A DNA stretch of 64,000 bases, from contig CAZUTK010000007.1 of assembly GCA_964623265.1 (NCBI GenBank), forward strand, positions 168 through 64,167, read 5' to 3'. The translations under genes were made by a program, and so were the position numbers. This document shows positions 1 through 64,000 of this stretch, in pieces. The first letter of the stretch is position 1. Every line of letters starts with the position of its first letter. The notes beneath the pieces are model-generated. The model worked only from the letters and a program-made list of their open reading frames with translations. It ran no database searches and was not told where the DNA came from. The stretch comes from an uncultured bacterium (GTDB taxonomy: Bacteria; Electryoneota; B3-LCP).

Positions 1-1124
1 AAAATCGCCGAAGATAGATTTGCAACGGAACTATTCCCTGTCATCAGATTATACGATATTTGCGTTTCAACACCGGTTCCAATATAGATAACTCCACAAT
101 AAGTTACAATATTATCAATGAATTGATTACCTTGTACGGTGTATATTCCGTCCCAGAGATTGATACCTGCTCCCCAAACCGAAGTATTTTCAATGAACAG
201 ATTATTTGCAACGACTCCAATCACGCCACTGGAAAGAGTCAACGCGCCGAAACTTTGCGTATTGATATTTCGGATAAACTGATTGTTCTCAACGGTCACT
301 ATGGTTAAATTAGGCAATGCTCCAATAACAAGTCCGGAACCAATGATGAATTGTGAACTATGGTCAGCAATGATATTATCGCAAATCCAGTAGTTTCCTC
401 CTGAGAATAAACCGCAACCCACCGCCGGTGCAAAGTTGTTGAAGAAATGATTATTTAACACGCTGGCATTGTCACAATTAAATAATATGATTCCACCTGC
501 ATAATTGCTGGATGAATCATGGTGGATTTGATTATGCGCAATGACAAGAGCGCTGCTGTCACTGCTGATACCCCCACCGCCTGCAACAGCAAAATTGTTA
601 TATATATAATTGTCATGTATAATAGTTTCGGATTCCGCACCAATATAAATTCCGCCTCCCCAATCAGCACGATTCGAATGGATGATATTGGTTTTTAAGA
701 TCGGGCTTGAATGTCGAATGAAACAGCCTCCACCGTAGGTTTCTGTCGAACCCTGCCACCAGGTGTTTAAAGTCCCTTGACCGCCGGTGATCGTCAATCC
801 GGCGATGAGGGTGGTCGTATCCTGTCCATCACTAACATAGATCACGCTGGCGGAATCGGGGTTGGCGTAATGGCTGCCGTCTACGATTGTGTTCGTAATA
901 TGTGCCGTATCTGCATCCAGAAGATACCAGCTTGATAAAGTCAAATTTAATGGTGGGAAAACGATGTTTTCAAAGTACGTGCCGTCCGCTACGATAACAG
1001 TGTCGAATTCTGATACATTGTTGACAGCTTCCTGGATGGTGGAGTATTCTTCAGGTACATGGTGAATTGCTCCCCATGATGAATGCGAAAATAAAAGAAG
1101 GATCAGCAGAAGAATGAACATCAT
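1..1124 (-). CDS. Secreted parallel beta-helix repeat protein (pectate-lyase/adhesin-like), partial: C-terminus runs off window
   Basis: Uninterrupted minus-strand frame from ATGATG (1124-1119; GGAG 6 nt upstream) to the window edge, so it is absent from the ORF track. N-terminal signal peptide MMFILLLILLLFSHSSWG. Repeated ~22-aa N/G/I-rich units (e.g. NNLFIENTSVWGAGINLWDGIYTVQGNQFIDN) typical of right-handed beta-helix. Confidence 0.6.
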   Translation of the reverse strand, partial: MMFILLLILLLFSHSSWGAIHHVPEEYSTIQEAVNNVSEFDTVIVADGTYFENIVFPPLNLTLSSWYLLDADTAHITNTIVDGSHYANPDSASVIYVSDGQDTTTLIAGLTITGGQGTLNTWWQGSTETYGGGCFIRHSSPILKTNIIHSNRADWGGGIYIGAESETIIHDNYIYNNFAVAGGGGISSDSSALVIAHNQIHHDSSSNYAGGIILFNCDNASVLNNHFFNNFAPAVGCGLFSGGNYWICDNIIADHSSQFIIGSGLVIGALPNLTIVTVENNQFIRNINTQSFGALTLSSGVIGVVANNLFIENTSVWGAGINLWDGIYTVQGNQFIDNIVTYCGVIYIGTGVETQISYNLMTGNSSVANLSSAI

Positions 1125-1139
1125 TTTCTCCAATAAACA

Positions 1140-1177
1140 AGAAATATGCAGAGCAACGGCAATCACCGTTGCTCTGC
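1140..1177 (-). terminator. Rho-independent terminator candidate after gene 1191-1589
   Basis: Perfect 12-bp inverted repeat GCAGAGCAACGG-caatca-CCGTTGCTCTGC (1148-1177). T-rich tract on the minus strand immediately 3' (TTTCTTGTTTATTG). Confidence 0.5.
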
Positions 1178-1190
1178 ACTTAGTTTACGT

Positions 1191-1589
1191 TCACGGATTA
1201 TCTGAACCATAATCACCCGTACCGACCGAACATGTCGCCCATCCTGGTATTGGTTCTGTTCCGGTGTAAGTCGAAACGGTATAGGTGTGTCCATCTTGAA
1301 TTATGCCCGTAAGACTTCCTCCTGTGCTTTCATAGGTTACTTTGCTGAACATGGTTTGCGTATCCTCACTTATGGCAAGATATCCGGGATGATCCAAAGT
1401 ATGCATTGTAATACGCCAATGCCAGCTCGTGCCCGGCGGTGAATTGGCAGTAAAGTAAGCGGTACTGGATTGTGTGAAAGTGTATACCGTACAAGATTGC
1501 CGTTCATATGCTATAAGGGTACCGACAGCCATCAGTAGGATCAGTCCACACGCCAGAATCACAATGAGATTTTGTCTTTGTTTCCCCAT
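1191..1589 (-). CDS. Hypothetical small secreted/membrane-anchored protein
   Basis: 132-aa ORF with strong SD (AAGGAGG 6 nt upstream). N-terminal hydrophobic segment LIVILACGLILLMAVGTLIA. No recognisable family. Confidence 0.5.
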   Translation of the reverse strand: MGKQRQNLIVILACGLILLMAVGTLIAYERQSCTVYTFTQSSTAYFTANSPPGTSWHWRITMHTLDHPGYLAISEDTQTMFSKVTYESTGGSLTGIIQDGHTYTVSTYTGTEPIPGWATCSVGTGDYGSDNP

Positions 1590-1964
1590 TTCAACCTCCT
1601 TGAAAAGTTTCTTCGTTTTTTACAGAAATATCCCGTTGCACGCGTCCGAATAGGATCGGCAATCCCCTCCTTCCGACTTTAGGACGCACTTATAGTAAAA
1701 AAAATGAAAAAGTCAAGGCTTTTCGCAAAATTTTTAATTTTTTTTACACGTCACCGGAGTATGTCGTGCTGTTCTGCGGGATGTATATCTGAACCGCAGA
1801 TGACGCAGATTTCGCGGATTTTACGGATTATTTGCCGTGCCGTCGAGTGCGTAAGTAAATGACCGCTTCGTGGAAGAATCAAAAGCACGGGGAACCACTT
1901 CATGGCAAGACATTGCGGTCTGGATGGCAAGATGGAAGCGTTATCCTGACAAAGTTAGGATAGT

Positions 1965-2001
1965 CTAAAATCATCGAGGCCGCCCTTGCATAGGCGGCCT
2001 C
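1965..2001 (-). terminator. Terminator-like hairpin downstream of GGDEF gene
   Basis: GAGGCCGCC-cttgcata-GGCGGCCTC (1976-2001). Followed on the minus strand by GATGATTTTAG. Confidence 0.4.
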
Positions 2002-2051
2002 CCATCGGAATATTTCAATAGTTGAATAGTTTATGCTTTCGCAACTTTCGT

Positions 2052-2978
2052 TTATCCCACCATCACGCAATTCCTTCCCTGGCGTTTCGCCAGATACAAC
2101 GCCTCGTCCGCCAGCGCCAGCAGATCGGCTTCCGAACGGATGCGGGGATCCGGATAGGCGGAAACCCCGATGGAGAGGCTGATCTTCAAATCCTCGATCA
2201 CTTCCGATCCGCCGACGCGAAAGACCGGCATTACTTCCGCCGCCCGGCGCAACCGGTCCGCCACCGTTTCCGCGCCTCGTCGATCGGTTTCCGGCAGAAG
2301 AATCAGAAATTCCTCGCCGCCGTAGCGGAAGGGGATATCCACTTCCCGCGTGGTGTTGCGGATCAGCGCAGCCAATTCCCGCAACACGGCGTCGCCCTGC
2401 AAATGCCCATGCGTATCGTTGACCAGCTTGAAATGGTCTATGTCCGAGATCAGACAGGAGAGCTTGCTGCGATATCGCTTCGCCCGGATGAATTCGCGGC
2501 GCAGAACTTCCTGCAGGTAGCGGCGGTTGTAAATCTGGGTGAGCTGGTCGGTGATGGATAACAGACGCAGCTCTTCATTCTTCTGTTCAAGCAGCTCGTG
2601 GTATTTCTTCAATCGGCTATATTTCAGCGCTTTCGCCACTCGCAGCTTGAAGTCCCGGGCGTCGAAGGGCTTGAAAATGCAATCTTCGGCGCCGCGTTCC
2701 AGGGCTTTCACACCGAAAAGATCGCCGAATCCGGTGAAGGTGATGACGGGGATGTCCACGTACTCTTTCGCCAGATGATCCAGCAATTCCAGACCGTCCA
2801 TGACCGGCATAGATATATCGGTGATAACCAGATCAAACGGCTGCGATTGGATCTTGCGGATGGCTTCCTGTCCGTTTTCCGCCAGCACCAGATGATAATC
2901 TTCCTGCGTATTCAAGATGGATGTGATGATCTCCCGGCTTTCCCAGGAGTCGTCCACGATCAGGATGGAAAAACTCAT
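2052..2978 (-). CDS. Response regulator receiver + GGDEF diguanylate cyclase (PleD-like)
   Basis: Receiver motifs ILIVDD ... DLVITDISMPVMDG ... KPF. GGDEF domain with RYGGEEF active-site motif. ATG at 2978 has GAGAGG SD; the ORF-track start at 2993 is a TTG. Confidence 0.85.
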   Translation of the reverse strand: MSFSILIVDDSWESREIITSILNTQEDYHLVLAENGQEAIRKIQSQPFDLVITDISMPVMDGLELLDHLAKEYVDIPVITFTGFGDLFGVKALERGAEDCIFKPFDARDFKLRVAKALKYSRLKKYHELLEQKNEELRLLSITDQLTQIYNRRYLQEVLRREFIRAKRYRSKLSCLISDIDHFKLVNDTHGHLQGDAVLRELAALIRNTTREVDIPFRYGGEEFLILLPETDRRGAETVADRLRRAAEVMPVFRVGGSEVIEDLKISLSIGVSAYPDPRIRSEADLLALADEALYLAKRQGRNCVMVG

Positions 2979-3213
2979 CCTTGAACCTCTCAAACTGACC
3001 CTTGCGTCCGGATCGAAACATTACGAGCGTGTAATACTTGCATTTTGTGCTTCACCGTTTTTCACACGCCGACTTCACGAATATAGGTTGATGCTTTCAG
3101 AATGTCAAGGAATTTCCGGCAATTTTAGAGCCTCTGGCGGAGCCGAAGGGAAAAGGGAATTTCGGGCTATATTGCGAAAAGTGCTTGAAAAATTCCGTTG
3201 GATTTCTTATACT

Positions 3214-4065
3214 ATGCGCATGATTAAATTTTTCATCTTCATAGGCGTGCTCTGTTTCATCTCGAGCGCTTTTGCGTCGGAAAGCATCATCCCGGCAGGC
3301 GTGCGCGTGCAGAGTCTGGGAGGCGCCGGCGTGGCTTTGTCTTCGGATGTGTCCACCTTGTACTGGAATCCCGCAGGGCTTTACGATCTGGATCGCTTGG
3401 CTCTGGATCTGACCTTTCAGTTTGAAGATCTGGACTGGCCGTCGAATTGGGGCGTCTCCTATGGAAATTATTCCGCTTCCGCTCGACGCGGAGCCGGCCT
3501 TGGCGTCTATCGTCTGCTCGTTCGTTCCGACTCTGTCGGCGGCGATGCCGTCGCCGTGCTTCTGACCACGGTCTATCGCACGCCCTTGGGATTGCCGTTG
3601 GGAGTGTCTTTCAAGTATATTAACGAAAACTGGGGGGGTGAAGGCAGGGAGCATTATTTCACGCTGGACGCCGGAACCCTTGTAACGATCGGCACACTGC
3701 AATGGGGCGCGTCGTTCCAGAGCTTGACGCAGCCGGACAGCCGCATTCTCCCCTATCAAGTGCTATGCGGTTTTTCTTGGGATCTCTGGGGGCGCTTGAC
3801 CCTGGTGGGACAAGCAGCCGTACATAGCTGGGATGACGTTGAGAACTGGAGGCAGGCTGTCCTTGGAGGCGGTGCGGAGTTCTTCTTCAACGAAGCAATC
3901 TCGATTCGGATGGGCAGAACCGAAACGCCAGATGAGAAGTTCTGGACGGGTGGGATCGGGTGGTCTTCTAAAGGAAATCCGGCGCACCTGTATCTCGGCT
4001 GCCATTGGTTTGATAAAGAAGAAGCGAAAAATCGCTATTTCATCGGTTATGGCATTTACTACTGA
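3214..4065 (+). CDS. Outer-membrane beta-barrel protein, FadL/PorV-like (NPAGL motif)
   Basis: Internal ATG at 3214 gives signal peptide MRMIKFFIFIGVLCFISSAFA. The ORF-track upstream extension overlaps the convergent GGDEF gene. YWNPAGL motif near the N-terminus. Alternating beta-strand pattern. C-terminal aromatic ...GYGIYY. Confidence 0.5.
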   Translation: MRMIKFFIFIGVLCFISSAFASESIIPAGVRVQSLGGAGVALSSDVSTLYWNPAGLYDLDRLALDLTFQFEDLDWPSNWGVSYGNYSASARRGAGLGVYRLLVRSDSVGGDAVAVLLTTVYRTPLGLPLGVSFKYINENWGGEGREHYFTLDAGTLVTIGTLQWGASFQSLTQPDSRILPYQVLCGFSWDLWGRLTLVGQAAVHSWDDVENWRQAVLGGGAEFFFNEAISIRMGRTETPDEKFWTGGIGWSSKGNPAHLYLGCHWFDKEEAKNRYFIGYGIYY

Positions 4066-4070
4066 ACGTT

Positions 4071-4913
4071 ATGCCTGAACTGCCGGAAGTCGAAACCATC
4101 GTGCGGGGCTTGCGCGCTCAGATTTTAGATATACCGATCGCGAACGCGAGATTATTGCGCCGGGATGTATTGAAAAATTCCGGTGTAAAGCCGGCGCAGT
4201 TTGCAAATTTCTTTCAGAGCAAGAGTTTCCGATCCGTTGAACGACTCGGGAAATTCATATTGTTCGAATTAAATACCGGCGATAAGCTGCTGGCGCATCT
4301 GGGGATGACCGGCAAATTCATCATCGGTAGACGAAATGCGCCTCTGCCGGATCATCTTTGCAGCCAGATATTCTTCGCCGATCCAATCAGGCTGGATCAT
4401 GTGGATGTCCGCCGTTTCGGCAGGCTGGAACTCTATACGCGGGATGCGGAGATTCCCGTCCTGAATCGGATCGGTCCGGATCCTCTCGCCCCCAGTTTCG
4501 GATGGAGGACGATGCAAACGCTGATCTTCACCCGGAATAGGAGCGGCAGGAGGCGGCGCGCCGTTCATACGTTGTTGCTGGATCAATCCTTGATATCCGG
4601 AGTCGGTAATATTTACGCTGCGGAAGCTCTCTTCCGCGCCGGCATCCGACCGCAGCGGCGGGCCGATCGAATTACGTCGAAGGAATTGGAACGGCTGACA
4701 GAAGCCTTACGACAGGTCTTATTGGACGCCTTGGAAGCAGGCGGGACGACGGTGAATGACTATCGCCGAGTGGACGATAAACCCGGTGAGTTCCGATCGC
4801 TGCTGCAGGTTTACGCCAGAGAAGGCGAGCCGTGCAAGCGCTGTCGAACCGGCATCCGACGCGTCCGGATTCAGAATCGAAGCGCTTTTTTCTGCCCGTC
4901 CTGTCAGAAATGA
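4071..4913 (+). CDS. mutM: Formamidopyrimidine-DNA glycosylase
   Basis: N-terminal MPELPEVETI (catalytic Pro2), H2TH region. C-terminal zinc finger CKRCRTGIRRVRIQNRSAFFCPSCQK. Confidence 0.9.
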   Translation: MPELPEVETIVRGLRAQILDIPIANARLLRRDVLKNSGVKPAQFANFFQSKSFRSVERLGKFILFELNTGDKLLAHLGMTGKFIIGRRNAPLPDHLCSQIFFADPIRLDHVDVRRFGRLELYTRDAEIPVLNRIGPDPLAPSFGWRTMQTLIFTRNRSGRRRRAVHTLLLDQSLISGVGNIYAAEALFRAGIRPQRRADRITSKELERLTEALRQVLLDALEAGGTTVNDYRRVDDKPGEFRSLLQVYAREGEPCKRCRTGIRRVRIQNRSAFFCPSCQK

Positions 4914-4925
4914 TGATGGCGCCGC

Positions 4926-5999
4926 ATGGAGATGCATCCCGATTCCAATACCGATTCTACTGCAATGTCCGCACATCGGTTTCTACGCGGCAATTCCGCG
5001 CGATATTTCGGCGCGTATCTCCTGGCGTTTCTATGTCTATTCCTCGTATTTTACGACGCCCGCATCGGCGTCATCATCGAGCAAATGGGAGCCATCCGCT
5101 GGAGATGGATGCTGGCGGCGGTAATACTTGAAATCTGCGTGTATATCCTGGAAGGTTTGCAGTGGCAGCTTCTCTTGAAACCGCAGGGTCGGATCACTTG
5201 GTATAAAGCGATGCAAGCGATTTACGTCGGTCTGTTCGCCAATGAAATTCTGCCGCTGCGCGCCGGCGAAGTTGCTCGAGCGTATCTCGTTTCCCGCTGG
5301 CTGAAGTCTTCGTTCGTCGCGATACTTCCATCCATTATGCTGCAGAGATTTATGGATGGGATTTGGTTGATCATCGCTCTCGGAATCACCGCCATTCTGG
5401 TGGATCTGCCGAAGAATCTGGTCCAAGCAGCGGATATTTTCGGCGTCGCTCTTCTGGGCGCTACGATTCTGTTGGTTTTCCTGATCTTTCGCAGGGAGAA
5501 GAAATTGGAGAGAGGATCGGTGGAGACTCGCTACCACTGGAAGCTATTGCAATACTTCGCCTCGGTCATCCAGCGGATCGCCGCCGGAATTCGAACAATC
5601 GGCACATCCGGATCCTTCTATGCGGCATTCGGCGTTGCTTTCTTCGTGCTTTTTTTTCAAGTCCTTTCCTTCTGGTTGATGATGCTGGCATACGGGATCA
5701 CGGTTTCCGTTTGGGTCGGCGCCGCGGTGCTGTTCATCGTTCTTTTGGGCACGGCGATCCCCAACGCGCCGGCAAATCTCGGCACGTTCCAATTCTTTGC
5801 GGTTCTGGGCTTGTCGTTGTTCGAAGTGGATAAGACCACGGCAACAGGATTTTCCGTCATCTCGTTCTCGTTGATCACCGCATTATTTTTAATCTTAGGT
5901 TTTTTCGCTGTCAGCATGAGCGGTATTCATTTCAAGCAGATCAAAGATGACATTGCGACTTTATGGAATGCCCAGCGAAAGAATAGAGCAGCAACCTGA
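4926..5999 (+). CDS. UPF0104 / lysylphosphatidylglycerol-synthase-TM-like integral membrane protein (flippase-like)
   Basis: ~8 predicted TM helices. Conserved LPLRAGEVARAYLVSRW segment typical of the UPF0104 family. Confidence 0.55.
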   Translation: MEMHPDSNTDSTAMSAHRFLRGNSARYFGAYLLAFLCLFLVFYDARIGVIIEQMGAIRWRWMLAAVILEICVYILEGLQWQLLLKPQGRITWYKAMQAIYVGLFANEILPLRAGEVARAYLVSRWLKSSFVAILPSIMLQRFMDGIWLIIALGITAILVDLPKNLVQAADIFGVALLGATILLVFLIFRREKKLERGSVETRYHWKLLQYFASVIQRIAAGIRTIGTSGSFYAAFGVAFFVLFFQVLSFWLMMLAYGITVSVWVGAAVLFIVLLGTAIPNAPANLGTFQFFAVLGLSLFEVDKTTATGFSVISFSLITALFLILGFFAVSMSGIHFKQIKDDIATLWNAQRKNRAAT

Positions 6000-6019
6000 A
6001 TCATAATTGATAGAGGACG

Positions 6020-6667
6020 ATGATTCCAGACTCGCAAAAGATCGAAAATGCCGTCTTATGCGGCGAGACGGAAACTGCCGCATCTCTCGCTCATGAATTG
6101 CTCGCAGCCGGAATGCCGCGACTTGACGCGCTCCAGCCATTCATCGCCGCCATCCGGCGCGCCGGCGACCTCTTCGAACAAGGTGATTTTTTCCTCCCCC
6201 AGCTTCTCTTGGCATCCAACGCTATGAAAGCGGCTCTGGATGTTATCTACCCCCGCGATTCGCAGGAAACGAATGGCATTTATCAAGGTACGGTGCTGGC
6301 TGGGACGGTTCAGGGCGATATCCACGAAATCGGCAAGAATCTGGTCTGCGCTCTGCTGACCGCTCACGGCTTCAGAGTCATTGATCTGGGCGGCGATGTG
6401 GCTCCGAACCGCTTTCTCGAACAAATCCGAGTAATAAAACCGGATCTGCTGGCGCTGTCCGCTCTGTTGACGACTACGATGATCCAGCAGAAGCGGATGA
6501 TCGAATTGCTGGAAGAAGCCGATCTGCGAAACCGGGTGAAAGTGATGGTCGGCGGCGCGCCCGTCACCTCGCAATGGGCGCAAAGCATCGGCGCCGACGG
6601 TTACGCCCCTGACGCGGCGCGCGCCGTAGATCTGGCATTCGGTTTGTTGGGAAAAAGCCGTGCGTGA
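6020..6667 (+). CDS. Cobalamin-binding corrinoid protein (MtgC/MtbC-like, B12-binding domain)
   Basis: N-terminal B12-binding cap helix bundle. DxHxxG motif (GDIHEIGKN) and Rossmann-like GGxxxT region (MVGGAPVT). AGAGGA SD. Confidence 0.8.
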   Translation: MIPDSQKIENAVLCGETETAASLAHELLAAGMPRLDALQPFIAAIRRAGDLFEQGDFFLPQLLLASNAMKAALDVIYPRDSQETNGIYQGTVLAGTVQGDIHEIGKNLVCALLTAHGFRVIDLGGDVAPNRFLEQIRVIKPDLLALSALLTTTMIQQKRMIELLEEADLRNRVKVMVGGAPVTSQWAQSIGADGYAPDAARAVDLAFGLLGKSRA

Positions 6668-7553
6668 GCCGATCGTTCGGCGAATTGCGCAAGGAAAACC
6701 CCTGCTGTTCGACGGAGCACTGGGTACGAGATTGATCGCGCGAGGCTTGTCCGCCGGAACACCGCCGGAAGACTGGGTTTTGCGTCATCCGGAACAGCTG
6801 CTGAACGTGCATCGCAGCTATGTCGAGGCGGGATCAGAGGCCATCGCCGCCTGCACGTTCGGCGCTAACCGCCTGCGTCTTCGCAAAACAGGACTGGAAG
6901 ATCGGATCGAAACGGTCAATTGTGAAGCGGTGCGTCTGGCTCGGGAAGCGGCGGGAGAGAACGTGTACGTTGCGGCGGATATCGGACCCACCGGCGAATT
7001 CTTTGAACCGATCGGGGCTTTGACGGAAACTGAAGCCGAAGCCATTTTCGAAGAACAGGCGAGGTTTCTCGCGCATACGGACGTGGATTTCCTTTTCTTG
7101 GAGACTTTTTATGATCTGCGGGAAGCGCGCATCGCGTTGAAGGCTTGCCGGGAAGCCGCGCCTCAGATCCCGATTGCGGCCAGCCTGACATTCAGCCGTA
7201 AGCCGCGCGGTTTTTTTACAGTGATGGGGGACCCCGCCGTCGCCTCCCTGCGCGCCCTGATGGAAGATGGGGCGTTCCTGATTGGTTCGAATTGCACTCA
7301 GGAAGCAAAGGGAATGCTGGAATTGGCGCGGGTGCTGATTCTCGGTGAGCTTCAGGCTCCTCTCGTTTTCCAGCCCAACGCCGGTGAACCGCAGGTGACA
7401 ACGAGCGGGATCATTTATCCGCAGGACGCCGAAACATTCAGCGCATTGGTTGCGGAAATGCTCGCGCTGGGTGTCCGCGCCGTCGGGGGATGCTGCGGAA
7501 CGGATGAAAGCCATATTCGCGCTATTAAGAAACAGATTGAAAATCAGTTTTAG
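6660..7553 (+). CDS. Homocysteine-S-methyltransferase-domain protein (Zn-dependent thiol methyltransferase, MetH Hcy-domain-like)
   Basis: LFDGALGT N-terminal motif. Zn-ligand cysteines IGSNCTQE and AVGGCCGT. GTG start overlaps the stop of the corrinoid gene (translational coupling). Confidence 0.75.
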   Translation: MREPIVRRIAQGKPLLFDGALGTRLIARGLSAGTPPEDWVLRHPEQLLNVHRSYVEAGSEAIAACTFGANRLRLRKTGLEDRIETVNCEAVRLAREAAGENVYVAADIGPTGEFFEPIGALTETEAEAIFEEQARFLAHTDVDFLFLETFYDLREARIALKACREAAPQIPIAASLTFSRKPRGFFTVMGDPAVASLRALMEDGAFLIGSNCTQEAKGMLELARVLILGELQAPLVFQPNAGEPQVTTSGIIYPQDAETFSALVAEMLALGVRAVGGCCGTDESHIRAIKKQIENQF

Positions 7554-7655
7554 CGAAGTTCTTATGATGGACTTCGATCCGCCTTGCGCTTAAAGCAGCG
7601 GAATGGACAAGCAGCGGCGGATCCGACAATCACGGATCAACGAGAGCGATAAAAA

Positions 7656-9131
7656 ATGAATCAACTATCTCCTCTCTGCATCGTCACGGAAGAGTTCATC
7701 GAAGATGTCATCTCGGAAGCGTTCGACATCCTGATGAAGGTCGGCGTCTACGTCGAGAATCCGGAAGCCTACTCTCTCCTCTGCGAGCATGGAGCGAAAC
7801 CGCAGAACGAATCGAAAAGCGGCAATCGCATCGGGAAGCTGCTCTTTTCTCAAGCGATGATTGAGAAGGCGTTGGAAACTGCCCCGCTGTCCATTCGGCT
7901 TGCGGATGTAACAGGCGATGAATCACTCGCATTGCAGGATGACCAGGTGCACTATGATCCGGGTTCTGCGGCGTTATTCCTGCATGATCCCGCCGCCGGG
8001 CGCATCTGCAAACCGACAACAAAGGACTTGCTTAGATACATACGGCTCGTAGATCTCCTCCCTCATTATCACCTGCAATCCAGCGCCTTGATCAGCGCCG
8101 ATGTGCCCGAATCCTGCGCGGATTCCTATCGGCTCTATCTGGCTTTGCGACACGGAAGGAAACCGGTTGTAACCGGGACGTTCCACAAGAGCAGTTTCGG
8201 GCTGATGCACGAGATGCTGGCGTTGGTGCGTTCCGGTGAACAGGCTTTGCGGGAACTGCCGCTGGCGATCTTCGATGCCTGCCCCTCGCCGCCGTTGATG
8301 TGGTCGGATTTGACGTCGCAGTCCGTCCTGGATGCCGCGCGAGCGGGGATCCCATCGGAGTTCGTTTCCATGCCGCTCACCGGTTCCACGGCGCCGGTAA
8401 CGCTTGCCGGAGCGGTTGTGCAACACGCCGCCGAAACGCTCTCCGGCGTGGTGCTGGCTCAGTGCGCGATGGCGGGCGCTCCCGTCATCTGGGGCGGATC
8501 TCCTTCCGCGATGGATTTGCGTTTCGGCACGACGCCGATGGGCGCTATTGAGACTATGATGCTGAACCTGGCGGATGTTGCCGTGGGGAAGTATCTGGAT
8601 TTGCCCACACACGCCTATATGGGATTATCCGATGCCAAGCAAGTGGATTATCAAACTGGGATGGAGTCCGCGCTGGGGATCCTCTTAGCCGGATTGGCGG
8701 GGATCAACGTCGTTTCCGGCGCTGGGATGCTGGACTTTGAAAACTGCCAGAGTCTGGAGAAACTGTATCTGGATCATGAAATCTGCGCAATGACGTATAG
8801 ATTCCTCGCGGGGATCGTTCGTCGGGATGACGTTATGGCTCTGGATCTGCTGGCGTCGCTGCCGCACGGCGGACATCTTTTAACTCACCCCCACACCTTG
8901 CGCTGGTTTAAGGAAGAGATCGCGATGCCAGGCAGAGCTATTGACCGACGCGCGAGGAATTCCGAAGTTCTCTCGGAACTGCCGTCCGCGGCGGAACAGG
9001 CGCATGCCGAGGTTGAACGTTTGTTGAGCGGCGAGGCGCACCCTTACCTGGATGAAAAGGTGCTCGCTCAGTTGGATCAAATGATGACGGCGGAATTGAA
9101 ACGATTCGGTGCGAAGGGGTTGCCGGAATAA
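7656..9131 (+). CDS. MttB-superfamily (trimethylamine methyltransferase family) substrate:corrinoid methyltransferase, non-pyrrolysine member
   Basis: 491 aa. Strong similarity pattern to MttB core (PLTGSTAPVTLAGAVVQHAAETLSGVVLAQ ... GAGMLDFEN). Position of the Pyl codon in MttB (AGS-O-SDAK) is Leu here (MGLSDAK), as in MtgB/MtpB/MtcB-type quaternary-amine methyltransferases. Confidence 0.8.
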   Translation: MNQLSPLCIVTEEFIEDVISEAFDILMKVGVYVENPEAYSLLCEHGAKPQNESKSGNRIGKLLFSQAMIEKALETAPLSIRLADVTGDESLALQDDQVHYDPGSAALFLHDPAAGRICKPTTKDLLRYIRLVDLLPHYHLQSSALISADVPESCADSYRLYLALRHGRKPVVTGTFHKSSFGLMHEMLALVRSGEQALRELPLAIFDACPSPPLMWSDLTSQSVLDAARAGIPSEFVSMPLTGSTAPVTLAGAVVQHAAETLSGVVLAQCAMAGAPVIWGGSPSAMDLRFGTTPMGAIETMMLNLADVAVGKYLDLPTHAYMGLSDAKQVDYQTGMESALGILLAGLAGINVVSGAGMLDFENCQSLEKLYLDHEICAMTYRFLAGIVRRDDVMALDLLASLPHGGHLLTHPHTLRWFKEEIAMPGRAIDRRARNSEVLSELPSAAEQAHAEVERLLSGEAHPYLDEKVLAQLDQMMTAELKRFGAKGLPE

Positions 9132-9137
9132 ACCGAT

Positions 9138-10151
9138 TCAGGCGGGGCAGAGTTCAAGTGGAAGATCCCTTTTTTCCAGATACTGGCGTGGATTCCGGTC
9201 GAATTCGGCGATATCGGAGCGGATGGAATTCAGATCCGGGAGCTGTGCATTCCCCTGCGCATAGCAATAGAGGCATCCGAATCCGCCGCTGTAACAACTC
9301 ACCGATCCAGTCGAATAACCGATATCCCGGCTGTAGGTGCAGCAGCAGGTCGGCCGTTGTCTGCCGATGCGGTTGTGCGGGATTTCGGTGGCGGGTTTCG
9401 AAGCATACCCTTTGATGCGGTTCAACCAGCGAGCATCAATGCAGCCCCAGTTATCGGTAAGCTCGGGGATGTGAGGTTCACAACAAATGCTGAAATCGCC
9501 GCCTCGGGAGCGAATGAATTCAGCCATTGAAGCGCAGAGGTCTGCAGCTTCCGAATCCGGGATGTGCAGCCAGGTAAGGTTCAATTTTCGAAAGCGGCCG
9601 GCAACTTTTGGATAGCGGACGGCGTCGCCGCGACTGGTGGTGATCCGTCGGATGCCGAGTCCCAGAAATTCCGAGCTGATCCGGCGGAAAATTACTTCGT
9701 CCGCGTTGCTGCAGATTCTCCCCGCCGGCGTGCGGATCCTGATGAAAGGATCATAGCGGAAAAGAACGGCTTCGGGCGGAATCCAGCCTTCGGCGATCAA
9801 GCGCTTCAACTGCGCATGAACCGCTTTCCAGTGAGGAATGCCGGGTTCGATGAAGCTGCCGCCCAGCGAAGTTGCGGTGATCTGCAGCGCGATTTGCACG
9901 TGATGCTTGACCCGCAGCTTCTGCAGCGCATCTCGAAGCTTCCCATGAGTGAGTAGATTCGCGGGATCTTTCGTCCAGAGCACCACGCTGTGCAGCGCAG
10001 ACGGGTCCACCCGGCCGAACGGTCCATGCGGACCCCATCGGCAGGGAGCTTTCCCCAAGAGAATATCCGCCAACAGATCCGGCACGCGGTGAACCATGTC
10101 CTTTGTGCGGGAAGCGGAGAGGATCAACGGCGTTTGCAGATCGTGGATCAT
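9138..10151 (-). CDS. DUF1848-like protein (Cys-rich C-terminus)
   Basis: N-terminal LILSASRTKD resembles the ISASRRTD signature I recall for DUF1848. C-terminal cluster RPTCCCTYS ... CYSGGFGCLYCYAQG suggests a metal/Fe-S site. Convergent with the MttB gene (6-nt spacer). Confidence 0.4.
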   Translation of the reverse strand: MIHDLQTPLILSASRTKDMVHRVPDLLADILLGKAPCRWGPHGPFGRVDPSALHSVVLWTKDPANLLTHGKLRDALQKLRVKHHVQIALQITATSLGGSFIEPGIPHWKAVHAQLKRLIAEGWIPPEAVLFRYDPFIRIRTPAGRICSNADEVIFRRISSEFLGLGIRRITTSRGDAVRYPKVAGRFRKLNLTWLHIPDSEAADLCASMAEFIRSRGGDFSICCEPHIPELTDNWGCIDARWLNRIKGYASKPATEIPHNRIGRQRPTCCCTYSRDIGYSTGSVSCYSGGFGCLYCYAQGNAQLPDLNSIRSDIAEFDRNPRQYLEKRDLPLELCPA

Positions 10152-10295
10152 AGCCTTAAAGTAAAAAGAGCTTCGTGCAAAAGCAAGATGATTCCCGGAG
10201 AATCAATCAAGGTGCCGAGGGGAAAGAGGGGAAAGTTGATTGTCCAAAAATCCGTTGATTTTCTCGCGAAGGTTTCGTAATATCTGACTGTAAGG

Positions 10296-11090
10296 ATGAC
10301 GGCGGCGCACCTTCAGAGTTTGATGCTTGCACTGATTCTGTCCGGTTTGGTCGGCTTTCTCTCTTTCAAACTCGGATTCCTGACAAGTTCCGGTGCGGTC
10401 GCGGCTCTTTTTCTGGGAACTGTGATCCTCGGGTTCGGCGGTTGGGATGCGGTCTTCCCAATGATGGCGTTTTTCGTGAGCTCTTCGTTGTTGTCGAAAG
10501 CTTGTGCTCGTTCCCATCCGCACCGGGAAGCCGTGAAGTCGTCCCGCCGTGATGCGGCTCAAGTTCTGGCGAACGGAGGCGCCGCGGCGCTGTTAGTGAC
10601 GGCTCAGGCAATGAGTGGATTCAATTTTTACCCGGCGTTTTTGGGCGCCGTTGCCGCCGCCAACGCAGACACCTGGAGCACCGAATTGGGGATGCAATTC
10701 GGGCGCAAACCTCGTCTTCTTTTCGGCAAGTGTCCGGTGCCCCCGGGAACTTCGGGCGGAGTCACGGCGGCGGGGTTCATCGCCGCGCTGCTGGGAGCGA
10801 TTTTGATTGCCTGGACGGGATATTGGAGCGCACCGACCATTACGAAGGTCGGCGTATGGGCAGTCGTCATCGCTGGTTTCGCAGGCAGCATCAGCGACAG
10901 CCTTTTAGGCGCTTTCTGGCAGAGGCGCAATCGCTGCGCAGTCTGCGGGACAACGACGGAAGACGACATACATTGCGACCGGAAAAGCGCCTACGCCGGC
11001 GGCATCCGCTGGCTGAACAACGATGCCGTAAATCTCTTTTGCACGGTGTGCGGCGCTGTCATAGCAGGCATCCTAACTTATGGATTCTAA
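10296..11090 (+). CDS. DUF92 (TMEM19-like) integral membrane protein with C-terminal CxxC zinc-ribbon extension
   Basis: Motifs NADTWSTELG, GGVTAAGFIAA and SDSLLGA typical of DUF92. C-terminal CAVCGTTTEDDIHCDRK. Confidence 0.65.
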   Translation: MTAAHLQSLMLALILSGLVGFLSFKLGFLTSSGAVAALFLGTVILGFGGWDAVFPMMAFFVSSSLLSKACARSHPHREAVKSSRRDAAQVLANGGAAALLVTAQAMSGFNFYPAFLGAVAAANADTWSTELGMQFGRKPRLLFGKCPVPPGTSGGVTAAGFIAALLGAILIAWTGYWSAPTITKVGVWAVVIAGFAGSISDSLLGAFWQRRNRCAVCGTTTEDDIHCDRKSAYAGGIRWLNNDAVNLFCTVCGAVIAGILTYGF

Positions 11091-11106
11091 ACGATTTAAA
11101 TACACA

Positions 11107-13335
11107 ATGTCTCACGGTAAAATGATAAACCGAAAACGCATCCCGCACCTTCGCTTGACCCTTCTTGTCTGCGGTTTCCTCTGGATCATGCTGGAGATTG
11201 CGGCGGTCGAGGCGGCGGAAGAGGCTTTCCGCATTCAACATCACGATTTGTCCCTCGAAGTGAACCCTTTGGAGCATCATCTTTCAGCGGTGGATCGAAT
11301 CACATTCACGGCCGAGTCCAAACTCGGTAAAGAGGACTCCATCTTATTATTGTTGCGTAGAGGGCTGGATGTCCGCAGCGTTCTAATTGAAGGAAAGCGC
11401 GTTGAATTCAGCCTAGAGACGAATGTGGATCCCCATAATTTCTCCGCCGCTCCGGATTCCGAGGATGTCGCTTATTATCAGCGCGCACAGGGGGTGCGAA
11501 TCCCCATCGGAAAGACCATCGCGAAGAAAAGCCGTTTCCAGTTGGAGATCGCTTATCAGGGATTTGTGGGGGACAGCCTGGCTTCCGCCGATTTCAGCCG
11601 GGAATACGTTGCGGATCAAATCACCGCCTATGTGGGTGCGGAAGGTATCTATCTTAGCCCGGAAGGCATCTATTATCCTGCGATGCCGGGACAGCTTTTC
11701 ACATATGCCTTGAAGGCGACGATTCCGGATTCCTTCTTCTCGATGTCGGAAGGAACCAGAATCCAGAATATGGTGCTATCCGGCAAACGAACCGAAGTTT
11801 GGGTGGAAAAACATCCGCTGGATGCATTTCACTTGATCGCGGGTCCGTATCAAATCCATGAGATGGAACAGGACGGGGTTACAATTCAGACCTATTTCTA
11901 TGCCCAATCCGAAGATCTGGTGGAATCTTACCTGCAAGCTTGCGCGCGTTATGTGGCGTTGTACGACAGTTTGTTAGGTACTTATCCCTTCGAGAAATTC
12001 GCGGTAGTGGAGAACTTTTTCCCCACGGGGTACGGAATGCCTTCCTTCACGCTGCTGGGTTCGGAAGTCATCCGGCTGCCGTTCATCATCGGCACATCCC
12101 TCGGACACGAAGTCTGCCATAACTGGTGGGGAAATTCGGTTTACGTGGACTATGCCTCCGGCAATTGGTGCGAAGGCTTGACGACCTACTGCGCGGACTA
12201 CCTCTACAAGACGCAGAAATCGGATCAGGAAGCCCGGCAATACCGTCTCGACCTAAATCGTGACTACACCGCCTACACCGACGACCACAACGACTTCCCC
12301 TTGAAGGATTTTCGCGAACGCCATAACCCGGCGCAGAGAGCGGTGGGATACGGCAAAAGCGCTATGATCTTCCATATGTTAGAGAGACAAGTCGGCGCAG
12401 ACGCGTTCTGGCGCGCCTTGCGGGCGTTCTATCGGGACAATGTCTTTCAATTCGGAAGTTGGCGGAAGCTGCAGAAAGCCTTTGAAGTGGAAGCGGATAC
12501 CAATCTAAGCTGGTTTTTCGATCAGTGGGTGAACCGCACCGGCGCCCCTTACCTCGCGATCCAGTCCCCGGCTCTGGGACGTTCCACCCATCCTTCCGTC
12601 GGACATCTCGCTACTTTCACAATCACCCAACAGCAGCCCGGTGAACCCTATATTCTGGACGTTCCGATCATCGCATCCGACGGGATCCAAGACACCATTC
12701 TGATCCGGCGGATCGAGGAGCGCGATGCGTTGGTGAAAATCGAGTTGCCGTTTCAGCCGAAGACCGTATCCGTGGATCCGAATTTCGAGCTCTTTCGCCG
12801 CCTGCACCGCGCGGAAATCCCGCCGACGCTGGCGGAAGTATTCGGTTCGCGGACTTTGATTCTGGTCTTACCGTCCAACGCCGCGCCGGATCTGATCGAG
12901 GCGTACCGACAGACGGCGCAGCAGATCAACCGAGAAGGACGATACCGCATCATCCAAGATCAGGAGTTAACCCCCGACGACCTCCGGACGAACTCCCTGT
13001 TTTTCTTCGGGACGCCGCGCGAGAATCTTGCGATTCCGGCGGAATGGCTCGAGCATATAAGTTGGGAAGTATCGGATGATCGCTTCCTCCTGCAGGGCGC
13101 GAGTTATCCTGGACTGGGGTATTCCCTAGTGATTGTGGAGAGAAATCCCGCGGACGGAAAACATTCCGTCGGCTTTTTTGCCGCGCGACGCGTCCAGGAT
13201 GCGCAGGAAGTAGGACGGAAGCTGATTCACTACGGAAAATATAGTTATCTGGTCTTTCAAGACGGCAAGAATCAGGTGAAGGGCGTCTGGGACGTAGTGG
13301 AAAGCCCTATGACCATTTCATTCCAAGGAGAATAG
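11107..13335 (+). CDS. M1-family zinc metallopeptidase (aminopeptidase N-like), secreted/membrane-anchored
   Basis: HEVCHNWWGN-x18-E gluzincin motif (HEXXH-X18-E). N-terminal hydrophobic anchor LRLTLLVCGFLWIMLEIAAV. Start uncertain (ORF track 11080; ATG at 11107 or 11122). Confidence 0.75.
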   Translation: MSHGKMINRKRIPHLRLTLLVCGFLWIMLEIAAVEAAEEAFRIQHHDLSLEVNPLEHHLSAVDRITFTAESKLGKEDSILLLLRRGLDVRSVLIEGKRVEFSLETNVDPHNFSAAPDSEDVAYYQRAQGVRIPIGKTIAKKSRFQLEIAYQGFVGDSLASADFSREYVADQITAYVGAEGIYLSPEGIYYPAMPGQLFTYALKATIPDSFFSMSEGTRIQNMVLSGKRTEVWVEKHPLDAFHLIAGPYQIHEMEQDGVTIQTYFYAQSEDLVESYLQACARYVALYDSLLGTYPFEKFAVVENFFPTGYGMPSFTLLGSEVIRLPFIIGTSLGHEVCHNWWGNSVYVDYASGNWCEGLTTYCADYLYKTQKSDQEARQYRLDLNRDYTAYTDDHNDFPLKDFRERHNPAQRAVGYGKSAMIFHMLERQVGADAFWRALRAFYRDNVFQFGSWRKLQKAFEVEADTNLSWFFDQWVNRTGAPYLAIQSPALGRSTHPSVGHLATFTITQQQPGEPYILDVPIIASDGIQDTILIRRIEERDALVKIELPFQPKTVSVDPNFELFRRLHRAEIPPTLAEVFGSRTLILVLPSNAAPDLIEAYRQTAQQINREGRYRIIQDQELTPDDLRTNSLFFFGTPRENLAIPAEWLEHISWEVSDDRFLLQGASYPGLGYSLVIVERNPADGKHSVGFFAARRVQDAQEVGRKLIHYGKYSYLVFQDGKNQVKGVWDVVESPMTISFQGE

Positions 13336-13337
13336 CA

Positions 13338-15349
<2,012 letters not shown>

Positions 15350-15353
<4 letters not shown>

Positions 15354-16990
15354 AGGGTACCCCGCATGGACTCGAACCGATGCGAATAGACTCTGACTTT
15401 TTGTTGATTGGATCGGGGATAGGCGGTTTGACCTTCGCGCTGGAGGTTGCGAATTTCGGCACGGTCGCGATTGTCACCAAAAAATCCGATGAAGAATCCA
15501 ACACGAACTACGCTCAGGGTGGAATCGCAGCGGTCATATCGGAGAAAGACAGCTTTCAGAGCCACATCGAAGACACCTTGCAAGCCGGCGCGGGACTGTG
15601 CAAGCGCCGCGTCGTCGAAATGGTGGTGCGCAAGGGGCCCGAAAGCATACGGAAGCTCATCCACTGGGGGGTGCGGTTTTCGGTGAAGCACAACCATAAA
15701 AAAACCCTCGCATTGGGACGCGAAGGCGGGCATTCCCACGAACGCATCGTTCACGCCGCGGATTTAACCGGCGCCGAAGTGGAAAGGGCGCTGCTGGAGC
15801 GAGTCAAGAATCACCCCAATATCCGCATTTATCCTCATCATCAAGCGGTTGACTTGATCTGCGCTTCGCCGCGAAAGAATTCCAAATCCGAGAAATCCAG
15901 TCGCTGCTATGGCGCTTATGTCCTCGATGTAGAGAGCGGGGAAGTGCTGATCTTCGTCGCCAAAATCACGCTGCTAGCGACCGGCGGATGCGGCAGGGTC
16001 TATCTGCACACAACCAACCCGGAAATCGCCACGGGCGATGGGATCGCCATGGCGTATCGCGCGGGTGCACCCGTCGCCAATCTCGAGTTCATGCAATTCC
16101 ATCCCACGGCGTTGTACATCCCGGAAGCCAAATCTTTTCTCATTTCTGAAGCCGTGCGGGGTTTCGGTGGTATTTTGAAGACGATTGCCGGGGAACGTTT
16201 TATGGAGAAATATCATCCTGCGAAAGAATTGGCTCCGCGAGATGTCGTAGCCCGAGCCATTGACCAGGAGATGAAACTTTCGGGCGATCCGTATGTGCTA
16301 TTGGATTTGACGCATCTCAAGTCTTCGAAAGTCAAGGAGCGTTTCCCTAATATTTACCGGCGATGCCTGGAATATCATCTCGATGTTACCTGTGAGCCCA
16401 TACCGGTTGTGCCTGCGGCGCACTATATGTGCGGCGGCGTCCGGACGGATCTGAAAGGAAAGACCTCTATCGCCGGTCTATATGCCACCGGCGAAGTGGC
16501 TTGCACGGGTTTGCATGGTGCCAATCGTCTGGCATCGAATTCACTGCTGGAAGCGCTGGTATTTTCGCAGGAGGCGGCGAAAGCCTGCATTGCGGAGCTG
16601 AAATCAACTCGGAAGCCGGCGGGATTGGAAGAATGGGTGAAAACCGGGGATGCCAATCATGAAGAATGGGTGTTGATCTCGCACGATCGCGAAGAGATCC
16701 AGCGGTTGATGTGGGATTACGTGGGAATCGTCCGCGCCGACAGCCGATTGCAGCGAGCTCGGAAGCGCATCCAGCTGATCCGCGCCGAAATCGAAGAATT
16801 TTATGAGAAGTCTCCTCCGGCTGTGGGTATTATAGAACTGAGAAACCTGGCTCTGGTTTCCCAGTTGATCATCCTTTCGGCGCTGCGGCGCAAGGAAAGC
16901 CGCGGCTTGCACTTCAATACGGATCATCCGGAACGCGATGACCGGCATTGGCGCAGAGATACCATCCTGCGCAGATCAGAGCGAGGGTGA
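15350..16990 (+). CDS. nadB: L-aspartate oxidase (FAD flavoprotein, NadB/SdhA/FrdA family)
   Basis: FAD motif DFLLIGSGIGG. HPTALYIPE and HYMCGGVRTDLKGKTSIAGLYATGEVACTGLHGANRLASNSL. ~530-aa length. No covalent-FAD His context. GTG start overlaps the ftsB stop (GTGA); alternative ATG at 15380. Confidence 0.7.
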
Positions 16991-17371
16991 GTTTCCCGTC
17001 ATTCCGTTTCGTTTACCGCCGTTCCGTTCTTTTTGCCGTGCGTACAACGAACCTGCCGCCAGAATGCCGATGCCGGGCAGCAGAAAAATCAACCCCCACC
17101 CCCAATCGCTATCCCCTTCGATGATCATAGCGATCATCATCGCCAAGCCGAATCCGATCAGAATGAAACCCCAGAGATAGGGATTCTTGCTCTTTTCAGC
17201 TTGAGGCGGGGGAGAAGGCAAAGCGACGCCTTTTTCAATGGCGAGCATTCTCTCCTTATGCTCCATTTCATTTCTCTTAGCGCGGTAGTCAAAGGACGCG
17301 ATCGCGATTGCCACACCGGCTAAAATCGCGATGATCGGTATACTGAATGGAAGTACTTCGACGAGTCCCAC
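16976..17371 (-). CDS. Hypothetical small membrane protein (3 TM)
   Basis: GTG start with strong SD (AAAAAGGAGAG). Hydrophobic segments with GDSDWGWG loop. Convergent 15-nt overlap with the nadB 3' end. Confidence 0.45.
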   Translation of the reverse strand: MGLVEVLPFSIPIIAILAGVAIAIASFDYRAKRNEMEHKERMLAIEKGVALPSPPPQAEKSKNPYLWGFILIGFGLAMMIAMIIEGDSDWGWGLIFLLPGIGILAAGSLYARQKERNGGKRNGMTGNSPSL

Positions 17372-17522
17372 GATGACTCTCCTTTTTTTTATCTTTCTAT
17401 TGGTTAGACTCAGGCAGAATCTACCCGGTTACATCGAAAAGGGCAGAATCATACCGTCAATAGGATGAACGCGGCTTTCCCCTTGCGCGCGATGGAAAAG
17501 TCTTGTTCAGGCATCTTTCCGA

Positions 17523-17885
17523 GTGTACATTATGATGCAAACAGCGCAGACTCACGAGGAGAGGATGACGGATAAACACTGTCCCTTTGACACGCAGCCT
17601 TGTCAGAATGTGGATGAGCTGATTCAGGATTCACAATGTACAAAGTTGGCAGCGTTGGAAAGATCCGTGAAGGAATTGAGGCACGCGATCAACAATCCGC
17701 TGTTGCTGATCATCGGGCATACGCAGCTTCTCCTGGCTAAGGAAGGGACACTCCCTGCGGGAACGCGGACGAAATTGGAAAAAATCCTACAAAACGCGGA
17801 GAAGATCCGTTCTATTGTGGAAGATTATGAGGATATGAAACGAATCCTTTTAATAAAAGAATCTTCTGAGTCCATCGAGACCTGA
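17523..17885 (+). CDS. Stand-alone HisKA (dimerisation/phospho-acceptor) domain protein without ATPase domain
   Basis: H-box-like ELRHAINNPLLLIIGHTQLL. N-terminal Cys cluster HCPFDTQPCQNVDELIQDSQC. No HATPase_c anywhere downstream before the terminator. Confidence 0.5.
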   Translation: MYIMMQTAQTHEERMTDKHCPFDTQPCQNVDELIQDSQCTKLAALERSVKELRHAINNPLLLIIGHTQLLLAKEGTLPAGTRTKLEKILQNAEKIRSIVEDYEDMKRILLIKESSESIET

Positions 17886-17908
17886 GAAGGAAATAAAGAA
17901 AGATTGAG

Positions 17909-17960
17909 TCAAGCGTTTCGTCGGTGGGATGCTGCCGGGGAAATCGCTTGACTTTTTTTT
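17909..17960 (+). terminator. Rho-independent terminator after HisKA gene
   Basis: TCAAGCGTTTC ... GAAA(T)CGCTTGA stem (11 bp, one bulge) followed by CTTTTTTTTC. Confidence 0.5.
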
Positions 17961-18011
17961 CACCCTTTCGTATCTTATTCTGCGGTAAATAGAACTCAGG
18001 AGTCATCGAAA

Positions 18012-18878
18012 ATGGCGATACTAGTTACGCGTTCTTCTCGGGTCATTGTTCAGGGCATCACGGGTGGGGCGGGATCTTCGCATACGCAGAGGATGCTGAA
18101 TTACGGCACGAAGATCGTCGCCGGTACCTCCCCCGGCAAAGGCGGCGAAACAGTTCACGGCGTGCCGGTGTATGATACGGTCAAGGAGTGCGTCGAAAAG
18201 CATCAAGCGGACACGTCCGTTATTTTTCTGCCGGCGAGATTCGTGATGGAAGCCGGCATCGAAGCGGTTCGAGCCGGCATCAAGCTGGTGGTCGTCGTTC
18301 CGGAACACATCCCCATCGCAGATATGCTCAAGCTGCGTCAGGAAGCTCAAAAATGCGGCGCGAGGATCCTGGGGGGGAATACCGCCGGCATTATTTCGCC
18401 CGGGCAGGCGAACGTCGGCATCATCCCGGATGTCGCCTTCAAACCGGGGCGCATCGGCACGGTGTCCCGATCCGGATCTTTGACCTATTATATCGCCGAT
18501 ACTCTGACTCGGGAGGGATTCGGCGAAACCACCTGCGTGGGTTTGGGAGGGGATCCTGTCCTGGGCAGCACGTTTTCGGAAATCCTCGCGTTGTTCGAAG
18601 CCGATCCCGAGACGAAAGCGGTCGTCTTGGCGGGGGAAATCGGAGGCGTTTATGAGGAGATGGCTGTGGAAACCATCAAGGGGATGAAAAAGCCGGTCGT
18701 CGCCATGATCGGTGGGCTTTATGCGCCTCCCGGCAAACGCATGGGGCATGCCGGCGCCATTGTGGAAGGTCAGATGGGGACCGCTAAATCCAAACTGGAC
18801 GCGCTCACCAAAGCGGGAGCTCACCCAGCGCTCACCTTTCAGGACATCCCCCGTATTCTGAATCAATTAAACGTATGA
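18012..18878 (+). CDS. sucD: Succinyl-CoA synthetase alpha-subunit-like CoA-binding protein (no adjacent beta subunit)
   Basis: CoA-binding Rossmann domain ([12 protein letters not shown]) and phospho-His loop [18 protein letters not shown]. No sucC in the window. Confidence 0.7.
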
Positions 18879-19657
18879 ATCCATCCGCCGCCGATCGTTT
18901 TCGGGAGCTGATCGAAATTCTGCAAAGATTGCGCGCTCCCGACGGCTGCCCCTGGGATCGCGAACAGACCTTTGATTCCTTGCGCCCCTATCTCCTGGAA
19001 GAGACCTACGAAATCCTCGAAATTCTCGACGAGAAAAGCTACACCCGGCTCAGGGAGGAGCTGGGCGATCTTCTCTTGCATATCGTTTTTCAAGCCCAGA
19101 TTGCCACGGAGATGAACCTCTTCGACATTGCGGATGTCCTCGAAACGATCAATCAAAAGTTGATCCGCCGGCATCCCCATGTGTTCGGTGATGTCCGCGT
19201 CGAATCCGCGCGTCAGGTGGAGAAGAACTGGGAGAGCATCAAGCTGGGGGAGAAGAATCAATCCGTGCTGGGGGGAGTGCCCAAGCATCTTCCCGCCCTC
19301 CTGCGAGCCTATCGGGTGCAGGAGAAGGCTTCCGGCGTGGGATTCGACTGGGTGAGCGATCGGGATGTGCTGGCTAAAATCCGGGAAGAGATCCGCGAAT
19401 TGAGCCGCGCGAAATCATCCGGGCGGCAAGATAGGGTTGAGGATGAGTTCGGGGATCTTCTATTTTCACTGGTGAATCTCGCGCGATTCTGGGGCGTAAC
19501 CCCTGAAGACGCCCTGCAGAAGACGGTGCGCAAATTCATCCGTCGCTTTCATTACATCGAAGAGGCATTGAAGCAGCGCGGCAAAAGCGCGAATCAAGCC
19601 ACGCTGGAGGAGATGGATGCGTTGTGGGAGGAAGCGAAGGCGGTTGCGGATGAGTAG
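18875..19657 (+). CDS. mazG: Nucleoside triphosphate pyrophosphohydrolase MazG
   Basis: Two MazG repeats with EExYExLEIL and EEFGDLLFSLVNLARF motifs. Start overlaps the sucD stop (ATGA). Confidence 0.9.
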   Translation: MNPSAADRFRELIEILQRLRAPDGCPWDREQTFDSLRPYLLEETYEILEILDEKSYTRLREELGDLLLHIVFQAQIATEMNLFDIADVLETINQKLIRRHPHVFGDVRVESARQVEKNWESIKLGEKNQSVLGGVPKHLPALLRAYRVQEKASGVGFDWVSDRDVLAKIREEIRELSRAKSSGRQDRVEDEFGDLLFSLVNLARFWGVTPEDALQKTVRKFIRRFHYIEEALKQRGKSANQATLEEMDALWEEAKAVADE

Positions 19658-19664
19658 AAAAGAA

Positions 19665-20072
19665 TCAGACCGGCTCGGGACGGGTGGGATTTTGAGAGGT
19701 GCTGCGGATCTTCTGGCGGGCTCGCTCAACGGCGGTTAAAACGTCGGCGGTCTTGAACGGCTTGGTCAAATAACCGCTCGCCCCCAGCTTCATCGCTTCC
19801 CGAACGGTGTACTCCTGACTGAATCCCGTCATGATGATCACCGCGGTATCCGCTGAAACGCCGCGGATTTTTTTCAGCAGTTCGAAGCCGTCCATATTGG
19901 GCATTTTGATGTCGGTTAAGATGAGGTCGTAGCAGGTGATCTGCATTTTTTCCCAAGCCGACGCGCCGTCCTCCGCACAATCCACGGAATAGCCTTCTTC
20001 TTGCAGAAAACGAGTCAGCGTTTCGCGAATGAAACGCTCGTCGTCCACCACTAAGATCGAAATCGTCTTCAT
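19665..20072 (-). CDS. Single-domain response regulator (CheY-like receiver)
   Basis: ILVVDDE ... DLILTDIKMPNMDG ... KPF. Confidence 0.8.
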   Translation of the reverse strand: MKTISILVVDDERFIRETLTRFLQEEGYSVDCAEDGASAWEKMQITCYDLILTDIKMPNMDGFELLKKIRGVSADTAVIIMTGFSQEYTVREAMKLGASGYLTKPFKTADVLTAVERARQKIRSTSQNPTRPEPV

Positions 20073-20073
20073 T

Positions 20074-20553
20074 TTAAGATCGAATCCCCGTTTGCAGATC
20101 CTCTAAGATTCTCCGCAGCGGCGCCGGCATCCGCCGCAGCTTGCCGTGAAGATTCATGAAACAATGTACGGTGAAACCTTCCGCAAGAGAGTGAATTTCT
20201 GAACTTTTAAAGATGGTGTATTGGAAGCGGAGGCTGGCGCCGGTAAATTCTACCACCCGGGTGCACACCGTGAGCACATCGTCATATTCGGCGCCCTTAT
20301 AATATCTGCAGCCCGCTTCGATGACGGGCAGAAAGAGTCCCTCTTTTTCGAGCTCGGCGTACGGCTTCCAGACTCTCCGGATGAAATCAGCGCGTCCGGT
20401 TTCAAAATACTCGAAGTAATTCGCGTGATACACTACCCCCATTCTGTCCGTATCGGCGTAGCGAACGCGGACCGAAGTTTTTTCGAAATCTCGGAAATCG
20501 TTCGTGTTCATCCCGCCTGCCATATATTTCCAGCCTATTTCGCTATATCCCAT
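20074..20553 (-). CDS. Acyl-CoA thioesterase, 4HBT/YbgC family
   Basis: Hot-dog-fold signature [22 protein letters not shown]. True start probably an internal ATG (20523 or 20511), which avoids the overlap with accA. Confidence 0.7.
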
Positions 20554-21500
20554 TTCCCCGCCCGAAAGTAGCGTTGATGCCGCTGTCGGATGAGTTCCTC
20601 GATCGGGAGGCTCTGCAATTCCTGCAGAACTCGTGCGATCACCGTGCTGATGTTTTCCGCGGTTTTATCCGGATCGCGGTGTGCGCCTCCCAGCGGTTCC
20701 GGGATCACTTCATCAATCAGCTCCAGTTCCAGAAGATCCGGGGCAGTGACGCGCATCGCTTCCGCGGCTTTAGGAGCTTCCGCGGCGTTCCGGTAGAGGA
20801 TGGAGGCGCAGCCTTCCGGTGAGATGACGGAATAGATCGAATTTTCCAGCATCAGAATCCGGTCGGCGACGCCGATTGCCAGCGCCCCTCCCGACCCTCC
20901 CTCCCCGATGACAACGGCGAGGATGGGGACTTGCAAATTCGCCATCGTAAACAAGTTGGAGGCGATGGCTTCCGCTTGTCCGCGCTCTTCCGCGCCTAAC
21001 CCGGGGTAGGCGCCGGGCGTATCAATGAAACTGATGACAGGACGCTCAAACCGCGCCGCCAGTTCCATCAATCGTTTGGCTTTGCGGTATCCTTCCGGAT
21101 TGGGCATGCCGAAATTGCGATAGAGGTTCTCTTTGGTCCCCCGCCCCTTTTGGTGTCCCATAATGAATACGGGTTTTCCTTGAAAACCTGCGAAACCGCA
21201 GACAATCGCCGCGTCATCGCTGTAACGCCGATCTCCGTGCAATTCGACAAAATCGCTGAAGATGCGCCGAATATAGTCCAGAGTATAAGGGCGGTTCGGA
21301 TGTCGGGCAAGCTGGACGCGCTGCCAACGAGTCAAAGATGAATAGACTTCGGCGCGCAGCTTTTCCATCTTCTTTTCCAGGCGGGCGATTTCCTCTCCTA
21401 ACTCGATGTTGCTGCTGCCGGACAGCGCCTTCATCTCGGCGATCTTCTTCTCCAGATCCGCAATAGGTTTTTCAAAGTCCAGCGTCGAAATTTCCGCCAT
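20535..21500 (-). CDS. accA: Acetyl-CoA carboxylase carboxyltransferase alpha subunit
   Basis: Full-length AccA pattern ([49 protein letters not shown]). Confidence 0.9.
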
Positions 21501-21537
21501 GAATCACCTTTTAAGCAAGTTTTCGATCAGCATCCGC

Positions 21538-23154
21538 TCACTTTCGGATCTTGAAACCGTGAGAAAACTCAAGACGAAACATCGGCAATTCCTCCGATCC
21601 GTTTTGGCTCTCGCCGGGGATGATTCTGAAATTCAGAGAGTGATGCGACAATTTCTGAATCAAGGAGATGATTTTGTCATACGAAGCCGCCGTGGAGGAA
21701 AAAAGCAATTCTTCCACCTGCTCCGTCTTAACAATACGCTCCAGATCCTCCAATCCACCCAGAATCGGCACGCCCTGAAGTATTTCTCCGATCCCTTCAT
21801 CGGTCAGGGCGACATAGCCGATCGGTTCTAATTCACTCATAGGGTCCCGCATCAACTGTCGGGCAATCTGACAGGCTCGTTCGTCCGCGCCCACGATCAA
21901 GGTTTTGCGTTTCATCCACTTCATCCCGCGCTTCCACGACCGCCTGCGCAGCCAATCCCGCAGAAGAATGCGCCAGCCGGGCATCGCGGCTGCCATACCG
22001 AAAGCAAACCAGAGCACGACGAAGCGGGAAAATGCCCACTGGATGAAAAAATACGTCAGCGCGGCGCACAGGGTTCCTGCGCTTGCAGCGGAGTAAAGCG
22101 CCTTTCTGCCGGAGTATTTCTTCGTCGAATACGCTTTGAAATAGAGTCCAGTGATCAGGTAAATCAGTGTGTATAGTCCGTTCACCAGCCAGACGGCGGA
22201 GCTGTAATCCGGAGCCGAAAAACGGATCCAGCGCCCCGTGAAGATGAACAGATTCAACAGCAAAAGATCGAGAAGCGGAGCCGCACCGGCTCTAAATAGG
22301 GAGAGGATAACCCGCTCGGCATCCCGCAACTGAAACCCGATCGTCACAATGCACCGCGCGAAGAAGGATGAGTTCCCGCTCAAATGTTTGTTCACGAAAA
22401 GCTTCATCGCGCGCTGGAAGTGATAATCGCGGTCTATTTCGGATCTCCTCGTACTTTCGCCTTTGAAGTGAACGATCTTCGTCGCCGGTGTGTAGAGAAT
22501 TCGAAAGCCGGTTTTGCGGATTCGATAGCAGAGATCCAGATCCTCCCCGTACATAAAATAGTCGCCGTCGAATCCCCCCAGTGCCTCCAGAATGGACTTG
22601 CGAACCATCATGCAGCAGCCGGAGAGCGCTCCGACGTCATTTTCCGATTCGGGATCCAAGTAGGTGAGCAAATACCGGCTGAAGGTTCGGCTGCGGGGGA
22701 ACAAGGCAGATAATCCAGTTAAATAGCTGAACGCCGCCCAGGGCGTGGGAAAACCGCGCATGCTTCGAGGCTCAAAGCGCCCATCAGGCAGGATGATTTT
22801 GGGCCCCACCGCGCCCACATCCGGCATCCGCATCAGGCGTTCCGCCAAAATTGAAAGCGTATCTTCCTGAACGAAGGAATCCGGATTCAAGATCAGAACG
22901 AAATCACCGCAGGCTTTTTCAAATGCCAGATTATTGGCGCGCGCAAAGCCGATGTTCTCGCGGTTGCGGATCAACAAAACGTCGGGATAGCGCTCTTCCA
23001 CCATTTCCGCAGAACGGTCGCTGGAGGCGTTGTCCACCACAATGATCTGGACATCGCCACCTTGGCTGGCGCGCTGCAGCGAACGGAGGCAGTGATCCAG
23101 AAAAGGTCGAACGTTGTAGCTGACGACAACTACGCTGATGCTGGGTTGTGCCAT
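21538..23154 (-). CDS. Family-2 glycosyltransferase fused to TM region and C-terminal CoA_binding_3-like (sugar-transferase N-terminal) domain
   Basis: N-terminal GT2 motifs (SVVVVSYN ... VVDNASSD ... MYGEDLD). ~5 TM helices. C-terminal KTLIVGADERACQIARQL ... IGYVALTDEG ... VPILGGLEDLERIV, like the Rossmann N-domain of WcaJ/EpsB-type transferases, but with no Bac_transf catalytic domain. Confidence 0.65.
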   Translation of the reverse strand: MAQPSISVVVVSYNVRPFLDHCLRSLQRASQGGDVQIIVVDNASSDRSAEMVEERYPDVLLIRNRENIGFARANNLAFEKACGDFVLILNPDSFVQEDTLSILAERLMRMPDVGAVGPKIILPDGRFEPRSMRGFPTPWAAFSYLTGLSALFPRSRTFSRYLLTYLDPESENDVGALSGCCMMVRKSILEALGGFDGDYFMYGEDLDLCYRIRKTGFRILYTPATKIVHFKGESTRRSEIDRDYHFQRAMKLFVNKHLSGNSSFFARCIVTIGFQLRDAERVILSLFRAGAAPLLDLLLLNLFIFTGRWIRFSAPDYSSAVWLVNGLYTLIYLITGLYFKAYSTKKYSGRKALYSAASAGTLCAALTYFFIQWAFSRFVVLWFAFGMAAAMPGWRILLRDWLRRRSWKRGMKWMKRKTLIVGADERACQIARQLMRDPMSELEPIGYVALTDEGIGEILQGVPILGGLEDLERIVKTEQVEELLFSSTAASYDKIISLIQKLSHHSLNFRIIPGESQNGSEELPMFRLEFSHGFKIRK

Positions 23155-23158
23155 GCAC

Positions 23159-23899
23159 TTAGAGGCGGCCGAACAGGCTCTGCAGCTTCAATTTCCAGAC
23201 CATCCAGATGGCTTCGCGGACAATCTTGCGCGACATTTTCGATTTCCCTTCGACGCGGTCGGTGAAAATGATGGGTATTTCTTTGATGCGGAATCCTTTC
23301 TTCCAGGCGCGGAAACTCATCTCGATCTGAAACGAGTAACCGCCGGAGTGAATGCGATCCAGGTCGATTGATTCTAAGACATTGCGCCGGAAGCACTTGA
23401 ATCCACCTGTGGGATCCTTCACCGGCATACCGGTAATGAAACGGGTATAGAAGGAAGCGCCGTACGAAAGCAACAAACGCTTTAAAGGCCAATTGATCAC
23501 ATTCACGCCGGTGATATAGCGCGATCCTAGCACTAAATCGGCGTCTTGGATCGCTTCCAAGAACTTCGGCAAGACGCTGGGATCGTGTGAGAAATCGGAA
23601 TCCATCTCCAAAATGTACTCGTAATCTCTCTCCAGAGCATATTTGAAACCGGCGATATAGGCGCGCCCCAAACCTGCTTTTTCGGGTCTTTCCAGCAGGA
23701 AAATCCGGTTGGGATGCTGCTTCTGCAGTTCCTTGACCAGGTTCGCCGTGCCGTCCGGTGAATTGTCATCCACCACTAGAATATCGAATTGCGGCCCCTG
23801 TTTCAGGACTTCCGGGAGAATGCAGGGGATGTTCTCCGCTTCGTTGTAAGTGGGCATCACCACCAGGGCTCGTGAACGCACTTCCGCGCCGGTGTTCAT
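23159..23899 (-). CDS. Polyprenyl-phosphate sugar synthase (Dpm1/GtrB/ArnC-like GT2)
   Basis: VVMPTYNEAENI, VVDDNSPDGT, EMDSDFSHDP, LVLGSRY: classic dolichol/undecaprenyl-phosphate mannose/glucose synthase pattern. Confidence 0.75.
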   Translation of the reverse strand: MNTGAEVRSRALVVMPTYNEAENIPCILPEVLKQGPQFDILVVDDNSPDGTANLVKELQKQHPNRIFLLERPEKAGLGRAYIAGFKYALERDYEYILEMDSDFSHDPSVLPKFLEAIQDADLVLGSRYITGVNVINWPLKRLLLSYGASFYTRFITGMPVKDPTGGFKCFRRNVLESIDLDRIHSGGYSFQIEMSFRAWKKGFRIKEIPIIFTDRVEGKSKMSRKIVREAIWMVWKLKLQSLFGRL

Positions 23900-24840
23900 T
23901 GAGTTTCACCTCCGTATTCTCTTTTTCCGGCGTCCCTTTGCCGATGATATTCTTGCAAGCCTGCATGGATCCCGCGCGGCGAAAAGGCGAGTTCCCGTGC
24001 GATTTTATCCAGAGCGAAAGTGGAATCGGCTGGGCGCGGCGATTTCTGCACCAATTCCGATGTCTTGATCGGCTGGATGCGGTCCGGATTTTCGCCGAAT
24101 TCAGCCGCGATCCGCCGGGCGAATTCGTATCTCGTCACCGACTCGCTCCCGCTGATATGGAAGATCCCCTCCTTTTGCAGTTGCATCACCCGGGCGATCC
24201 CCGACGCCAGATCATCCGCCAGAGTAGGGTTGCCTCGCTGATCTTCAACGATTTTTATGACCCCTACGGACTGCAATCGTTGTAAGACGAAGTCCACGAA
24301 ATTCGGGCGGATGTTATCACCTACGCCATAGAGCACCTGCGTCCTGATGATGGTGTGGGGCACATCCGCGCCGCGCAGGATGTTTTCACTCGCCAGCTTC
24401 GATTTGCCGTAAAATCCTAAAGGCTTCGTGGGGTCTTCTTCCCGATAGGGTGGATGAGTTCCATCGAATACATAATCGCTGGAGATGTGGATCAGGTGGG
24501 CTTTAACCTTCTTTGCCGCCCGAATCAGATGATCCACCGCCAGGACGTTGATCCGCCAGCAGCGGTCTTTTTGCACTTCACAGCCGTCCACATCCGTCAT
24601 CGCTGCGGTGTTGATGATGTAATTCGGCCGAATTTTTAAGGCTAGCTCGAGAACCTCGTCGCGTCGGGTGATATCCTGGGTGAAATACTCGCAGGGTGCG
24701 TCCCGCAAATGCATCCGCGTTTGTAAATCCACTCCGAAGATGTGATTGTGTTTCGCTAAAAGCAGCGTCAGTTTCTGACCCAGCAGTCCATTACACCCTG
24801 TGATGAAAATCCGCAAACCCGACGGGATGGAGGAATTCAA
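23896..24840 (-). CDS. RmlD-like NAD(P)-dependent sugar-nucleotide reductase/epimerase (dTDP-4-dehydrorhamnose reductase family)
   Basis: FITGCNGLLGQ Rossmann motif. HISSDYVFDGT and YGKSK catalytic motifs. Confidence 0.6.
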   Translation of the reverse strand: MNSSIPSGLRIFITGCNGLLGQKLTLLLAKHNHIFGVDLQTRMHLRDAPCEYFTQDITRRDEVLELALKIRPNYIINTAAMTDVDGCEVQKDRCWRINVLAVDHLIRAAKKVKAHLIHISSDYVFDGTHPPYREEDPTKPLGFYGKSKLASENILRGADVPHTIIRTQVLYGVGDNIRPNFVDFVLQRLQSVGVIKIVEDQRGNPTLADDLASGIARVMQLQKEGIFHISGSESVTRYEFARRIAAEFGENPDRIQPIKTSELVQKSPRPADSTFALDKIARELAFSPRGIHAGLQEYHRQRDAGKREYGGETQ

Positions 24841-24865
24841 TGGAGTTTGCTCCTGGATTGCGATC

Positions 24866-25333
24866 CTATAGTCTGCTTCCTTGCTTTCGAAATTGCATCA
24901 GTTGAGCGGCAACAGCCGGTGATTCTAGCGCGAGGATGCGCGCCGCCAGGCAAGCGGCGTTAACGGCGCCGGCTTTGCCGATGGAAACCACGCCCACCGG
25001 TACGCCGGCGGGCATCTGCACGCTGGATAGAAGCGCGTCCAAACCGCCCAGCGTCGAAGAAGCCAAGGGCACGGCGATCACTGGCAGCAGGCTGTGAGCC
25101 GCGCAGGCGCCCGCCAGGTGAGCCGCCATACCCGCCGCGGCGATGATGAGCTTGAAGCCTTGGTCCGCAGCGCTGCGGGTGATTTCCGCCGTCGCATCCG
25201 GGTGGCGATGCGCTGAACTCACGCGCCATTCCGCTTCGATGCCGAAGAAATCGAGATAGGGCTTCATCGCTTCCAACGTTTCTCGATCGGAATCGCTGCC
25301 CATTAAGATGAGAATCTGCGGTTTCTTTGCCAT
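24866..25333 (-). CDS. purE: N5-carboxyaminoimidazole ribonucleotide mutase
   Basis: ILMGSDSD, AAGMAAHL, VPVGVVSIGKAG motifs. Start taken at MAKKPQ (ORF track 25378). Confidence 0.85.
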   Translation of the reverse strand: MAKKPQILILMGSDSDRETLEAMKPYLDFFGIEAEWRVSSAHRHPDATAEITRSAADQGFKLIIAAAGMAAHLAGACAAHSLLPVIAVPLASSTLGGLDALLSSVQMPAGVPVGVVSIGKAGAVNAACLAARILALESPAVAAQLMQFRKQGSRL

Positions 25334-25346
25334 AGTCTTCCTGAAT

Positions 25347-26405
25347 TTAGTATCGGCTGCCTGGAGCCATAATTTCAAAGGTTTCCAGCATTACTTCCAA
25401 TTGTTTGATGTATGGCTCTTTCTCGCCGCCCGGATTGAAAACCTCACCATCCAGCAAATAGGCCCGCTGCTGATCTTCATCAAAAAAGGCGTAACCTACA
25501 AATGCTCCTCCACCCAGTGAACTTAAAGTCTCCCAAACACCGTGAAATTTCAGAGCTGGATAGTATCCGACCACCGTGCTGGTGATGCGGGTAAAATCCG
25601 GGTTCACCCGGCTGGGGTCTTCGAACTGCATCCCCAGCATGTTCCAGGTGTCGATCACCCAGGCTGAATCAATGGGGTTTTCAGCCAACGGCGGGGATCG
25701 CCAGAGTGTGACGAAACGGGTCGGCAAGACGCGTTTCAGGCGCAGCCAACCGTTTTCGACCTCGTCGCGTACCAGCGCGAAATCCGCCGGAATACGAAGC
25801 GTGAACTGATACCTGCGACTCAAGTCGCGTTCTAGGTCTTTGCGCTCCAGTTTGCTGTACAACTCATCCAATACGATCTCGGTGCGTTTTTCGTCGAGGA
25901 TCTTGTAGAGATTCTCGCCTTCTTCCTCGAGCTTCCGTCGCAATTCGTCCGCATTCGGAGTGACGAGGACCAGCATCAACTGATGTCTCGCCCATTCGTT
26001 TTCTTTCTGGAAAACGTAATAGATCCCATTCTGCACTCCTTCTTTGACTTCCGGCGTGAGCATCGTCTCAATCAGTCCGGATACACCCCCGGAATTTTGC
26101 AGGGTTCCTACAATTAAGAGGAAGCGTTGCGTCTGGACTTGCTCCAGCTTGCTGTAGTCGGCGAATATCGGTTTCAACCGGTATTCCGGCTGAGGCGTTT
26201 CGATGATGGGACAGAATGTAGAGATGAGAGCGTCGCCGATTTGCGTCTCCAATTCGGTGTCAATCAGGATCGCCAATTCATACGGCGTGCCGGTGGCGCG
26301 CGGCTTGATGTTGCAGCCGTTCAGAACCAGCGCTGGCAGCAGAATGATCCCTATGCATAAACGATGAAAATTTCGCCGGTTTTTTAAGATCACGCGAAGT
26401 TTCAT
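25347..26405 (-). CDS. Hypothetical lipoprotein (possibly DUF4837-like)
   Basis: Lipoprotein signal MKLRV ... LLPALVLNGC. No catalytic motifs. Confidence 0.4.
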   Translation of the reverse strand: MKLRVILKNRRNFHRLCIGIILLPALVLNGCNIKPRATGTPYELAILIDTELETQIGDALISTFCPIIETPQPEYRLKPIFADYSKLEQVQTQRFLLIVGTLQNSGGVSGLIETMLTPEVKEGVQNGIYYVFQKENEWARHQLMLVLVTPNADELRRKLEEEGENLYKILDEKRTEIVLDELYSKLERKDLERDLSRRYQFTLRIPADFALVRDEVENGWLRLKRVLPTRFVTLWRSPPLAENPIDSAWVIDTWNMLGMQFEDPSRVNPDFTRITSTVVGYYPALKFHGVWETLSSLGGGAFVGYAFFDEDQQRAYLLDGEVFNPGGEKEPYIKQLEVMLETFEIMAPGSRY

Positions 26406-26412
26406 TCTTTGA

Positions 26413-27369
26413 TTATTCTTTCGCAAAAAGGTGGAGATTCGAAGACCCTTCACCGGATTTCAACCCGCGGATGAAGCTGACCAATCCGATCCCTAATCCT
26501 CGGACGATCTTCGGCAAGACTTGAACGCCTGAAGACCAGCTCAATTCGGAGATCAAGGCGTTGTACCAGGGATCCAACGGCAGGGACCGCGTGGCGAACC
26601 AATTGATATTATACACACTCAACAGTATCTCAAGATCCCGACGTCTGAAATGATAGAGGTGTCTGGGCGCATCCCAGGCAACCCACCGCGAACGGTAGAA
26701 TTTCGCATCAAAGGAATAGGGGTTGGGCAGAGCGATGGCCAAGATACCGCCCGCTTGGATTCGTTTCGCTACGGCGTCCAGTGTTCCTTTCAAATCGGGT
26801 AGATGTTCCAGCGCGTGCCAGAAGGTGATCAAATCGAATTTTAGATCGGGATACGTCACGGTTGCCGGGTCGCCGGTCAACACTTCGCAACCGGCGGCAC
26901 GAGCCTGTTCCGCGGCGTCGGCATCGCTTTCCACGCCCAGAACCTGCCAGCCGTGACGCCTCATATATTGCAAAAATTCGCCAGTGCCGCAGCCTACATC
27001 CAATAGCGTTCCAGGCTCTTTCTTTTTCCAGACCAGTGAAGCTTTAAGATGGATCGAAAGAGGGCGGATTCGGCGATAAATGCATCCGAAACAACCACCG
27101 CCCCGGCGCCTGTGAGGGTCGTATCTTTCCGAACGATAGTATCTCTTAAGATGCTCTGAAATCGGTCTCGGATTCAAATATAGAAAACCGCAGGATGAAC
27201 AGGCAACGATGCGAAACGCTGCTCCCTGCGGTTGGTTCTTTGTCCGAGCTGGTTCCGAATGCAGGCGATCCTGGACGGTGTAAACTGAGCGGAAGGGACG
27301 CGTTCCGCAAATTGGACAGGGGATCTCCTCGAATTGGGTTTGGAGATCCTCTGATCCTCTATTCGCCAT
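26413..27369 (-). CDS. Class I SAM-dependent methyltransferase with N-terminal zinc ribbon
   Basis: CPICG ... CSSCG ribbon. SAM motif I LLDVGCGTGEF. Acidic motif II region. Confidence 0.65.
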   Translation of the reverse strand: MANRGSEDLQTQFEEIPCPICGTRPFRSVYTVQDRLHSEPARTKNQPQGAAFRIVACSSCGFLYLNPRPISEHLKRYYRSERYDPHRRRGGGCFGCIYRRIRPLSIHLKASLVWKKKEPGTLLDVGCGTGEFLQYMRRHGWQVLGVESDADAAEQARAAGCEVLTGDPATVTYPDLKFDLITFWHALEHLPDLKGTLDAVAKRIQAGGILAIALPNPYSFDAKFYRSRWVAWDAPRHLYHFRRRDLEILLSVYNINWFATRSLPLDPWYNALISELSWSSGVQVLPKIVRGLGIGLVSFIRGLKSGEGSSNLHLFAKE

Positions 27370-28153
27370 ATTTATTCCAGGGCGCGGCGGGATCGAAATA
27401 GACCCGCAGCCCGGCGTTCAAATATGCGCCGCTGAAATCCGCCTCAAAGGTGTCGAAGGTATTCTGCCAGTAAGCAATTTCCCCCACCTTGTAGTTTCCG
27501 GTCTGACCGACGACTTCGCGGAAAAATTTATAGCGGGTGACCGGTGCCCAGCGGAATCCTCCGCCCAATTTCAGTGAAACCGCGCTGGACAGGAAGAATT
27601 CAGCGCCCAGTTCCCCCGTGAAACCGAAGCTGCGTCCATTGGCGCCGTAGAAGGATTCGCCGTATACTGCCTGAGACTGAGTGCTCACTTCGCGGTCCAA
27701 TGAACTCAGGTAAAACGCCGGACCGGCGCCCAGCTCCAGATTGAACCGCGGTGTGATGTGCCAGTAATAATTCGCGGTCAGAAAGATCTCCACGGCGTTG
27801 GTGAACACCCGCGCCGTCTGGGTTTCATTCGCCGCATTGACGGCGGTTGCGGTGGCGCTGTCCGTGCCCAGAACGTTCAAACCGATGTGCCAGGCGAAAT
27901 ACGGCTGCGTCTTGTACAGCAGAGTGATGCCGCCCATAAACGATCCTTCTGACTCTGTGTACTCCTTTTGACTATACCCGGACGGACCGGTGAAACCCTT
28001 AACGAAAGTATTGGGATCCGTCATGTTCAGGTACATTCCGTAGCCGCCGCGGATCTCGATTCCGCGTTGATGATCAATTTTCGGACCGCTTTGAGCCGTC
28101 AGAACGGTTACGCTGAGAACGACGAAGCAAGCCAACCACTGAGATGCGCGCAT
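27359..28153 (-). CDS. Outer-membrane beta-barrel protein
   Basis: Signal peptide MRASQWLACFVVLSVTVLTAQS. Alternating amphipathic strands with aromatic girdle. C-terminal ...NKYGE. Confidence 0.5.
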   Translation of the reverse strand: MRASQWLACFVVLSVTVLTAQSGPKIDHQRGIEIRGGYGMYLNMTDPNTFVKGFTGPSGYSQKEYTESEGSFMGGITLLYKTQPYFAWHIGLNVLGTDSATATAVNAANETQTARVFTNAVEIFLTANYYWHITPRFNLELGAGPAFYLSSLDREVSTQSQAVYGESFYGANGRSFGFTGELGAEFFLSSAVSLKLGGGFRWAPVTRYKFFREVVGQTGNYKVGEIAYWQNTFDTFEADFSGAYLNAGLRVYFDPAAPWNKYGE

Positions 28154-28183
28154 TCTTCCTCCTGTATCCCTGAGTCGAACTCA

Positions 28184-29236
28184 TTATATTTCGTTTTTCT
28201 GCAAAATTTGCGTAGTTTTATCTTTTCCCAGCAGAAAATGCTGAATAACGATGCTGCCGCGGTACATTTTCCGTATGATCTGCCGATCGCTGACTCGGCG
28301 GATTCTCTGAACCTGCCTGCGCTTGGAAAAACTGCGGAACAGCAGCCAGGGCAGCATTAATTGTACAGTCAGCGCCGCGGGACCGCGGCGAAAATCTCTG
28401 CGTAAGAAGGAGACGACGATTGTCCCCCATTCAAAGATTATTCTAAGCGGCAAAATCCAGACCAACTGCGCCAGTGAATAGTTCTTCACCAAACAGACGA
28501 TGCTGTTGCGGTGGTTCAAAAACATTTTGCGCCGTTCTGTGTTCGGCAGGGTCCCGCCGGAATAGTGATAGACGACCGCAGCCGGAACGCGAATCCCATG
28601 ATAGCCTGCCAGGTGCAGCCGCCAGGCGAGGTCTATCTCTTCCATATGAGCGAAAAAGTCTTCATCCAGCAACCCGACTTCGCTTAGCGCCGAACGGCGG
28701 AAAATCGCGGCCGTCCCGCATGCCCAGAAGATTTGTGAAGGAGTATCGTATTGCCCATGATCTTCTTCCAGCGACATAAACAGGCGTCCGAACGCGAAGG
28801 GATAGCCCAGAAAGTCCATCAGACCGCCGCAGGCTCCGGAATAATCAAACTGCCGGCGATCCTTGATGTTCAGCAGTTTGGGCTGAGCGAATGCCGCTTC
28901 GGGATTCCTGTCCAGCGACGCCACCAGTTCGCCCAATGTCTGCGGTTCCAGTACGGTATCATCGTTCAACAACAAGACAAATTCACTGCCGGATTGCTGA
29001 ATTCCCGCGTTGCACCCGCCGGCGTACCCTCGATTGCTGCTCAGAGCCAGGAGTCTGACTTGTGGGAATTCCCGCTGCAGCATTTCGCGGCTGCCATCGG
29101 TGGAGGCATTGTCCACGATGATGACGTCGAAAGAGCGATAAGTGGAATGGAATACGCTGTTCAGACAGTCTCTCAAAATCCCTGCCCCCTGCAGATGGGG
29201 AATCACAATGCTCAAGCGGGGCGGCGGGGATGTCAT
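28184..29236 (-). CDS. Family-2 glycosyltransferase
   Basis: SIVIPHLQG ... IIVDNASTDGS ... LLLNDDT ... HMEEIDLAWR GT2 pattern. Start overlaps the stop of the upstream gene. Confidence 0.75.
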   Translation of the reverse strand: MTSPPPRLSIVIPHLQGAGILRDCLNSVFHSTYRSFDVIIVDNASTDGSREMLQREFPQVRLLALSSNRGYAGGCNAGIQQSGSEFVLLLNDDTVLEPQTLGELVASLDRNPEAAFAQPKLLNIKDRRQFDYSGACGGLMDFLGYPFAFGRLFMSLEEDHGQYDTPSQIFWACGTAAIFRRSALSEVGLLDEDFFAHMEEIDLAWRLHLAGYHGIRVPAAVVYHYSGGTLPNTERRKMFLNHRNSIVCLVKNYSLAQLVWILPLRIIFEWGTIVVSFLRRDFRRGPAALTVQLMLPWLLFRSFSKRRQVQRIRRVSDRQIIRKMYRGSIVIQHFLLGKDKTTQILQKNEI

Positions 29237-32163
29237 CAGGGCGAGCCCTCAGCCATCATCCGCTGGTATTGCTGCAACCGACGCGTCGCCTGCACGTCGT
29301 TGGGATGCGCCGTGGTCCAATCCCGCAGCAATTGAACCGCCGCGGGATAGTCCCGCTTTCGTTCATAAACCAGCAGCAAGCCGCCGACGGCGGAACCGTC
29401 GTTGGGGTTCTTCAGCAGCATATCCCGGAAGAGCTGTTCCGCCTGATCTAATTGACCCATCTGGATATAGGCGCTGCCGAGTCTCATCTCGAGATCGTTG
29501 CTAAGCGGCTTCGAGCGCACTTCATTGAGCAATTTTTCCGCTGCGTCAATGCGCCCCATCTGTCGGTATGCCGTCGCCACTTCCAACTTCATCTCCGGAG
29601 TGGGATTCTCCTTCAGCGCCAGATCGAATTGCCGTTCCGCCGCTGCGGTGTCTCCCGCCCATTGCAGATACACAGCCCCATAGCGGAAGCGCTGTTCCGG
29701 TGTGATGTTGGGCTTGGAAGTGAGGCGGTTCAAGCGCTTGATCAGTTCTTCCGGCCTGCCTAAATCGGCGTAGAGTCTTCCCAGATGCATGACGATTTCA
29801 TCCTGACTGATGGCGATGACATCTTCCGGCATAAAATGCTCCATGCAATCGAGGATGAACAGCACTTTATCGCGGCTCGAGAAATCGGCGAATCGGTTCA
29901 CCGATTCCTGAATCGAGCTGTTGCGGTTGTACGGGATGGTTCCGGGCTGGTTCTGTTCGAGGTAGTAGGTGGCGAGCTGCAGAAACGCACTGCGATAGTT
30001 CTGCAAAAGACGAAAGATGTTGTCGTCGTAGTGAACCTTCGGATTATCTAGGTTGCGATAGTAATCCCGATAGTTGACCAGCAGATTCTCGAGGAGACGA
30101 TCCGGGTCAATTTCTTTTCCGGGTTCGGGATTCAAGCGGAACGCCAGCCCTTCCATCGTGAGATGATCTCGCAGGTTGAGCATATTCAAGGTGGAAACCG
30201 TGACGGCGAAGTAGATCGGGCGCTTCCATTGGGCGGCGCGGATGATGTCAATGATCATGATGTCCTGCACCCGCAGAAAGTTCGGTTCACCGGTATCGCC
30301 CGGTCCGGTGGACAGATGCAGCGTGGCGGGGACATCCCAGACCATCTCGCCTCCATCTGGCGTCGCCAAGCGGATAGTCGTGGGCTTGTTGGGGTCGTTT
30401 TTGGGCCAATAGCGCATCCTCAGAGCCGTCATATCGTGCTGGTCCAGGTACCGGTTGATGTAATCGTCGCTGAAGGTCATCGGAACTTTGGGTTCTGTGT
30501 GCTTCAATTGCAGAATATACCAGCCGGTGTTCAGCAGCGAAAGATTGATGACCCGGACATCCTTGCGGATGTTCTCCACTTCCTGCAGATACCAGAGCGG
30601 AAAGGTATCGTTGTCGCCGTTGGTGAAGATGACCGCATTGGGAGCACAGGTTTCCAGCATATTCCGAGAGTAATCCCAAGCGACGTAATTCCCCTGCCGG
30701 CTTTGACTTCGGTAGCTTTTCGCCAGCATATTCAGAGGAAGAAGGATCAGCAGCAGAGCCAGACCGCCGGCGATTAGGATTTGCGGATTCTTCTTCTTCC
30801 TGCCCAGCTCGCGCAGTTGATCCAGCAAGCCCTGCGCGCCGATGCCGATCCAGACTGCGAAGGCGTAAAAGCTCCCCACGTATGAGTAATCCCGTTCCCG
30901 CGGTTGCGGATTATCCTGATTGACATAGATGATGATGGCGTAACCCGTCATCAAGAACAGGGTGAGGATGACTAACGCTCTGCGCTTATCCTTGATGACG
31001 TGATGCGCCAGACCCCAGAATCCGAGAATCAGGGGCAGCGCGTAGAATTCGGAAAACTTCACCCCTGCGCCCTGAAAATCGCCCTCCATTCCGACGAATT
31101 GCCATAAGAAATAGCGGTTGTACATATAGTCAATCTGGTATCTCCAGAAGAAATCCGCTTCGCTGCTGTAGTTGGGATCGTTGTTCCAGCGGCGGGGAAA
31201 AATGCCGACATCCCCGTACTGCTCCCGGTTGATATAAGCGAGGAAGCGCTCGATGGTATCCGGATTGTTTTCGTCAATGTTGGGATTTAAGGATGATCGG
31301 ATGTAAATATATCCGTACGTCGAGTAACCGAGGATGATCAGGAATGTGGAGGCCAGCACCAGAAAGGGGACGCGCTGCCGGGCTTTCAATGCGTAATAAC
31401 AACCCAGCAGGACGCCGATGAAAATCAGAACCGGCACCGCCCAGCTGATCTTGAAAGTTGCCGGCAGGTATTTGATGATCCCGGGGTAGATGACGACGAA
31501 TCCCGCCAGAGTGATCGCCAGCATAGCGAAGAATGAAGACCAAGTGAACTTCCATCTTCGAAAGTAAATGACCAGAGCGATCGCAGGAATCGCCAGGATA
31601 TTCAGCAGATGCACGCCGATCGCCAAGCCGAAAATGTATGCGATGATCAGAAGCAGATGGTCGCTGGCAGGGTCGTCCGCTTCATCCGCCCAGCGAACGA
31701 TCAGATAGAACACGATGGCGGACAGAAACATGCTGGCGGCATAGACTTCCGCTTCCACGGCGTTGAACCAGAAACTGTGCGTGAAAGCGAACGTCAGCGC
31801 GCCGACTGCGGCGCCTCCGTAGACGATCCATCCGTCCAGAAGAGTCTCTTCCTTGCCCCGGTATAATCGCACCAGCCGCACGATGGTCAAATAGAGCAGC
31901 CAAACGGATAACGCGGATACGATGGTGCTGATCAAATTCACTCGCCAGCCCACATCGCCGAACGGGATCAAGCTGAAAAGATGCCCCATCAGCAGATAGA
32001 GTGGGGAACCCGGCGGATGCGGCACTCCCATTATAACCGAGCAAGCGATGAATTCGCCGCAATCCCAAAAAGAGAGCGTCGGTGAGATCGTGCTCAGGTA
32101 GATGATCCAGGAGAAAATAAGAAGAAAAGCCGCGATGACGCGATGCAGAGTCTTTAAATCCAT
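29236..32163 (-). CDS. DUF2723/TMEM260-like GT-C-fold membrane protein with C-terminal TPR repeats (putative polyprenyl-P-sugar-dependent protein glycosyltransferase)
   Basis: ~11 TM helices in the N-terminal ~500 aa with SFWDCGEF motif. Large soluble C-terminus of TPR-like repeats (AYIQMGQLDQAEQLF ...). ATG at 32163; the ORF-track GTG is at 32220. Confidence 0.6.
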   Translation of the reverse strand: MDLKTLHRVIAAFLLIFSWIIYLSTISPTLSFWDCGEFIACSVIMGVPHPPGSPLYLLMGHLFSLIPFGDVGWRVNLISTIVSALSVWLLYLTIVRLVRLYRGKEETLLDGWIVYGGAAVGALTFAFTHSFWFNAVEAEVYAASMFLSAIVFYLIVRWADEADDPASDHLLLIIAYIFGLAIGVHLLNILAIPAIALVIYFRRWKFTWSSFFAMLAITLAGFVVIYPGIIKYLPATFKISWAVPVLIFIGVLLGCYYALKARQRVPFLVLASTFLIILGYSTYGYIYIRSSLNPNIDENNPDTIERFLAYINREQYGDVGIFPRRWNNDPNYSSEADFFWRYQIDYMYNRYFLWQFVGMEGDFQGAGVKFSEFYALPLILGFWGLAHHVIKDKRRALVILTLFLMTGYAIIIYVNQDNPQPRERDYSYVGSFYAFAVWIGIGAQGLLDQLRELGRKKKNPQILIAGGLALLLILLPLNMLAKSYRSQSRQGNYVAWDYSRNMLETCAPNAVIFTNGDNDTFPLWYLQEVENIRKDVRVINLSLLNTGWYILQLKHTEPKVPMTFSDDYINRYLDQHDMTALRMRYWPKNDPNKPTTIRLATPDGGEMVWDVPATLHLSTGPGDTGEPNFLRVQDIMIIDIIRAAQWKRPIYFAVTVSTLNMLNLRDHLTMEGLAFRLNPEPGKEIDPDRLLENLLVNYRDYYRNLDNPKVHYDDNIFRLLQNYRSAFLQLATYYLEQNQPGTIPYNRNSSIQESVNRFADFSSRDKVLFILDCMEHFMPEDVIAISQDEIVMHLGRLYADLGRPEELIKRLNRLTSKPNITPEQRFRYGAVYLQWAGDTAAAERQFDLALKENPTPEMKLEVATAYRQMGRIDAAEKLLNEVRSKPLSNDLEMRLGSAYIQMGQLDQAEQLFRDMLLKNPNDGSAVGGLLLVYERKRDYPAAVQLLRDWTTAHPNDVQATRRLQQYQRMMAEGSP

Positions 32164-32355
32164 TGGGGTTCCAGCCGTATTAGGTTCTTCCGTCGGTTCA
32201 ATGGGCGGATAACATTGCACGAATCAGCAGGGCATTAAAACAAAAATGTACAAAATATATCATTTGAAGTCAAGCGAAATTATCCGCATGCGTTTTCATG
32301 ATGCTTCGATCCTTGCGTGATTGTAACCTGTCATAATTCTATTCGATGATCGAAC

Positions 32356-33234
32356 TCAATGAATCTCGGATTCGCTGCCGTTCTTCGCATTTCCTTTGCA
32401 GAGCCCGCGGAATGCCGCCTGCAGCCGGAGTGTGATCGGACCGGGTTTTCCGCTTCCGATGCTGCGTTCTCCGATTTTCACGATCGGAGTGATCTCGGTC
32501 GAAGTTCCGGCGATCATGGCTTCGTCCGCCTTGTAGAATTCCATTTCCAAAATCGTTCTCTCGCTGAAGGGGATGCGCAGCTCACGGCAGAGATTTAGCA
32601 CTATACAGCGGGTGATGCTGCCCAGCATATAATTCGTCAGCGGCGGCGTCACCACGCAACCGTCGAAAACCGCCAGCACGCTGCTGTGTGTCCCTTCGAT
32701 GACCGCACCGTCTCGGATGAAGACGGCTTCCTGCGCATTTTGATCCAAGGCTTGCTGATGAGCCAGCACATTGGCGGTCAAGCCGGTGGCTTTAATGTCG
32801 CACCTCGCCCAGCGCTGATCCGGCAGCAGGATGACATTGATTCCGCGACGCATGGCGTCGCGATCGGGTGTGAAGGGTTTGGCTTCGGCGTAAATGGTCA
32901 AGGGTGTATCCAGCGCAGGGAAGCGGTGCAATCTCGGCGCAACGCCGCGCGTCACCTGGATATAAAGCACGGCTTCGCCGAGGAGGAGATCATTCTCTCG
33001 AAGCAGATTGGCGCAGACCTCCTGCAGAAACCCAAAATCCGTCTCCCGGAATCGAAGCTGCCGGGCTCCGTAGTTCAAGCGCTCGATGTGAGCCTCGATC
33101 TCGAAAATCCTGCCTTCATAGCTGCGCATCACTTCGTAGATCGAGTCCGCAAAGAGGAACCCCCGGTCATCCGGCGAAATGCAGACTTCTTCTTTAGGCA
33201 GGTATTTGCCGTTGAAATAAACCAGCATAGCCAT
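32356..33234 (-). CDS. Class IV PLP aminotransferase (branched-chain/D-amino-acid aminotransferase family)
   Basis: Fold-type IV signature (EVMRSY ... catalytic Lys region, GTSTEITPI). Confidence 0.75.
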   Translation of the reverse strand: MAMLVYFNGKYLPKEEVCISPDDRGFLFADSIYEVMRSYEGRIFEIEAHIERLNYGARQLRFRETDFGFLQEVCANLLRENDLLLGEAVLYIQVTRGVAPRLHRFPALDTPLTIYAEAKPFTPDRDAMRRGINVILLPDQRWARCDIKATGLTANVLAHQQALDQNAQEAVFIRDGAVIEGTHSSVLAVFDGCVVTPPLTNYMLGSITRCIVLNLCRELRIPFSERTILEMEFYKADEAMIAGTSTEITPIVKIGERSIGSGKPGPITLRLQAAFRGLCKGNAKNGSESEIH

Positions 33235-33248
33235 GCAGAATGATCCGT

Positions 33249-36068
33249 TTAATGCGCTTCCAACCAGTTGTCTCCCACGCCCAATTCCACCACCACCGGA
33301 ACTTTCAGTTCCATGGCGCTTTCCATCTCTTCCTTGACCATCTGTTTCACTTCCTCCAATACGTTTTTTTCCACTTCGAATACCAGCTCGTCGTGCACTT
33401 GCAAAATCATCAGTGCAGACTGCCGAGACTTCGCCTCCTCTGCGGATGGGGAACCGCTCTGCGGGAATAGTTCAGCGTGTGCCACGGAGGCGGATGAATT
33501 GTTATGATTACTTGATCTTCCCGCAAATTGTGAACTCCTCAGCTTTTTGTGAATGCGGATCATCGCCAGCTTGATCATATCCGCCGCCGTCCCCTGGATC
33601 GGCGTGTTGATGGCGGTGCGCTCCGCGGATTCGCGCACGATGCGGTTTTGGGAGTTAATATCCGGGAGCAGCCGCCGCCTGCCCAGGAGCGTGGTCACGA
33701 ATTTATCCCGCCGCGCTTGTTCGATGGTTCTCTCCATATAGGTGCGCACGCCGGGATAAGTCTCGAAGTACTGCCGGCGGAAGTCCGCAGCGACGGTAAG
33801 AGGGATGCTCAGACGGGAGGAGAGACCGTAATCCCCCATGCCGTAGATGACGCCGAAATTGATCTCCTTGGCGCTGCGCCTCAGCTCCGGTGTGACCTCT
33901 TCTTCGGGCACGCGCAGGATGCGGGCTGCGGTGGCGGTGTGAATGTCTTTGCCTTCGTGGAAGGCGGCGATTAAGTTTTCGTCGCCGGAAATATGCGCCA
34001 CCAGACGCAGTTCGATCTGGGAGTAGTCCGCCGAGAGGATGACCCGCGAAGAGCCCCCGGGAATGAACGCCTTGCGAATCGTGCCGCCCAGCTCCGTGCG
34101 GATGGGTATGTTCTGGAGATTCGGATCGGAACTCGAGAGCCGACCCGTCGCCGCCACAGTCTGGTTGAAGGAAGTGTGTACTCTGCCCGTGGCCGGATTG
34201 ATCATTCGAGGCAGAGCGTCCACATAGGTGGATTTCAATTTCTGCACTTGACGGTATTCCAGCAGTGTGCGCGGCAGAGGATCCAATTTCGCCAGTTCTT
34301 CCAATACCTCCACATCCGTAGAATAGCCCGATTTGGTTTTCTTAATTGGCTTCAGGTGCAGTTTTTCAAATAGAATATGCGCCAATTGCTGGGTAGAATT
34401 GATGTTGAATTCCGTTCCGGCAAGCCGGTAAATTTCCTGGGTCAGAGCTTCCAGTCGTTCACCCATTTCCCGCGACATCTCGGCGAGAAGTTTCAGATCC
34501 AACGCCACACCGTTGAATTCCATTTCCAGCAGGACTGGGATCAGAGGCAGCTCCAGCTTCTCGAACAGATCCAGCATCTTCTCTTGTTCCACGCGCGCTT
34601 TCAAAAGAATACACAAGCGGCGGGCGATATCCGCGTCTTCGCAGGCGTAGCGGGAGATCTTTTCCAGAGGCACTTCCGCCATCGTGATCTGATTCTTGCC
34701 TGAACCGATCAAATCCGATGTGGGGATTTTCTTGTATTCGAGAAATTCTAGCGAAAGGGAGTCCATACCGTGCTGCCGTCGAGACGGATCCAGCAGATAG
34801 GAGGCGATCATCGCGTCGCAAACGATTCCGCGCAAGATAACGTCGTGGCAACGCAAAACTAAAGCGTCATATTTTAAATTCTGACCGCATTTGGGGATGG
34901 TCTCATCTTCGTAGAGAGGGCGCAATCTGTCGAGCAGCCATTGGGTTTCCGGCAGGACCGGCTGCCCCAGGCGGAGGATGCCGCTGTCCACCGCGGGGAA
35001 ATACCCCAGGCGCGCCGGAACATACCAGGCTTCATGATCTTGTACCGCGAAGGAAAACCCCACGATTTCCGCCTGCATCGGATCCTGCGAAGTCGTTTCC
35101 AGATCCACGGAAAGCGGGCTGCCTTGCTTGAGTTGCGGCAGAATCTCTTCCAGCTCTTCCGGAGAAAGAATCGTCTTATATTGCTGTTCGGGTCGGGGTT
35201 TGCCAAAATCCAGCTTATCGAGCAAGCTGTGAAATCCGAGTTTCTTGTAGAATTCGATCAGTTTTTGAGCGTCCGGAGGGCGCCGGATGAACTGATTTAG
35301 TTCGATTTTCACCGGCACATCGGTGTTGAGCTCGACCAATTTGCGGGATAAGCGCGCCTGTTCGGCGAATTCCAGCAAATTCTGGCGCAAGGCGGGTTTG
35401 GGGATTTCCTGCGCATGGCTTAATACCTCTTCCAGCGAGCCGAATTGATTGATCAATTCGGCGGCGGTCTTTTCACCCACTTTCGGGACGCCGGGCACGT
35501 TGTCGGAGGTGTCACCTTTCAACCCCATGAAGTCCACGATCTGATCTGGATGCACACCCCACTTCGCCTTGACGCCGGCGGCGTCAATTAAATCCAGCCC
35601 TTCACCTTTGCCGCGGGGCGCCAGCAGTTTGATGCGCTCATTCACCAATTGTCCGAAGTCCTTGTCGCCGCTGACGATGAAGACATCGAACCTTTCTTGC
35701 GCCGCTTTCTTGGCGATCGTGCCGATCAAGTCATCCGCTTCATACCCCGGCATCTCCATCACATCCAGACCCATCGCCAAAACCATTTCCTTGATGACAT
35801 CCAACTGTGCCGCCAGATCCTCCGGCATCTTCTGGCGGGTGGCTTTGTAATCCGGGTAGATTTCGTGGCGGAACGTGGGACCCTTGGCGTCGAAGATGCA
35901 GACGGCGTGAGTGATGTCTTCCCGAGACAGCAGCGCGTTTAGAAACAGAGCCGCACCGTAGGTGGCGCCGGTGGGTTGTCCCGTCGAGCTGGTCAGCTGT
36001 GTGCGGCTGAACGCGAAATGCGAGCGATATGCCAGCGCAGTTCCGTCAAGAAGATATAAGGTCGGCAT
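33249..36068 (-). CDS. polA: DNA polymerase I
   Basis: 5'-3' exonuclease, 3'-5' exo-like and polymerase domains. DYSQIELR, QVHDELVFE motifs. Confidence 0.95.
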   Translation of the reverse strand: MPTLYLLDGTALAYRSHFAFSRTQLTSSTGQPTGATYGAALFLNALLSREDITHAVCIFDAKGPTFRHEIYPDYKATRQKMPEDLAAQLDVIKEMVLAMGLDVMEMPGYEADDLIGTIAKKAAQERFDVFIVSGDKDFGQLVNERIKLLAPRGKGEGLDLIDAAGVKAKWGVHPDQIVDFMGLKGDTSDNVPGVPKVGEKTAAELINQFGSLEEVLSHAQEIPKPALRQNLLEFAEQARLSRKLVELNTDVPVKIELNQFIRRPPDAQKLIEFYKKLGFHSLLDKLDFGKPRPEQQYKTILSPEELEEILPQLKQGSPLSVDLETTSQDPMQAEIVGFSFAVQDHEAWYVPARLGYFPAVDSGILRLGQPVLPETQWLLDRLRPLYEDETIPKCGQNLKYDALVLRCHDVILRGIVCDAMIASYLLDPSRRQHGMDSLSLEFLEYKKIPTSDLIGSGKNQITMAEVPLEKISRYACEDADIARRLCILLKARVEQEKMLDLFEKLELPLIPVLLEMEFNGVALDLKLLAEMSREMGERLEALTQEIYRLAGTEFNINSTQQLAHILFEKLHLKPIKKTKSGYSTDVEVLEELAKLDPLPRTLLEYRQVQKLKSTYVDALPRMINPATGRVHTSFNQTVAATGRLSSSDPNLQNIPIRTELGGTIRKAFIPGGSSRVILSADYSQIELRLVAHISGDENLIAAFHEGKDIHTATAARILRVPEEEVTPELRRSAKEINFGVIYGMGDYGLSSRLSIPLTVAADFRRQYFETYPGVRTYMERTIEQARRDKFVTTLLGRRRLLPDINSQNRIVRESAERTAINTPIQGTAADMIKLAMIRIHKKLRSSQFAGRSSNHNNSSASVAHAELFPQSGSPSAEEAKSRQSALMILQVHDELVFEVEKNVLEEVKQMVKEEMESAMELKVPVVVELGVGDNWLEAH

Positions 36069-36103
36069 TTAAGCGATTCTCAAATAATACTCTGCGAGTC
36101 TTT

Positions 36104-37714
36104 TTAGGGAAGAGGCATCCATTCCCCGATATGTTCTGTGTAAATCTTGCATTTCCCTTGCGTCGTCCATCGGTCGTCGGAATTGTAAGTCCAGGTGAGG
36201 TATTCCGAATTGCCGCCTCCCAGCGTGGTGATCAGATAGCGGTTGGCGAGATGCCCGATGTAATTCGCTTGATCCTCCGGCAACGGCTGATCTCCACCGG
36301 AGGGGTCCACCGGAATCCAACCATAGGGGGGCAAATAGACTTCCGCCCAGCGGTGGAAGACGTCATCCAGACTGGCGTCGTCGCCGCGCACCGCGATGGA
36401 CCCCGCGTGACGGGCGCGCAGCCCCGCGGCGCGGCACAGCGCCAGAAAGACGAAAGTGTATTCCGAGCAGGATCCATTTCCGCGCTGCAACACCGCGGGA
36501 GCCGAATTCCATCCTCCGGACAGCTCATACGTCAGATGATCTCGAAGATAATTGAAAATTTTGCGCATGATCCAATAAGGGTTCTGCTCTTTACCCACCG
36601 CCTCCTGCAGTGCTTTCTGGATGATGGGATTCTGATAGTCAAATTTCTCGTCGTTGATGAGATAGGATTCCCGGATTTCCTTGGGGATGTCCGTCAATTT
36701 TCCCACCTTTTCCGGAAAAATGAAATAGCGGGTATCCTTGAGTTCGACGTCAACGATCATCGTGAAACGCGGCATCTGCCCCGCCGCCGTCCGGTTCAGA
36801 TGATAATGCGCCACCTTCTGACCCCATCGGTCGGTCAGAAAATCCACAGGCGCCGGATGAAAAATCGGATCGCTCAGGAGGCGCTGGTTGGGAAGATCCC
36901 GGGGAACGGCGAGGTACACATCCAACGCTTCCAGAACACCGGGACCGTAGTTGCGCACTTCGTGAGTGAATTCCACTCGCTCTCGCTTCACATCGGAGTT
37001 GCGAAAGATGCCCTCATCCCCGACGGCAATACAGTAAATTGAATCCGTCTGAAAATCCACGTTCCAAAGCAATTTGCCGTCCCATGCCAGACCGTCGGCG
37101 TAGGGCGCCGGCGCGTCGAACATCACGATCACATCTCCGGTTTCCGGGCTGATGCGATAGATGCGGTTGCTCACGCGGTCGGACACCCAGAGACAGCCGC
37201 CGTCGAACGTCAGTCCCTGGGGGGATCGGGAAGGAGCAGGCAGGGATAGAATGGTGGTGCCATCCGCAGGGCTGATTTTGTGGATCTTTCGATCTGCGCG
37301 GCTTGCCAGCCAGAGATATTCGCCGTCCCAGGCGATGCCCGTCGGCTGCGCCGCCGGCGATTCGACAGTTCGGGTGACCAACGCGTCCCGCGGTCGCAGT
37401 CGGTAAATCTTCCCCTCTTCGCCGCACACGCACCAGAGTTGCTCCCCATCGTAGGTCAGCCCCACCGGTCTGAAGGTCGGAGCGGGCAAAGATCGAATTA
37501 CATTGCCGCCTGCCGGATCTACGCCATAGAGTGAATCCGTCTTCAAATCCGCCGCCCAGAGGTTTTTTCCATCCCACGCCAACCCCGTGGAACAGGTTGC
37601 CGGAGCGGGAAAACCGCGCAGCACATCTCCGGTGACGGCGTGAGCGGCGTTCAAAGCGAAGAAAAGCAGGAGTATTGCGATCCCAAAGCTTGGAAAGGGT
37701 GTAGGTTTGCCCAT
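36104..37714 (-). CDS. Secreted fusion protein: glutamine-cyclotransferase-like beta-propeller + transglutaminase-like cysteine protease domain
   Basis: Signal peptide. ~5 repeats of the GLAWDGKNLW / GLTYDGEQLW / GIAWDGEYLW / GLTFDGGCLW / GLAWDGKLLW type. C-terminal G-S-C-S-E ... H ... D transglutaminase core. AAAGGAG SD. Confidence 0.65.
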   Translation of the reverse strand: MGKPTPFPSFGIAILLLFFALNAAHAVTGDVLRGFPAPATCSTGLAWDGKNLWAADLKTDSLYGVDPAGGNVIRSLPAPTFRPVGLTYDGEQLWCVCGEEGKIYRLRPRDALVTRTVESPAAQPTGIAWDGEYLWLASRADRKIHKISPADGTTILSLPAPSRSPQGLTFDGGCLWVSDRVSNRIYRISPETGDVIVMFDAPAPYADGLAWDGKLLWNVDFQTDSIYCIAVGDEGIFRNSDVKRERVEFTHEVRNYGPGVLEALDVYLAVPRDLPNQRLLSDPIFHPAPVDFLTDRWGQKVAHYHLNRTAAGQMPRFTMIVDVELKDTRYFIFPEKVGKLTDIPKEIRESYLINDEKFDYQNPIIQKALQEAVGKEQNPYWIMRKIFNYLRDHLTYELSGGWNSAPAVLQRGNGSCSEYTFVFLALCRAAGLRARHAGSIAVRGDDASLDDVFHRWAEVYLPPYGWIPVDPSGGDQPLPEDQANYIGHLANRYLITTLGGGNSEYLTWTYNSDDRWTTQGKCKIYTEHIGEWMPLP

Positions 37715-37768
37715 ACGAGACTCCTTTCAACATCAGGAAACAATCGGGTCAAATCCGCAGCGCATCAC

Positions 37769-37797
37769 AATTTAACTTTCGCTTGCTTAAAGGTCAA
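37769..37797 (-). promoter_or_regulatory. Sigma70-like promoter candidate for gene 36104-37714
   Basis: Minus-strand TTGACC-17 nt-TAAATT, ~50 nt upstream of the SD/ATG. Confidence 0.35.
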
Positions 37798-37850
37798 TAG
37801 TTTGTGAAGCGGATTTTTACTTCGACAAAGTATGATGTATCTGCGCAGGG

Positions 37851-37890
37851 GAGAAAAAATCGGCTGGATAGGGCGTTCTCCATCCAGCCG
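37851..37890 (-). terminator. Rho-independent terminator of che operon
   Basis: CGGCTGGAT-12 nt-ATCCAGCCG stem, followed on the minus strand by ATTTTTTCTCCCC, ~40 nt past the cheX stop. Confidence 0.6.
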
Positions 37891-37927
37891 AATTTGCGGG
37901 AAAATTCCGAAATGTCGTCGCGCGAAT

Positions 37928-38440
37928 TTATAAAACAGCTTCCTCCGTCGTTTTTTCGATCGGAGTTCGGCGATGTTCGACTTTCATGCTGACTTCCATG
38001 ACGAAAGCGGATCCGTCCCAGGTGAACGGAATAACGACGATGGGGATCGTTCCGCGGTGAGCGATCGTATGCTGCCGACCGACGACGACGGTGGGGATCG
38101 AGATGCGGAACGATAGCCCGCTGTTCTCGAATTCCGTCTTCGCCCCGCCCGCCACAATGTTGATCAATTCCCCCACCGTGTCTTCGACTTCGTGGTTGAT
38201 CTTGTGGAATGTTTCGCCCATCATCGTTCGATAGATCTTCAGCGCCGCTTCCGTCGAAAAACTCAGCGCCACCGATCCTTGAACGAATTCTCCCGCGTAG
38301 CCGATAATGCCGGAGATGTCCCCCTGAGCGATCATATGCTCTTTGATCTTGGGCGAACTGCGAACCGGTGCTTTGCCCAGCATGGTCTCCATCGTGTTGT
38401 TCACGGCGCGGATGAAAGGGTTAATGTACTTGACGTCCAT
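37928..38440 (-). CDS. cheX: CheY-P phosphatase CheX
   Basis: CheC/CheX family motif GELINIVAGG. ~170 aa. Confidence 0.75.
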   Translation of the reverse strand: MDVKYINPFIRAVNNTMETMLGKAPVRSSPKIKEHMIAQGDISGIIGYAGEFVQGSVALSFSTEAALKIYRTMMGETFHKINHEVEDTVGELINIVAGGAKTEFENSGLSFRISIPTVVVGRQHTIAHRGTIPIVVIPFTWDGSAFVMEVSMKVEHRRTPIEKTTEEAVL

Positions 38441-38460
38441 AGAGTCTCCCGGTGCCTATT

Positions 38461-38823
38461 TCAATTGGGGTTGATGACGGATTTCACTTTTTCCAGAAGC
38501 GTGGCTGGTGTGAAGGGTTTTACCACATAATTGTTAACACCTTGTTTTAACGCTTCGACGACGTCTTTTTTTGCGCCGATGGAAGTAATCATAACGATGG
38601 GGATGCCTGCGAAAGAAGGATTCTTCTTGATCTCTTTGACGAACGTCAAGCCGTCCATCACCGGCATGTTCCAATCGGTCAAGATCAGATTCACCCCTGC
38701 TAATTTTCCGATCGCTTCGACGCCGTTTTCCGCTTCGATCGTATCGTTGAAGCCCGCGTCATTCAGATTCTTAATGATGATCCTGCGCATGGTCGCAGAG
38801 TCATCCACTACGAGGATTTTCAC
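38461..38823 (-). CDS. cheY: Chemotaxis response regulator CheY
   Basis: 120 aa. ILVVDDSATMR ... LILTDWNMPVMDG ... NNYVVKPF. Confidence 0.9.
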   Translation of the reverse strand: MKILVVDDSATMRRIIIKNLNDAGFNDTIEAENGVEAIGKLAGVNLILTDWNMPVMDGLTFVKEIKKNPSFAGIPIVMITSIGAKKDVVEALKQGVNNYVVKPFTPATLLEKVKSVINPN

Positions 38824-39400
38824 TGGTGGTCTCCGTGGTTATGGGCATTTCCGCATTCATCGCTATAAAATCTTCACCTGCAATTTTCACCTGGAATATC
38901 TGGCCGGATATGTCGAATTTCAACAGCAGGAATCGGGGATCACCGGCATCGCCGGAGCCTATGGAAATAAGGTTATCCAAAACCGGACGAGTCATCTCGT
39001 CGTATTCGCCTCTGCCGGTGCTGGGGAATCCCAGTTCAAAATTGGACGCGCTGCCCAGCAGAGCGATCATAAAACGCCCCGCCAGAGTGTTCAGGATTTC
39101 CGCTAAAACATCGAGGAAAATATCGTGGGTGTTGCAGTCATCGCCGCTGTATAAATTCTGGGCGAGATCCCGGGCGAAGGTCTCCGTCAGTTCAATGCTC
39201 ATCTTGCCGTAATGCGGAGAAAGAAGGGGGATCGCCGCCCAGACGAGACCGATATCCGCGGCTTTATCGGCGGACTGCGAAGGTCCCGATGCCGAAACCA
39301 TCGTAGCCTCCAGCAGCTGAGGCTGTTCGAAGACCATGTTCTCCAGCGTCAAGGTGACCGCTTCAACAGCGGCTGGAATCAGTTTGCTGTGTTCATCCAT
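38801..39400 (-). CDS. CheC-like phosphatase family protein
   Basis: EILNTLAG motif and CheC-like repeat organisation. ORF-track coordinates overlap the cheY start by 23 nt. Confidence 0.55.
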   Translation of the reverse strand: MDEHSKLIPAAVEAVTLTLENMVFEQPQLLEATMVSASGPSQSADKAADIGLVWAAIPLLSPHYGKMSIELTETFARDLAQNLYSGDDCNTHDIFLDVLAEILNTLAGRFMIALLGSASNFELGFPSTGRGEYDEMTRPVLDNLISIGSGDAGDPRFLLLKFDISGQIFQVKIAGEDFIAMNAEMPITTETTSENPRSG

Positions 39401-39842
39401 GTTCTACCTCCGCGACGGCGGCATTCTCCAAATTCTGCAGCGCCTGCATAATGCTCGCCGGTGAAACCGGTTTGCTCAACACGGCAAATGCGCCCAACTT
39501 CAATAATTCTTCCTCTTTTGCAGAATTCCCCATACTGCTGATGACCAGAACCGGAATATTACTCAAGCGTGGACTCGCTTTGATGTGCTTCAATAGAGAA
39601 ATTCCATCCATATTGGGCATATTTAAATCCGTAACTAGTAATTCTACTTCCTTTGCAGAAACGCCGCTCTCCGGTTCTCCCGCTCTATCATTGCGGAATC
39701 GTTCCTTGAGTAACTGCAGCGCTTCCCGCCCGTCCCGGGCGTTCAAGAACTCTGCATCTTGATAGCCGGCGATTTCCAGACAGCGTTTGGTTACCATTCG
39801 AGCTGTGGCGGAATCATCCGCTACGATGATCACAGAGGGCAT
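39393..39842 (-). CDS. Response regulator receiver protein (CheY-like with ~20-aa insertion)
   Basis: IIVADDSATAR ... LVTDLNMPNMDG ... SKP, with an insert (RFRNDRAGEPESGVSAKE) after alpha-2. Confidence 0.75.
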   Translation of the reverse strand: MPSVIIVADDSATARMVTKRCLEIAGYQDAEFLNARDGREALQLLKERFRNDRAGEPESGVSAKEVELLVTDLNMPNMDGISLLKHIKASPRLSNIPVLVISSMGNSAKEEELLKLGAFAVLSKPVSPASIMQALQNLENAAVAEVEHG

Positions 39843-39851
39843 ACGACCTCC

Positions 39852-40742
39852 TCAAGAGCTCTGAAAAACGGCATCCCGCGTGCGGGAAAATTCCATCTGC
39901 ACGTTGAGAATAATGCGGGATAAATCGTCCTTTTCTATCTTGAAGAAAGATTCCACGGTTTCGTCGAGGCGATAAGAAAGAGAATCCGCGCCGGTGCCCT
40001 GCCCCGCCATCATCGCCAGCAGGTCGCCAGTGTGCACGGCTGCGACCAGCACCCGGTCTTTCAACGCCGCAGAAGACGGATGATGGTGATGCCGGATCAC
40101 CGCGCAGAGTTCTTGCGGCAGATTCCAATGCGCCGCCATTTCCGCTCCGATCCGGCAGTGATCCGTCCCCAGCAGTTCCCGTTCTGCGGCGAGGAAGTCT
40201 TCGCTGCGGCGGGTGTCGCACCATTGCGTCAGCGTCTCCGCATTTCCCCGCAGGAATTCTGAGATAATGGTTTTTCCGATGTCGTGGAGCAATCCGCCGG
40301 TAAACGCCAGATCCAGAGATACGGGCGCCGCAGCGTAGCGCGCGACTTCCCTGGTGGCGATGGCGCAGCAGAGCGAATGATCCCACATCTCGCCCGCGCA
40401 GCTTTCATAACCGACCAGAGGGTGTGCGAAAAGGTCCGGTGCGCAGGCGCCCAGGGCGATGCCGATGACCATCTTCTCCCCCAGGTGAATGATGGCGCGC
40501 GAAACTGTGGTGATCTGCTGCCCCCGTGAAAATGCTGCGGAATTCGCCACACGCAGGACCTTCACCGTCAGTGAGGAATCGCTCTCCACAATCTGAACGA
40601 TTTCCTGCAGGGAATGCTTTTCCCGCCCCACCATTTCCAGCAGGCGATGCACGACCAACGGCAGCGTCGGCAGGCGGTTGACTTTCTGCGCGATGGCTGC
40701 CGCCTGTGCGTCCTGCCATCCGGTTTCAGTTATAATTCCCAT
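39852..40742 (-). CDS. HDOD domain protein
   Basis: HD-related output domain pattern (LPTLP ... GLLHDIGK ... HHHHP). Confidence 0.7.
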   Translation of the reverse strand: MGIITETGWQDAQAAAIAQKVNRLPTLPLVVHRLLEMVGREKHSLQEIVQIVESDSSLTVKVLRVANSAAFSRGQQITTVSRAIIHLGEKMVIGIALGACAPDLFAHPLVGYESCAGEMWDHSLCCAIATREVARYAAAPVSLDLAFTGGLLHDIGKTIISEFLRGNAETLTQWCDTRRSEDFLAAERELLGTDHCRIGAEMAAHWNLPQELCAVIRHHHHPSSAALKDRVLVAAVHTGDLLAMMAGQGTGADSLSYRLDETVESFFKIEKDDLSRIILNVQMEFSRTRDAVFQSS

Positions 40743-41215
40743 TCCCCCCTGCCCGGCGATGAAAGAATCACCCGACCGCGGCCGACTTCCAGAGTCACCG
40801 TGCGGCTGATGTTATCGCCGACGTCTTCTGCGATCGCTCCCAGATGATTCGCCCATAGGATCTTCTTCACCGCCAGAATATTGCGTTTGCCGATATTGAA
40901 GGTGTTGTTGGGATCCATGATGCTGGCGCCGCCTGCTAATTTGATCATGAAACCCCCGCCGGTTACTCCGGATTTCCGGATCATAGTTTGAATCAGCAGG
41001 GGAATGCCGGTATCGGCGAACATCCCCGGACGCTCCTGCGCCAGCTTCTTGTTGATCGAGGAATCCGGCAGAGCGATGTGAATCAATCCGGCAGTGCGGC
41101 GATCCCGGGTGCTGGCAATCACGGCTACGCAGGAACCCAGCGCCATCGTCTTGATGACGTCATCCGGCGAATTCGAGGCGGCCATTTCACCGATGCCGAC
41201 ATAGATGGTCGCCAT
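40730..41215 (-). CDS. cheD: Chemoreceptor glutamine deamidase CheD
   Basis: ALGSCVAV active-site Cys motif. 161 aa. Confidence 0.85.
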   Translation of the reverse strand: MATIYVGIGEMAASNSPDDVIKTMALGSCVAVIASTRDRRTAGLIHIALPDSSINKKLAQERPGMFADTGIPLLIQTMIRKSGVTGGGFMIKLAGGASIMDPNNTFNIGKRNILAVKKILWANHLGAIAEDVGDNISRTVTLEVGRGRVILSSPGRGEWEL

Positions 41216-42294
41216 TACTGCATCTCCGCCAGCAAGCCCAATATCGTCGGTGCAATCGCCGGCAATGGGACCAAGCGCTCCGCTCCGCCCCTTTCGTAGG
41301 CGACCTTCGGCATGCCGAATACTACGGAAGTCGCTTCGTCCTGCGCGATCGTCCTGGCGCCTTCTTTTCGCATAGCGACCATCCCGTCCGCACCGTCATG
41401 TCCCATGCCGGTCAGCATGACTCCGACAGCATTCGCGCCAACGTGTCGCGCGACGGACTGCATTAATACTTCGACCGAAGGTCGGTGACCGCAGACTTTG
41501 TCGCCGGTCTTGCATTCCACGCGGTAGGTGCCGCCGGAACGCTGCACCGTCAGGTGATAATCACCGGGGGCGATCAGCACTCTGCCCTGCATCACGCGAT
41601 CACCGGTCTCGGCTTCCTTAACCGACATGGCGCACAACTCGTCCAGGCGTTCGGCGAACATCTTCGTGAAGCCTGCAGGCATATGCTGGACGATGACAAC
41701 GCCCGGCGTCGAAGCGGGCAATTGCTGCAGTACTTGACGGATCGCTTCCGTGCCGCCAGTGGAAGCACCGATGGCGATGACTTTATCCGTTGATTCCGCC
41801 AGTGACTGCGGAGTGTATGCCAACTTCGGAGCGGATTGCCGGCTGATTTTTTTCCAGGCGCTGACATTGACGGACGCCGCGGCTTTCACTTTGGCGCGCA
41901 ATTCGTCCAACATGCCGTTCAGGCCCCGAGCCACGTCGCTGCCAGGTTTCGTCACAAAATCCACGGCGCCGGCTTCCAGAGCTTCCAGCGTGATCCTCTT
42001 GCCCCGTTGCGTCAGAGCGCTCACCATGATGACGGGAAGCGGGTGCTGGGGCATCAGCCTGCGCAGGAACTCCACCCCATCCATCTTCGGCATCTCCACG
42101 TCCAGCGTGAGGACGTCGGGGCGGAGTTCAACGATTTTGTCGCGAGCCGCATAAGGATCGGCGGCTTGCCCCACGACTTCGATCTCCGGGTCCATCGCCA
42201 AACCGCGTCGCAGAATCTCCCGCACCATCGCGGAATCATCCACTATAAGAACTTTAATCCGCTTCTTGCGGAGCGGCGGCGTTATTGGATTCAA
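41215..42294 (-). CDS. cheB: Chemotaxis methylesterase CheB (receiver + methylesterase)
   Basis: N-terminal receiver VLIVDDS ... DVLTLDVEMPKMDG. C-terminal methylesterase with IAIGASTGG and GMGHDGA. Confidence 0.9.
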   Translation of the reverse strand: MNPITPPLRKKRIKVLIVDDSAMVREILRRGLAMDPEIEVVGQAADPYAARDKIVELRPDVLTLDVEMPKMDGVEFLRRLMPQHPLPVIMVSALTQRGKRITLEALEAGAVDFVTKPGSDVARGLNGMLDELRAKVKAAASVNVSAWKKISRQSAPKLAYTPQSLAESTDKVIAIGASTGGTEAIRQVLQQLPASTPGVVIVQHMPAGFTKMFAERLDELCAMSVKEAETGDRVMQGRVLIAPGDYHLTVQRSGGTYRVECKTGDKVCGHRPSVEVLMQSVARHVGANAVGVMLTGMGHDGADGMVAMRKEGARTIAQDEATSVVFGMPKVAYERGGAERLVPLPAIAPTILGLLAEMQ

Positions 42295-42295
42295 A

Positions 42296-43228
42296 TCAGC
42301 CTACCTTCTGATAAACCGCCGGTTTGACATATCGGAAATAGTGATTGCTGCGCCCTAAGGTTTCCGAATGACCGATGAAAAGATATCCGTCGGGCTCTAA
42401 ATAGCGGTGAAAGCGCTGCGTCAATGCCATGCGCGTGGGATGGTCGAAGTAGATCATCACATTGCGGCAGAAGATGATGTGAAATTTGCCCTTGAAGGGA
42501 TACGTTTCGCGCATCAGATTCAAGCGGCGGAACGTTACCAACTCCCGCAATTTCGGATGAACGAGCATCGAACCGTCAGCTCTCTGCGAGAAGTATTTTT
42601 TGACGAGATTCGCCGGTAAATGGTGCACGCTTTCGGATGAGTACATCCCCGCCTGAGCGATCTGTAATACCCTGGATGAGATATCCGTTGCCAGAATCCC
42701 CACATCTGGCGAAGAAATTCCACCGAATCTGGTGCGGTGTTGGTTCTGCACTCCGTCATCTTGATTGGAAGAGAGGAATTCGAGCAGTAGCATACCCAAT
42801 GTGTAAGGCTCTTCACCGGTGGAGCAGCCCGGACACCAAATTCTCAGAACCGCAGATTTTGACTTGCGGTTGGAGAACAGTTGGGGCAACACCGTTTCGA
42901 AATAGAACTTGAAATGATCGTTCTCACGGTAAAAGAAGGTGTGATTGGTGGATATGCGGTCAATCAGACGCGTCAGCGCTGCTCCGCTGGATTCCGTGAC
43001 GACATATCGGTAATAGTCGGTGAAATTCGTGAATCCGTTTTCACGCAGCACTTTTTGAAGGCGTCCGGTGATCAGAGCCCGCTTCTGCTGCCCCAGGTTA
43101 ATCCCGAAGTTTTCGTAAACCAGATCGCGGATCAACCGATATTCCCTGTCGGTCAGCGGCGACGGTTCCGCCGGGATGACGTTATTTTGTTGTTTTTCTT
43201 GATCCTCGCAGGTCAGTGCATTTTTCAT
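42296..43228 (-). CDS. cheR: Chemotaxis protein methyltransferase CheR
   Basis: CheR N-terminal helical domain and SAM-binding domain (RIWCPGCSTGEEPYT). Confidence 0.9.
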   Translation of the reverse strand: MKNALTCEDQEKQQNNVIPAEPSPLTDREYRLIRDLVYENFGINLGQQKRALITGRLQKVLRENGFTNFTDYYRYVVTESSGAALTRLIDRISTNHTFFYRENDHFKFYFETVLPQLFSNRKSKSAVLRIWCPGCSTGEEPYTLGMLLLEFLSSNQDDGVQNQHRTRFGGISSPDVGILATDISSRVLQIAQAGMYSSESVHHLPANLVKKYFSQRADGSMLVHPKLRELVTFRRLNLMRETYPFKGKFHIIFCRNVMIYFDHPTRMALTQRFHRYLEPDGYLFIGHSETLGRSNHYFRYVKPAVYQKVG

Positions 43229-43330
43229 CTTTGGTTCCGAACTCTACCACCCATTCGAGTCTGATATTTCACACAGGATAGACGACTCGCTTGGAAGAAT
43301 GATTCCGCCGGAAGACGGCGCGGTGAATCT

Positions 43331-43858
43331 TCACGCCGCGGCGGCTTCGCTGATCTGCTCGAGCTCCTCGTCGAAGAGGAGATTCTGTATATCCAGGAGG
43401 ATTTTCACCTCGTCGTCGAGATGCCCTAAGCCCGCGACGAAACGGCTGCTTTTCCCTTTTCGCACTTGCGGCGGCGGTTCGATTTTCCCAGCAGGAATGT
43501 CCACGACTTCGGATACGGAATCCACGATCAGCCCGACCGACGCTTCCCGGATATTGACGACGATGATGCAGGTTCGCTCATCGTAGGGTCTCTCTTCCAA
43601 TCCGAAGCGCAAGCGGACGTCAATGACGGGAATCACCTTGCCGCGCAGATTAATGACGCCTTTGACGAAATCCGGCATATCCGGCAGATCCGTCACGTTT
43701 TGAATCCCGATGATTTCGGTCACGTTGCGGATTTCTATGCCGTACTCTTCTTTACCCAGTGCGAAGGTTAAATACTTCCCTTCCTGGATGTCCTGCGATT
43801 CTTGGTTCTCCAGAATCTCTTCGCTTAGTCTGTCATGGTCTGCCATCTTCCGCTCCAT
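43331..43858 (-). CDS. cheW: Chemotaxis coupling protein CheW
   Basis: CheW-like domain (YLTFALGKEEYGIEI ... VINLRGKVIPVIDVR). Start taken at ATG 43858 (MERK.., 7 nt after the cheA stop); the ORF-track extension would overlap cheA. Confidence 0.85.
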   Translation of the reverse strand: MERKMADHDRLSEEILENQESQDIQEGKYLTFALGKEEYGIEIRNVTEIIGIQNVTDLPDMPDFVKGVINLRGKVIPVIDVRLRFGLEERPYDERTCIIVVNIREASVGLIVDSVSEVVDIPAGKIEPPPQVRKGKSSRFVAGLGHLDDEVKILLDIQNLLFDEELEQISEAAAA

Positions 43859-43865
43859 AGTTGTT

Positions 43866-46283
43866 TTATGCCACCGCTGAGGCGCTCTGTCTGGATTTGT
43901 GTTTTGAATATTCTGAGCCCGACTGTTCTTCTCGACAGCGCGCGAGATTGAAAATCCCGGCGATGTCAATGATCAGGCAGATTTCCCCATCACCCAAGAT
44001 CGTGCAGCCGGAAATTCCCGCCAATTCGCCGATGTAGCGCGACAACCCCTTGATCACAATCTGCTGCTGGCCGATCAACTCATCCACGAATAGACAGATG
44101 GACTTCCCCTCGTTTTCCACCACCAGAACCAAACCGTCGGTCAATTCAAGATGATCGGTTTTGTGCTCGAAGATTTCGTGCAGCCGGATCACGGGTATCA
44201 GCGTCCCTCGGATGTTGACCAACTCCTGGCCGTCCACCAGACGAGTAACGTCCTTCGCCTGCGGTCGGAGCGTCTCTTTGATCGAGCCGATGGGGACGAT
44301 GTAACGCGCTTGCCCCACCCGCACCAGCATCCCGTCTATGATCGCCAGCGTCAAGGGGATGCGCAGGACGATGGAAGTCCCTTGTTCCGGGATGCTGCGA
44401 ATATCCACTTTCCCGCGGATGTTCTCGATATTCCGCTTCACCACATCCATCCCGACGCCGCGGCCGGACACATCCGTCACTTTCTCCGCCGTCGAAAAGC
44501 CGGGTTGGAATATGAGTTGATGGACTTCTTCATCCTTCAGATCGGAACCGTCGCCGTGGATCAGCCCTTTTTCCTGCGCCTTCCGGAGAATATGTTCCCG
44601 ATGCAACCCGCGCCCGTCATCTTTGAGAATGATCCAGACTTCGCTGCCGACGTATTTCGCTTCCAGAACGATTTTGCCGACTTCCGGTTTGCCCTGCCGG
44701 ACTCGTTCTTCCGGCGGTTCGATGCCGTGGTCAATCGCGTTCCGAATCAGATGCACCAGAGGATCGTTGATCTGTTCGATGACGGTCTTGTCCACTTCCG
44801 TCTCTTCGCCGATGATCTCTAATTCGACTTTTTTGCCCGCCTTCTGCGCCAGGTCGCGCACCAGACGGATCGTCCGCCGGAAGGTGCCGGAAAGAGGAAT
44901 CATGCGGATGGAGGTCGCGATTCCTTGGATTTCGCGGCTGATTTTCTCCAGCTGGCGCACGGATTTCTCGAAGCGATCCAGGGATGTGCTGATCCCTTTC
45001 AGATCGGGGTTCTGAGCCACCATCGCTTCCGCGATCACCAGCTCGCCAACAAGATCCAGCAGGACATCCAGTTTCTCAATGTCCACGCGGACCGATTGTC
45101 GCTGAGCGCTTCCCGCCGAATCGCTCTGGCGGCGATCTTCCCCCGAACGGCGTTCCGCGCCGGAGCGCCGCTCCGCATTGACAGCGACGGCATTCGCCGT
45201 TTCTGCGGAATCCTGCTTCGCACTTTCTTTTACTTGAACCTTCGCGTTGGAATCCTGTACATCGTCATTCTGTTGTACAGGGGCTTCCGCAGGCGCATGA
45301 TCGGCGGCGGCTTCTTGCAATAAGCTGATCCAGCCTAAGACTCCCGGTATGGCTGGGCTCCTGCCCTGCTCGGATTCGTTCAATGCGCCGCGCAAGACAT
45401 CAATGATTTCCAGCAATAGGGTTAGGACTTCTTTATCTGCAGCGGAAGAGCGATTCTTGATTCTCTCCAGGGTGCTTTCCGCATGATGGCTGAGAGTCTC
45501 CAGATCCGCAAAGCCGAAGAGCCCTGAATTACCTTTCAGGCTGTGCAATGCCCGGAAAGCTTGCGCGGCATATTCCGGATTCTGGGGATCTTTTTCCAGA
45601 TTCAATAGCGCCGTTTCCGCTTGATCCAGATGCTCGTTGGATTCCGCGATAAACTGCTGAATCAATTCCTGAGTAATGTTGAATTGCAGCGATTCGGAAG
45701 ATGCGTTTTCCGCTTCAGTTTGCTTGGGAAGGGGCATATCCGATGTCGTTGTCCGGGCAGCATCGGCTGCGTTTTCTTTTTGGGCGCCTCGGGACTCCGC
45801 CGAATTTTTCCCTTTCTTCTGAACTGCGAGAGGGCTTTCCTGCGGATCGGGGTCTTGAATCGTTTTGATCGCCGCTCGGAGTTCCCCAATCAGCTCTTCC
45901 GACTCCATTTCCATTCCCGAATCCGTGAGCTTTTCTTTCACGCGATCCAGAAGCCTGCGAATGAAATCACAGGTCTTGATCAGCAAATCAACGTGTTCGC
46001 TGCGTAGCGAGCAGGCGCCCTTTCTGAAGAGATCGAGCAGGGTTTCCGCTTCGTGAGTGACTCGGTTGATGCTGCGCAGGCTTAGATAACCGGCGCTGCC
46101 TTTCAGCGAATGAAAGAGGCGGAAGATGCTGTTGATGAGTTCAGGACTGACGCCGCCTTCTTGATCCGATCGCTTCTCGAGCTCGATCAAGCGGGGCTCG
46201 ACTTCCTCCAGCATTTCAAAGCCTTCTTCGATGAAGCCGGCGAGGAGTTCTTCCTGCTCGCGGTCAAGATTCACATCGGTCAT
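43866..46283 (-). CDS. cheA: Chemotaxis histidine kinase CheA with two Hpt (P1) domains
   Basis: Two Hpt motifs (FRLFHSLKGSAGYLSL and FRALHSLKGNSGLFGF). Dimerisation, HATPase_c (G1/G2 boxes) and C-terminal CheW-like P5. ATG at 46283 with GGGGA SD; the ORF-track start at 46310 is a TTG. Confidence 0.9.
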   Translation of the reverse strand: MTDVNLDREQEELLAGFIEEGFEMLEEVEPRLIELEKRSDQEGGVSPELINSIFRLFHSLKGSAGYLSLRSINRVTHEAETLLDLFRKGACSLRSEHVDLLIKTCDFIRRLLDRVKEKLTDSGMEMESEELIGELRAAIKTIQDPDPQESPLAVQKKGKNSAESRGAQKENAADAARTTTSDMPLPKQTEAENASSESLQFNITQELIQQFIAESNEHLDQAETALLNLEKDPQNPEYAAQAFRALHSLKGNSGLFGFADLETLSHHAESTLERIKNRSSAADKEVLTLLLEIIDVLRGALNESEQGRSPAIPGVLGWISLLQEAAADHAPAEAPVQQNDDVQDSNAKVQVKESAKQDSAETANAVAVNAERRSGAERRSGEDRRQSDSAGSAQRQSVRVDIEKLDVLLDLVGELVIAEAMVAQNPDLKGISTSLDRFEKSVRQLEKISREIQGIATSIRMIPLSGTFRRTIRLVRDLAQKAGKKVELEIIGEETEVDKTVIEQINDPLVHLIRNAIDHGIEPPEERVRQGKPEVGKIVLEAKYVGSEVWIILKDDGRGLHREHILRKAQEKGLIHGDGSDLKDEEVHQLIFQPGFSTAEKVTDVSGRGVGMDVVKRNIENIRGKVDIRSIPEQGTSIVLRIPLTLAIIDGMLVRVGQARYIVPIGSIKETLRPQAKDVTRLVDGQELVNIRGTLIPVIRLHEIFEHKTDHLELTDGLVLVVENEGKSICLFVDELIGQQQIVIKGLSRYIGELAGISGCTILGDGEICLIIDIAGIFNLARCREEQSGSEYSKHKSRQSASAVA

Positions 46284-46553
46284 GCTTTCCCCATGGATAT
46301 CGGTTATCAATCATTCTGTTGCTTAGCGAACAGTCTTGCGGATCGCAGAATTTTCCAGCCGATACAAAGGGTATAAAATAGATGATTTCGATGGGTATTC
46401 AAGGAAAAACAGCAATTTCTAAGGGGAATTTCGGATTCGGCGGCGAAGCGGTTAAAATTCACCGGTGACCCGCGTCGCTTCAGAATTAGAATCCATAAGC
46501 ATTTGCGCATGTCCAACACTCCTGCCATTAGAAAAGGATTGACATCATGGGAC

Positions 46554-46583
46554 TTGACTCGTTCCTATCGAAATTTGTATATT
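46554..46583 (+). promoter_or_regulatory. Sigma70-like promoter candidate for selB
   Basis: TTGACT-18 nt-TATATT ~30 nt upstream of the selB ATG. A second TTGACA sits 15 nt further upstream. Confidence 0.35.
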
Positions 46584-46615
46584 GATAGAGTTAAAGTCAT
46601 CTATTCTGTCCCATT

Positions 46616-48532
46616 ATGCAACACACCGTCATCGGCACAGCCGGCCACGTGGATCACGGCAAGTCCTCTCTGATCAAGGCGCTCACGGGAACCGATCCCG
46701 ACCGCTTGCAGGAGGAAAAAGAGCGGGAGATGACGATTGATCTTGGGTTCGCGTTCCTCGGGGATCATATCACGTTCATAGACGTTCCCGGCCATGAGAA
46801 GTTCATCAAGAATATGCTTTCCGGCGTGGCGACGGTGGACGCCGTCCTGTTTGTCATCGCCGCGGATGACGGCTTTATGCCTCAGACCGAAGAGCATTTT
46901 GAGATTCTGAAGTTGTTGGAAGTCGAACGCGGCATGGTGGTTCTGACGAAAATTGATATGGTAGATCCCGATTGGCTGGACTTGATGGAAGAGGACATCC
47001 GGGAGCGTCTGGAGGGGTCTTTTCTGGAAAAAGCGCCGATTTACCGCGTGGACAGCTTAAGTTACAAAGGCATTGAAGACCTGAAGAAAGCCATCTTCGA
47101 ACTGGCGGCGAGCCTCCCGCCTCGACCGGAAAAGGGAGTTTTCCGAATGTACGTGGATCGGGTTTTCACGATCCGCGGGGCGGGCACGGTGGTGGCGGGG
47201 ACGGTTTTGGGCGGGCGCGTGAAAACGGGCGAACGCATCGAGCTGCTGCCCAGAGGGATTGAAGTCCGCGTGAAGCGCATCCAGGTGCATAACGTGGAAG
47301 TGCCGGAAGCCCGCACAGGCGAACGGGCGGCGATCAATCTGCAGGGGGTGGAAACTTCGCAGATTGCGCGCGGCGATTTGCTCGCACAAATCGGCTATTT
47401 CAAGCCGACCTATATGATCAATGCGTCCTATCTTCACCTCCGCTCCGCCGCGCGTCCACTTGAAAACCGCACGCGAGTGCGCCTGCATCTCGGCACGGCG
47501 GAATACCTAGCCCGCGCCGTGACTCTGGAAAAAAAGCCGCTGCTTCCCGGCGAGAGCGGCTTCCTGCAGTTGCGCATCGAAGCGCCTGTCGTCTGCGAAA
47601 TCGGGGATCGTTTCGTGATTCGGGATTATTCTCCGAGCCGCACCATCGGCGGAGGCAGAGTCCTGGAAGTGCACCCCAAGAAACTGAAATATCTGCCGTA
47701 CGAAGAGATTGAAGTCCTGGAAGTCCTCGATGCGGGCAGCCCTGCGGATCTGGTGGAACAGCACATCCGCCGCGGCGGCTTCAAGCCGTTCAATATCGAG
47801 ACGCTGGCTAAAGAGCTCTCGCGACCGGTGAATGAAGTCGGCGCTCTGGTCGGAGAACTTTCCGCCGCGGAAAAATTGGTGCGACTGGTGAATCCTACGA
47901 CGAACTGGTTCCTGCACCAATCGGTTTACCAGGATGCGCGGGGTCGGCTTTTAAAAATGCTGGATGAATTTCACCGAAACGCACCTTATCGGCTGGGGAT
48001 GCGGCGTTCCGAGTTGGCGGGGAAACTCTTCGGCAGTGTGGATCGTTCCCTCTACGATGCTTTCCTCGACCAGCTGATTGAGGACGAAGAATTGGATGCT
48101 TCCGGCGAAATCGTTTACCGCCGGGGACACCAAATCCGCTTCGATTCCCGCCAGGAAGCTCTGGCTCAAAAAATTCTCAAGATTTATTGGGATACGGCGT
48201 ATGTAACGCCGGAATTCGAAGAACTCGTTGACCAGTTAGGCGAATCGGCGGAAGAGGTGCGCAAAATCATCAACGGTCTGGTGGACAGTGGGGAATTGAA
48301 AGAATTAGGTATCGGCATCGGGCGCGCTTTAATCTTTCACACCGAAAGAATCGTTCAAGCCCGTGAAATCATTCTGCGGCTCTTCAGCCAGAAGAACGAG
48401 GTCGCCTTTTTCGAGGTGCGGGAAGCTCTCCAGTCCACCCGAAAATTTACGACTCCGATTCTGAATTATTTCGACCAGATAGGATTGACGGTGCGCGTGG
48501 GGGATGGGCGTATGTTGAAAGAGCGCGCCTGA
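46616..48532 (+). CDS. selB: Selenocysteine-specific translation elongation factor SelB
   Basis: N-terminal GTPase ([25 protein letters not shown]) with EF-Tu-like domains II/III. ~250-aa C-terminal winged-helix extension characteristic of SelB. Confidence 0.85.
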
Positions 48533-48596
48533 AAGGGCTCGCGGATCAGGAACCGAAATCATATCATAGGAAATATCGCAAACTGGGGATCCACCC

Positions 48597-49652
48597 ATGA
48601 AGGCCATTCTGAAAACCAGCCCGGAAAAGGGCTTGACATTCACTCAGGACGCACCGCTTCCGCAGGTGAAGACGGCGCACGACGTTCTGATCAAAGTAAA
48701 AGCGACCGCTATCTGCGGGACGGATGTGGATATTTACAAGTCGGACGCGGATCTGATCCGACGGATGAGCAAGGCTTTCCCCGTCATCACCGGTCATGAA
48801 TTTTGCGGGGAAGTCGTGGAAGTCGGAAAATCGGTCAAGCGCATCCAGGTGGGGGATTACGTATCGGCGGAAATGCACTTGATCTGCGGGGAGTGTTATA
48901 ACTGCCGCACAGGCAACGGTCATGTCTGCATCAACACCGTCATCAAGGGCATTGACGATCATGGCTGTTTTGCGGAATACGTCGTCGTGCCGGCGGGAAA
49001 CGTCGTGAAATTGCCGGCAGATCTGCCTGAAGAAGTCGCCGCCTTTCTGGATGCCGTCGGCAACGCCGTGCATACCGCATCCGTTGTGGATGTGGTGGCG
49101 AAAAGCGTGGCAATTTTAGGCGCGGGGCCGATGGGCATTATGGCGGCGAAGATCTGCAAGCTTTCGGGCGCGCGGGAAGTGCTGGTAACCGATATTAACG
49201 ATACTCTGCTGAGAGTCGCTCTTGCAAACGGCGCCGATGCCGCTTTCAACGTGAGTTCAGAAGCAGGAAGAAAAGAATTTCTGGATGCCTGCCGGAGGGA
49301 TCTGACGCGGGGTGGAGTGGACGTGGCGTTGGAGATGTCGGGGCACCCCGCCGCGTATAACGACCTCTTCACAGCCGTCCGAATGGGCGGGGAAATCGCG
49401 CTTTTAGGCTTGCCGCGCCATCCTTTGACGGTGAACTTCAACAAAGACATCATCTTCAAGGGGTTGAAAATCCACGGCGTGATCGGAAGAAAAATCTTCG
49501 ACACCTGGTATCGCATGCTGGGCTTGATTCAGGCGGGTCTGGGCGACACTCTTAAGCAGATCGTGACGCACCGTTTGCCGCTTTCGGAGTATCAGCTGGG
49601 CTTCGACCTGAAATTGAAGGGCGAAGGGCTGAAAGTGGTCTTCAAACCGTGA
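48597..49652 (+). CDS. tdh: Zn-dependent L-threonine 3-dehydrogenase-like alcohol dehydrogenase
   Basis: MDR family. Catalytic Zn ligands (C42/H67 context ATAICGTDVD ... GHEFCGEV). Structural Zn CGECYNCRTGNGHVC. GAGPMG NAD motif. Confidence 0.7.
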   Translation: MKAILKTSPEKGLTFTQDAPLPQVKTAHDVLIKVKATAICGTDVDIYKSDADLIRRMSKAFPVITGHEFCGEVVEVGKSVKRIQVGDYVSAEMHLICGECYNCRTGNGHVCINTVIKGIDDHGCFAEYVVVPAGNVVKLPADLPEEVAAFLDAVGNAVHTASVVDVVAKSVAILGAGPMGIMAAKICKLSGAREVLVTDINDTLLRVALANGADAAFNVSSEAGRKEFLDACRRDLTRGGVDVALEMSGHPAAYNDLFTAVRMGGEIALLGLPRHPLTVNFNKDIIFKGLKIHGVIGRKIFDTWYRMLGLIQAGLGDTLKQIVTHRLPLSEYQLGFDLKLKGEGLKVVFKP

Positions 49653-49707
49653 AGTCGTAATGCAGAAAACGCTGTCAGTATAAGAAAAAAGAAAGAGGTT
49701 TGAGTCT

Positions 49708-50577
49708 ATGGAAATTATGCCGCGCCGGCCGAGTAAAAATGTCCTCTACTTCTCAAAATATCACGGCACGGGCAATGATTTTATCCTGGTAGACGGGATT
49801 AAATACCCAGAAGAGCCGAGCTGGTGGCACCGCGAGACGATCAAGAAGCTCTGCGACCGCCATTTCGGTGTCGGAGCGGACGGTCTGATCGTTCTGCTTC
49901 CTTCGCAGGATTGCGATTACCGCATGAAGTATTTCAATTCGGACGGGAATGAAGCCGAGATGTGCGGCAACGGCTTGCGCTGCCTGGCGCTCTTCATCCG
50001 TGATCAAGGCTATTCGGTCGGGGATCCGATGACGATCCAGACGCTCGCCGGAGAAGTCGCCGTAGAGCTGTTAGCCGGCGAACGAGTGCGGGTCGGAATG
50101 CCGGCGGTGAATTTCCAACGAAAGTGGATTCCGATGCGAGGAGAAGGGGAATGCATTCAGGAAGAAATCAAACTCGACCGAAAAACCAGCCTGCGCATCA
50201 CCGCTCTATCCATCGGAAATCCGCATGTCATTTTATTCGGCGAGTACAGCGATGAACAGGTCAGAAGCCTTGGCCCGCTGATTGAAAACCACAACCTTTT
50301 CCCGCAGAAGACCAATGTTCACTTCGTGCAAGTCGAGGGGTCGAATCGGATCCATATGAAGATCTGGGAGCGAGGCAGCGGCGTGACGCTGGCTTGCGGA
50401 TCGGGTGCGGTGGCGGCCGTGGCGGCGGCGATTGCCGGCGGGTTGCTGCCCTTTGAGGCGAATATCCGTGTGCAGCAGCCCGGCGGTGAGCTGATCGTTT
50501 CCATTGCGGATGGGTACCGCGAATCTTCGCTGGAAGGAGAAGCCGTCTACGTGTACCACGGTGTTGTGGAATTTTAA
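49708..50577 (+). CDS. dapF: Diaminopimelate epimerase
   Basis: FSKYHGTGNDFILVDG and both active-site Cys regions (CGNGLRC, ACGSGAVA). Confidence 0.9.
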   Translation: MEIMPRRPSKNVLYFSKYHGTGNDFILVDGIKYPEEPSWWHRETIKKLCDRHFGVGADGLIVLLPSQDCDYRMKYFNSDGNEAEMCGNGLRCLALFIRDQGYSVGDPMTIQTLAGEVAVELLAGERVRVGMPAVNFQRKWIPMRGEGECIQEEIKLDRKTSLRITALSIGNPHVILFGEYSDEQVRSLGPLIENHNLFPQKTNVHFVQVEGSNRIHMKIWERGSGVTLACGSGAVAAVAAAIAGGLLPFEANIRVQQPGGELIVSIADGYRESSLEGEAVYVYHGVVEF

Positions 50578-50615
50578 TGATCAAGAAGCTGTCCAGAAAA
50601 ATGACTTCTTGATGT

Positions 50616-51527
50616 ATGGCTGATCCGACGCAAACGAATCGTCGAAGCCTCAGGTTTCTGCGGATCGCATTGTGGTTTGTTCTGCTGCTTTTGGTGGTTT
50701 TTCAAACATTCCTTGAAGCGCGATCCCAAAAACGGCAGGTTCGAAAACGTTTGAAATCATGCGTGGAACTCTGCGCGCAGCGGTTGGAGAAGAAGAACAG
50801 CGACTTCGGATTCGCTCTGATCGCACTGGTGGAACAGCGCTCGATTCGCGAGGGGTTTGCGCGGTTGAACGAGGAAGGGATCTCCGCAACCTGGGCGCTG
50901 GGCTTTCTGGAAGCTCTGGACGGCGCTACCAGATCTATCATGGTCTCCCATCCAGGGGTAGAAAATCTGGCGTTCCGTTCGCTGGAAGGAATCAAGCTGG
51001 CGGGTTCCGGTGCCGATCGGGATTCCATCACTTATCCGGATCTGCGTTTGCGGATGCAACGTCAGACGATCCGAAGGGAATCTGATCCGTTTACAGAACG
51101 AATCGTCGTGCCCGTTCGCGCCGCCGATGCGAGTCCGGTCGCCTTCTTAACAGCAGACCTCAATCTCAAAGGCTTTTATAGAGAGGTTCTCACCGAGTTC
51201 GATAGTGAATCGGATGCGCTGGTTCTGCTGGCGGATGCATCGGGGAGGAGAATCTGGTCAAACGACGATGAACTTGTCTTAACCGATTTTCGACAGGAAC
51301 TGCGGGAGTTCGAACACAATCGAAAAGTTTTTCTGGCGGAAAGCGCCCTCATCCCCGAGGCGAATCACAGGATTTACGCGGCTATTCCGCAGAATGTGGA
51401 GATCGCCGTGAGCTTCGAATACTTCGCGTGGAACATCGCTGCCATCGCCGTCATCATCTTGCTGTTCTGGTCGTGCGAGTCGGCGATGTTTCGAAGGAGA
51501 CACGCGCCGAAAAAGAGATCTGCGTAG
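50616..51527 (+). CDS. Hypothetical membrane protein with periplasmic sensor-like domain (TM-periplasmic-TM)
   Basis: N-terminal TM (LRIALWFVLLLLVVF). ~230-aa hydrophilic segment. C-terminal TM (IAAIAVIILLFW). Confidence 0.45.
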   Translation: MADPTQTNRRSLRFLRIALWFVLLLLVVFQTFLEARSQKRQVRKRLKSCVELCAQRLEKKNSDFGFALIALVEQRSIREGFARLNEEGISATWALGFLEALDGATRSIMVSHPGVENLAFRSLEGIKLAGSGADRDSITYPDLRLRMQRQTIRRESDPFTERIVVPVRAADASPVAFLTADLNLKGFYREVLTEFDSESDALVLLADASGRRIWSNDDELVLTDFRQELREFEHNRKVFLAESALIPEANHRIYAAIPQNVEIAVSFEYFAWNIAAIAVIILLFWSCESAMFRRRHAPKKRSA

Positions 51528-51530
51528 CGA

Positions 51531-51563
51531 TTATTACCCCTCATGGAGTAATAATATCTCTTT
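51531..51563 (+). terminator. Weak terminator-like hairpin
   Basis: TTATTAC-11 nt-GTAATAA followed by TATCTCTTT. Confidence 0.3.
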
Positions 51564-51573
51564 AAAAAAATTC

Positions 51574-51602
51574 TTGACAGACGGGTTTTTTCTCCCTAAA
51601 TT
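51574..51602 (+). promoter_or_regulatory. Sigma70-like promoter candidate
   Basis: TTGACA-17 nt-TAAATT, ~35 nt upstream of the GTG start at 51639. Confidence 0.4.
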
Positions 51603-51638
51603 GTACAAAAAATAACATATAGAGGGTGCGGCACAGTC

Positions 51639-51845
51639 GTGAAACGGGTTCTACTTATCATCATCAGCCTGATCTTTTTCCTCGGTATATCCGTGGGATT
51701 CACCGGTTGCGGGTATCACATGGTCTATCTGCTCGATCAACCGGTCAGCGATCCCATTATGTACGCCGATGACGGTCAGGACAGTGATCTGTGCAAAGTC
51801 GAAGACGGGGGATATTCCGGTTCGTCGGGTGAGTGCCCTACGTGA
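51639..51845 (+). CDS. Small lipoprotein
   Basis: GTG start with AGAGGG SD. Signal plus lipobox GFTGC. 68 aa. Confidence 0.45.
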   Translation: MKRVLLIIISLIFFLGISVGFTGCGYHMVYLLDQPVSDPIMYADDGQDSDLCKVEDGGYSGSSGECPT

Positions 51846-51966
51846 TGACCGGATCCGCCCGGATCGGGCTTGCAAAACGAACAGATTCGTGCGCCGCATC
51901 TCTTGCAAGCGATGGTGCTCAACGTGACTCGGCGAGGTTGACCCGGATTTGCCACGGATATACAAG

Positions 51967-52956
51967 ATGTCATATAGAAAACGGATTCTCACTGCAATCT
52001 TCTATTTTGGAGGAATCACTGTCGCCCCAGCCGGTGCGGGGGTTTTAGGGTTGGGCTTCACTCAGATCAAGGCGGAATATCAGTACACCGATTATTCGCG
52101 TTACACCTACCCCAATCCCATTCTCTTCGAATACCCCAACCAAGATTATCGGCAGCCCGCCCCCTACATCAATGATTTCCCCGAGAATCGGGGATTGATC
52201 AAGGTCACCCAGGGGTTGGGGATCAATGACGCCCTGCTGGCGAAATATCAATATTCCGAGCTGGATGAGAAGAATCACCAGGACTTATTCAATATGAAAT
52301 ACGTGCGCAACCTTTCCGCTTCGACGGAAGCGCACATCAGCGGGCAGATCACGCGCGGCACCGGGGGATTCCTCGGAAAGATGATCGAAGCGGGCGGCAA
52401 GGTGGATTGGGCGGGGTTCGTACTGGCGGAAGCCGCTTACGCCTATTATTCCAATAAGGTGGATACGGCGGGTTCTTCCACCAGCGATGCGCATTCGCTG
52501 GAATTGCAATTGCGGCAGGCGCTTTCGAAGAGCACCGCCTTGCAGGTCAAATGGGCGTATTTTTTCGCCGCCGGCACAAAAGCGGATTTTTTTTCCAACA
52601 CTCTGAGTTTCTGGCTTTCGCAGTGGCTGCCTACGCAGACGGCGGTGCACCTTGAGTGGCGGGAGAACTGGAACGGTCAGCATTTCCGTTCCTGGTCCCC
52701 GGGCATCGAAATTGATCAATATCTCGGCTGGGCGACTCTAGCCACCGTGCGGGTTCGGTTCTATCAAGGACTGCCGGAAGATCCTGCGCAGCTGGAGCTG
52801 CTGCGAGGAAGCAAATTTGAAAGTTGGGCGTTTTCCGGCATCCTGAGTCATCATATCTTCGCCGAGACGGTGGTGATGTTGAAGTATCGGTACTATTGGA
52901 GCGATCAGGATATTCAGATGAACACCTATCTGATCGCCGTGGAGCATATCCTATGA
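51967..52956 (+). CDS. Hypothetical secreted protein (possible beta-barrel OMP)
   Basis: Signal peptide MSYRKRILTAIFYFGGITVAPAGA. Tyr/aromatic-rich. ORF-track start at 51949 is a TTG. Confidence 0.45.
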   Translation: MSYRKRILTAIFYFGGITVAPAGAGVLGLGFTQIKAEYQYTDYSRYTYPNPILFEYPNQDYRQPAPYINDFPENRGLIKVTQGLGINDALLAKYQYSELDEKNHQDLFNMKYVRNLSASTEAHISGQITRGTGGFLGKMIEAGGKVDWAGFVLAEAAYAYYSNKVDTAGSSTSDAHSLELQLRQALSKSTALQVKWAYFFAAGTKADFFSNTLSFWLSQWLPTQTAVHLEWRENWNGQHFRSWSPGIEIDQYLGWATLATVRVRFYQGLPEDPAQLELLRGSKFESWAFSGILSHHIFAETVVMLKYRYYWSDQDIQMNTYLIAVEHIL

Positions 52957-53849
52957 TGCGGCATTCGACGACGGCGTTGAATCAATGCGGTTCGATCCTT
53001 CTCTGGATCATGGCTGTTTTAAGTCTACACGGCTGCGGCGACCCGCCCACCACCCCCGTGGAACAACGAGGTAATATCGAAATCCACGGGATGCTGCTGC
53101 CTCAGAATGCGCCGGCGGATTCGATTTTCGTCGTTCTCGATGGAGATACATTGGGTTATGTTCCCAATCCGCACCTCTGCGCGGGTCTGTATGCCGGTAA
53201 ACATTTTGTTTCCGTAAAAACGGTGGCACTATACCTCGCGGACACGCTGGAATACCTCAGCAGTCCGGCGTACGTCACCGTCACGGCGGGACAGACTTCG
53301 CAGGCGGCGTTCAGTTTGACCACTGAAATTCCTGTTTCCCCGTATGTGGGGTATCGCGCGCCCGATTTTTCCCTGTGCGATCTGAACGGCGATACCGTCA
53401 GACTCTCAGCCCAGATGGGGAAAGTCGTGCTGCTCTACTTCTTCACCGGAACGTGAAATTTCTGCATGGGGACGGAGATTCCGGCGCTTCAAAAGCAGAT
53501 CAGCGACAGCTTCCGGGTGGTGACCGCACCGGATACCCTGGTCGAAGTGATCGCCTTAAACGAAGATCGCAGTGTCGCATTTTTATCGCAATACGCGCAA
53601 TTTGTAGGACCCTGGCCCGGAGGCGGAAACAAGGATGTCGTCATCACTTTTCCGATCCTGTTTGACAGTACCGGTGCCTCTTTTGAAGAATACGATGCGA
53701 TGAATCTCCCGTCCATCTTGTTGGTGGATCAGACCCGCAAGATCATTCTGCGTTACGACGGCGCCGCCAGCGCCGATCCCTTTTGGGATCATTTCGCTGA
53801 AATCATCGCCGGGATTCATGCGCTTTTAGAGAGCCCACCTGAGAATTGA
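52953..53849 (+). CDS. Periplasmic TlpA/ResA-like thioredoxin-fold lipoprotein, putative selenoprotein (UxxC; in-frame UGA at 53457-53459)
   Basis: ATGATG start overlaps the upstream stop. Lipoprotein signal LSLHGC. Thioredoxin-like domain APDFSLCDLNGDTVRLSAQMGKVVLLYFFTGT-[TGA]-NFCMGTEIPAL. The downstream same-frame ORF (53466-53849) continues the TlpA fold (LPSILLVDQTRKIILRY). TGA falls exactly at the first Cys of the CxxC redox motif. Confidence 0.65.
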
Positions 53850-53862
53850 ACGATGGATCACT

Positions 53863-54369
53863 ATGAGAAAATCAATGTACGGTATCCTCAGCCTGCTCAG
53901 TATAGCAGGGACGCTCGCCTTCCAGACGCGGCCGGCGGTCGCAGGTCTTCCTGTCGGTGCGCAGGCCCCTGCTTTTACCTTGACAACAACGGCGGATAAA
54001 ACGGTCTCCCTTTCCGATTTCGCGGGTAAGATCGTCATCCTGCATTTTTGGAAATCCAACTGAAGGCAGTGCCATGAGGAGATTCCTCATTTATTGAAAA
54101 TCCGCGAGCAATATCCGGAAGATAAAGTTGTCATCCTTGCGATGAACGCAATCAACCCCGCCAAGCAGGCGGAGGCTGAAGCCAAGCGCTATAACATCCC
54201 CTTCGATGTGGTGGTCTGCCGGGGTGCCGGCGTGATCCGCGATTACGAGGTCACCAAACTGCCGCAAATGTTCATCATTGACGGTAAAGGCATCATCCAG
54301 GCGAGCGAGTTGTTTATGCAAGCCGATCAGATCAAAGGGATATTGGATAAATTGCTGGCCGCCCCATGA
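53863..54369 (+). CDS. Periplasmic TlpA/ResA-like thioredoxin-fold protein, putative selenoprotein (UxxC; in-frame UGA at 54061-54063)
   Basis: Signal peptide MRKSMYGILSLLSIAGTLAFQ. FAGKIVILHFWKSN-[TGA]-RQCHEEIPHL aligns with the TlpA consensus FWASWCGPCRAEMPHL, with UGA at the first Cys. Same-frame continuation 54094-54369 completes the fold (LPQMFIIDGKGII). Confidence 0.7.
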
Positions 54370-54416
54370 CCACTCGTTCGGCGTTACCGGGCATCATCGT
54401 ACACATTGAAATCGTA

Positions 54417-54536
54417 TGAGTAAACCGAAGCTCATTTTCTTCATCTTGCTGACGCTGGCGATCGCCGCTTCTCTCGTCTGGGGGATCCTCGAGGGGCATC
54501 CGCAGGATATCCGCATGGAAGCATCCAGCCTCTGAC
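54417..54536 (+). CDS. Possible 39-aa single-TM small protein
   Basis: ATG at 54417, MSKPKLIFFILLTLAIAASLVWGILEGHPQDIRMEASSL. Below the ORF-track size cut-off. Sits between the selenoprotein gene and the GltD::NapH gene. Confidence 0.25.
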
Positions 54537-54649
54537 TGAGCTGCATCGGGCTCGGATGAGCTCTTCCAGCTGCGGATGGGGGAAGTGCGCCCGTGGGCAT
54601 TTTCCCCGATGGATTTTTCTCGCCTGTTTCAGAATCCCTGAGACGATTT

Positions 54650-57052
54650 ATGACTGGATCGAATGCAGATAGATACGCACCGAACTCAACGCCGCCTGCG
54701 GCGCCCTGCATGACGCATTGCCTGCAGGGTACGGATATCCGAACCGTTCTGCAGCTGGTGGCGAAGGTAGAGAGGGGCGAAAAGCCTCCGGATGAAGCCT
54801 TTGAAGAAGCCTGGCGCATCATCGTCGAGAAAAATCCGCTGCCTTCCGTCTGCGGGCGGGTCTGCCCTCATCCCTGCGAAGGCTACTGTCTGCGCAGCCA
54901 AGTGGATGAACCGGTCGCCGTCAACCATATCGAACGCTTCATCGGGGATTGGGGGCTGGCGCACGGTTTCAAGTTCACGAAACTCACTTCGGAGCGTCAG
55001 CTAGAAAAAGTGGCGATCGTCGGTTCCGGTCCCGCCGGATTATCTTGCGCCTATCACCTTGCGCGCCGCGGTTACGCCATAACCGTCTTCGAAGCCTTCC
55101 CCAAAGCCGGCGGCATGCTCCGCTACGGCATCCCCCCCTACCGTTTGCCCCGGCACATATTAGACGCGGAGATCGAACGGATTCTCGAGTTAGGGATTGA
55201 ACTGCGGTTGAATACGGCCGTCGGCAAAGAGATCCCTCTGGAACGGATTCAGGCGGACTATAATGCCGTTTTCATCGGCATAGGCGCTCAAAAAGCTGTA
55301 AGATTGGGGTGTCGCGGAGAAGAATGTCAAGGGGTATACGGCGGAGTGGAATTTCTGCGGTTGGTCAACAGCGGTCAACCTGTGAATATCGGAGGGACGG
55401 TCGTCGTAGTGGGCGGCGGGAACACCGCTGTAGATGCCGCCAGAACCGCCCGTCGTCTGAATCCCGAGGCGGCTGTAACTGTTCTCTACCGCCGCACTCG
55501 TGCGGAAATGCCCGCGATCGCGGAAGAAATCGAAGCCGCTCGGGAAGAAGGCGTCGAGTTTCGTTTCCTCGCCGCGCCGCTGGAGATCCAAGGCGAAAAC
55601 GGGCGATTGGCGCGCGTCCTCTGTCAGCAGATGCAACTTGCGGAGCCCGACGAATCGGGGCGCCGAAAACCAGTGCCGATCGCGGGGGAAACCTTCGTCT
55701 TATCCGCGGATACTTTGATCGCCGCCGTTTCTCAAGAGACGGACTGGGAAGGCTTGGAAACCTTGAAGGATGTCTCGAAGCCGTCTTCCAAGACGGATTC
55801 CAATGCAAGAACGGCTGATCGGGTTTATGCAGGCGGCGATGTAAAGGAGCCGGGATTAGTCGCCGAATCCATCCTTCAAGGCAGACAGGCGGCCGAGGAG
55901 ATGCACGCCCGTTTCCGCGGTTTGGAATTGCCGCCAGTTGCGGAAGTCGAGTCAATCTCGCCGGAACGAATGCACCTCGACGCCGTGCGCCCATCCCCTC
56001 GGCACCAGCCTAAGCAAATCGAGGTTTCCCAGCGCATCCAGCAGCCCTGGAAAGAAGTCTCTGCCACGCTTTCCTGCGAAAATGCTGTTCGGGAAGCCGG
56101 GCGATGCATCGGCTGCGGTGAAAGCTTCATCAAGCATCCTAAAACGCATCCCATCCATATTTTTCGGCGCGTCACTCAGATCGGCGTGGGGGCGTTTCTC
56201 TTTAACAGTTACTTTGCCGTGTTTTCCACGAAGACGCTCTACGACGGATCCTTGCGCAACGTCTGCGTCCCCGGCTTGAATTGCCACTCTTGTCCCACCG
56301 CTTTGATGGGGTGTCCTATCGGGATCGCTCAGCACTTCGCCGCGATGCATACCTTTCCCTGGTTTTTGATCGGCTTTTTAGGAGTCATCGGAGTGATTTC
56401 CGGTCGTTTCACCTGCGGATGGCTCTGCCCCTGGGGATTGGTGCAAGATCTGTTGTATCGCTTCAAGAAGCTGACCGTGCGCATTCCAAAATTTATGAAT
56501 TATCTAAAATACTCCATTCTCGTGGTCGTGGTGATCATCATACCTTACATCACATACGAGCACTGGTTCAGCAAGCTCTGCCCCTGCGGAGCGCTGATCG
56601 CGGCGATTCCTTGGGCGATCTGGAACCCTATGGATCCTGTTCTAGGCGAACCATATATCGCACCCGGCATGATCGGGACGATGTTCTGGTTGAAGATGTG
56701 GATCCTGGGCGTTTTTTTGGTGCTGTTTTTGTTCATCAAACGGCCCTTCTGCCGCACAATTTGCCCTCTGGGAGCCACCTATGCGTTGTTCAACCGCGTC
56801 TCGCTGATTTCCGTGAAGGTGGGGGAGGGCTGCGTGGACTGCGGTCAATGCCGCGCCGTCTGCCCTGTGGACCTCAATGTCCGTCGGGAAGCCAACAGCG
56901 AAGCCTGCATCAAGTGTCTGGAATGCACCCAGTGTCAGCGCATCCGGTTCTACTGGAATCGGTTCTGGCGGTTGCCGGCGCGATTGCATGGGAAACGGCG
57001 CAGGAAATTCGAGGCGATTCCGGATCCCGTCATTCCTGTTCCCGCAGAATAG
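54650..57052 (+). CDS. Fusion protein: GltD-like NAD(P)H-dependent FAD/Fe-S oxidoreductase + NapH/MauN/RdxA-type membrane polyferredoxin
   Basis: N-terminal ~470 aa: glutamate-synthase-small-subunit pattern (PSVCGRVCPHPCEGYC; VAIVGSGPAGL; GGMLRYGIPPYRLP; second NAD fold VVVVGGGNTAVD). C-terminal ~330 aa: 6 TM with CPWGL and CRTICPLG motifs plus a 2x[4Fe-4S] CxxCxxCxxxCP pair (CVDCGQCRAVCP; CIKCLECTQC). Start uncertain (ORF-track GTG 54593; ATG 54650 or 54710). Confidence 0.65.
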   Translation: MTGSNADRYAPNSTPPAAPCMTHCLQGTDIRTVLQLVAKVERGEKPPDEAFEEAWRIIVEKNPLPSVCGRVCPHPCEGYCLRSQVDEPVAVNHIERFIGDWGLAHGFKFTKLTSERQLEKVAIVGSGPAGLSCAYHLARRGYAITVFEAFPKAGGMLRYGIPPYRLPRHILDAEIERILELGIELRLNTAVGKEIPLERIQADYNAVFIGIGAQKAVRLGCRGEECQGVYGGVEFLRLVNSGQPVNIGGTVVVVGGGNTAVDAARTARRLNPEAAVTVLYRRTRAEMPAIAEEIEAAREEGVEFRFLAAPLEIQGENGRLARVLCQQMQLAEPDESGRRKPVPIAGETFVLSADTLIAAVSQETDWEGLETLKDVSKPSSKTDSNARTADRVYAGGDVKEPGLVAESILQGRQAAEEMHARFRGLELPPVAEVESISPERMHLDAVRPSPRHQPKQIEVSQRIQQPWKEVSATLSCENAVREAGRCIGCGESFIKHPKTHPIHIFRRVTQIGVGAFLFNSYFAVFSTKTLYDGSLRNVCVPGLNCHSCPTALMGCPIGIAQHFAAMHTFPWFLIGFLGVIGVISGRFTCGWLCPWGLVQDLLYRFKKLTVRIPKFMNYLKYSILVVVVIIIPYITYEHWFSKLCPCGALIAAIPWAIWNPMDPVLGEPYIAPGMIGTMFWLKMWILGVFLVLFLFIKRPFCRTICPLGATYALFNRVSLISVKVGEGCVDCGQCRAVCPVDLNVRREANSEACIKCLECTQCQRIRFYWNRFWRLPARLHGKRRRKFEAIPDPVIPVPAE

Positions 57053-57156
57053 AGACTTATCGTGGAAAAAGATTCTTCCTCGGGAACTTTGTTTTTCAGC
57101 AGCGGGTTAAGATCACGAAAAGAAAGACAATATCTGCATAATCACAAGAGGTGCAA

Positions 57157-57822
57157 ATGAAGCGAATTTTCCCCATTCTCGGGCTGGCGGTCTTGTTTTC
57201 CGCCGCCTTGATCACGCTGGCGATCACCGGTGAAACGGACGTTTCCAAGGATCCCGTCTGCGGTATGGAAGTCAATCCGGTGGAAACCGCGTTCCATCTC
57301 GACACGGAGAAAGGAACGGTTTACTTCTGCAGTCAGTACTGTTTGGAAAAATTTCAGGCAAATCCCGCCGCTTATATAGCGCCTGCTGTTGATGCGAAGA
57401 AAGCGGAGAAGACGTCCGCAGCGGAAGGATGCCGCGGTCATGAAGGGCATGCTGCATCCTCGGCTGAGAGGCATTCGCATTCCGCTGCCTCCGACTGCGA
57501 AGGAAAGTGCGGACAGACGAAAATTCAGGCGGTGAATGATTTCCACAAGAAGATGGCTCCTTTGGAAGAATGCCTGCAAAAAGGCGATTTCGACGTTTTG
57601 AAGTCCGCCGTTGCGGATCTCATTTCCGCCAAAGAAGCTATCTTGAAAGCGGAATGTCCTGCAGGGGTTCAAAAGGAAGCATTCGATGCGGCGAGAGCGG
57701 AATTCGGCGGCAAAGTAGATGCGCTCGCCGCAGCGGCTGAAACCGGTGACAAAGAGGCTCTCGCAAAGGCGTTCCAGGAAATGCACTCCGCCTATGCGGC
57801 TCTGGATGCCAGCGCGCGCTGA
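57157..57822 (+). CDS. Secreted YHS/TRASH-domain metal-binding protein with His/Cys-rich segment
   Basis: AAGAGGTG SD. Signal peptide. YHS motif DPVCGMEV ... YFCSQYCLEKFQANPAAY. CRGHEGH ... HSHSAASDCEGKCG metal-ligand-rich stretch. Ala/Glu-rich helical tail. Confidence 0.65.
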   Translation: MKRIFPILGLAVLFSAALITLAITGETDVSKDPVCGMEVNPVETAFHLDTEKGTVYFCSQYCLEKFQANPAAYIAPAVDAKKAEKTSAAEGCRGHEGHAASSAERHSHSAASDCEGKCGQTKIQAVNDFHKKMAPLEECLQKGDFDVLKSAVADLISAKEAILKAECPAGVQKEAFDAARAEFGGKVDALAAAAETGDKEALAKAFQEMHSAYAALDASAR

Positions 57823-57855
57823 TTTCTCTTTGTCGGCTATCATAATTTGTCTAAA

Positions 57856-57890
57856 TTAAGAGTTCCAGTTGCGGGACTCTTAATTTGTTT
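57856..57890 (+). terminator. Rho-independent terminator after YHS gene
   Basis: TTAAGAGT-12 nt-ACTCTTAA followed by TTTGTTT. It lies inside the ORF-track N-terminal extension of ychF, supporting the 57904 start. Confidence 0.55.
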
Positions 57891-57903
57891 ATCTGAATCG
57901 CTT

Positions 57904-58980
57904 ATGCTGCGCATAGGAATCATCGGTTTGCCGGGTAGCGGGAAGACATCTTTGTTTCGGGCGCTCACCGGCAGTAGTGCGGAAGGAAGTGCCGGAGGCA
58001 AGCGCGCAGTCCACATCGGACAGGCGAAAGTCGCCGATCCGCGTCTCGATGAGCTGCATCGAATCTTCAAGCCGCCGCGGAAGGTGAATGCAATAGTGGA
58101 GTATGTGGATGTCGCCGGCATCGCCGCCGGCGACGCCCGTAAGGCGGGCTTCGAAGGGCAATTCCTGGGAGATGTCCGCTCCTGCGAAGCGCTGCTGCAT
58201 GTGCTGCGCGATTTCCAAACGCCCGGTTCGCCTCCAGCGGATCCTCTGCGGGATTTTCGTTTCGCGCAGCAAGAATTCCTCCTGTCCGATCAGATGATCC
58301 TAGAGAAGCGCGAACAGAGGATATCCAAAGAAGTGCAGAAAAATCCTCGTCCGGAGCTGAAACAGGAAGCCGCATTGTTGCGGCGCTGCCTGGCGGCTCT
58401 GGAGAAGGAAATTCCGCTGCGCGAACTCGAAATCTCCCCTGCGGAAGACGAGATCCTGCGGCCCTACCAATTGTTGACTCGCAAGCCGCAATTAGTCGTG
58501 TTGAACATCGCCGAAGATCGGATTTCCGCGATAGAGGAAACAGCTGCCGCCTACGCCCGCGAGTGGTCGAGTCCTAACATCGAGTTCGCCTCAGCCTGTG
58601 CTTCTCTTGAGATGGAAATCGCGCAACTGGATGACCGATCCGCCGCGCAATTCATGCAAGATCTGGGAATCCCATCGTCCGCTCTCGACCGATTGATTCG
58701 CGCCTCTTATCATCTCCTCGGTTTAATCAGCTTTTTCACGATCGGCAGAGATGAATGTCGAGCCTGGACGATCCGCCGGGGAACAACCGCTCAAGAAGCC
58801 GCCGGCGCTGTGCACTCCGATATGGAACGCGGCTTCATCCGCGCTGAGGTGGTGAGTTATAATGATTTCATTCAGCGAGGAAACTACGCAGCCTGCCGGA
58901 CGGATGGTGTCCTCCGAATGGAAGGGCGGAATTATGAGGTGAAAGACGGCGACATCATCGAATTTCGATTCGCTATTTAG
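57904..58980 (+). CDS. ychF: Ribosome-binding ATPase YchF (Obg-family GTPase/ATPase with TGS domain)
   Basis: MLRIGIIGLPGSGKTSLFRALT P-loop. C-terminal TGS domain (RAWTIRRGTTAQEAAGAVHSDMERGFIRAEV). Confidence 0.8.
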   Translation: MLRIGIIGLPGSGKTSLFRALTGSSAEGSAGGKRAVHIGQAKVADPRLDELHRIFKPPRKVNAIVEYVDVAGIAAGDARKAGFEGQFLGDVRSCEALLHVLRDFQTPGSPPADPLRDFRFAQQEFLLSDQMILEKREQRISKEVQKNPRPELKQEAALLRRCLAALEKEIPLRELEISPAEDEILRPYQLLTRKPQLVVLNIAEDRISAIEETAAAYAREWSSPNIEFASACASLEMEIAQLDDRSAAQFMQDLGIPSSALDRLIRASYHLLGLISFFTIGRDECRAWTIRRGTTAQEAAGAVHSDMERGFIRAEVVSYNDFIQRGNYAACRTDGVLRMEGRNYEVKDGDIIEFRFAI

Positions 58981-58985
58981 CGGGG

Positions 58986-60467
58986 ATGCTTCCATTGACA
59001 ACGTCGTATAGATCAACACGGGATTCTGCTGCATCATCTCATCGCATTTCCGATGGTTATTCGGACCATCGCTGGAAGGCTTTCCTGCCCATCGCTCTGG
59101 TCTCCATCATCACCACGCTGGATTCCAGCGTGGTGAATGTCTCGTTGCCGGTCATTTCGCAGCAGTTGAAAGCAGGCATCGGCGTCGTCCAGTGGGTGGT
59201 CCTGGCGTATCTTCTGGCGGTGACTTCGCTGCTGATGATCTTCGGCCGTCTGGGGGACCTTGTGGGCAGGCGACGCATTTACCAAATCGGCATCGTCTTT
59301 TTCACGTTCTCCTCGGCACTGTGCGGTTTTTCGCAGAATGTAACGATGTTGATCTTCGGTCGGGCGTTGCAGGGGACCGGAGCAGCTCTGCTGGTGGCGG
59401 TCGGTCCCGCGTTGATCGGCGAAATTTTTCCTCCGCAACAGCGGGGTAAAGCGCTGGGTTTTTTGGGCACGACAGTCTCTATCGGCTTGTCCGTAGGACC
59501 TGCGGTCGGCGGTTTCATCACGGGTTGGCTGGGCTGGCGATATATCTTCTTTCTGAATTTGCCGTTGGGTGTCCTGGCGGTGCTTCTCATCCGAAGGCAT
59601 TTGCGCAGCGACGGCTATTCCTTGCAGACCCGTTTCGATTTCATCGGAGCGGCGACCATGGCGGGTGGATTGGTGTGTCTGATGCTGGCGCTCTCGCGCG
59701 GCAGCGATTGGGGCTGGTCTAGCCCCGTTATTTTCAATTTGCTGCTCGCTGCGCTGATATTCTTCACGCTGTTTTTCATCTCGCAAATCCGTTCGTCCCA
59801 TCCCATTCTGGATTTGAAACTCTTCAGAAATCCCATTTTCCGGAGCGCGACTTCATCCGGTTTTCTCGCTTTCGCCGCGCTCTTTTCACAAACCTTTCTT
59901 CTTCCCTTTTACCTGATTCAATTGCGCGGATTCCCGCCCGCTCACGCCGGACTCTTTCTGGTGTCCGTCCCTTCCGTGATGGCGGTCGTGGCGCCGTCTT
60001 CCGGGTCATTTTCCGACCGAGTCGGGACTCGGGGACTCTGCGTCACAGGCTTGTTTCTTCTCGGGATCGGCTTCATTCTCCTCAGTATGCTTACCGCCGC
60101 GACACCGCAGCTCGTCATCGTCTCCTTTTTGCTCGTCGTCGGTTTGGGTGTCGGGATGTTCAATCCACCCAACAACGCCGATCTATTGAGCTCGGTCCCG
60201 CGGGAACGTCTGGGCAATGCTTCCGGAATGATGGGCTTGACTCGCACTCTGGGAATGGTGACCGGAGTGGCTCTTTCCGGCGCCATTTTCCTGGGCGTCA
60301 GAAAGCTTTATTTAGGTGCGGCGGTGAACGCCTCAAGTGACGCCGCGTCGGCGGATTCCGCCGCCTTCCTGAGCGGATTGCACTGGGCGTTTCGAACAGC
60401 GGCGGTTCTCGCTTGGACGGGAATGATCACGGTTTGGGGCAGAGGGAAGTTCATAAGGCGGGAATAG
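58986..60467 (+). CDS. MFS transporter, DHA2 (EmrB/QacA-like) 14-TM drug:H+ antiporter family
   Basis: MFS motif A (GRLGDLVGRRR). 14 predicted TM. Motif C-like GPALIGEIFPP. Confidence 0.75.
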   Translation: MLPLTTSYRSTRDSAASSHRISDGYSDHRWKAFLPIALVSIITTLDSSVVNVSLPVISQQLKAGIGVVQWVVLAYLLAVTSLLMIFGRLGDLVGRRRIYQIGIVFFTFSSALCGFSQNVTMLIFGRALQGTGAALLVAVGPALIGEIFPPQQRGKALGFLGTTVSIGLSVGPAVGGFITGWLGWRYIFFLNLPLGVLAVLLIRRHLRSDGYSLQTRFDFIGAATMAGGLVCLMLALSRGSDWGWSSPVIFNLLLAALIFFTLFFISQIRSSHPILDLKLFRNPIFRSATSSGFLAFAALFSQTFLLPFYLIQLRGFPPAHAGLFLVSVPSVMAVVAPSSGSFSDRVGTRGLCVTGLFLLGIGFILLSMLTAATPQLVIVSFLLVVGLGVGMFNPPNNADLLSSVPRERLGNASGMMGLTRTLGMVTGVALSGAIFLGVRKLYLGAAVNASSDAASADSAAFLSGLHWAFRTAAVLAWTGMITVWGRGKFIRRE

Positions 60468-60636
60468 GGAACGCTGGAGGAAGCTGTTTTTAATGACTTC
60501 GAACCGGTCTTGCAAGGGCTCATATATCCCCCATTTTTTTCTTGCATTTTCGCTGGTTTTTCTCTATCTTTTTCTCGTAGAATGTCGGTTGTGTTTCCGC
60601 ACCGGCGTCATTTAGTTATGCGGTCATGGCGGCACT

Positions 60637-61857
60637 TTGAAACAAAAGAAACGACTCCTCACGATTATTATGGCGGGCGGACGAGGGGAACGGTTGTATC
60701 CTCTCACCAGAATTCGAGCTAAACCCGCTGTAAGTTTCGCCGGATCCTACCGGGTGATTGATTTCACACTCTCCAATTGCTTGAATTCCGGCATCAAGAA
60801 CATCTATCTGTTGACGCAATATAGTTCTATGACGCTGGATCGGCACATCCATCTGGCGTGGAATTTTTTCAACCGCGAACTGGGGGAGTTTCTGGATACC
60901 GTGCCGCCGCAGCATTTGATCGCCAATAAATGGTATGAAGGAACGGCGGATTCGGTCTATCAGAATATCCACTTGCTGGACGCTCACAGACCCGAGATGG
61001 TGTTGATCCTATCGGGCGATCATGTGTATAAGATGGATTACGGTCAGATGGTCGCATTTCACCTTGAAAAGAAAGCGCATCTGACTGTCGCCACCGTGGA
61101 TATGCCCATCGAACAATCTTCCCGCTTCGGCGTGCTGGAAATGGATTCCAAGAACCGACTCATCGGCTTCGAAGAGAAACCCGAACGGGGAAAACCGCAT
61201 CCGCAGGATCCCACGAAGATTCTGATCAATATGGGAGTCTATGTCTTCGATACCGCCACTCTGGTGCGGGCGTTGATCGAAGACTACAAGCGGGACAGCC
61301 GCCATGATTTCGGCGGCGACATCATCCCGATGATGATCCAGAAAGGGATGAAGGTTTACGGTTATGAGTTTGTGGATGAGAACCGGAAGGAATTCAAATA
61401 CTGGCGCGATATCGGAGATCTGGATTCCTTTTACGAAGCCAATATGGATCAGGTGCAGGTGACGCCGATTTTCAACCTTTACGATGAAGATTGGCCGATA
61501 CACACCTATCGGGAACCGGGACCGCCGGCCAAGACCGTTTTCGATTGGCCCGGCAGGCGAGGGATCGCCTTGAATTCGCTGCTTTCCACCGGGGTGATCA
61601 TCTCCGGTTCCCTGGTAGAACGATCCATCCTGTCGCCGCATGTGCATATACACAGCTACTCCCATATCTCGGATTCCATTCTGATGCCGCGGGTCGAGGT
61701 GGATGAAGGGTGCCGGATCCATCACGCCATCATTGACGAAAATGTCCAGATCCCCCGCGGAGTGGAAATTGGAGTGAATCCGGAACAGGATGCACGCCGT
61801 TTCACGATCTCCAAGAACGGCGTCGTGGTCGTGCCCAGCGGCTACGTTTTTGAATGA
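60637..61857 (+). CDS. glgC: Glucose-1-phosphate adenylyltransferase
   Basis: AGGRGERLYPLT ... RAKPAVSFAGSYRVIDFTLSNCLNSGI. C-terminal left-handed beta-helix. TTG start at 60637 (alternative ATG at 60670). Confidence 0.85.
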   Translation: MKQKKRLLTIIMAGGRGERLYPLTRIRAKPAVSFAGSYRVIDFTLSNCLNSGIKNIYLLTQYSSMTLDRHIHLAWNFFNRELGEFLDTVPPQHLIANKWYEGTADSVYQNIHLLDAHRPEMVLILSGDHVYKMDYGQMVAFHLEKKAHLTVATVDMPIEQSSRFGVLEMDSKNRLIGFEEKPERGKPHPQDPTKILINMGVYVFDTATLVRALIEDYKRDSRHDFGGDIIPMMIQKGMKVYGYEFVDENRKEFKYWRDIGDLDSFYEANMDQVQVTPIFNLYDEDWPIHTYREPGPPAKTVFDWPGRRGIALNSLLSTGVIISGSLVERSILSPHVHIHSYSHISDSILMPRVEVDEGCRIHHAIIDENVQIPRGVEIGVNPEQDARRFTISKNGVVVVPSGYVFE

Positions 61858-61930
61858 TTGAGATCTAAGTCTTAGGACGGGATCGGAATAACCGGAATGC
61901 GAAATTTTCCCTGAGAATTATTGCCACCGT

Positions 61931-62149
61931 ATGCGAGATCGCCTCAAATCCGTCAAATTTTCCCGCACCATCCGAAATATCAGCCTCTGTCTGAGTCTCG
62001 TGTTTTTCCTCGAATTTGTCATACTGTTAGCGGGTGGAATCCTGCGTGGAAGAGAGTTTTTAATGTCTTCTCTGATCTTTTTGTTTCTGGCTGTGGTGTT
62101 CGGCTTTCTGGCCAGATATTATCACGCCCGATTCAGAAACCGGGATTGA
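61931..62149 (+). CDS. Hypothetical small 2-TM membrane protein
   Basis: 72-aa ORF with two hydrophobic helices. No family assignment. Confidence 0.3.
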   Translation: MRDRLKSVKFSRTIRNISLCLSLVFFLEFVILLAGGILRGREFLMSSLIFLFLAVVFGFLARYYHARFRNRD

Positions 62150-62325
62150 CTACATCCTCCCACCCCAATTGATCTTTCCCCGATACGTCCCTTGAAACGG
62201 TTCAATGTATGTTCATGCTCTCATATAGCTCACGGTGATCTTTCCCTTGATCTTTGTGCCCCGTTTGCTTATATTGCAATCGTGATGAGATACATAAAAA
62301 AACCATCGCGCCGGAGACGGATTCG

Positions 62326-63312
62326 ATGAAAGATCAATGCCGGGTGGGGGTGATCGGCGTGGGGCATCTGGGGAGCATCCACGCTCGCCTGCTGCAGGAG
62401 ATTCGCATTGCGCGATTAGAAGGGATCTACGATGTAGATGCGCAGAAATGCCGGGCGCTCGCTTCAGAACTGAAGGTGTCCGCCTTCGAGACTTCGGATC
62501 AACTGTTTCGCAGCGTGGACGTCGCAGTCATCGCCGCCTCGACGCGAGCGCATTACGATCTGGCATTGCAGGCTATTTCTGCGGGCGTCCATCTTTTCAT
62601 CGAAAAGCCCTTAGCCGATACTCCGGATCGCGCCCGTGAAATTCAGCGCCGTAGTGCGAACGCCGGGTTGAAACTCGGCGTCGGACATATCGAACGATTC
62701 AATCGAGCAGTGCGTTCTCTGGAAGGAATCAAAGTGGATCCGCGCTTCATCGAAGCGCATCGTTTGGCGGCGTTCACTTTGCGGGGGGCGGATGTCGCCG
62801 TTATCCACGATTTGATGATCCATGACCTCGATTTGATTCTGCATTGGGTGAAATCGCCGGTGCAGCGGCTGGATGCTTCCGGCGTCGCCATTATTTCGGA
62901 CACGCCGGACATCGCCAACGCGCGGATCCGCTTCGAAAACGGCTGCGTGGCGAATGTCACTGCCAGCCGCATCTCCCGCAATAAAATGCGCAAGGTGCGC
63001 CTCTTTCAGCAGGATGCCTATATGAGCCTCGATTTTATCGAAGGGAAAGCGGAGATTTTCAAGCTTGCGGGAGACGACGACGAAGGAATTCCTGCAATGG
63101 AGCTCGGGCAGATCGAGAAAGCCAGTCAACCGCGCCGCATCCTGTATTTGCAGCCGGCGGCTCCGCAGGCGAATGCTCTGAAGTTGGAACTGGAGATGTT
63201 CCTGTCCGCAGTGATGAAAAACGGCGAGGTTCCTGTTTCCGGTGAAGACGGCGTGCGGGCATTGGAACTGGCGCAGGAAATCTACCGACAGATAGATCCC
63301 TTTGCGAAGTGA
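62326..63312 (+). CDS. Gfo/Idh/MocA-family NAD(P)-dependent oxidoreductase
   Basis: Start at ATG 62326 (GGAGACGG SD). N-terminal Rossmann motif RVGVIGVGHLGSIH. EKP motif FIEKPLA. Confidence 0.75.
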   Translation: MKDQCRVGVIGVGHLGSIHARLLQEIRIARLEGIYDVDAQKCRALASELKVSAFETSDQLFRSVDVAVIAASTRAHYDLALQAISAGVHLFIEKPLADTPDRAREIQRRSANAGLKLGVGHIERFNRAVRSLEGIKVDPRFIEAHRLAAFTLRGADVAVIHDLMIHDLDLILHWVKSPVQRLDASGVAIISDTPDIANARIRFENGCVANVTASRISRNKMRKVRLFQQDAYMSLDFIEGKAEIFKLAGDDDEGIPAMELGQIEKASQPRRILYLQPAAPQANALKLELEMFLSAVMKNGEVPVSGEDGVRALELAQEIYRQIDPFAK

Positions 63313-63344
63313 TCATTTCTGCATAAGATATAAAGCGCGGCGAA

Positions 63345-63920
63345 ATGGACTTGCGGAAATTCTTTTTTAAGCTCCGAAGTTATACTCCGATTCCTCTGTT
63401 GATCCTTTTAGTAGTGACCGGGGAACCGGAGTTGTCCGCATTTCTCTGGGGGATGGCGCTGTTGATCGCCGGCGAAGCGCTGCGTATGTGGGCGGTTGCG
63501 CATGCCGGCGGCGCGACGCGCACGCGTCACGTCGGAGCCCCTGCGCTGGTCACCTCAGGTCCTTTCGCGCATATGAGAAATCCATTGTACGTCGCCAACA
63601 CTTTAATCTACATCGGCATCGCTTGTCTGGCGGATGGACGACTGGCGTGGATTTTAGCGGCGCTGGCTTTTTCCGTCGTTCAGTATAGCTTGATTGTCTC
63701 TCTCGAAGAAGAGACTTTGCGCGGGCTTTTCGGCGTGGAATACCGCTTGTACAGCAAGCGGGTGCCGCGCTGGATTCCCAGGGTGCTCCCCTGGGAATGG
63801 TCTATTCCCCGTAAGCCGGATTGGAAGGATGCCTGGCGTAACGAGAAACATACCCGATTGAACCTCTTTCTCGCGATCCTGGTTTTCTCGGCTATTTGGG
63901 CGTACAGATCCTGGCAATGA
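63345..63920 (+). CDS. Isoprenylcysteine carboxyl methyltransferase / phospholipid N-methyltransferase family membrane protein
   Basis: 4-5 TM. GPFAHMRNPLY and EE-x-L-x4-FG-x-EY-x-Y-x3-VPRWIP motifs of the ICMT/PEMT family. Confidence 0.65.
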   Translation: MDLRKFFFKLRSYTPIPLLILLVVTGEPELSAFLWGMALLIAGEALRMWAVAHAGGATRTRHVGAPALVTSGPFAHMRNPLYVANTLIYIGIACLADGRLAWILAALAFSVVQYSLIVSLEEETLRGLFGVEYRLYSKRVPRWIPRVLPWEWSIPRKPDWKDAWRNEKHTRLNLFLAILVFSAIWAYRSWQ

Positions 63921-64000
63921 CCCCGGACAAGAAACAGATTCTCATCGTCGCCGGAGAAGCTTCAGGGGATTTGCATGCTTCCGGGTTGATCCGCGAATTC
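63917..64000 (+). CDS. lpxB: Lipid-A-disaccharide synthase, N-terminal fragment (runs off window)
   Basis: MTPDKKQILIVAGEASGDLHASGLIREF matches the LpxB N-terminus. ATGA overlap with the preceding gene. Confidence 0.65.
   Translation, partial: MTPDKKQILIVAGEASGDLHASGLIREF

What the first reader, a model, noticed from the sequence alone, without database searches (positions are those of the whole stretch)
6020..9131. Three-gene corrinoid methyl-transfer operon that pairs a non-pyrrolysine MttB-family methyltransferase with a homocysteine-S-methyltransferase-type (not pterin-binding) partner
Seen in sequence: there are three translationally coupled or closely spaced genes. They encode a B12-binding corrinoid protein (DxHxxG), a PF02574-type Zn thiol methyltransferase (Cys ... 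GGCCGT ligands), and a 491-aa MttB-superfamily protein with Leu at the pyrrolysine position.
Established knowledge: characterised non-Pyl MttB systems (MtgB, MtpB, MtcB, MtyB) hand the methyl group from a quaternary amine via the corrinoid protein to tetrahydrofolate, using a pterin-binding MtgA/MtqA.
Inference: here the third component is instead MetH-Hcy-domain-like. This suggests a split, methyl-THF-independent route from a methylated amine (betaine/carnitine-type substrate unknown) directly to methionine or another methylated thiol.
Basis: partly seen in the sequence, partly recalled or inferred. Interest (0 to 1): 0.65.

Follow-up and report, generated by a model that had tools for sequence, protein, structure and literature searches.

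The report
MttB-type split methionine synthase operon
Three adjacent genes encode a vitamin-B12 carrier protein, a homocysteine methyltransferase and a trimethylamine-methyltransferase-family protein that probably make methionine from an unidentified methyl donor; the gene set is real and widespread, was noted in a 2022 genome survey, and has never been tested.

Summary
Window 6020-9131 (+) encodes a corrinoid protein (DxHxxG), a stand-alone PF02574 homocysteine S-methyltransferase with the Zn cysteine triad, and a 491-aa PF06253 (MttB-family) protein with Leu324 at the pyrrolysine position.

The MttB homologue belongs to a large uncharacterised clade, separate from MtgB and MttB. I found it in at least 588 stretches of GTDB species genomes, including Asgard archaea. 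In 52 flank-complete loci its neighbours are a corrinoid protein (44), the homocysteine methyltransferase (28), a MetH-activation-domain protein (31) or a RamA-type activase (11). No pterin-binding gene turned up in the window or the related loci. One Eisenbacteria genome fuses the activation domain to MttB.

All four glycine-betaine-binding residues of MtgB are replaced clade-wide (Ser, His/Gln, Ser, Glu). The donor is therefore probably not a betaine or carnitine type.

Best reading: a MetH-like methionine synthase in pieces, with the MttB module in place of the folate module and an unknown methyl donor.

This is not new as an idea. Williams et al. 2022 (PMC9324843) described the same cluster and made the same hypothesis, and Mausz et al. 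2025 showed a related MtgBCDE system. No biochemistry exists. The window's version lacks the activation gene. Interest is moderate.

The parts
6020..6667 (+). Corrinoid (B12-binding) carrier protein of 215 aa, of the MttC/MtgC type. It has a cap domain plus a Rossmann B12 domain, with the His-on motif DxHxxG at nt 6317-6334.
   Evidence: PF02607 (57.6 bits) and PF02310 (94.2 bits). In NCBIfam the best match is TIGR02370 'methyltransferase cognate corrinoid protein' at 190.5 bits (below the 215.3 cut-off), then MtgC/MtbC at about 170 bits, against 105 bits for the MetH B12 domain.
6660..7553 (+). Stand-alone homocysteine S-methyltransferase module of 297 aa, with a GTG start overlapping the corrinoid gene stop by 8 nt. 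Zn ligands are Cys212 (nt 7293-7295) and Cys278/Cys279 (nt 7491-7496). The DGALGT and ETF motifs are present.
   Evidence: PF02574 at 209.7 bits. The best solved relative is the T. maritima MetH Hcy domain 1Q7M at 166.9 bits, against 82 bits for BHMT, and the three Cys residues align. The top 120 homologues are all single-domain proteins of 256-340 aa.
7554..7655 (+). 102-nt intergenic spacer between the Hcy methyltransferase and MttB genes. In many relatives a MetH-activation-domain gene sits at this position; here there is none.
   Evidence: Sequence. The ACT HMM gave no hit anywhere in the six-frame translation of the window. Rfam found nothing.
7656..9131 (+). Non-pyrrolysine MttB-superfamily methyltransferase of 491 aa, the putative methyl-donor:corrinoid methyltransferase. 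Leu324 (nt 8625-8627) is at the Pyl position. The clade signature is S104, H319, S354, E362 at the positions of MtgB Y97, R312, H348, F356. The clade motif FDACPSPP is at nt 8271-8294.
   Evidence: PF06253 at 228.9 bits. TIGR02369 scores 315.6 bits, below the 525 cut-off. PDB hits are MtgB 9YCE/2QNE at 174 bits and MttB 7XCL at 145 bits. Residue mapping is, the tree.
4071..5999 (+). Co-directional upstream genes that may be co-transcribed: fpg (4071-4913) and a flippase-like LPG_synthase_TM protein (4926-5999). These are context, not part of the methyl-transfer system.
   Evidence: for the families. Gaps of 12 and 20 nt are. The fpg-to-corrinoid synteny is conserved in L001-L004.

Best explanation
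**What it is.** The three genes encode a MetH-like, cobalamin-dependent methionine synthase built from separate proteins. An MttB-superfamily TIM-barrel protein takes the place of the folate (pterin-binding) module.

**Proposed cycle.**
1. The MttB homologue binds a small methylated donor and transfers one methyl group to the Co(I) corrinoid on the carrier protein.
2. The methyl-Co(III) carrier docks on the PF02574 protein.
3. A Zn-activated homocysteine thiolate on that protein takes the methyl group. This yields methionine and regenerates Co(I).

**Reactivation.** Oxidised Co(II) is presumably repaired by a MetH-type activation protein or a RamA-type activase encoded elsewhere in this genome. 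Both are found next to the cluster in relatives.

**The donor.** It is unknown. The active-site signature argues against glycine betaine and against the other acidic quaternary amines used by characterised family members.

**Shown versus inferred.**
- Shown: the gene content, motifs, clade membership and conserved gene neighbourhood.
- Inferred: the direction of methyl flow, homocysteine as the acceptor, and independence from methyl-THF.
For: **Module identities and intact catalytic motifs.**

**Translational coupling.** The corrinoid and Hcy methyltransferase genes overlap.

**Conserved neighbourhood, starting from MttB relatives.** The 80 best GTDB species loci carry MttB at 47-67% identity. 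They span LCP-89, Krumholzibacteriota, Zixibacteria, KSB1, Ignavibacteria, Acidobacteriota, Aminicenantes, Phycisphaerales, Coprothermobacterota, and Heimdall, Thor and Prometheus archaea. Of these, 52 have complete flanks. On the same strand these hold:
- a corrinoid protein in 44
- the Hcy methyltransferase in 28
- a roughly 215-aa MetH activation-domain homologue in 31
- RamA/RACo in 11
- at least one MetH-specific module in 37

The activation-domain homologue L010:8150-8803 passes the PF02965 gathering score, 28.2 against 25.

**Reciprocal test.** Three of three Hcy-methyltransferase relatives at about 50% identity sit in corrinoid-Hcy-(activation)-MttB clusters.

**Gene fusion.** L088 (Ca. 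Eisenbacteria) has one 710-aa ORF with the activation domain at residues 4-206 and MttB at 228-706.

**No pterin module.** The E. coli MetH pterin domain gave 0 hits in any locus or in the window. Neither PF00809 nor MtrH appeared among families found three or more times in 150 flanking ORFs. The whole window was Pfam-scanned without one.

**Context.** The surrounding genes are housekeeping, with no transporter or dimethylglycine/sarcosine catabolic genes. That fits an anabolic role.

**Independent literature.** The same hypothesis is made for the same cluster in PMC9324843.
Against: - No enzyme of this clade has been assayed, and the methyl donor is unknown.
- The rest of the genome could not be searched, so a stand-alone pterin-binding partner or a full MetH elsewhere cannot be excluded. 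Williams et al. found a full MetH in their MAGs. In Rhodobacterales the pterin subunit MtgD is required for methionine synthesis even though an MttB-family MtgB shares the corrinoid protein.
- The window has no reactivation gene, neither an activation-domain protein nor RamA.
- Part of the clade lacks a nearby Hcy methyltransferase. There are 8 RamA-corrinoid-MttB loci and 9 corrinoid-activation-MttB loci, and 7 flank-complete loci with no partner module at all. The MttB-corrinoid pair may therefore also serve other acceptors.
Confidence: 0.58

Rival explanations
1. **Dual-use system of the MtgBCDE type.** The corrinoid protein and the PF02574 protein are two parts of an ordinary split MetH. 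It receives its methyl group from methyl-THF through a pterin-binding subunit encoded elsewhere. The MttB homologue is a catabolic demethylase that merely shares the corrinoid carrier and normally passes methyl groups on to THF.
For: - This arrangement is established genetically in Ruegeria pomeroyi and Phaeobacter. There MtgC serves both glycine betaine demethylation and methionine synthesis, MtgD (PF00809) is required for both, and the subunit genes are scattered.
- Williams' MAGs keep a folate-dependent MetH.
- Some clade members have RamA-corrinoid-MttB clusters without an Hcy methyltransferase.
Against: - In the proteobacterial systems mtgB, C and D cluster together and mtgE lies apart. 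Here the pattern is the opposite: B, C, E and the MetH activation domain cluster together, and no pterin gene appears in any related locus or in the window.
- No downstream C1-oxidation or demethylation genes flank the cluster.
- The corrinoid protein here is MttC/MtgC-like. describes the roseobacter MtgC as closest to CmuA.
Confidence: 0.27
2. **Different acceptor or reversed flow.** The PF02574 protein methylates a thiol other than homocysteine. Alternatively, it loads the corrinoid from a methyl-sulfur or sulfonium donor, and the MttB module then methylates an amine.
For: - As general knowledge, PF02574 proteins use varied methyl donors; BHMT and the S-methylmethionine:homocysteine enzymes are examples.
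- The protein falls below every NCBIfam equivalog cut-off.
Against: - It is much closer to the MetH Hcy domain (166.9 bits) than to BHMT (82 bits). It keeps the Zn triad and the DGALGT and ETF motifs shared with the MetH Hcy domain.
- Its usual neighbour is a MetH activation-domain protein.
- As general knowledge, methyl transfer from methylcobalamin to homocysteine is strongly favoured, and no MttB-family enzyme is known to run in the amine-methylating direction.
Confidence: 0.08
3. **Unrelated functions.** The adjacency is historical and the three proteins do not work together. For example, the PF02574 protein could be a cobalamin-independent BHMT- or MmuM-type enzyme.
For: No direct interaction data exist. 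In this lineage the genes sit in a housekeeping string with unrelated genes such as fpg.
Against: - The cluster is conserved across bacterial phyla and Asgard archaea while the surroundings change.
- The corrinoid and Hcy methyltransferase genes overlap.
- An activation-domain-MttB fusion exists.
Confidence: 0.04

Closest known systems
[quoted passage not shown] Electryoneota and other bacteria (Williams et al. 2022, Environ Microbiol, PMC9324843)
   Same: - The same three protein families, with a non-pyrrolysine MttB homologue placed in an uncharacterised clade apart from MtgB and MttB.
- The same proposed role: corrinoid-dependent methionine synthesis from an unknown methyl donor.
- The four-gene form is the commonest architecture in the clade that contains the window's protein (23 of 83 loci).
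   Different: - The window and its LCP-89-lineage relatives lack the activation-protein gene in the cluster.
- That published cluster is itself only a genomic prediction. I could not compare sequences directly, because the paper's supplement is not held.
MtgBCDE of Ruegeria pomeroyi, Phaeobacter inhibens and Sinorhizobium meliloti (Mausz et al. 2025, PNAS, PMC12478193)
   Same: A PF06253 methyltransferase, a separate corrinoid protein and a separate PF02574 homocysteine module, with the corrinoid protein linking methylamine demethylation to methionine synthesis.
   Different: - That system needs the pterin-binding MtgD. Its substrate is glycine betaine, its role is mainly catabolic, and mtgE is usually unlinked.
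- Here no pterin gene is linked and the betaine-binding residues are absent.
- The Hcy module, rather than the pterin module, is the clustered partner.
MtgABC of Desulfitobacterium hafniense and the Eubacterium limosum systems (MtpB, MtcB, MtyB, MthB with MtqC/MtqA)
   Same: Three-component logic: substrate:corrinoid methyltransferase of the MttB superfamily, a corrinoid protein, and a second methyltransferase. All are non-pyrrolysine members.
   Different: - Their acceptor is tetrahydrofolate, reached through a methylcobalamin:THF methyltransferase.
- The substrates are acidic quaternary amines bound by a conserved Arg (R312) and an aromatic pair.
- The window protein has His319, Ser104, Ser354 and Glu362 at those positions, and it scores only 174 bits against MtgB.
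Cobalamin-dependent methionine synthase MetH (E. coli, T. maritima)
   Same: The Hcy module is its closest solved relative and shares its Zn triad. Relatives of the cluster also carry a MetH activation-domain homologue. The overall Co(I)/CH3-Co(III) ping-pong chemistry is the same.
   Different: - The modules are separate proteins.
- The folate-binding PF00809 module is missing and an MttB-family barrel is present instead.
- The B12 module resembles methylamine-type corrinoid proteins more than the MetH B12 domain.

Membership tests
MttB superfamily (PF06253) | Full-length match to the family profile above the curated cut-off, and homology to the solved TIM-barrel structures | tested here: met
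   PF06253 at 228.9 bits against a cut-off of 25, covering residues 2-477. Alignment to MtgB 2QNE/9YCE (E = 4e-50) and MttB 7XCL (E = 4e-41) runs over almost the whole length.
True trimethylamine methyltransferase MttB (TIGR02369) | In-frame UAG-encoded pyrrolysine at the active site, and a score above the equivalog cut-off | tested here: not met
   The ORF is uninterrupted with Leu324 at the Pyl column. TIGR02369 scores 315.6 bits against a 525 cut-off.
Glycine betaine methyltransferase MtgB | Betaine-binding motif Y97, R312, H348, F356 (PMC13080624) | tested here: not met
   The window has S104, H319, S354, E362. Across 83 clade members the residues are S in 83, H in 76 or Q in 7, S in 83, and E in 81. 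The pairwise alignment agrees.
Characterised quaternary-amine members (MtpB, MtcB, MtyB, MthB) | The conserved Arg equivalent to R312, which salt-bridges the acidic group of the substrate | tested here: not met
   The position is His or Gln in the whole clade. The conservation of R312 is stated in PMC13080624. Sequences of these four enzymes were not available for a direct tree.
Williams-type MttB/Hcy-methyltransferase/corrinoid/activation cluster | Non-Pyl MttB homologue of the uncharacterised clade adjacent to a corrinoid protein and a PF02574 protein | tested here: met
   The window protein nests inside the clade whose members carry the four-gene cluster.
Williams-type MttB/Hcy-methyltransferase/corrinoid/activation cluster | MetH activation-domain (PF02965-like) protein in the cluster | tested here: not met
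   The ACT HMM gave no hit anywhere in the window, and the Hcy-methyltransferase-to-MttB gap is only 102 nt. The gene is also absent in L001-L004 and in the Acidobacteriota loci L023, L042 and L046.
Split MetH / MtgBCDE | Separate corrinoid subunit with the His-on DxHxxG motif, and a separate PF02574 subunit with the Zn Cys triad | tested here: met
Split MetH / MtgBCDE | Pterin-binding (PF00809) subunit | tested here: inconclusive
   None in the 64-kb window and none in any related locus. The rest of the genome cannot be searched with these tools, and in known split systems this gene is often unlinked.
Split MetH / MtgBCDE | Reductive reactivation component (RamA/RACo-type or MetH activation domain) | tested here: not met
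   Not present in the window. It is present beside the cluster in relatives, as the activation-domain protein in 31 and RamA in 11 of 52 loci.
Betaine-homocysteine methyltransferase (BHMT, cobalamin-independent) | Score above the equivalog cut-off and closest similarity to BHMT | tested here: not met
   PRK07534 scores 190 bits against a 338 cut-off. PDB BHMT scores 82 bits against 166.9 for the MetH Hcy domain.
Any of the above | Enzymatic activity: donor:corrinoid and methylcorrinoid:homocysteine methyl transfer | not testable with these tools

The most novel reading that the evidence does not exclude
The clade defines a pyrrolysine-independent MttB module that activates a methyl donor unlike any known for the family. 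The donor would be a non-acidic methylammonium or tertiary amine, or even an N5-methyl-pterin, held by the invariant Ser/His/Ser/Glu pocket. Together with its corrinoid and homocysteine modules, it would be the main or only methionine synthase in many uncultured anaerobic phyla and Asgard archaea. In effect this would be MetH with its folate barrel swapped for an MttB barrel.
Probability: 0.2. Interest if true: 0.8.

Novelty: new member of a known kind. Interest (0 to 1): 0.5.

Why it matters
**If the proposed role is right.** A large group of uncultured sediment and subsurface lineages would make or regenerate methionine from a methyl donor other than methyl-folate. It would add a further class of methionine synthase to those already known. 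It would also give a function to one of the largest unassigned branches of the MttB superfamily, and it would change how 'mttB' hits in metagenomes are read. Such hits are currently taken as trimethylamine use (PMC12484752).

**What this analysis adds to the 2022 prediction.**
- The breadth and frequency of the association.
- An activation-domain-MttB fusion.
- A clade-wide active-site signature that rules out the known betaine-binding mode.
- The existence of a three-gene form without the activation gene.

**What it does not add.** It identifies no methyl donor and provides no biochemical evidence.

Tried and rejected
- **Exact look-up of window proteins.** The window's MttB and enolase were not on record, so I annotated the window by direct Pfam scans instead.
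- **Regulatory signals.** Rfam at gathering threshold found no riboswitch or other RNA anywhere in the window. The sigma-70 promoter and terminator scan around the operon was no better than shuffled sequence. No tRNAs were found.
- **Single-sequence searches with E. coli MetH domains.** The pterin and activation domains found nothing in any locus. For the activation domain this was a sensitivity failure: a custom HMM built from the neighbour cluster found it in 43 loci.
- **ORF-calling artefacts.** Neighbour clusters 5, 8 and 9 from my ORF calling were antisense ORFs lying over the real genes in GC-rich genomes, so I discarded them.
- **Other recurrent neighbours.** Sortilin/BNR, TPR, M49 peptidase, aminotransferase, NadA, SDR and isochorismatase/radical SAM genes are lineage-specific synteny with no link to methyl transfer.
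- **Adjacent class-I SAM methyltransferases.** The family recurred among the flanking ORFs (5 of 150), and L087 has one directly upstream of its corrinoid gene. A search with the L074 protein recovered only L074 and L075, so it is not one conserved orthologue.
- **Williams et al. supplement.** The supplementary table and tree are not held, so I could not check whether LCP-89 is already listed there.
- **Readings considered and rejected.**
  - A true TMA MttB with a missed UAG: the ORF is intact with Leu324.
  - A BHMT-like cobalamin-independent enzyme: the protein is closer to MetH and is coupled to the corrinoid gene.
  - DUF1848 (9138-10151, - strand) as a partner: it is convergent and syntenic only within the LCP-89 lineage.


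Full report
**1. What is in the window**

Three ORFs lie on the + strand at exactly the stated coordinates.

- **6020-6667** encodes a 215-aa corrinoid protein. It matches PF02607 and PF02310. It has D100xH102xxG105, then SxL and GG. In NCBIfam it is closer to the methylamine/betaine-type corrinoid proteins (TIGR02370 at 190 bits, MtgC/MtbC at about 170 bits) than to the MetH B12 domain (105 bits). It reaches no curated cut-off.
- **6660-7553** encodes a 297-aa single-domain PF02574 protein (209.7 bits). Its closest solved relative is the homocysteine domain of Thermotoga maritima MetH (1Q7M, 166.9 bits), against 82 bits for BHMT. Cys212, Cys278 and Cys279 align with the Zn-binding cysteines of 1Q7M.
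- **7656-9131** encodes a 491-aa PF06253 protein (228.9 bits). Leu324 sits in the column of the pyrrolysine of M. barkeri MttB.

The first two genes overlap by 8 nt. A 102-nt gap precedes the third.

One refinement applies. The trio ends a tightly packed co-directional string that includes fpg (4071-4913) and a flippase-like gene (4926-5999), so the transcription unit may be longer than three genes.

**2. The rest of the window**

I ran every sizeable ORF in the 64 kb through Pfam. I found no pterin-binding protein, RamA/RACo activase, MetH, MetE or MetF. The content is housekeeping:

- enolase, succinyl-CoA ligase, AccA and PolA
- cell-envelope glycosyltransferases
- a chemotaxis cluster
- SelB and DapF

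Rfam found no riboswitch.

**3. Whether the association is conserved**

*Close relatives.* The nearest relatives of the MttB protein (67-86% identity) come from uncultured FCB-group bacteria, including candidate division LCP-89. Three of them, examined on long contigs, have the same corrinoid / Hcy-methyltransferase / MttB trio behind fpg.

Of these, 588 encode a relative. The scan used two motifs drawn from the most conserved stretches of the clade alignment. The best 80 loci carry MttB at 47-67% identity. They span the following groups:

- LCP-89, Krumholzibacteriota, Zixibacteria, KSB1 and Ignavibacteria
- Acidobacteriota/Aminicenantes, Spirochaetes and Anaerolineae
- Phycisphaerales and Coprothermobacterota
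- Heimdall-, Thor- and Promethearchaeati archaea

*Neighbour families.* Unbiased clustering of neighbouring ORFs, Pfam checks and custom HMMs run on six-frame translations gave four recurrent same-strand neighbours. One of them is a protein of about 215 aa that matches the MetH activation domain; L010:8150-8803 scores 28.2 bits against PF02965, above its gathering score of 25. In the 52 loci with complete flanks the counts are:

| Neighbour | Loci (of 52) |
|---|---|
| Corrinoid protein | 44 |
| MetH activation-domain protein | 31 |
| PF02574 Hcy methyltransferase | 28 |
| RamA/RACo activase | 11 |
| At least one MetH-specific module (Hcy or activation) | 37 |
| No partner module | 7 |

*Architectures.* The commonest order is corrinoid, Hcy methyltransferase, activation protein, MttB (23 of 83 loci). 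The window's form, without the activation gene, occurs in 8 loci. Those include an Acidobacteriota group.

*Reciprocal test.* I started from relatives of the window's Hcy methyltransferase, which are all stand-alone proteins. Three of three look-ups landed in the same cluster.

*Fusion.* In one of those, a Ca. Eisenbacteria genome, the activation domain and MttB are fused in a single 710-aa ORF.

*No pterin partner.* No pterin-binding gene appeared in any locus:

- The E. coli MetH pterin domain gave zero hits.
- Neither PF00809 nor MtrH is among the families seen three or more times in 150 flanking ORFs.

*Flanking genes.* They differ from lineage to lineage. They include no transporters and no dimethylglycine/sarcosine or C1-oxidation genes.

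**4. What kind of MttB this is**

In a neighbour-joining tree, all 83 proteins form one clade apart from D. hafniense MtgB and M. barkeri MttB.

Picking et al. (PMC13080624) define the glycine-betaine site of MtgB as Y97, R312, H348 and F356. They note that R312 is conserved in all members of known function, whose substrates are all acidic quaternary amines. In this clade those columns read (the pairwise alignment agrees):

| MtgB position | Residue in the clade (of 83) | Window residue |
|---|---|---|
| Y97 | Ser (83) | S104 |
| R312 | His (76) or Gln (7) | H319 |
| H348 | Ser (83) | S354 |
| F356 | Glu (81) | E362 |
| Pyl column | Leu (64) or Met (17) | L324 |

The protein is therefore neither a TMA MttB nor an MtgB. 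It is unlikely to use a carnitine- or betaine-type acidic substrate. The invariant Glu, where MtgB has a cation-pi phenylalanine, is compatible with a cationic methylamine. That last point is inference only.

**5. How it most likely works**

The gene content reproduces three of the four MetH modules (homocysteine, cobalamin, activation) as separate proteins. An MttB-family barrel stands where the folate barrel would be.

The simplest reading is a split methionine synthase. The MttB module methylates the Co(I) corrinoid protein from an unknown donor. The PF02574 module then passes the methyl group to Zn-bound homocysteine. An activation-domain or RamA protein rescues Co(II). In this window that last component must be encoded elsewhere.

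I give this reading about 0.58.

**6. Rival readings**

- **MtgBCDE model, about 0.27.** The corrinoid and Hcy modules would be an ordinary split MetH fed by an unlinked pterin subunit. MttB would be a catabolic enzyme sharing the carrier. Against it, the clustering pattern here is the reverse of the proteobacterial one, and no catabolic genes are linked. It cannot be excluded without the whole genome. Williams et al. found a full MetH in their MAGs.
- **Different thiol acceptor or reversed flow, about 0.08.**
- **No functional link, about 0.04.**

**7. Comparison with what is known**

The exact cluster was described in the Ace Lake MAG study: a non-pyrrolysine MtgB/MttB homologue, a homocysteine S-methyltransferase, a corrinoid protein and an activation protein, 'found in diverse bacteria'. 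The authors made the same hypothesis, a novel corrinoid-dependent methyl transfer for methionine synthesis from an unknown donor (PMC9324843).

Mausz et al. 2025 showed genetically that an MttB-family system and methionine synthesis share a corrinoid protein in marine Alphaproteobacteria (PMC12478193).

Five further full-text searches found no biochemical or genetic work on this clade.

The finding is therefore a further, slightly reduced (three-gene) member of a kind already recognised bioinformatically. It is not a new kind.

**8. Verdict**

The feature is real, conserved and functionally coherent, and it is still uncharacterised. It is probably wrong about the substrate class, and unproven on folate independence. 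It also overstated the novelty.

Interest is 0.5. The idea itself is published, but the clade is large, it reaches Asgard archaea, its methyl donor is an open and directly testable question, and 'mttB' hits of this kind are currently being read as trimethylamine use.

Noticed in passing
L088:6930-9062 (Ca. Eisenbacteria, GCA_016235265.1, JACRLI010000019.1): A single 710-aa ORF fuses a MetH activation-domain homologue (residues 4-206) to an MttB-clade domain (residues 228-706). It lies directly after the corrinoid and Hcy methyltransferase genes.
   Followed up: yes
L016, L026, L035, L043, L057, L061, L062, L084 (e.g. L026:3126-7225): Eight members of the same MttB clade sit in RamA/RACo-corrinoid-MttB clusters with no Hcy methyltransferase within 10 kb. 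Another nine have corrinoid-activation-MttB only. Either the Hcy module is unlinked there, or the clade also feeds other acceptors.
   Followed up: partly
L049:3894-5354 and L080:3016-4446: A second, divergent MttB-family paralogue lies about 5 kb upstream of the clade member. It has different residues at the substrate positions (G, S/I, L/F, S; Ala at the Pyl column) and branches outside the clade.
   Followed up: partly
L074:8320-9123, L075:235-1062, L087:4541-5353: Class-I SAM-dependent methyltransferases (Methyltransf_11/UbiE-like) lie inside or immediately upstream of the cluster in a few loci. A search with the L074 protein recovered only L074 and L075, so this is not one conserved orthologous group.
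   Followed up: partly
window 9138-10151 (- strand): A DUF1848 protein lies convergent with the MttB gene, its stop only 6 nt from the MttB stop. This adjacency is kept in L001 and L002 but not in L003, and no functional link is evident.
   Followed up: partly
window 46616-48532 (+): A SelB selenocysteine-specific elongation factor is present, yet no tRNA of any kind (including tRNA-Sec) was detected in the window. I did not look for selenoprotein genes.
   Followed up: no
window 1-2000: G+C falls to 0.44 against about 0.54-0.58 elsewhere. The stretch holds an open frame on the minus strand that runs off the window start, and a small ORF at 1191-1589 (-).
   Followed up: no
window 39852-46310 (- strand): A chemotaxis cluster: an HDOD-domain protein, CheB, CheR and a CheA-type kinase with a fused CheW domain.
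   Followed up: no
PMC12484752: A 2025 study reads MttB hits in Zixibacteria, Spirochaetota and Desulfobacterota MAGs as trimethylamine methyltransferases that feed HgcA. The MttB clade described here includes genomes from the same phyla and lacks pyrrolysine, so such annotations may need revisiting.
   Followed up: no

What the first reader, a model, noticed from the sequence alone, without database searches (positions are those of the whole stretch)
23159..32163. Candidate protein/glycan mannosylation locus: Dpm1-like polyprenyl-phosphate sugar synthase plus a ~980-aa DUF2723/TMEM260-like GT-C membrane protein with TPR tail
Seen in sequence: one co-directional gene string encodes the following.
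- A Dpm1/GtrB-type polyprenyl-P-sugar synthase (23159-23899).
- An RmlD-like sugar-nucleotide reductase and a GT2.
- A large multi-TM protein (29236-32163) with the DUF2723 signature (SFWDCGEF) followed by ~450 aa of TPR repeats.
- An OMP, a lipoprotein and a SAM methyltransferase interleaved between them.
Established knowledge: the human DUF2723 protein TMEM260 is a Dol-P-Man-dependent protein O-mannosyltransferase with the same TM-plus-TPR architecture, and Dpm1-like enzymes make the lipid-linked donor.
Inference: this locus may specify a periplasmic polyprenyl-P-sugar-dependent O-glycosylation of envelope proteins or a glycan. Bacterial DUF2723 proteins are essentially uncharacterised.
Basis: partly seen in the sequence, partly recalled or inferred. 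Interest (0 to 1): 0.6.

Follow-up and report, generated by a model that had tools for sequence, protein, structure and literature searches.

The report
Bacterial TMEM260-like glycosyltransferase with mannose-donor cassette
An uncultured bacterium carries a membrane enzyme related to a human protein-mannosylating enzyme, next to the gene that likely makes its lipid-linked mannose donor. It is a sound but untested candidate for sugar-tagging of cell-envelope proteins.

Summary
The described genes are all present, all on the minus strand.

**The large protein.** The 975-aa protein (29236-32163) is a clear member of the TMEM260-like/DUF2723 GT-C family.
- Pfam PF11028 matches at E=8e-63. A family profile matches human TMEM260 (PDB 9RQL) at E=2e-29.
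- The AlphaFold model has pLDDT 89, and its best full-length structural matches are all GT-C enzymes.
- TMEM260's D52, H67 and D441 map to invariant D34, H49 and D517, on the periplasmic side.

- TPR repeats cover only about 210 aa. Residues ~490-740 form an alpha/beta "palm".
- purE also sits in the string.
- A GT2 fusion gene (21538-23154) belongs to the block.

**The donor synthase.** The 246-aa GT2 is closest to Pyrococcus Dol-P-Man synthase (E=1e-36).

**Linkage.**
- The window-type block recurs in Zixibacteria, LCP-89, KSB1 and Calditrichota.
- A different Dpm1-like gene directly abuts DUF2723 in Kapaibacteria.
- Overall, 9 of 80 species-level loci show a Dpm1-like gene nearby.
- In other phyla, 70%-identical Dpm1 orthologs directly follow other GT-C genes (YfhO/PMT_2).

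**Verdict.** Most likely this is polyprenyl-phosphate-mannose-dependent periplasmic glycosylation, probably of proteins. Donor and acceptor are unproven. It is a new member of a known kind, of moderate interest.

The parts
29236..32163 (-). 975-aa TMEM260-like (DUF2723) GT-C glycosyltransferase. It has an N-in multi-pass TM domain and a periplasmic first loop carrying D34 and H49. A periplasmic alpha/beta 'palm' spans ~490-740 and carries invariant N515-G516-D517. About six TPR repeats span ~763-972.
   Evidence: PF11028 E=8e-63. TMEM260 9rql E=8e-16 and E=1.8e-29 with the profile. AF2 pLDDT 89.1. GT-C Foldseek hits. Invariant residues. Hydropathy and positive-inside topology.
28184..29236 (-). 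350-aa GT2 glycosyltransferase. Its start overlaps the DUF2723 stop (TGATG). It is the most frequently conserved neighbour of DUF2723.
   Evidence: PF00535 E=7e-27. Generic GT2 by PDB search. An ortholog lies within 5 kb of DUF2723 in 14 of 80 loci, including Marinimicrobia. Junction sequence.
27359..28153 (-). 264-aa beta-barrel outer-membrane protein with a signal peptide. Role in the system unknown.
   Evidence: PF13568 OMP_b-brl_2 E=2e-7. Same position in L001, and probably in L087, where a 271-aa protein has no Pfam hit.
26413..27369 (-). 318-aa SAM-dependent methyltransferase with an N-terminal Cys-rich segment. Possibly methylates a sugar.
   Evidence: PF13489 E=3e-25. Same position in LCP-89 and Zixibacteria relatives. 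Non-orthologous methyltransferases flank DUF2723 in Ignavibacteria and Chitinophagaceae.
25347..26453 (-). DUF4837 predicted lipoprotein (LNGC lipobox). The true start is probably the internal ATG near 26405. Function unknown.
   Evidence: PF16125 E=7e-28. Travels with the block in KSB1, Calditrichota and LCP-89. Absent from the Zixibacteria version.
24866..25378 (-). purE (N5-CAIR mutase). Probably a passenger housekeeping gene within the string.
   Evidence: TIGR01162 164 bits, above its cutoff of 149.6. Replaced by PfkB in Caldithrix. Absent in the Zixibacteria version.
23896..24840 (-). RmlD-type dTDP-4-dehydrorhamnose reductase. It overlaps the Dpm1-like gene by 4 nt (ATGA).
   Evidence: PF04321 E=5e-73. 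TIGR01214 239.8 bits, above its cutoff of 224. The RmlD-Dpm1 pair is conserved. Junction sequence.
23159..23899 (-). 246-aa Dpm1/DPMS-type polyprenyl-phosphate hexose (probably mannose) synthase. It is a soluble catalytic domain without TM helices and carries a D100-S-D102 motif.
   Evidence: PDB best hit is P. furiosus DPMS 5mlz, E=1.3e-36. Relatives at 65-83% identity are named polyprenol monophosphomannose synthase by NCBI.
21538..23154 (-). 538-aa fusion of a GT2 domain, TM helices and a CoA_binding_3 domain. This resembles the N-terminal half of WbaP-type phosphoglycosyltransferases, but the Bac_transf catalytic domain is missing. It is part of the conserved Dpm1-GT2-accA block.
   Evidence: Orthologs in L014 and L015 retain a partial Bac_transf domain. 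The block is conserved.
32164..32355 (-). 192-nt AT-rich intergenic region, the largest gap in the string. It contains a sigma-70-like TTGACT-17-TACATT site and is the likely start of the transcription unit.
   Evidence: The promoter scan is not above the chance count (12 found against 10.1 expected).

Best explanation
The 975-aa protein is a bacterial member of the TMEM260-like GT-C glycosyltransferase family, with its active site on the periplasmic face of the inner membrane. The proposed mechanism has three steps.

1. **Donor synthesis.** The soluble Dpm1/DPMS-like GT2 encoded 5 kb downstream charges polyprenyl (undecaprenyl-type) phosphate with a hexose from a nucleotide sugar on the cytoplasmic face. 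The hexose is most likely mannose.
2. **Flipping.** The lipid-linked sugar is flipped across the membrane. No flippase gene is present in the string. In relatives, an LPG_synthase_TM protein sits beside DUF2723.
3. **Transfer.** The GT-C enzyme transfers the single sugar to a hydroxyl of an acceptor. The acceptor is held in the groove formed by the alpha/beta 'palm' and the TPR 'fingers'.

By analogy with TMEM260, the acceptor is most likely Ser/Thr of extended (unfolded, exported) envelope proteins. The neighbouring GT2s, RmlD and methyltransferase may supply or elaborate further sugars.

**Shown:** family membership, GT-C fold, topology, conservation of three functional residues, and conserved gene linkage in several lineages.

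**Inferred:** sugar identity, lipid carrier, protein acceptor, and any role for the OMP and lipoprotein.
For: **Family and fold**
- PF11028 E=8e-63. TMEM260 9rql E=8e-16 and 1.8e-29 with the profile, in two stretches covering the GT-C core and the start of the luminal domain.
- AF2 model pLDDT 89.1, pTM 0.84. The best full-length Foldseek hits are all GT-C enzymes: PglB at 2.5e-6, then AglB, STT3, AftA, ALG12 and ALG9.

**Functional residues** (alignment, read against bioRxiv 10.64898/2026.03.17.711096, and PMC10214176)
- TMEM260 D52 maps to D34. D52A is inactive, and D52 contacts mannose.
- TMEM260 H67 maps to H49. H67 contacts mannose.
- TMEM260 D441 maps to D517. D441 lies next to the acceptor Thr.
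- H49 and D517 are invariant in 73 homologs. D34 is invariant in 12 and at least 90% conserved in 73.

**Topology**
- N-terminus in, first loop out, K/R-rich loops in, C-terminal 495 aa out.

**Donor synthase**
- Best solved relative is Dol-P-Man synthase, E=1.3e-36, with the DxD motif conserved. NCBI names relatives polyprenol monophosphomannose synthase.

**Linkage**
- The block DUF2723-GT2-...-RmlD-Dpm1-GT2-accA recurs at 45-70% protein identity in KSB1, Calditrichota, LCP-89 and Zixibacteria. The Zixibacteria version lacks purE and DUF4837, so the glycosylation genes are contiguous there.
- An independent arrangement puts a Dpm1/GtrB/ArnC-class GT2 directly downstream of DUF2723 in Kapaibacteria and a Bacteroidota genome.
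- In other phyla, Dpm1 orthologs at ~70% identity directly follow YfhO- or PMT_2-type GT-C genes. These are preceded by GT2, GT4 and LPG_synthase_TM genes.
- Stop/start overlaps occur within the string.
Against: - No bacterial DUF2723 protein has been studied experimentally in the literature held here.
- A Dpm1-like gene lies within 5 kb in only 9 of 80 species-level loci. Most Bacteroidota, Ignavibacteria, Chlorobi and Rhodothermales loci lack it.
- purE sits in the string, and the co-directional run is over 25 kb long, so operon membership is unproven. No clear terminators or promoters were found.
- TMEM260 residues that contact its peptide are not conserved. R439 maps to N515, P443 to D519 and E466 to S542.
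- The donor-loop and TMH10 residues R264, Y267 and R355 could not be mapped.
- The best structural matches are oligosaccharyltransferases that use diphosphate-linked donors.
- Neighbouring GT2, GT4 and GT9 genes and remnants of an initiating phosphoglycosyltransferase fit a lipid-linked oligosaccharide or glycan pathway as well.
- There is no flippase gene in the string. The window's LPG_synthase_TM gene (4917-5996) is 23 kb away and only 25% identical, over 114 aligned residues, to the DUF2723-adjacent ones.
Confidence: 0.5

Rival explanations
1. The enzymology is the same (polyprenyl-P-sugar donor, periplasmic GT-C), but the acceptor is a glycan or lipid. Candidates are LPS core or lipid A, an O-antigen-like or capsular polymer, or peptidoglycan. 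This follows the model of Gtr-type three-component systems, ArnC/ArnT and CsbB/YfhO.
For: - This is the usual role of bacterial synthase + GT-C pairs (established knowledge; PMC11127046 listed).
- DUF2723 neighbours in other lineages are glycan enzymes: GT9 heptosyltransferase in Ignavibacteria, GT4 and GT2, and a CE4 polysaccharide deacetylase in Bacteroidia and Flavobacteriales.
- LptD lies close by in LCP-89.
- The orthologous Dpm1 gene pairs with YfhO- or PMT_2-type GT-Cs elsewhere.
Against: - The nearest characterised relative, TMEM260, modifies proteins.
- The palm Asp that sits beside the acceptor Thr (D441, mapping to D517) and the palm + TPR groove architecture are conserved.
- TPR domains are typical of protein-directed GT-Cs such as TMTC1-4 and TMEM260, and are not a feature of ArnT. 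This rests on established knowledge.
Confidence: 0.2
2. The protein is an en-bloc O-oligosaccharyltransferase or ligase. It would transfer an undecaprenyl-diphosphate-linked oligosaccharide, built by the adjacent GT2s, RmlD and methyltransferase, onto proteins or onto a core sugar. The Dpm1-like enzyme would serve another step.
For: - The top structural matches are PglB, AglB and STT3 oligosaccharyltransferases.
- The block contains two or more GT2s, a methyltransferase and a rhamnose-pathway reductase.
- Orthologs of the 538-aa fusion keep part of a Bac_transf phosphoglycosyltransferase domain.
- A WecA-type Glycos_transf_4 gene follows Dpm1-GT2 in another phylum.
Against: - TM-scores to the oligosaccharyltransferases are low (0.27-0.34 by query length), so they indicate only the general GT-C fold.
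- There is no Pfam STT3 or Wzy_C hit.
- The TMEM260 residues that hold a monosaccharide-phosphate donor (D52, H67) are conserved.
- The window's fusion protein has lost the phosphoglycosyltransferase domain.
- No Wzx flippase was found among the genes scanned, though not every gene in the window was scanned.
Confidence: 0.12
3. There is no dedicated system. The genes are neighbours only through inherited synteny in one group of related phyla. The Dpm1-like enzyme would supply other GT-C enzymes encoded elsewhere, and DUF2723 would use a different donor.
For: - Housekeeping genes lie inside and around the string: purE, accA, polA and a D-amino-acid transaminase.
- In most lineages DUF2723 sits among housekeeping genes: lepA/lepB/HemN-like, recG/DUF1844 or ybeY.
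- 71 of 80 loci show no Dpm1-like gene within 5 kb.
Against: - Two independent gene arrangements bring a Dpm1-class GT2 next to DUF2723.
- The Zixibacteria version drops purE and DUF4837 but keeps the glycosylation genes together.
- The same Dpm1 ortholog group abuts other GT-C genes across phyla.
Confidence: 0.13

Closest known systems
Human TMEM260 (GT-C protein O-mannosyltransferase; PDB 9RQL/9RQM/9RQN)
   Same: - Same Pfam family (PF11028), and significant sequence homology over the GT-C core and the start of the luminal domain.
- D52, H67 and D441 are conserved as D34, H49 and D517.
- Same layout: TM domain, then Rossmann-like palm, then TPR fingers, facing the non-cytoplasmic side.
   Different: - The bacterial protein is 975 aa against 707 aa, with more membrane helices and a long conserved periplasmic loop (residues 284-334).
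- It has a larger palm and about six TPR repeats, against a five-helix TPR in TMEM260.
- The central 245 aa do not align by sequence.
- Peptide-contact residues differ, so the TMEM260 IPT-domain sequon should not be assumed.
- The carrier lipid would be a bacterial polyprenol rather than dolichol.
- Activity is untested.
Actinobacterial Ppm1 + Pmt protein O-mannosylation (GT39 PMT family)
   Same: Same proposed logic: a polyprenol-phosphate-mannose synthase related to Dpm1 feeds a periplasm-facing GT-C that mannosylates Ser/Thr of exported proteins. This rests on established knowledge. The soluble Dpm1-like catalytic domain without TM helices resembles the Ppm1 catalytic domain.
   Different: The GT-C belongs to a different family: there is no PMT or PMT_2 Pfam hit and no MIR domain. 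It has a palm + TPR acceptor module instead. It occurs in FCB-group diderms, not Actinobacteria.
Three-component periplasmic glycosylation systems (GtrA/GtrB/GtrC, ArnC/ArnT, CsbB/YfhO)
   Same: A Dpm1/GtrB-class GT2 plus a GT-C transferase. Orthologs of this very Dpm1 gene pair with YfhO- or PMT_2-type GT-Cs and LPG_synthase_TM proteins in other phyla.
   Different: - No GtrA-family flippase was seen in the string.
- The synthase lacks the C-terminal TM helices of GtrB and ArnC.
- Acceptors of the known systems are glycans or lipid A.
- DUF2723 shows no detectable sequence relation to the YfhO-type partner (hhalign probability 0.5%).
TMTC1-4 (eukaryotic GT-C + TPR cadherin O-mannosyltransferases)
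   Same: A GT-C membrane domain followed by luminal TPR repeats, using a lipid-phosphate-mannose donor (PMC10214176).
   Different: No sequence-family relation was detected here. TMTCs lack the Rossmann-like palm described for TMEM260.
PglB/AglB/STT3 oligosaccharyltransferases
   Same: These are the best full-length structural matches. They share the GT-C fold with a soluble domain after the TM region.
   Different: TM-scores are low. There is no STT3 Pfam hit. These enzymes use diphosphate-linked oligosaccharide donors and an Asn acceptor.

Membership tests
TMEM260-like GT-C (Pfam PF11028 / DUF2723) | Match to the family model above its curated threshold | tested here: met
   211.8 bits against a cutoff of 24.2, E=8e-63, ORF residues 53-224. 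Homologs also carry PF28495 'TMEM260_2' in precomputed annotations.
TMEM260-like GT-C (Pfam PF11028 / DUF2723) | Catalytic Asp in the first non-cytoplasmic loop (TMEM260 D52; D52A is inactive) | tested here: met
   D52 aligns with D34 of SFWDCGEF (ORF numbering minus 19). D34 is invariant in 12 homologs and at least 90% conserved in 73. Function of D52 from PMC10214176.
TMEM260-like GT-C (Pfam PF11028 / DUF2723) | Sugar-recognition-motif His (H67) and palm Asp beside the acceptor (D441) | tested here: met
   H67 maps to H49 in the invariant HPPG motif. R439-G440-D441 maps to N515-G516-D517 in the invariant TNGDNDTFP motif. Roles from bioRxiv 10.64898/2026.03.17.711096.
TMEM260-like GT-C (Pfam PF11028 / DUF2723) | Donor-loading-loop R264/Y267 and TMH10 R355 | tested here: inconclusive
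   A profile of residues 225-470 finds no TMEM260 match. Invariant R313-E-Q-Y316 and R422/R424 are candidates by pattern only. A structural superposition on 9RQL could not be run.
TMEM260-like GT-C (Pfam PF11028 / DUF2723) | GT-C fold with a luminal/periplasmic Rossmann-like domain and TPR domain | tested here: met
   Model pLDDT 89.1. GT-C Foldseek hits. Alpha/beta region ~490-740 and TPR ~763-972. C-terminal domain predicted periplasmic.
TMEM260-like GT-C (Pfam PF11028 / DUF2723) | Transfers mannose from a polyisoprenyl-phosphate-mannose donor to Ser/Thr of proteins | not testable with these tools
   Needs biochemistry or glycoproteomics.
Dpm1/DPMS-type polyprenyl-phosphate mannose synthase | GT2 catalytic domain, closest to solved Dol-P-Man synthase, with the DxD motif | tested here: met
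   PF00535 E=2e-32. 5mlz E=1.3e-36 over residues 11-237. D100-S-D102 aligns with the DPMS DAD motif.
Dpm1/DPMS-type polyprenyl-phosphate mannose synthase | Match to a curated equivalog model or proven GDP-mannose specificity | tested here: not met
   No NCBIfam model reaches its cutoff; the best is AglJ at 59 bits against 325. The mannose assignment rests on the DPMS similarity and on NCBI names of relatives.
Dpm1/DPMS-type polyprenyl-phosphate mannose synthase | Membrane anchoring by its own C-terminal TM helices (as in P. furiosus DPMS, GtrB and ArnC) | tested here: not met
   The protein is 246 aa and ends after the catalytic domain. It resembles the anchor-less class (human DPM1, mycobacterial Ppm1 catalytic domain), so a partner or peripheral binding is implied.
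Gtr-type three-component glycosylation system | Synthase + dedicated flippase + GT-C encoded together | tested here: inconclusive
   The synthase and the GT-C are present. No GtrA-type gene is in the string. An LPG_synthase_TM protein lies 23 kb away at 4917-5996. Such genes sit directly beside DUF2723 in KSB1 and Calditrichota, but the window copy is only 25% identical over 114 aligned residues.
O-oligosaccharyltransferases (PglL/Wzy_C type; PglB/STT3 type) | Wzy_C or STT3 family domain | tested here: not met
   No such Pfam or NCBIfam hit at E<=0.01. Only fold-level similarity to PglB, AglB and STT3.
dTDP-4-dehydrorhamnose reductase (RmlD) | Equivalog model above its curated cutoff | tested here: met
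   TIGR01214 239.8 bits against 224.05. rmlA, rmlB and rmlC were not found among the window genes scanned.

The most novel reading that the evidence does not exclude
[quoted passage not shown] The core of that system's glycan is Ser/Thr-linked mannose with a rhamnose branch. The enzyme would place the core mannose from polyprenyl-phosphate-mannose.

The Dpm1 + RmlD + GT2 + methyltransferase block seen here would be the missing 'core glycan' machinery. YfhO-type GT-Cs, recently proposed in silico as the Bacteroidales transferase, would be functional counterparts occupying the same cassette position in other lineages.

**Not excluded**
- Both a 2025 review and a July 2026 preprint state that the transferase is still unidentified.
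- The family is conserved across FCB phyla.

**Against**
- Presence of DUF2723 in the model species (B. fragilis, P. gingivalis, T. forsythia, F. johnsoniae) could not be checked.
- A search with a Bacteroidales homolog returned only environmental genomes.
Probability: 0.1. Interest if true: 0.85.

Novelty: new member of a known kind. Interest (0 to 1): 0.5.

Why it matters
**State of knowledge.** Bacterial relatives of TMEM260 are very numerous.
- At least 596 stretches in the one-genome-per-species collection matched exact motif peptides.
- None has a tested function in the literature held here.

**What this locus offers.** It gives a concrete, testable system in FCB-group bacteria:
- a specific donor-synthase partner;
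- catalytic residues to mutate (D34, H49, D517);
- a conserved gene cassette.

**A wider pattern.** The same Dpm1 ortholog pairs with different GT-C families in different phyla (DUF2723, YfhO, PMT_2). This suggests an ancient, modular periplasmic glycosylation cassette.

**If the acceptor is protein.** It would be a second bacterial route of protein O-mannosylation besides the actinobacterial Pmt system. It would also bear on the unresolved identity of the Bacteroidota O-glycosylation transferase.

Tried and rejected
- **Unmapped TMEM260 residues.** A profile of residues 225-470 was searched against the PDB to map TMEM260 R264, Y267 and R355. It gave no TMEM260 match.
- **Model-species check.** A Bacteroidales homolog (L076) was used as the query to see whether model Bacteroidota carry the family. 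Only environmental genomes came back, so the result is uninformative for B. fragilis, P. gingivalis and similar species.
- **Transcription signals.** The promoter and terminator scan of 19-37 kb was not above chance for promoters, and all terminator-like sites lie inside genes. It gives no operon boundaries.
- **Literature.** Searches for a characterised bacterial DUF2723 or an identified Bacteroidota O-mannosyltransferase found none.
- **GT2 at 28184-29236 as a GtrB-like lipid-sugar synthase.** Rejected. Its PDB and NCBIfam matches are generic glycan-extending GT2s.
- **Homology between DUF2723 and the YfhO-type partner.** Rejected (hhalign probability 0.5%).
- **The window's LPG_synthase_TM gene as an ortholog of the DUF2723-adjacent ones.** Not supported (25% identity over 114 aa).

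Full report
**Observation**

Pfam and NCBIfam give this order, reading downstream from 32163:

| Coordinates | Size | Assignment |
|---|---|---|
| 29236-32163 | 975 aa | PF11028 'TMEM260-like', E=8e-63 |
| 28184-29236 | 350 aa | GT2 |
| 27359-28153 | 264 aa | beta-barrel OMP |
| 26413-27369 | 318 aa | SAM methyltransferase |
| 25347-26453 | 368 aa | DUF4837, lipobox LNGC |
| 24866-25378 | 170 aa | purE |
| 23896-24840 | 314 aa | RmlD (TIGR01214 above cutoff) |
| 23159-23899 | 246 aa | GT2, Dpm1-like |
| 21538-23154 | 538 aa | GT2 + TM + CoA_binding_3 fusion |
| 20535-21500 | 321 aa | accA |

- Homologs of the large protein are 974-975 aa long, so the ATG at 32163 is the likely start rather than the upstream GTG.
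- Gene junctions are tight. DUF2723/GT2 overlap as TGATG and RmlD/Dpm1 as ATGA.
- A 192-nt AT-rich gap precedes the DUF2723 gene.
- The co-directional run is much longer than the locus (19.7-46 kb), so co-directionality alone carries no weight. The promoter/terminator scan gave no boundaries.

- TPR repeats occupy only ~763-972, not ~450 aa.
- purE was omitted.
- The GT2 fusion just outside the coordinates belongs to the conserved block.

**The large protein**

- phmmer against the PDB finds human TMEM260 (9rql) at E=8e-16, in two stretches.
- A profile of 73 homologs raises this to 1.8e-29. It covers TMEM260 residues 30-223 (GT-C core) and 363-484 (last TM helices and the start of the luminal Rossmann-like domain).
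- AlphaFold2 with that alignment gives pLDDT 89.1 and pTM 0.84.
- The best full-length Foldseek PDB matches are all GT-C enzymes: PglB at 2.5e-6, then AglB, STT3, AftA, ALG12 and ALG9. TM-scores are low, so this is a fold-level statement only.

The TMEM260 papers define its functional residues (PMC10214176; bioRxiv 10.64898/2026.03.17.711096):
- D52 is catalytic. D52A is dead, and D52 contacts mannose.
- H67 contacts mannose.
- D441 sits beside the acceptor Thr.
- R264, Y267 and R355 contact the donor.

In the alignment:
- D52 maps to D34 (SFWDCGEF).
- H67 maps to H49 (HPPG).
- R439-G440-D441 maps to N515-G516-D517 (TNGDNDTFP).
- H49 and D517 are invariant in 73 homologs. D34 is invariant in 12 and at least 90% conserved in 73.
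- R264, Y267 and R355 could not be mapped, because the central 245 aa do not align. Invariant R313-x-x-Y316 and R422/R424 are candidates by pattern only.

Hydropathy and the positive-inside rule place the N-terminus inside and the first loop outside. They also place the C-terminal 495 aa outside. The active site therefore faces the periplasm.

**The small GT2**

- Its closest solved relative is P. furiosus Dol-P-Man synthase, at E=1.3e-36 and with a conserved DxD motif. ArnC follows at 2e-8.
- Relatives at 65-83% identity occur in several phyla and are named polyprenol monophosphomannose synthase by NCBI.
- No curated NCBIfam model reaches its cutoff.
- The protein lacks TM helices.
- Mannose specificity and the mode of membrane attachment are therefore inferences.

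**Linkage**

A scan of one genome per species found at least 596 matching stretches. The 80 best loci span the FCB superphylum. ORF-level comparison shows the following.

- The window-type block (DUF2723-GT2-...-DUF4837-...-RmlD-Dpm1-GT2 fusion-accA-thioesterase) occurs in five KSB1/Calditrichota-like loci.
- The 350-aa GT2 lies within 5 kb of DUF2723 in 14 of 80 loci, including Marinimicrobia.
- A different ~254-aa GT2 sits directly downstream of DUF2723 in three Kapaibacteria genomes and one Bacteroidota genome. Its best PDB matches are DPMS, ArnC and GtrB.
- Elsewhere the neighbours vary:
  - lepA-lepB-HemN-like upstream, with a methyltransferase and GT4 downstream;
  - recG-DUF1844;
  - an unknown gene plus ybeY;
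  - GT9;
  - LPG_synthase_TM;
  - a CE4 deacetylase.
- Counts: a Dpm1-class gene within 5 kb in 9 of 80 loci, and any cytoplasmic GT within 1.5 kb on the same strand in 30 of 80.

Look-ups of specific relatives add three cases:
- Caldithrix: GT2-DUF2723-LPG_synthase_TM-DUF4837-x-PfkB-RmlD-Dpm1-accA.
- LCP-89: same order as the window, plus a second DUF2723 paralog.
- Zixibacteria: DUF2723-GT2-OMP-like-MT-RmlD-Dpm1-GT2 fusion-accA, without purE or DUF4837.

The reciprocal look-ups are informative. Dpm1 orthologs at ~70% identity in other phyla lie directly downstream of large YfhO- or PMT_2-type GT-C genes. Those are preceded by GT2-GT4-LPG_synthase_TM(-MT) and followed by GT2(-WecA-like)-accA. 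The YfhO-type partner has no detectable sequence relation to DUF2723. The synthase thus appears to be the constant element of an old cassette in which the GT-C partner varies.

**Interpretation**

The best-supported mechanism is a periplasmic, polyprenyl-phosphate-hexose-dependent glycosylation, probably with mannose. It would be carried out by a TMEM260-family GT-C.

- A protein Ser/Thr acceptor is favoured. The reasons are the conserved palm Asp and the palm + TPR groove, together with what is known about TMEM260.
- It is not shown. TMEM260's peptide-contact residues are not conserved.
- Bacterial synthase + GT-C pairs usually decorate glycans or lipid A.
- The surrounding GT2, GT4 and GT9 genes, and the phosphoglycosyltransferase remnants, are also compatible with a glycan acceptor or an en-bloc transferase.
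- Simple inherited synteny cannot be fully excluded.

Estimated weights:

| Reading | Weight |
|---|---|
| Protein O-glycosylation coupled to Dpm1 | 0.5 |
| Glycan or lipid acceptor | 0.2 |
| En-bloc transferase | 0.12 |
| No functional coupling | 0.13 |

**Comparison and novelty**

- The protein passes the testable membership criteria for the TMEM260-like family.
- It differs from the human enzyme in size, helix count, palm and TPR extent, and acceptor-contact residues.
- Only one paper in the library mentions DUF2723, and it says only that TMEM260 has 'distant homologs in bacteria'.
- Pfam and some NCBI records already name the family as protein O-mannosyl-transferase by homology.
- This is therefore a new, uncharacterised member of a known kind, placed in a conserved cassette that has not been described in the papers held here.

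**Most novel reading not excluded**

- A 2025 review states that the Bacteroidota O-glycan core is Man-Rha-GlcA. It adds that the core machinery, transferase and ligase are undiscovered, and suggests looking for homologs of eukaryotic O-mannosylation.
- A July 2026 preprint says the transferase is still unidentified. It proposes YfhO in silico and notes its absence from P. gingivalis.
- DUF2723 is conserved across FCB lineages and here sits with a mannose-donor synthase and a rhamnose-pathway gene.
- YfhO-type GT-Cs occupy the equivalent cassette position elsewhere.
- This makes DUF2723 a testable alternative or complementary candidate.
- Its presence in the model species could not be checked, so the probability is set at about 0.1.

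Noticed in passing
window 21538-23154 (-); L014:10414-12492, L015:10291-12402: The 538-aa protein fuses a GT2 domain to the TM + CoA_binding_3 half of a WbaP-type phosphoglycosyltransferase, but it lacks the Bac_transf catalytic domain. Orthologs in two KSB1-like genomes are ~700 aa and keep the C-terminal half of Bac_transf. This suggests stepwise loss of the initiating transferase activity.
   Followed up: partly
window 4917-5996 (+): An LPG_synthase_TM (MprF-flippase-like) membrane protein. Members of this family sit directly beside DUF2723 in KSB1 and Calditrichota, and beside the GT-C/Dpm1 pair in other phyla. This makes them candidate lipid-linked-sugar flippases. The window copy is remote and only 25% identical, over 114 aligned residues, to the adjacent type.
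   Followed up: partly
L081, L084, L088, L089 (other phyla): A conserved cassette: GT2-GT4-LPG_synthase_TM-(methyltransferase)-[YfhO/PMT_2-type GT-C]-Dpm1-GT2-(WecA-like)-accA. The same Dpm1 ortholog and the same accA neighbour recur as in the window, but with a different GT-C family.
   Followed up: partly
L002, L005, L014 (tandem); L086:6438-8468: DUF2723 genes are duplicated in tandem in some KSB1-like genomes. The LCP-89 genome carries a second, shorter (676-aa) TMEM260_N + TPR paralog 1.5 kb upstream. This hints at several acceptor specificities.
   Followed up: no
P0241-P0360 (Bacteroidales/Bacteroidota homologs of L076): Bacteroidota DUF2723 proteins (~1016 aa) carry a different C-terminal Pfam domain (PF28497) instead of recognisable TPR repeats. 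One NCBI record already names them 'protein O-mannosyl-transferase family'.
   Followed up: no
L059, L070, L071, L073, L076: In Bacteroidia and Flavobacteriales loci, a CE4 polysaccharide deacetylase gene lies directly downstream of DUF2723.
   Followed up: no
L009, L012, L016, L019, L021, L024, L029, L032, L053: In Ignavibacteria, Chitinophagaceae and related loci, DUF2723 sits in a conserved run: lepA - two signal peptidase I genes - HemN-like radical SAM - DUF2723 - methyltransferase - GT4. Proximity to signal peptidase genes is suggestive for an enzyme that might act on exported proteins, but it was not analysed further.
   Followed up: no
L082:12582-17049: In the Caldithrix relative, the cassette is followed by porV and a Por_Secre_tail (type IX secretion) cargo protein.
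   Followed up: no
window 6630-9128 (+) and 46595-48529 (+): A homocysteine S-methyltransferase lies next to an MttB-superfamily methyltransferase. A SelB selenocysteine elongation factor lies further along the window.
   Followed up: no
window 1-2000: G+C drops to 0.44, against ~0.54 for the rest of the window. The 394-aa ORF at 3-1184 (-) has no Pfam match.
   Followed up: no
window 36104-37714 (-): A 536-aa secreted-looking protein combines Vgb-lyase-like beta-propeller repeats with a transglutaminase-core domain.
   Followed up: no

What the first reader, a model, noticed from the sequence alone, without database searches (positions are those of the whole stretch)
52953..54369. Two tandem periplasmic TlpA-like thioredoxin-fold genes, each interrupted by an in-frame TGA exactly at the first Cys of CxxC: candidate UxxC selenoproteins
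Seen in sequence:
- In both genes the frame splits into two same-frame ORFs separated only by TGA. The TGA falls where the TlpA/ResA consensus FW-x-x-W-C-x-x-C has its nucleophilic Cys: gene 1 reads ...LLYFFTGT-U-NFCMGTEIPAL; gene 2 reads ...ILHFWKSN-U-RQCHEEIPHL.
- The downstream halves continue the thioredoxin fold, so each is a single protein of ~300 and ~170 aa with a signal peptide.
- A bona fide selB lies 4.4 kb upstream (46616-48532).
Established knowledge: Sec-for-Cys replacement in CxxC thiol-disulfide oxidoreductases is a recognised selenoprotein class. Two independent paralogs sharing the same interruption at the active site make a sequencing error or pseudogenisation unlikely. Gene callers that terminate at UGA would miss or fragment both genes.
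Basis: partly seen in the sequence, partly recalled or inferred. Interest (0 to 1): 0.8.

Follow-up and report, generated by a model that had tools for sequence, protein, structure and literature searches.

The report
Tandem selenocysteine ResA-like redox genes
Two neighbouring genes for exported thioredoxin-fold redox proteins almost certainly use their internal TGA to encode selenocysteine at the active site.

Summary
Gene 1 (52953-53849) and gene 2 (53863-54369) each carry one in-frame TGA (53454, 54061), and it aligns with the first Cys of the ResA/TlpA CxxC.

The selenoprotein reading is strongly supported:
- The TGA is kept in every orthologous locus found: 14/14 for gene 1 and 17/17 for gene 2, down to about 50% identity.
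- Both halves are under purifying selection; dN/dS downstream of the TGA is 0.06-0.07.
- Each TGA is followed by a conserved hairpin with a G-first apical loop 17-20 nt away, with compensatory base changes and suppressed synonymous variation.
- A bona fide selB lies 4.4 kb upstream.
- TGA is also the commonest ordinary stop codon here, so the genetic code is not reassigned.

This is a known kind. [quoted passage not shown] The gene 1 ortholog is not in that list.

New here: a conserved 47-aa membrane-anchored ORF (54416-54559) reading ...EASSL-U-LSC-IGLG, with its own covarying hairpin. All three precede a GltD/NapH-fusion oxidoreductase. selA, selD and tRNA-Sec are not in the window.

The parts
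46616..48532 (+). selB, the selenocysteine-specific elongation factor
   Evidence: TIGR00475 selB scores 347 bits against a cut-off of 242. Pfam finds GTP_EFTU, Beta-barrel_SelB, SelB-wing_2 and SelB-wing_3. It is syntenic in L082, and a selB also lies near the cluster in L101.
51949..52956 (+). Conserved 335-aa protein of unknown family with an N-terminal hydrophobic segment, possibly an outer-membrane protein. Its stop overlaps the gene 1 start (ATGA).
   Evidence: No Pfam, NCBIfam or PDB match. A roughly 330-360-aa ORF sits directly upstream of gene 1 in L082, L088, L090, L099 and L101. The outer-membrane assignment is inference only; the AlphaFold2 model failed.
52953..53849 (+). Gene 1: a 298-aa lipoprotein-like ResA/TlpA-like thioredoxin-fold protein. 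It has an N-terminal domain of about 110 aa and the active site U-N-F-C.
   Evidence: Translation. AhpC-TSA/Redoxin domain at residues 132-271, spanning the TGA. Alignment to 2yp6 and ResA. Orthologs in 13 other loci. dN/dS against L083 is 0.13 upstream and 0.07 downstream of the TGA.
53454..53456 (+). Gene 1 Sec codon (TGA)
   Evidence: TGA in 14 of 14 loci that hold the gene. It aligns with the first Cys of CxxC.
53469..53487 (+). Gene 1 SECIS-like hairpin. The core is CGGA-GAU-UCCG with a weaker extension, and the loop lies at +24..26 from the U of UGA.
   Evidence: The three pairs nearest the loop are invariant and the fourth core pair flips C-G to G-C in L101. Four pairs carry double changes, 83% of cells are paired, and 0 of 500 shuffles reach the score. 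The MFE of the 39-nt context is -12.6 kcal/mol. Third-codon-position identity is 0.86-0.88 here against 0.45-0.65 elsewhere in the gene.
53863..54369 (+). Gene 2: a 168-aa secreted ResA/TlpA-like thioredoxin-fold protein with the active site U-R-Q-C.
   Evidence: Translation. AhpC-TSA domain at residues 31-147, spanning the TGA. Best PDB match is ResA 4nmu at 4e-18. It is 64% identical to the published LCP-89 B3_LCP 'UGC-containing Prx-like protein'. dN/dS downstream of the TGA is 0.06.
54061..54063 (+). Gene 2 Sec codon (TGA)
   Evidence: TGA in 17 of 17 loci. The metagenome loci were retrieved with peptide patterns that lie downstream of the TGA, so the sample is not biased towards TGA.
54074..54090 (+). 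Gene 2 SECIS-like hairpin AUGAGGA-GAU-UCCUCAU. It has a 7-bp stem, and the loop lies at +21..23.
   Evidence: 99% of cells are paired in 14 distinct sequences. Compensatory changes are A-U to C-G in five sequences and A-U to G-C in one, and 0 of 500 shuffles reach the score. The hairpin alone folds at -7.0 kcal/mol. A 67-nt fold has z = -2.5.
54416..54559 (+). Third candidate selenoprotein, not in the finding. It is a 47-aa peptide with one N-terminal transmembrane helix and the C-terminus ...EASSL-U-LSC-IGLG-stop. The Sec codon is at 54533-54535.
   Evidence: The reading frame, the TGA, the L[SAD]C-IG[LVI]G tail and the stop are conserved in all 14 loci that cover the region. Only 39-aa forms truncated at the TGA were found among 1.84 billion representative proteins. 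There is a weak, sub-threshold match to NCBIfam CD1871A_fam, a family of small CXXC proteins.
54548..54563 (+). SECIS-like hairpin of the small gene, GGGCUC-GGAU-GAGCUC. The loop lies at +22..25, and the 3' arm covers the stop codon and the first 3'-UTR bases.
   Evidence: 100% of cells are paired in 11 distinct sequences. The pair at columns 19-28 occurs as A-U, C-G, G-U and G-C, and 0 of 500 shuffles reach the score. MFE is -7.4 kcal/mol.
54656..57052 (+). Fusion oxidoreductase of about 800 aa. It joins a GltD-like NAD(P)H/FAD/Fe-S domain to a NapH/MauN-like four-helix membrane domain with two 4Fe-4S motifs. The start codon is uncertain.
   Evidence: Pfam Fer4_20, Pyr_redox_2 and Fer4_5. NCBIfam PRK12771 at 483 bits, napH at residues 502-762, and a weak match to diclust_near_Sec. 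It follows the three TGA genes in every locus long enough to reach it (L001, L082-L084, L088, L090, L092-L093, L098-L099 and L101). The Cys motifs are invariant and the hydrophobic segments are mapped.
57151..57822 (+). YHS-domain protein with an N-terminal hydrophobic anchor or signal and a His/Cys-rich stretch. It is a conserved downstream neighbour.
   Evidence: Pfam YHS at 36 bits against a cut-off of 30.3. YHS genes occupy the same position in L082, L083 and L099.

Best explanation
Gene 1 and gene 2 are intact genes for exported ResA/TlpA-like thiol:disulfide oxidoreductases. In both, the nucleophilic first Cys of the CxxC is replaced by selenocysteine, giving UNFC and URQC.

During translation the UGA is read as Sec. 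A short hairpin 17-20 nt downstream, with an apical loop beginning in G, would recruit SelB-GTP-Sec-tRNA(Sec). SelB is encoded 4.4 kb upstream.

Gene 1 is probably lipid-anchored, and gene 2 is probably soluble in the periplasm.

The two genes belong to a conserved operon found in FCB-group bacteria related to candidate division LCP-89. The gene order is: unknown 335-aa envelope protein, gene 1, gene 2, a 47-aa membrane-anchored U-x-x-C peptide, a GltD/NapH-fusion Fe-S flavoprotein, and a YHS metal-binding protein.

Shown here:
- conservation of the TGA in all orthologs;
- purifying selection on both sides of the TGA;
- hairpin covariation;
- the Cys/Sec pairing with homologs;
- the identity of SelB;
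- conserved synteny.

Inferred, not shown:
- actual Sec insertion;
- export and membrane topology;
- that the membrane oxidoreductase and the small selenopeptide feed electrons to the two periplasmic selenoproteins.
For: 1. Each protein has a single thioredoxin-fold domain running across the TGA. U aligns with the first Cys of the CxxC in solved ResA and Etrx-like structures, and the cis-Pro 'LP' also aligns.

2. TGA sits at the same codon in every ortholog found: gene 1 in 14 of 14 loci and gene 2 in 17 of 17. These come from ENA, Logan, JGI and NCBI assemblies. The JGI loci were retrieved with patterns lying downstream of the TGA.

3. dN/dS against the closest relative is 0.07 (gene 1) and 0.06 (gene 2) downstream of the TGA. 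Upstream it is 0.13 and 0.35.

4. The hairpins fit the published bSECIS model (criteria in PMC13188914). Loops are 3 nt and begin with G. Stems have at least 4 bp. Spacing is 20 nt for gene 1 and 17 nt for gene 2. Compensatory changes are present: gene 2 has two covarying pairs and 99% of cells paired; gene 1 has four pairs with double changes. In both, 0 of 500 shuffles reach the observed score, and slid-partner controls drop to 20-57% paired.

5. Third-codon-position identity peaks at 0.88 in the 8-12 codons after the UGA. Elsewhere in the genes it is mostly 0.45-0.77.

6. selB passes its equivalog cut-off.

7. TGA is the stop of 17 of 35 long ORFs in the window, so the code is not reassigned.

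8. The gene 2 ortholog of LCP-89 bacterium B3_LCP, the same contig as L099, is published as a selenoprotein. That genome also has a Sec-containing SelD (PMC12013277 supplement; 64% identity).
Against: - There is no tRNA-Sec, selA or selD in the 64-kb window or in the fetched loci, so the rest of the Sec machinery is unverified for this genome.
- Rfam gives no hit.
- The gene 2 hairpin alone folds at -7.0 kcal/mol, just short of the -7.5 of the bSECIS model. The second loop base is A rather than the commoner G or U.
- The extended stem of gene 1 is imperfect: only 83% of cells are paired, and the window's own copy has mismatches.
- The window-only folds of the gene 1 region are not better than shuffles (z = +0.5 and -1.0).
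- There are no protein-level data.
- The operon-level electron-relay idea rests only on gene order, predicted topology and conserved Cys residues.
Confidence: 0.9

Rival explanations
1. The TGAs are sequencing or assembly errors, or recent pseudogenising mutations. The genes would then be dead or really carry Cys codons.
For: A single-base change from TGT or TGC gives TGA. Gene callers split both genes into fragments (P0026 of 167 aa and P0001 of 93 aa).
Against: The same TGA is present in all 14-17 independent assemblies from four sources, at amino-acid identities down to about 50%. dN/dS downstream of the TGA is 0.06-0.07. Three adjacent genes share the feature.
Confidence: 0.01
2. UGA is a true stop. 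The cell would make only the N-terminal fragments, or N- and C-terminal halves as separate polypeptides, and the conserved hairpins would serve another role such as mRNA stability or translational coupling.
For: An ATG lies four codons after the gene 1 TGA in the window, and a TTG lies ten codons after the gene 2 TGA. Hairpins near stop codons can be regulatory.
Against: The downstream start codons are not conserved: position +4 of gene 1 is Ile in most orthologs. Cutting a thioredoxin fold immediately before its CxxC would remove the active site. The C of UxxC and the whole downstream domain are under strong purifying selection in frame with the upstream part. The hairpin position and its G-first loop match the bSECIS model, and selB is adjacent.
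Confidence: 0.03
3. UGA is recoded, but not as selenocysteine. Near-cognate read-through would insert Cys or Trp, or Sec would be inserted only facultatively, depending on selenium supply.
For: From general knowledge, not tested here: near-cognate read-through of UGA, for example by tRNA-Trp, is known in bacteria. The Sec machinery other than SelB is not visible in the window.
Against: SelB has no known role other than Sec delivery (PMC12013277 uses it as the signature of the Sec trait). SECIS-like hairpins covary. Relatives in LCP-89 encode SelD and other selenoproteins. TGA is the commonest ordinary stop in the window.
Confidence: 0.05

Closest known systems
Prx-like / 'UGC-containing Prx-like' (TlpA disulfide reductase family) selenoproteins of the Zhang/Gladyshev catalogues (PMC1088965, PMC2398784, PMC13188914, PMC12013277)
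   Same: They share the AhpC/TSA-Redoxin fold (PF00578). Sec replaces the first Cys of a thioredoxin-type redox motif. A bSECIS hairpin follows the UGA. Cys-containing homologs are widespread. The LCP-89 B3_LCP ortholog of gene 2 is itself listed under this name.
   Different: The motif here is U-x-x-C (URQC, UNFC), not U-G-C. Gene 1 carries an extra N-terminal domain of about 110 aa and a lipobox. Its ortholog is absent from the published B3_LCP list of four selenoproteins.
ResA / TlpA / CcmG (DsbE) / StoA extracytoplasmic thiol-disulfide reductases
   Same: These are the best sequence matches among solved structures: ResA 4nmu at 4e-18 and 1st9 at 3e-14. The CxxC and cis-Pro positions align. 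The proteins here have N-terminal export or anchor signals.
   Different: Scores are far below the NCBIfam cut-offs: ResA subfamily 87 and 50 bits against 170, and TlpA 32 against 230. Sec replaces Cys. No ccdA/dsbD, cytochrome-c maturation or Sco genes are among the genes of this operon or its immediate neighbours that were classified here. Instead there is a GltD/NapH-fusion oxidoreductase.
NCBIfam selenoprotein-specific ResA-like models: TUGYCR-motif thioredoxin-fold (seleno)protein NF053656, and ResA-like WAxxUGC motif protein NF041054
   Same: These are thioredoxin-fold proteins related to ResA with Sec in the active-site motif.
   Different: Gene 2 scores 26.6 against 100 and 24.9 against 300. 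Gene 1 gives no hit. They are therefore not members.
CD1871A family CXXC motif-containing small proteins (NCBIfam NF040920), and TsoA, the 'LULAXC motif selenoprotein' (NF045695)
   Same: The 47-aa peptide matches the 38-position CD1871A profile from end to end. It has a redox motif a few residues from the C-terminus. Its L-U-L-[SA]-C string resembles the TsoA motif name.
   Different: CD1871A scores are 10-19 bits against a cut-off of 32. TsoA gives no hit at all, even at E up to 10, and the Cys spacing differs (UxxC against UxxxC). The source paper for TsoA could not be read.
E. coli fdhF SECIS, the textbook bacterial SECIS
   Same: It is a hairpin immediately 3' of the UGA, inside the ORF, with a G-containing apical loop roughly 20 nt from the UGA. 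From memory, the fdhF loop GGUC lies at +22..25. Here the loops GAU, GAU and GGAU lie at +24..26, +21..23 and +22..25.
   Different: The stems here are much shorter (4-8 bp), no bulged U is evident, and the loop sequence differs. SelB binding was not tested.

Membership tests
Bacterial selenoprotein gene (SelB/bSECIS-dependent UGA decoding) | In-frame UGA inside an otherwise conserved ORF, with conservation on both sides | tested here: met
   dN/dS downstream of the TGA is 0.06-0.07.
Bacterial selenoprotein gene (SelB/bSECIS-dependent UGA decoding) | Cys/Sec pair: homologs carry Cys at the aligned position | tested here: met
   ResA 4nmu and 1st9, chain 2yp6 and P0003 all have CxxC at this position. 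This is not met for the 47-aa peptide, for which no Cys form was found.
Bacterial selenoprotein gene (SelB/bSECIS-dependent UGA decoding) | TGA-containing orthologs in other organisms | tested here: met
   Gene 1 in 14 of 14 loci, gene 2 in 17 of 17 and the small ORF in 14 of 14.
Bacterial selenoprotein gene (SelB/bSECIS-dependent UGA decoding) | bSECIS consensus (PMC13188914 Fig. 2): 3-9-nt loop, upper stem of at least 4 bp, G in the first two loop positions, 16-37 nt from the UGA, MFE of -7.5 kcal/mol or lower | tested here: met
   The loops are GAU, GAU and GGAU. The stems have 4-8, 7 and 6 bp. The spacings are 20, 17 and 18 nt. All three hairpins covary. The energy criterion is borderline for the minimal hairpins: -7.0 for gene 2 and -7.4 for the small gene. 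Gene 1 reaches -12.6 in its extended context.
Bacterial selenoprotein gene (SelB/bSECIS-dependent UGA decoding) | SelB encoded in the genome | tested here: met
   TIGR00475 scores 347 bits against a cut-off of 242.
Bacterial selenoprotein gene (SelB/bSECIS-dependent UGA decoding) | selA, selD and tRNA-Sec present in the genome | not testable with these tools
   None lies in the window or in the fetched loci, and the rest of the genome is not available. LCP-89 relatives have a Sec-containing SelD.
Bacterial selenoprotein gene (SelB/bSECIS-dependent UGA decoding) | Selenium actually incorporated into the protein | not testable with these tools
   This needs 75Se labelling or mass spectrometry.
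TlpA/ResA/CcmG-like thioredoxin-fold oxidoreductases | Thioredoxin-fold (AhpC-TSA/Redoxin) domain with a CxxC-type motif and an aligned cis-Pro | tested here: met
   Pfam scores are above the gathering cut-off in both proteins.
TlpA/ResA/CcmG-like thioredoxin-fold oxidoreductases | Scores above the curated ResA, TlpA, DsbE or StoA cut-offs | tested here: not met
   ResA 87.1 and 49.5 against 170, TlpA 32.4 against 230, DsbE 37.8 against 123, and StoA 52.4 against 210. The proteins are related to these named subfamilies but are not members of them.
TlpA/ResA/CcmG-like thioredoxin-fold oxidoreductases | Extracytoplasmic location (signal peptide, lipobox or membrane anchor) | tested here: inconclusive
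   Judged by inspection only. Gene 1 has a conserved L-x-[GS]-C-G after a hydrophobic stretch. Gene 2 has an n-region, an h-region and AVA|G. No dedicated predictor was available.
'UGC-containing Prx-like' / UGC TlpA-family selenoproteins | U-G-C active-site motif | tested here: not met
   The motifs are URQC and UNFC. The authors of PMC12013277 nevertheless file the 64%-identical B3_LCP ortholog of gene 2 under this name.
NCBIfam TUGYCR (NF053656) and WAxxUGC_long (NF041054) selenoprotein families | Score above the curated cut-off | tested here: not met
   26.6 against 100 and 24.9 against 300 for gene 2. Gene 1 gives no hit.
CD1871A family small CXXC proteins (for the 47-aa peptide) | Score above the curated cut-off of 32 bits | tested here: not met
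   10.3-19.2 bits in four of the five orthologs tested and no hit in the fifth.

The most novel reading that the evidence does not exclude
The conserved cluster may be an undescribed three-selenoprotein envelope redox module. Its gene order is: unknown envelope protein, Sec-lipoprotein ResA-like, Sec-periplasmic ResA-like, 47-aa membrane-anchored U-x-x-C peptide, GltD/NapH-fusion Fe-S flavoprotein, YHS protein.

In this reading the fusion enzyme takes electrons from cytoplasmic NAD(P)H. It passes them across the membrane through its invariant Cys-rich loops, which are predicted to face outward, to the tiny selenopeptide. The selenopeptide then passes them to the two Sec-ResA-like reductases. 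This would do the job that CcdA/DsbD does for ordinary ResA/TlpA, possibly for metal handling given the YHS partner.

The 47-aa peptide would be a new selenoprotein family with no detectable Cys form.
Probability: 0.2. Interest if true: 0.7.

Novelty: new member of a known kind. Interest (0 to 1): 0.42.

Why it matters
Both genes are split into fragments in public annotation, so a whole redox operon is invisible to standard pipelines.

The window confirms that LCP-89-like FCB bacteria use selenocysteine in exported ResA-like reductases. It adds one family member, gene 1, that a recent dedicated selenoproteome survey of a related genome did not list.

It also points to a very small membrane selenopeptide and a NAD(P)H-linked NapH-type partner. 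If that partnership is real, it would be a new way of powering periplasmic thiol/selenol redox chemistry.

For annotation, the practical outcome is three genes to be re-called with Sec.

Tried and rejected
- **Rfam gathering scan and ARAGORN on the window:** no SECIS family, no tRNA-Sec and no tRNA at all. ARAGORN on eight related loci found only a tRNA-Gly.
- **Genome-contig scan with gene 2:** it returned only distant Cys homologs at 38% identity or less. Neither the source genome nor the close orthologs were found that way.
- **The look-up of encoding contigs:** P0026 was not on record, and P0002 had no DNA.
- **The listing of cluster members:** gave no organism names.
- **AlphaFold2:** the gene 1 N-terminal fragment (three-sequence alignment) gave pLDDT 36.6. 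The 335-aa upstream protein (single sequence) gave pLDDT 30.8. Both are unusable, so no fold search was run.
- **PDB sequence search of the 335-aa protein:** nothing meaningful.
- **Covariance model of the gene 2 hairpin, run over the window with filters off:** only the gene 2 site itself is significant. The gene 1 core scores 10.5 bits (E 1.2). No further SECIS of this type was found.
- **Six-frame scan for other TGA-split ORFs:** nothing else selenoprotein-like.
- **Fused-protein idea:** I first considered that the small ORF and the oxidoreductase might be one protein with two UGAs, because they share a frame in the window. I rejected this because in L082 an indel puts them in different frames while each stays conserved.
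- **Representative-library search with the U-to-C peptide:** The 39-aa N-terminal part found only two truncated forms.
- **Papers not held:** Haft & Tolstoy 2025 and Haft & Gwadz 2023. 'CD1871A' appears in no searchable paper.
- **Genetic-code reassignment:** rejected, because TGA ends 17 of 35 long ORFs.


Full report
**1. Observation**

Gene 1 runs 52953-53849 on the + strand and has 298 codons. Its start ATG overlaps the stop of the upstream gene as ATGA. It has one in-frame TGA at 53454-53456, in the context LLYFFTGT-U-NFCMGTEIPAL.

Gene 2 runs 53863-54369 and has 168 codons. It has one in-frame TGA at 54061-54063, in the context ILHFWKSN-U-RQCHEEIPHL.

With the TGA read as Cys, a single AhpC-TSA/Redoxin domain covers residues 132-271 of gene 1 and 31-147 of gene 2. 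The domain therefore runs straight across the TGA.

HMMER alignments to solved structures place the TGA on the first Cys of the CxxC. The structures are ResA 4nmu and 1st9 and the thioredoxin-family chain 2yp6. The cis-Pro 'LP' also aligns.

The two proteins are distant paralogs, 27% identical over 128 residues.

selB at 46616-48532 passes the TIGR00475 equivalog cut-off, 347 bits against 242, and has the SelB winged-helix domains.

A TGA flanked by open frame is not rare in itself. One search lists about 85 such sites in the six frames, nearly all of them off-frame noise. What sets these sites apart is the domain across the TGA and the evidence below.

**2. Orthologs**

Protein searches returned fragments that end or begin at the TGA. 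P0026, P0027 and P0028 (165-170 aa) are N-terminal pieces of gene 1. P0001 and P0002 (92-93 aa) are C-terminal pieces of gene 2.

Their contigs are L001 and L082-L086. A metagenome scan added twelve JGI contigs, L087-L098. Its search patterns, NAINPA[KG]Q and A[EA]AE..RY, lie downstream of the TGA and so cannot bias the sample towards TGA. Two further loci came from the oxidoreductase neighbour. [quoted passage not shown] L101 is an ENA contig.

TGA occupies the same codon in gene 1 in 14 of 14 loci and in gene 2 in 17 of 17. This holds down to the most distant locus, L101, whose motifs are U-F-D-C and U-R-E-C.

No ortholog with Cys was seen. The nearest Cys-containing homologs are 39% identical or less.

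Against the closest relative, L083, dN/dS is as follows:

| Gene | Upstream of TGA | Downstream of TGA |
|---|---|---|
| Gene 1 | 0.13 | 0.07 |
| Gene 2 | 0.35 (divergent signal peptide) | 0.06 |

The part after the TGA is therefore translated and constrained. This excludes sequencing error and pseudogenisation.

**3. RNA signal**

Each TGA is followed by a short hairpin.

- **Gene 2:** AUGAGGA-GAU-UCCUCAU at 54074-54090, with the loop at +21..23 from the U of UGA.
- **Gene 1:** a core CGGA-GAU-UCCG within 53469-53487, with the loop at +24..26 and a weaker extension.

Covariation counts for the two hairpins:

| Gene | Distinct sequences | Cells paired | Compensatory changes | Shuffles reaching score | Slid controls paired |
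|---|---|---|---|---|---|
| Gene 2 | 14 | 99% | A-U to C-G in five; A-U to G-C in one | 0 of 500 | 30-57% |
| Gene 1 | 12 | 83% | four pairs with double changes, including a C-G to G-C flip in the core | 0 of 500 | 21-57% |

Several compensating changes are synonymous on one side and amino-acid-changing on the other. An example is CAU to CGU paired with CAU to CAC in L101. That is the pattern expected when RNA pairing is what selection preserves.

Third-codon-position identity peaks at 0.86-0.88 in the 8-12 codons after the UGA in both genes. Elsewhere it is mostly 0.45-0.77, including in stretches with equal or higher amino-acid conservation.

The hairpins meet the published bSECIS model (PMC13188914 Fig. 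2). That model requires a 3-9-nt loop, at least 4 bp of stem, a G in the first two loop positions, and 16-37 nt of spacing.

The energy criterion is borderline for the minimal gene 2 hairpin, -7.0 against -7.5 kcal/mol. The window-only folds of gene 1 are unremarkable against shuffles.

Rfam has no hit.

**4. Not a recoded genome**

TGA terminates 17 of the 35 long ORFs in the window. These include selB, the gene upstream of gene 1, and gene 1 itself.

**5.

Between gene 2 and the large oxidoreductase lies a 39-codon ORF (54416-54532). It ends in TGA (54533-54535), continues in frame as L-S-C-I-G-L-G, and then reaches a second stop (54557-54559).

The full reading is MSKPKLIFFILLTLAIAASLVWGILEGHPQDIRMEASSL-U-LSC-IGLG. 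That gives one N-terminal hydrophobic helix and a U-x-x-C motif seven residues from the end.

The frame, the TGA, the tail L[SAD]C-IG[LVI]G and the stop are conserved in all 14 loci that reach this region. The few differences in the tail behave like coding changes: AGC to GCC (Ser to Ala), AUC to AUA (synonymous), and CUC, GUC or AUC (Leu, Val or Ile).

A hairpin GGGNUC-GGAU-GANNCC (54548-54563, loop at +22..25) is paired in 100% of cells. One pair occurs as A-U, C-G, G-U and G-C. Its 5' base is a first codon position, and its 3' base lies just beyond the stop. None of 500 shuffles reaches the score.

A full HMMER scan of 1.84 billion representative proteins with the 39-aa N-terminal part found only two relatives. 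Both are exactly 39 aa long, meaning they are truncated at the TGA. No Cys form is known.

NCBIfam gives only a sub-threshold, end-to-end match to the CD1871A family of small CXXC proteins, at 10-19 bits against a cut-off of 32. TsoA gives no hit.

I first considered that this ORF is the N-terminus of the oxidoreductase, since the two share a frame in the window. In L082 an indel separates the frames while both stay conserved, so they are separate genes.

I rate this ORF a probable selenoprotein, at about 0.8.

**6. Context and organism**

The following order is conserved in L082, L083 and L099, and as far as each contig reaches in L088, L090, L093 and L101:

1. a 330-360-aa protein of no known family;
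2. gene 1;
3. gene 2;
4. the small gene;
5. an oxidoreductase of about 800 aa;
6. a YHS-domain protein;
7. YchF.

The oxidoreductase fuses two parts. The first is a GltD-like NAD(P)H/FAD/Fe-S domain (PRK12771, 483 bits). The second is a NapH/MauN-like membrane domain with two CxxxCP motifs and two 4Fe-4S motifs.

Simple hydropathy plus the position of the cytoplasmic domains places two invariant Cys groups in outward-facing loops. They are C-x5-C-x2-C-x6-C and L-C-P-C. This is inference, not a tested topology.

The YHS protein has an N-terminal anchor or signal and a His/Cys-rich stretch.

Named full-length homologs of the oxidoreductase come from three lineages:
- candidate division LCP-89, 60% identical, with the same synteny from DapF to the MFS transporter;
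- Calditrichota;
- Ca. Hatepunaea.

The source organism is therefore an FCB-group bacterium close to LCP-89. This rests on homolog names and synteny only.

In Ca. Hatepunaea (L100) the oxidoreductase stands alone, without the selenoprotein genes.

selB is adjacent to the cluster in the window and in L082. It lies about 5 kb away in L101.

**7. Mechanism**

Shown here: the genetic signals for Sec decoding, and the ResA-like fold with U at the nucleophile position.

Inferred for gene 1 and gene 2: SelB binds the hairpins and delivers Sec-tRNA(Sec) at the UGA. Gene 1 is lipid-anchored, and gene 2 is soluble outside the cytoplasmic membrane. Both act as selenol/thiol-disulfide reductases.

Inferred for the operon: ResA/TlpA-type proteins normally draw electrons from CcdA/DsbD (general knowledge, not tested here). 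No such gene is among the operon genes classified here. One hypothesis is therefore that the NAD(P)H-linked NapH-type fusion and the membrane selenopeptide supply the electrons. The YHS partner hints at metal handling. I give this about 0.2.

**8. Comparison with what is known**

Sec-for-Cys replacement in AhpC/TSA-fold 'Prx-like' and TlpA-family proteins is a long-established class. It appears in three sources read here:
- Prx-like UxxC families in PMC1088965;
- Prx-like 1-3 and the UGC-containing family in PMC2398784;
- Table 1 of the 2026 review PMC13188914.

The deep-Sep paper (PMC12013277) lists four selenoproteins for LCP-89 bacterium B3_LCP. One of them, filed as 'UGC-containing Prx-like protein', is the L099 ortholog of gene 2...HFWKSNURQCHAEIPHL... 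It is 64% identical to the window protein.

Gene 2 is therefore already known at both family and ortholog level.

The gene 1 ortholog and the small peptide are in the same contig. Neither appears in that list or anywhere in that paper's supplements.

Neither gene reaches the cut-offs of ResA, TlpA, DsbE or StoA. Neither reaches those of the two NCBIfam Sec-specific ResA-like models, TUGYCR and WAxxUGC.

**9. Verdict**

On novelty, gene 2 is already catalogued and gene 1 is a new member of a known kind. The operon and the 47-aa selenopeptide are the parts worth following up.

The remaining gaps are the rest of the Sec machinery, which lies outside the window, and any protein-level evidence.

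Noticed in passing
window 54416-54559 (+); TGA at 54533-54535; hairpin 54548-54563: A conserved 47-aa membrane-anchored ORF reads ...EASSL-U-LSC-IGLG-stop and has its own covarying SECIS-like hairpin. It is a third candidate selenoprotein, absent from the finding. No Cys form was found and it has no family above threshold.
   Followed up: yes
window 54656-57052 (+): This is a fusion of a GltD-like NAD(P)H/FAD/Fe-S domain with a NapH/MauN-like membrane polyferredoxin. It always follows the three TGA genes. Invariant Cys groups (C-x5-C-x2-C-x6-C and L-C-P-C) fall in loops predicted to face outward. It has a weak match to NCBIfam 'diclust_near_Sec'.
   Followed up: partly
window 57151-57822 (+): A YHS-domain protein with an N-terminal anchor or signal and a His/Cys-rich stretch. 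It is conserved directly downstream of the oxidoreductase and hints at a metal-related role for the operon.
   Followed up: partly
window 51949-52956 (+) and 50616-51527 (+): Two proteins of about 300-335 aa with no Pfam or NCBIfam match; the 335-aa one also has no PDB match. An ORF of the same size (about 330-360 aa) always precedes gene 1, its stop overlaps the gene 1 start in the window (ATGA), and the L101 copy ends in Phe like an outer-membrane protein. The AlphaFold2 single-sequence model failed.
   Followed up: partly
L099 (NCBI GCA_005223185.1, NJBN01000004.1) 4255-5860: The published selenoproteome of LCP-89 bacterium B3_LCP lists four genes (PMC12013277). It includes the gene 2 ortholog but omits the gene 1 ortholog (U at 4759) and the small peptide (U at 5836), both on the same contig.
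   Followed up: yes
L100 (Ca. Hatepunaea meridiana, GCA_030765125.1) 5300-8388: A 55%-identical ortholog of the fusion oxidoreductase stands alone here, with an AT-rich non-coding stretch upstream and no ResA-like or small UxxC genes. The association with the selenoprotein genes is therefore not universal.
   Followed up: partly
L090 6846-6849: In this relative the stop of the small selenopeptide gene overlaps the ATG of the oxidoreductase ORF (ATGA), which suggests translational coupling. In the window the two genes are about 100 nt apart.
   Followed up: no
window 39852-46310 (-): A chemotaxis gene cluster lies immediately upstream of selB on the opposite strand. It comprises an HDOD protein, CheD, CheB, CheR and CheA.
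   Followed up: no
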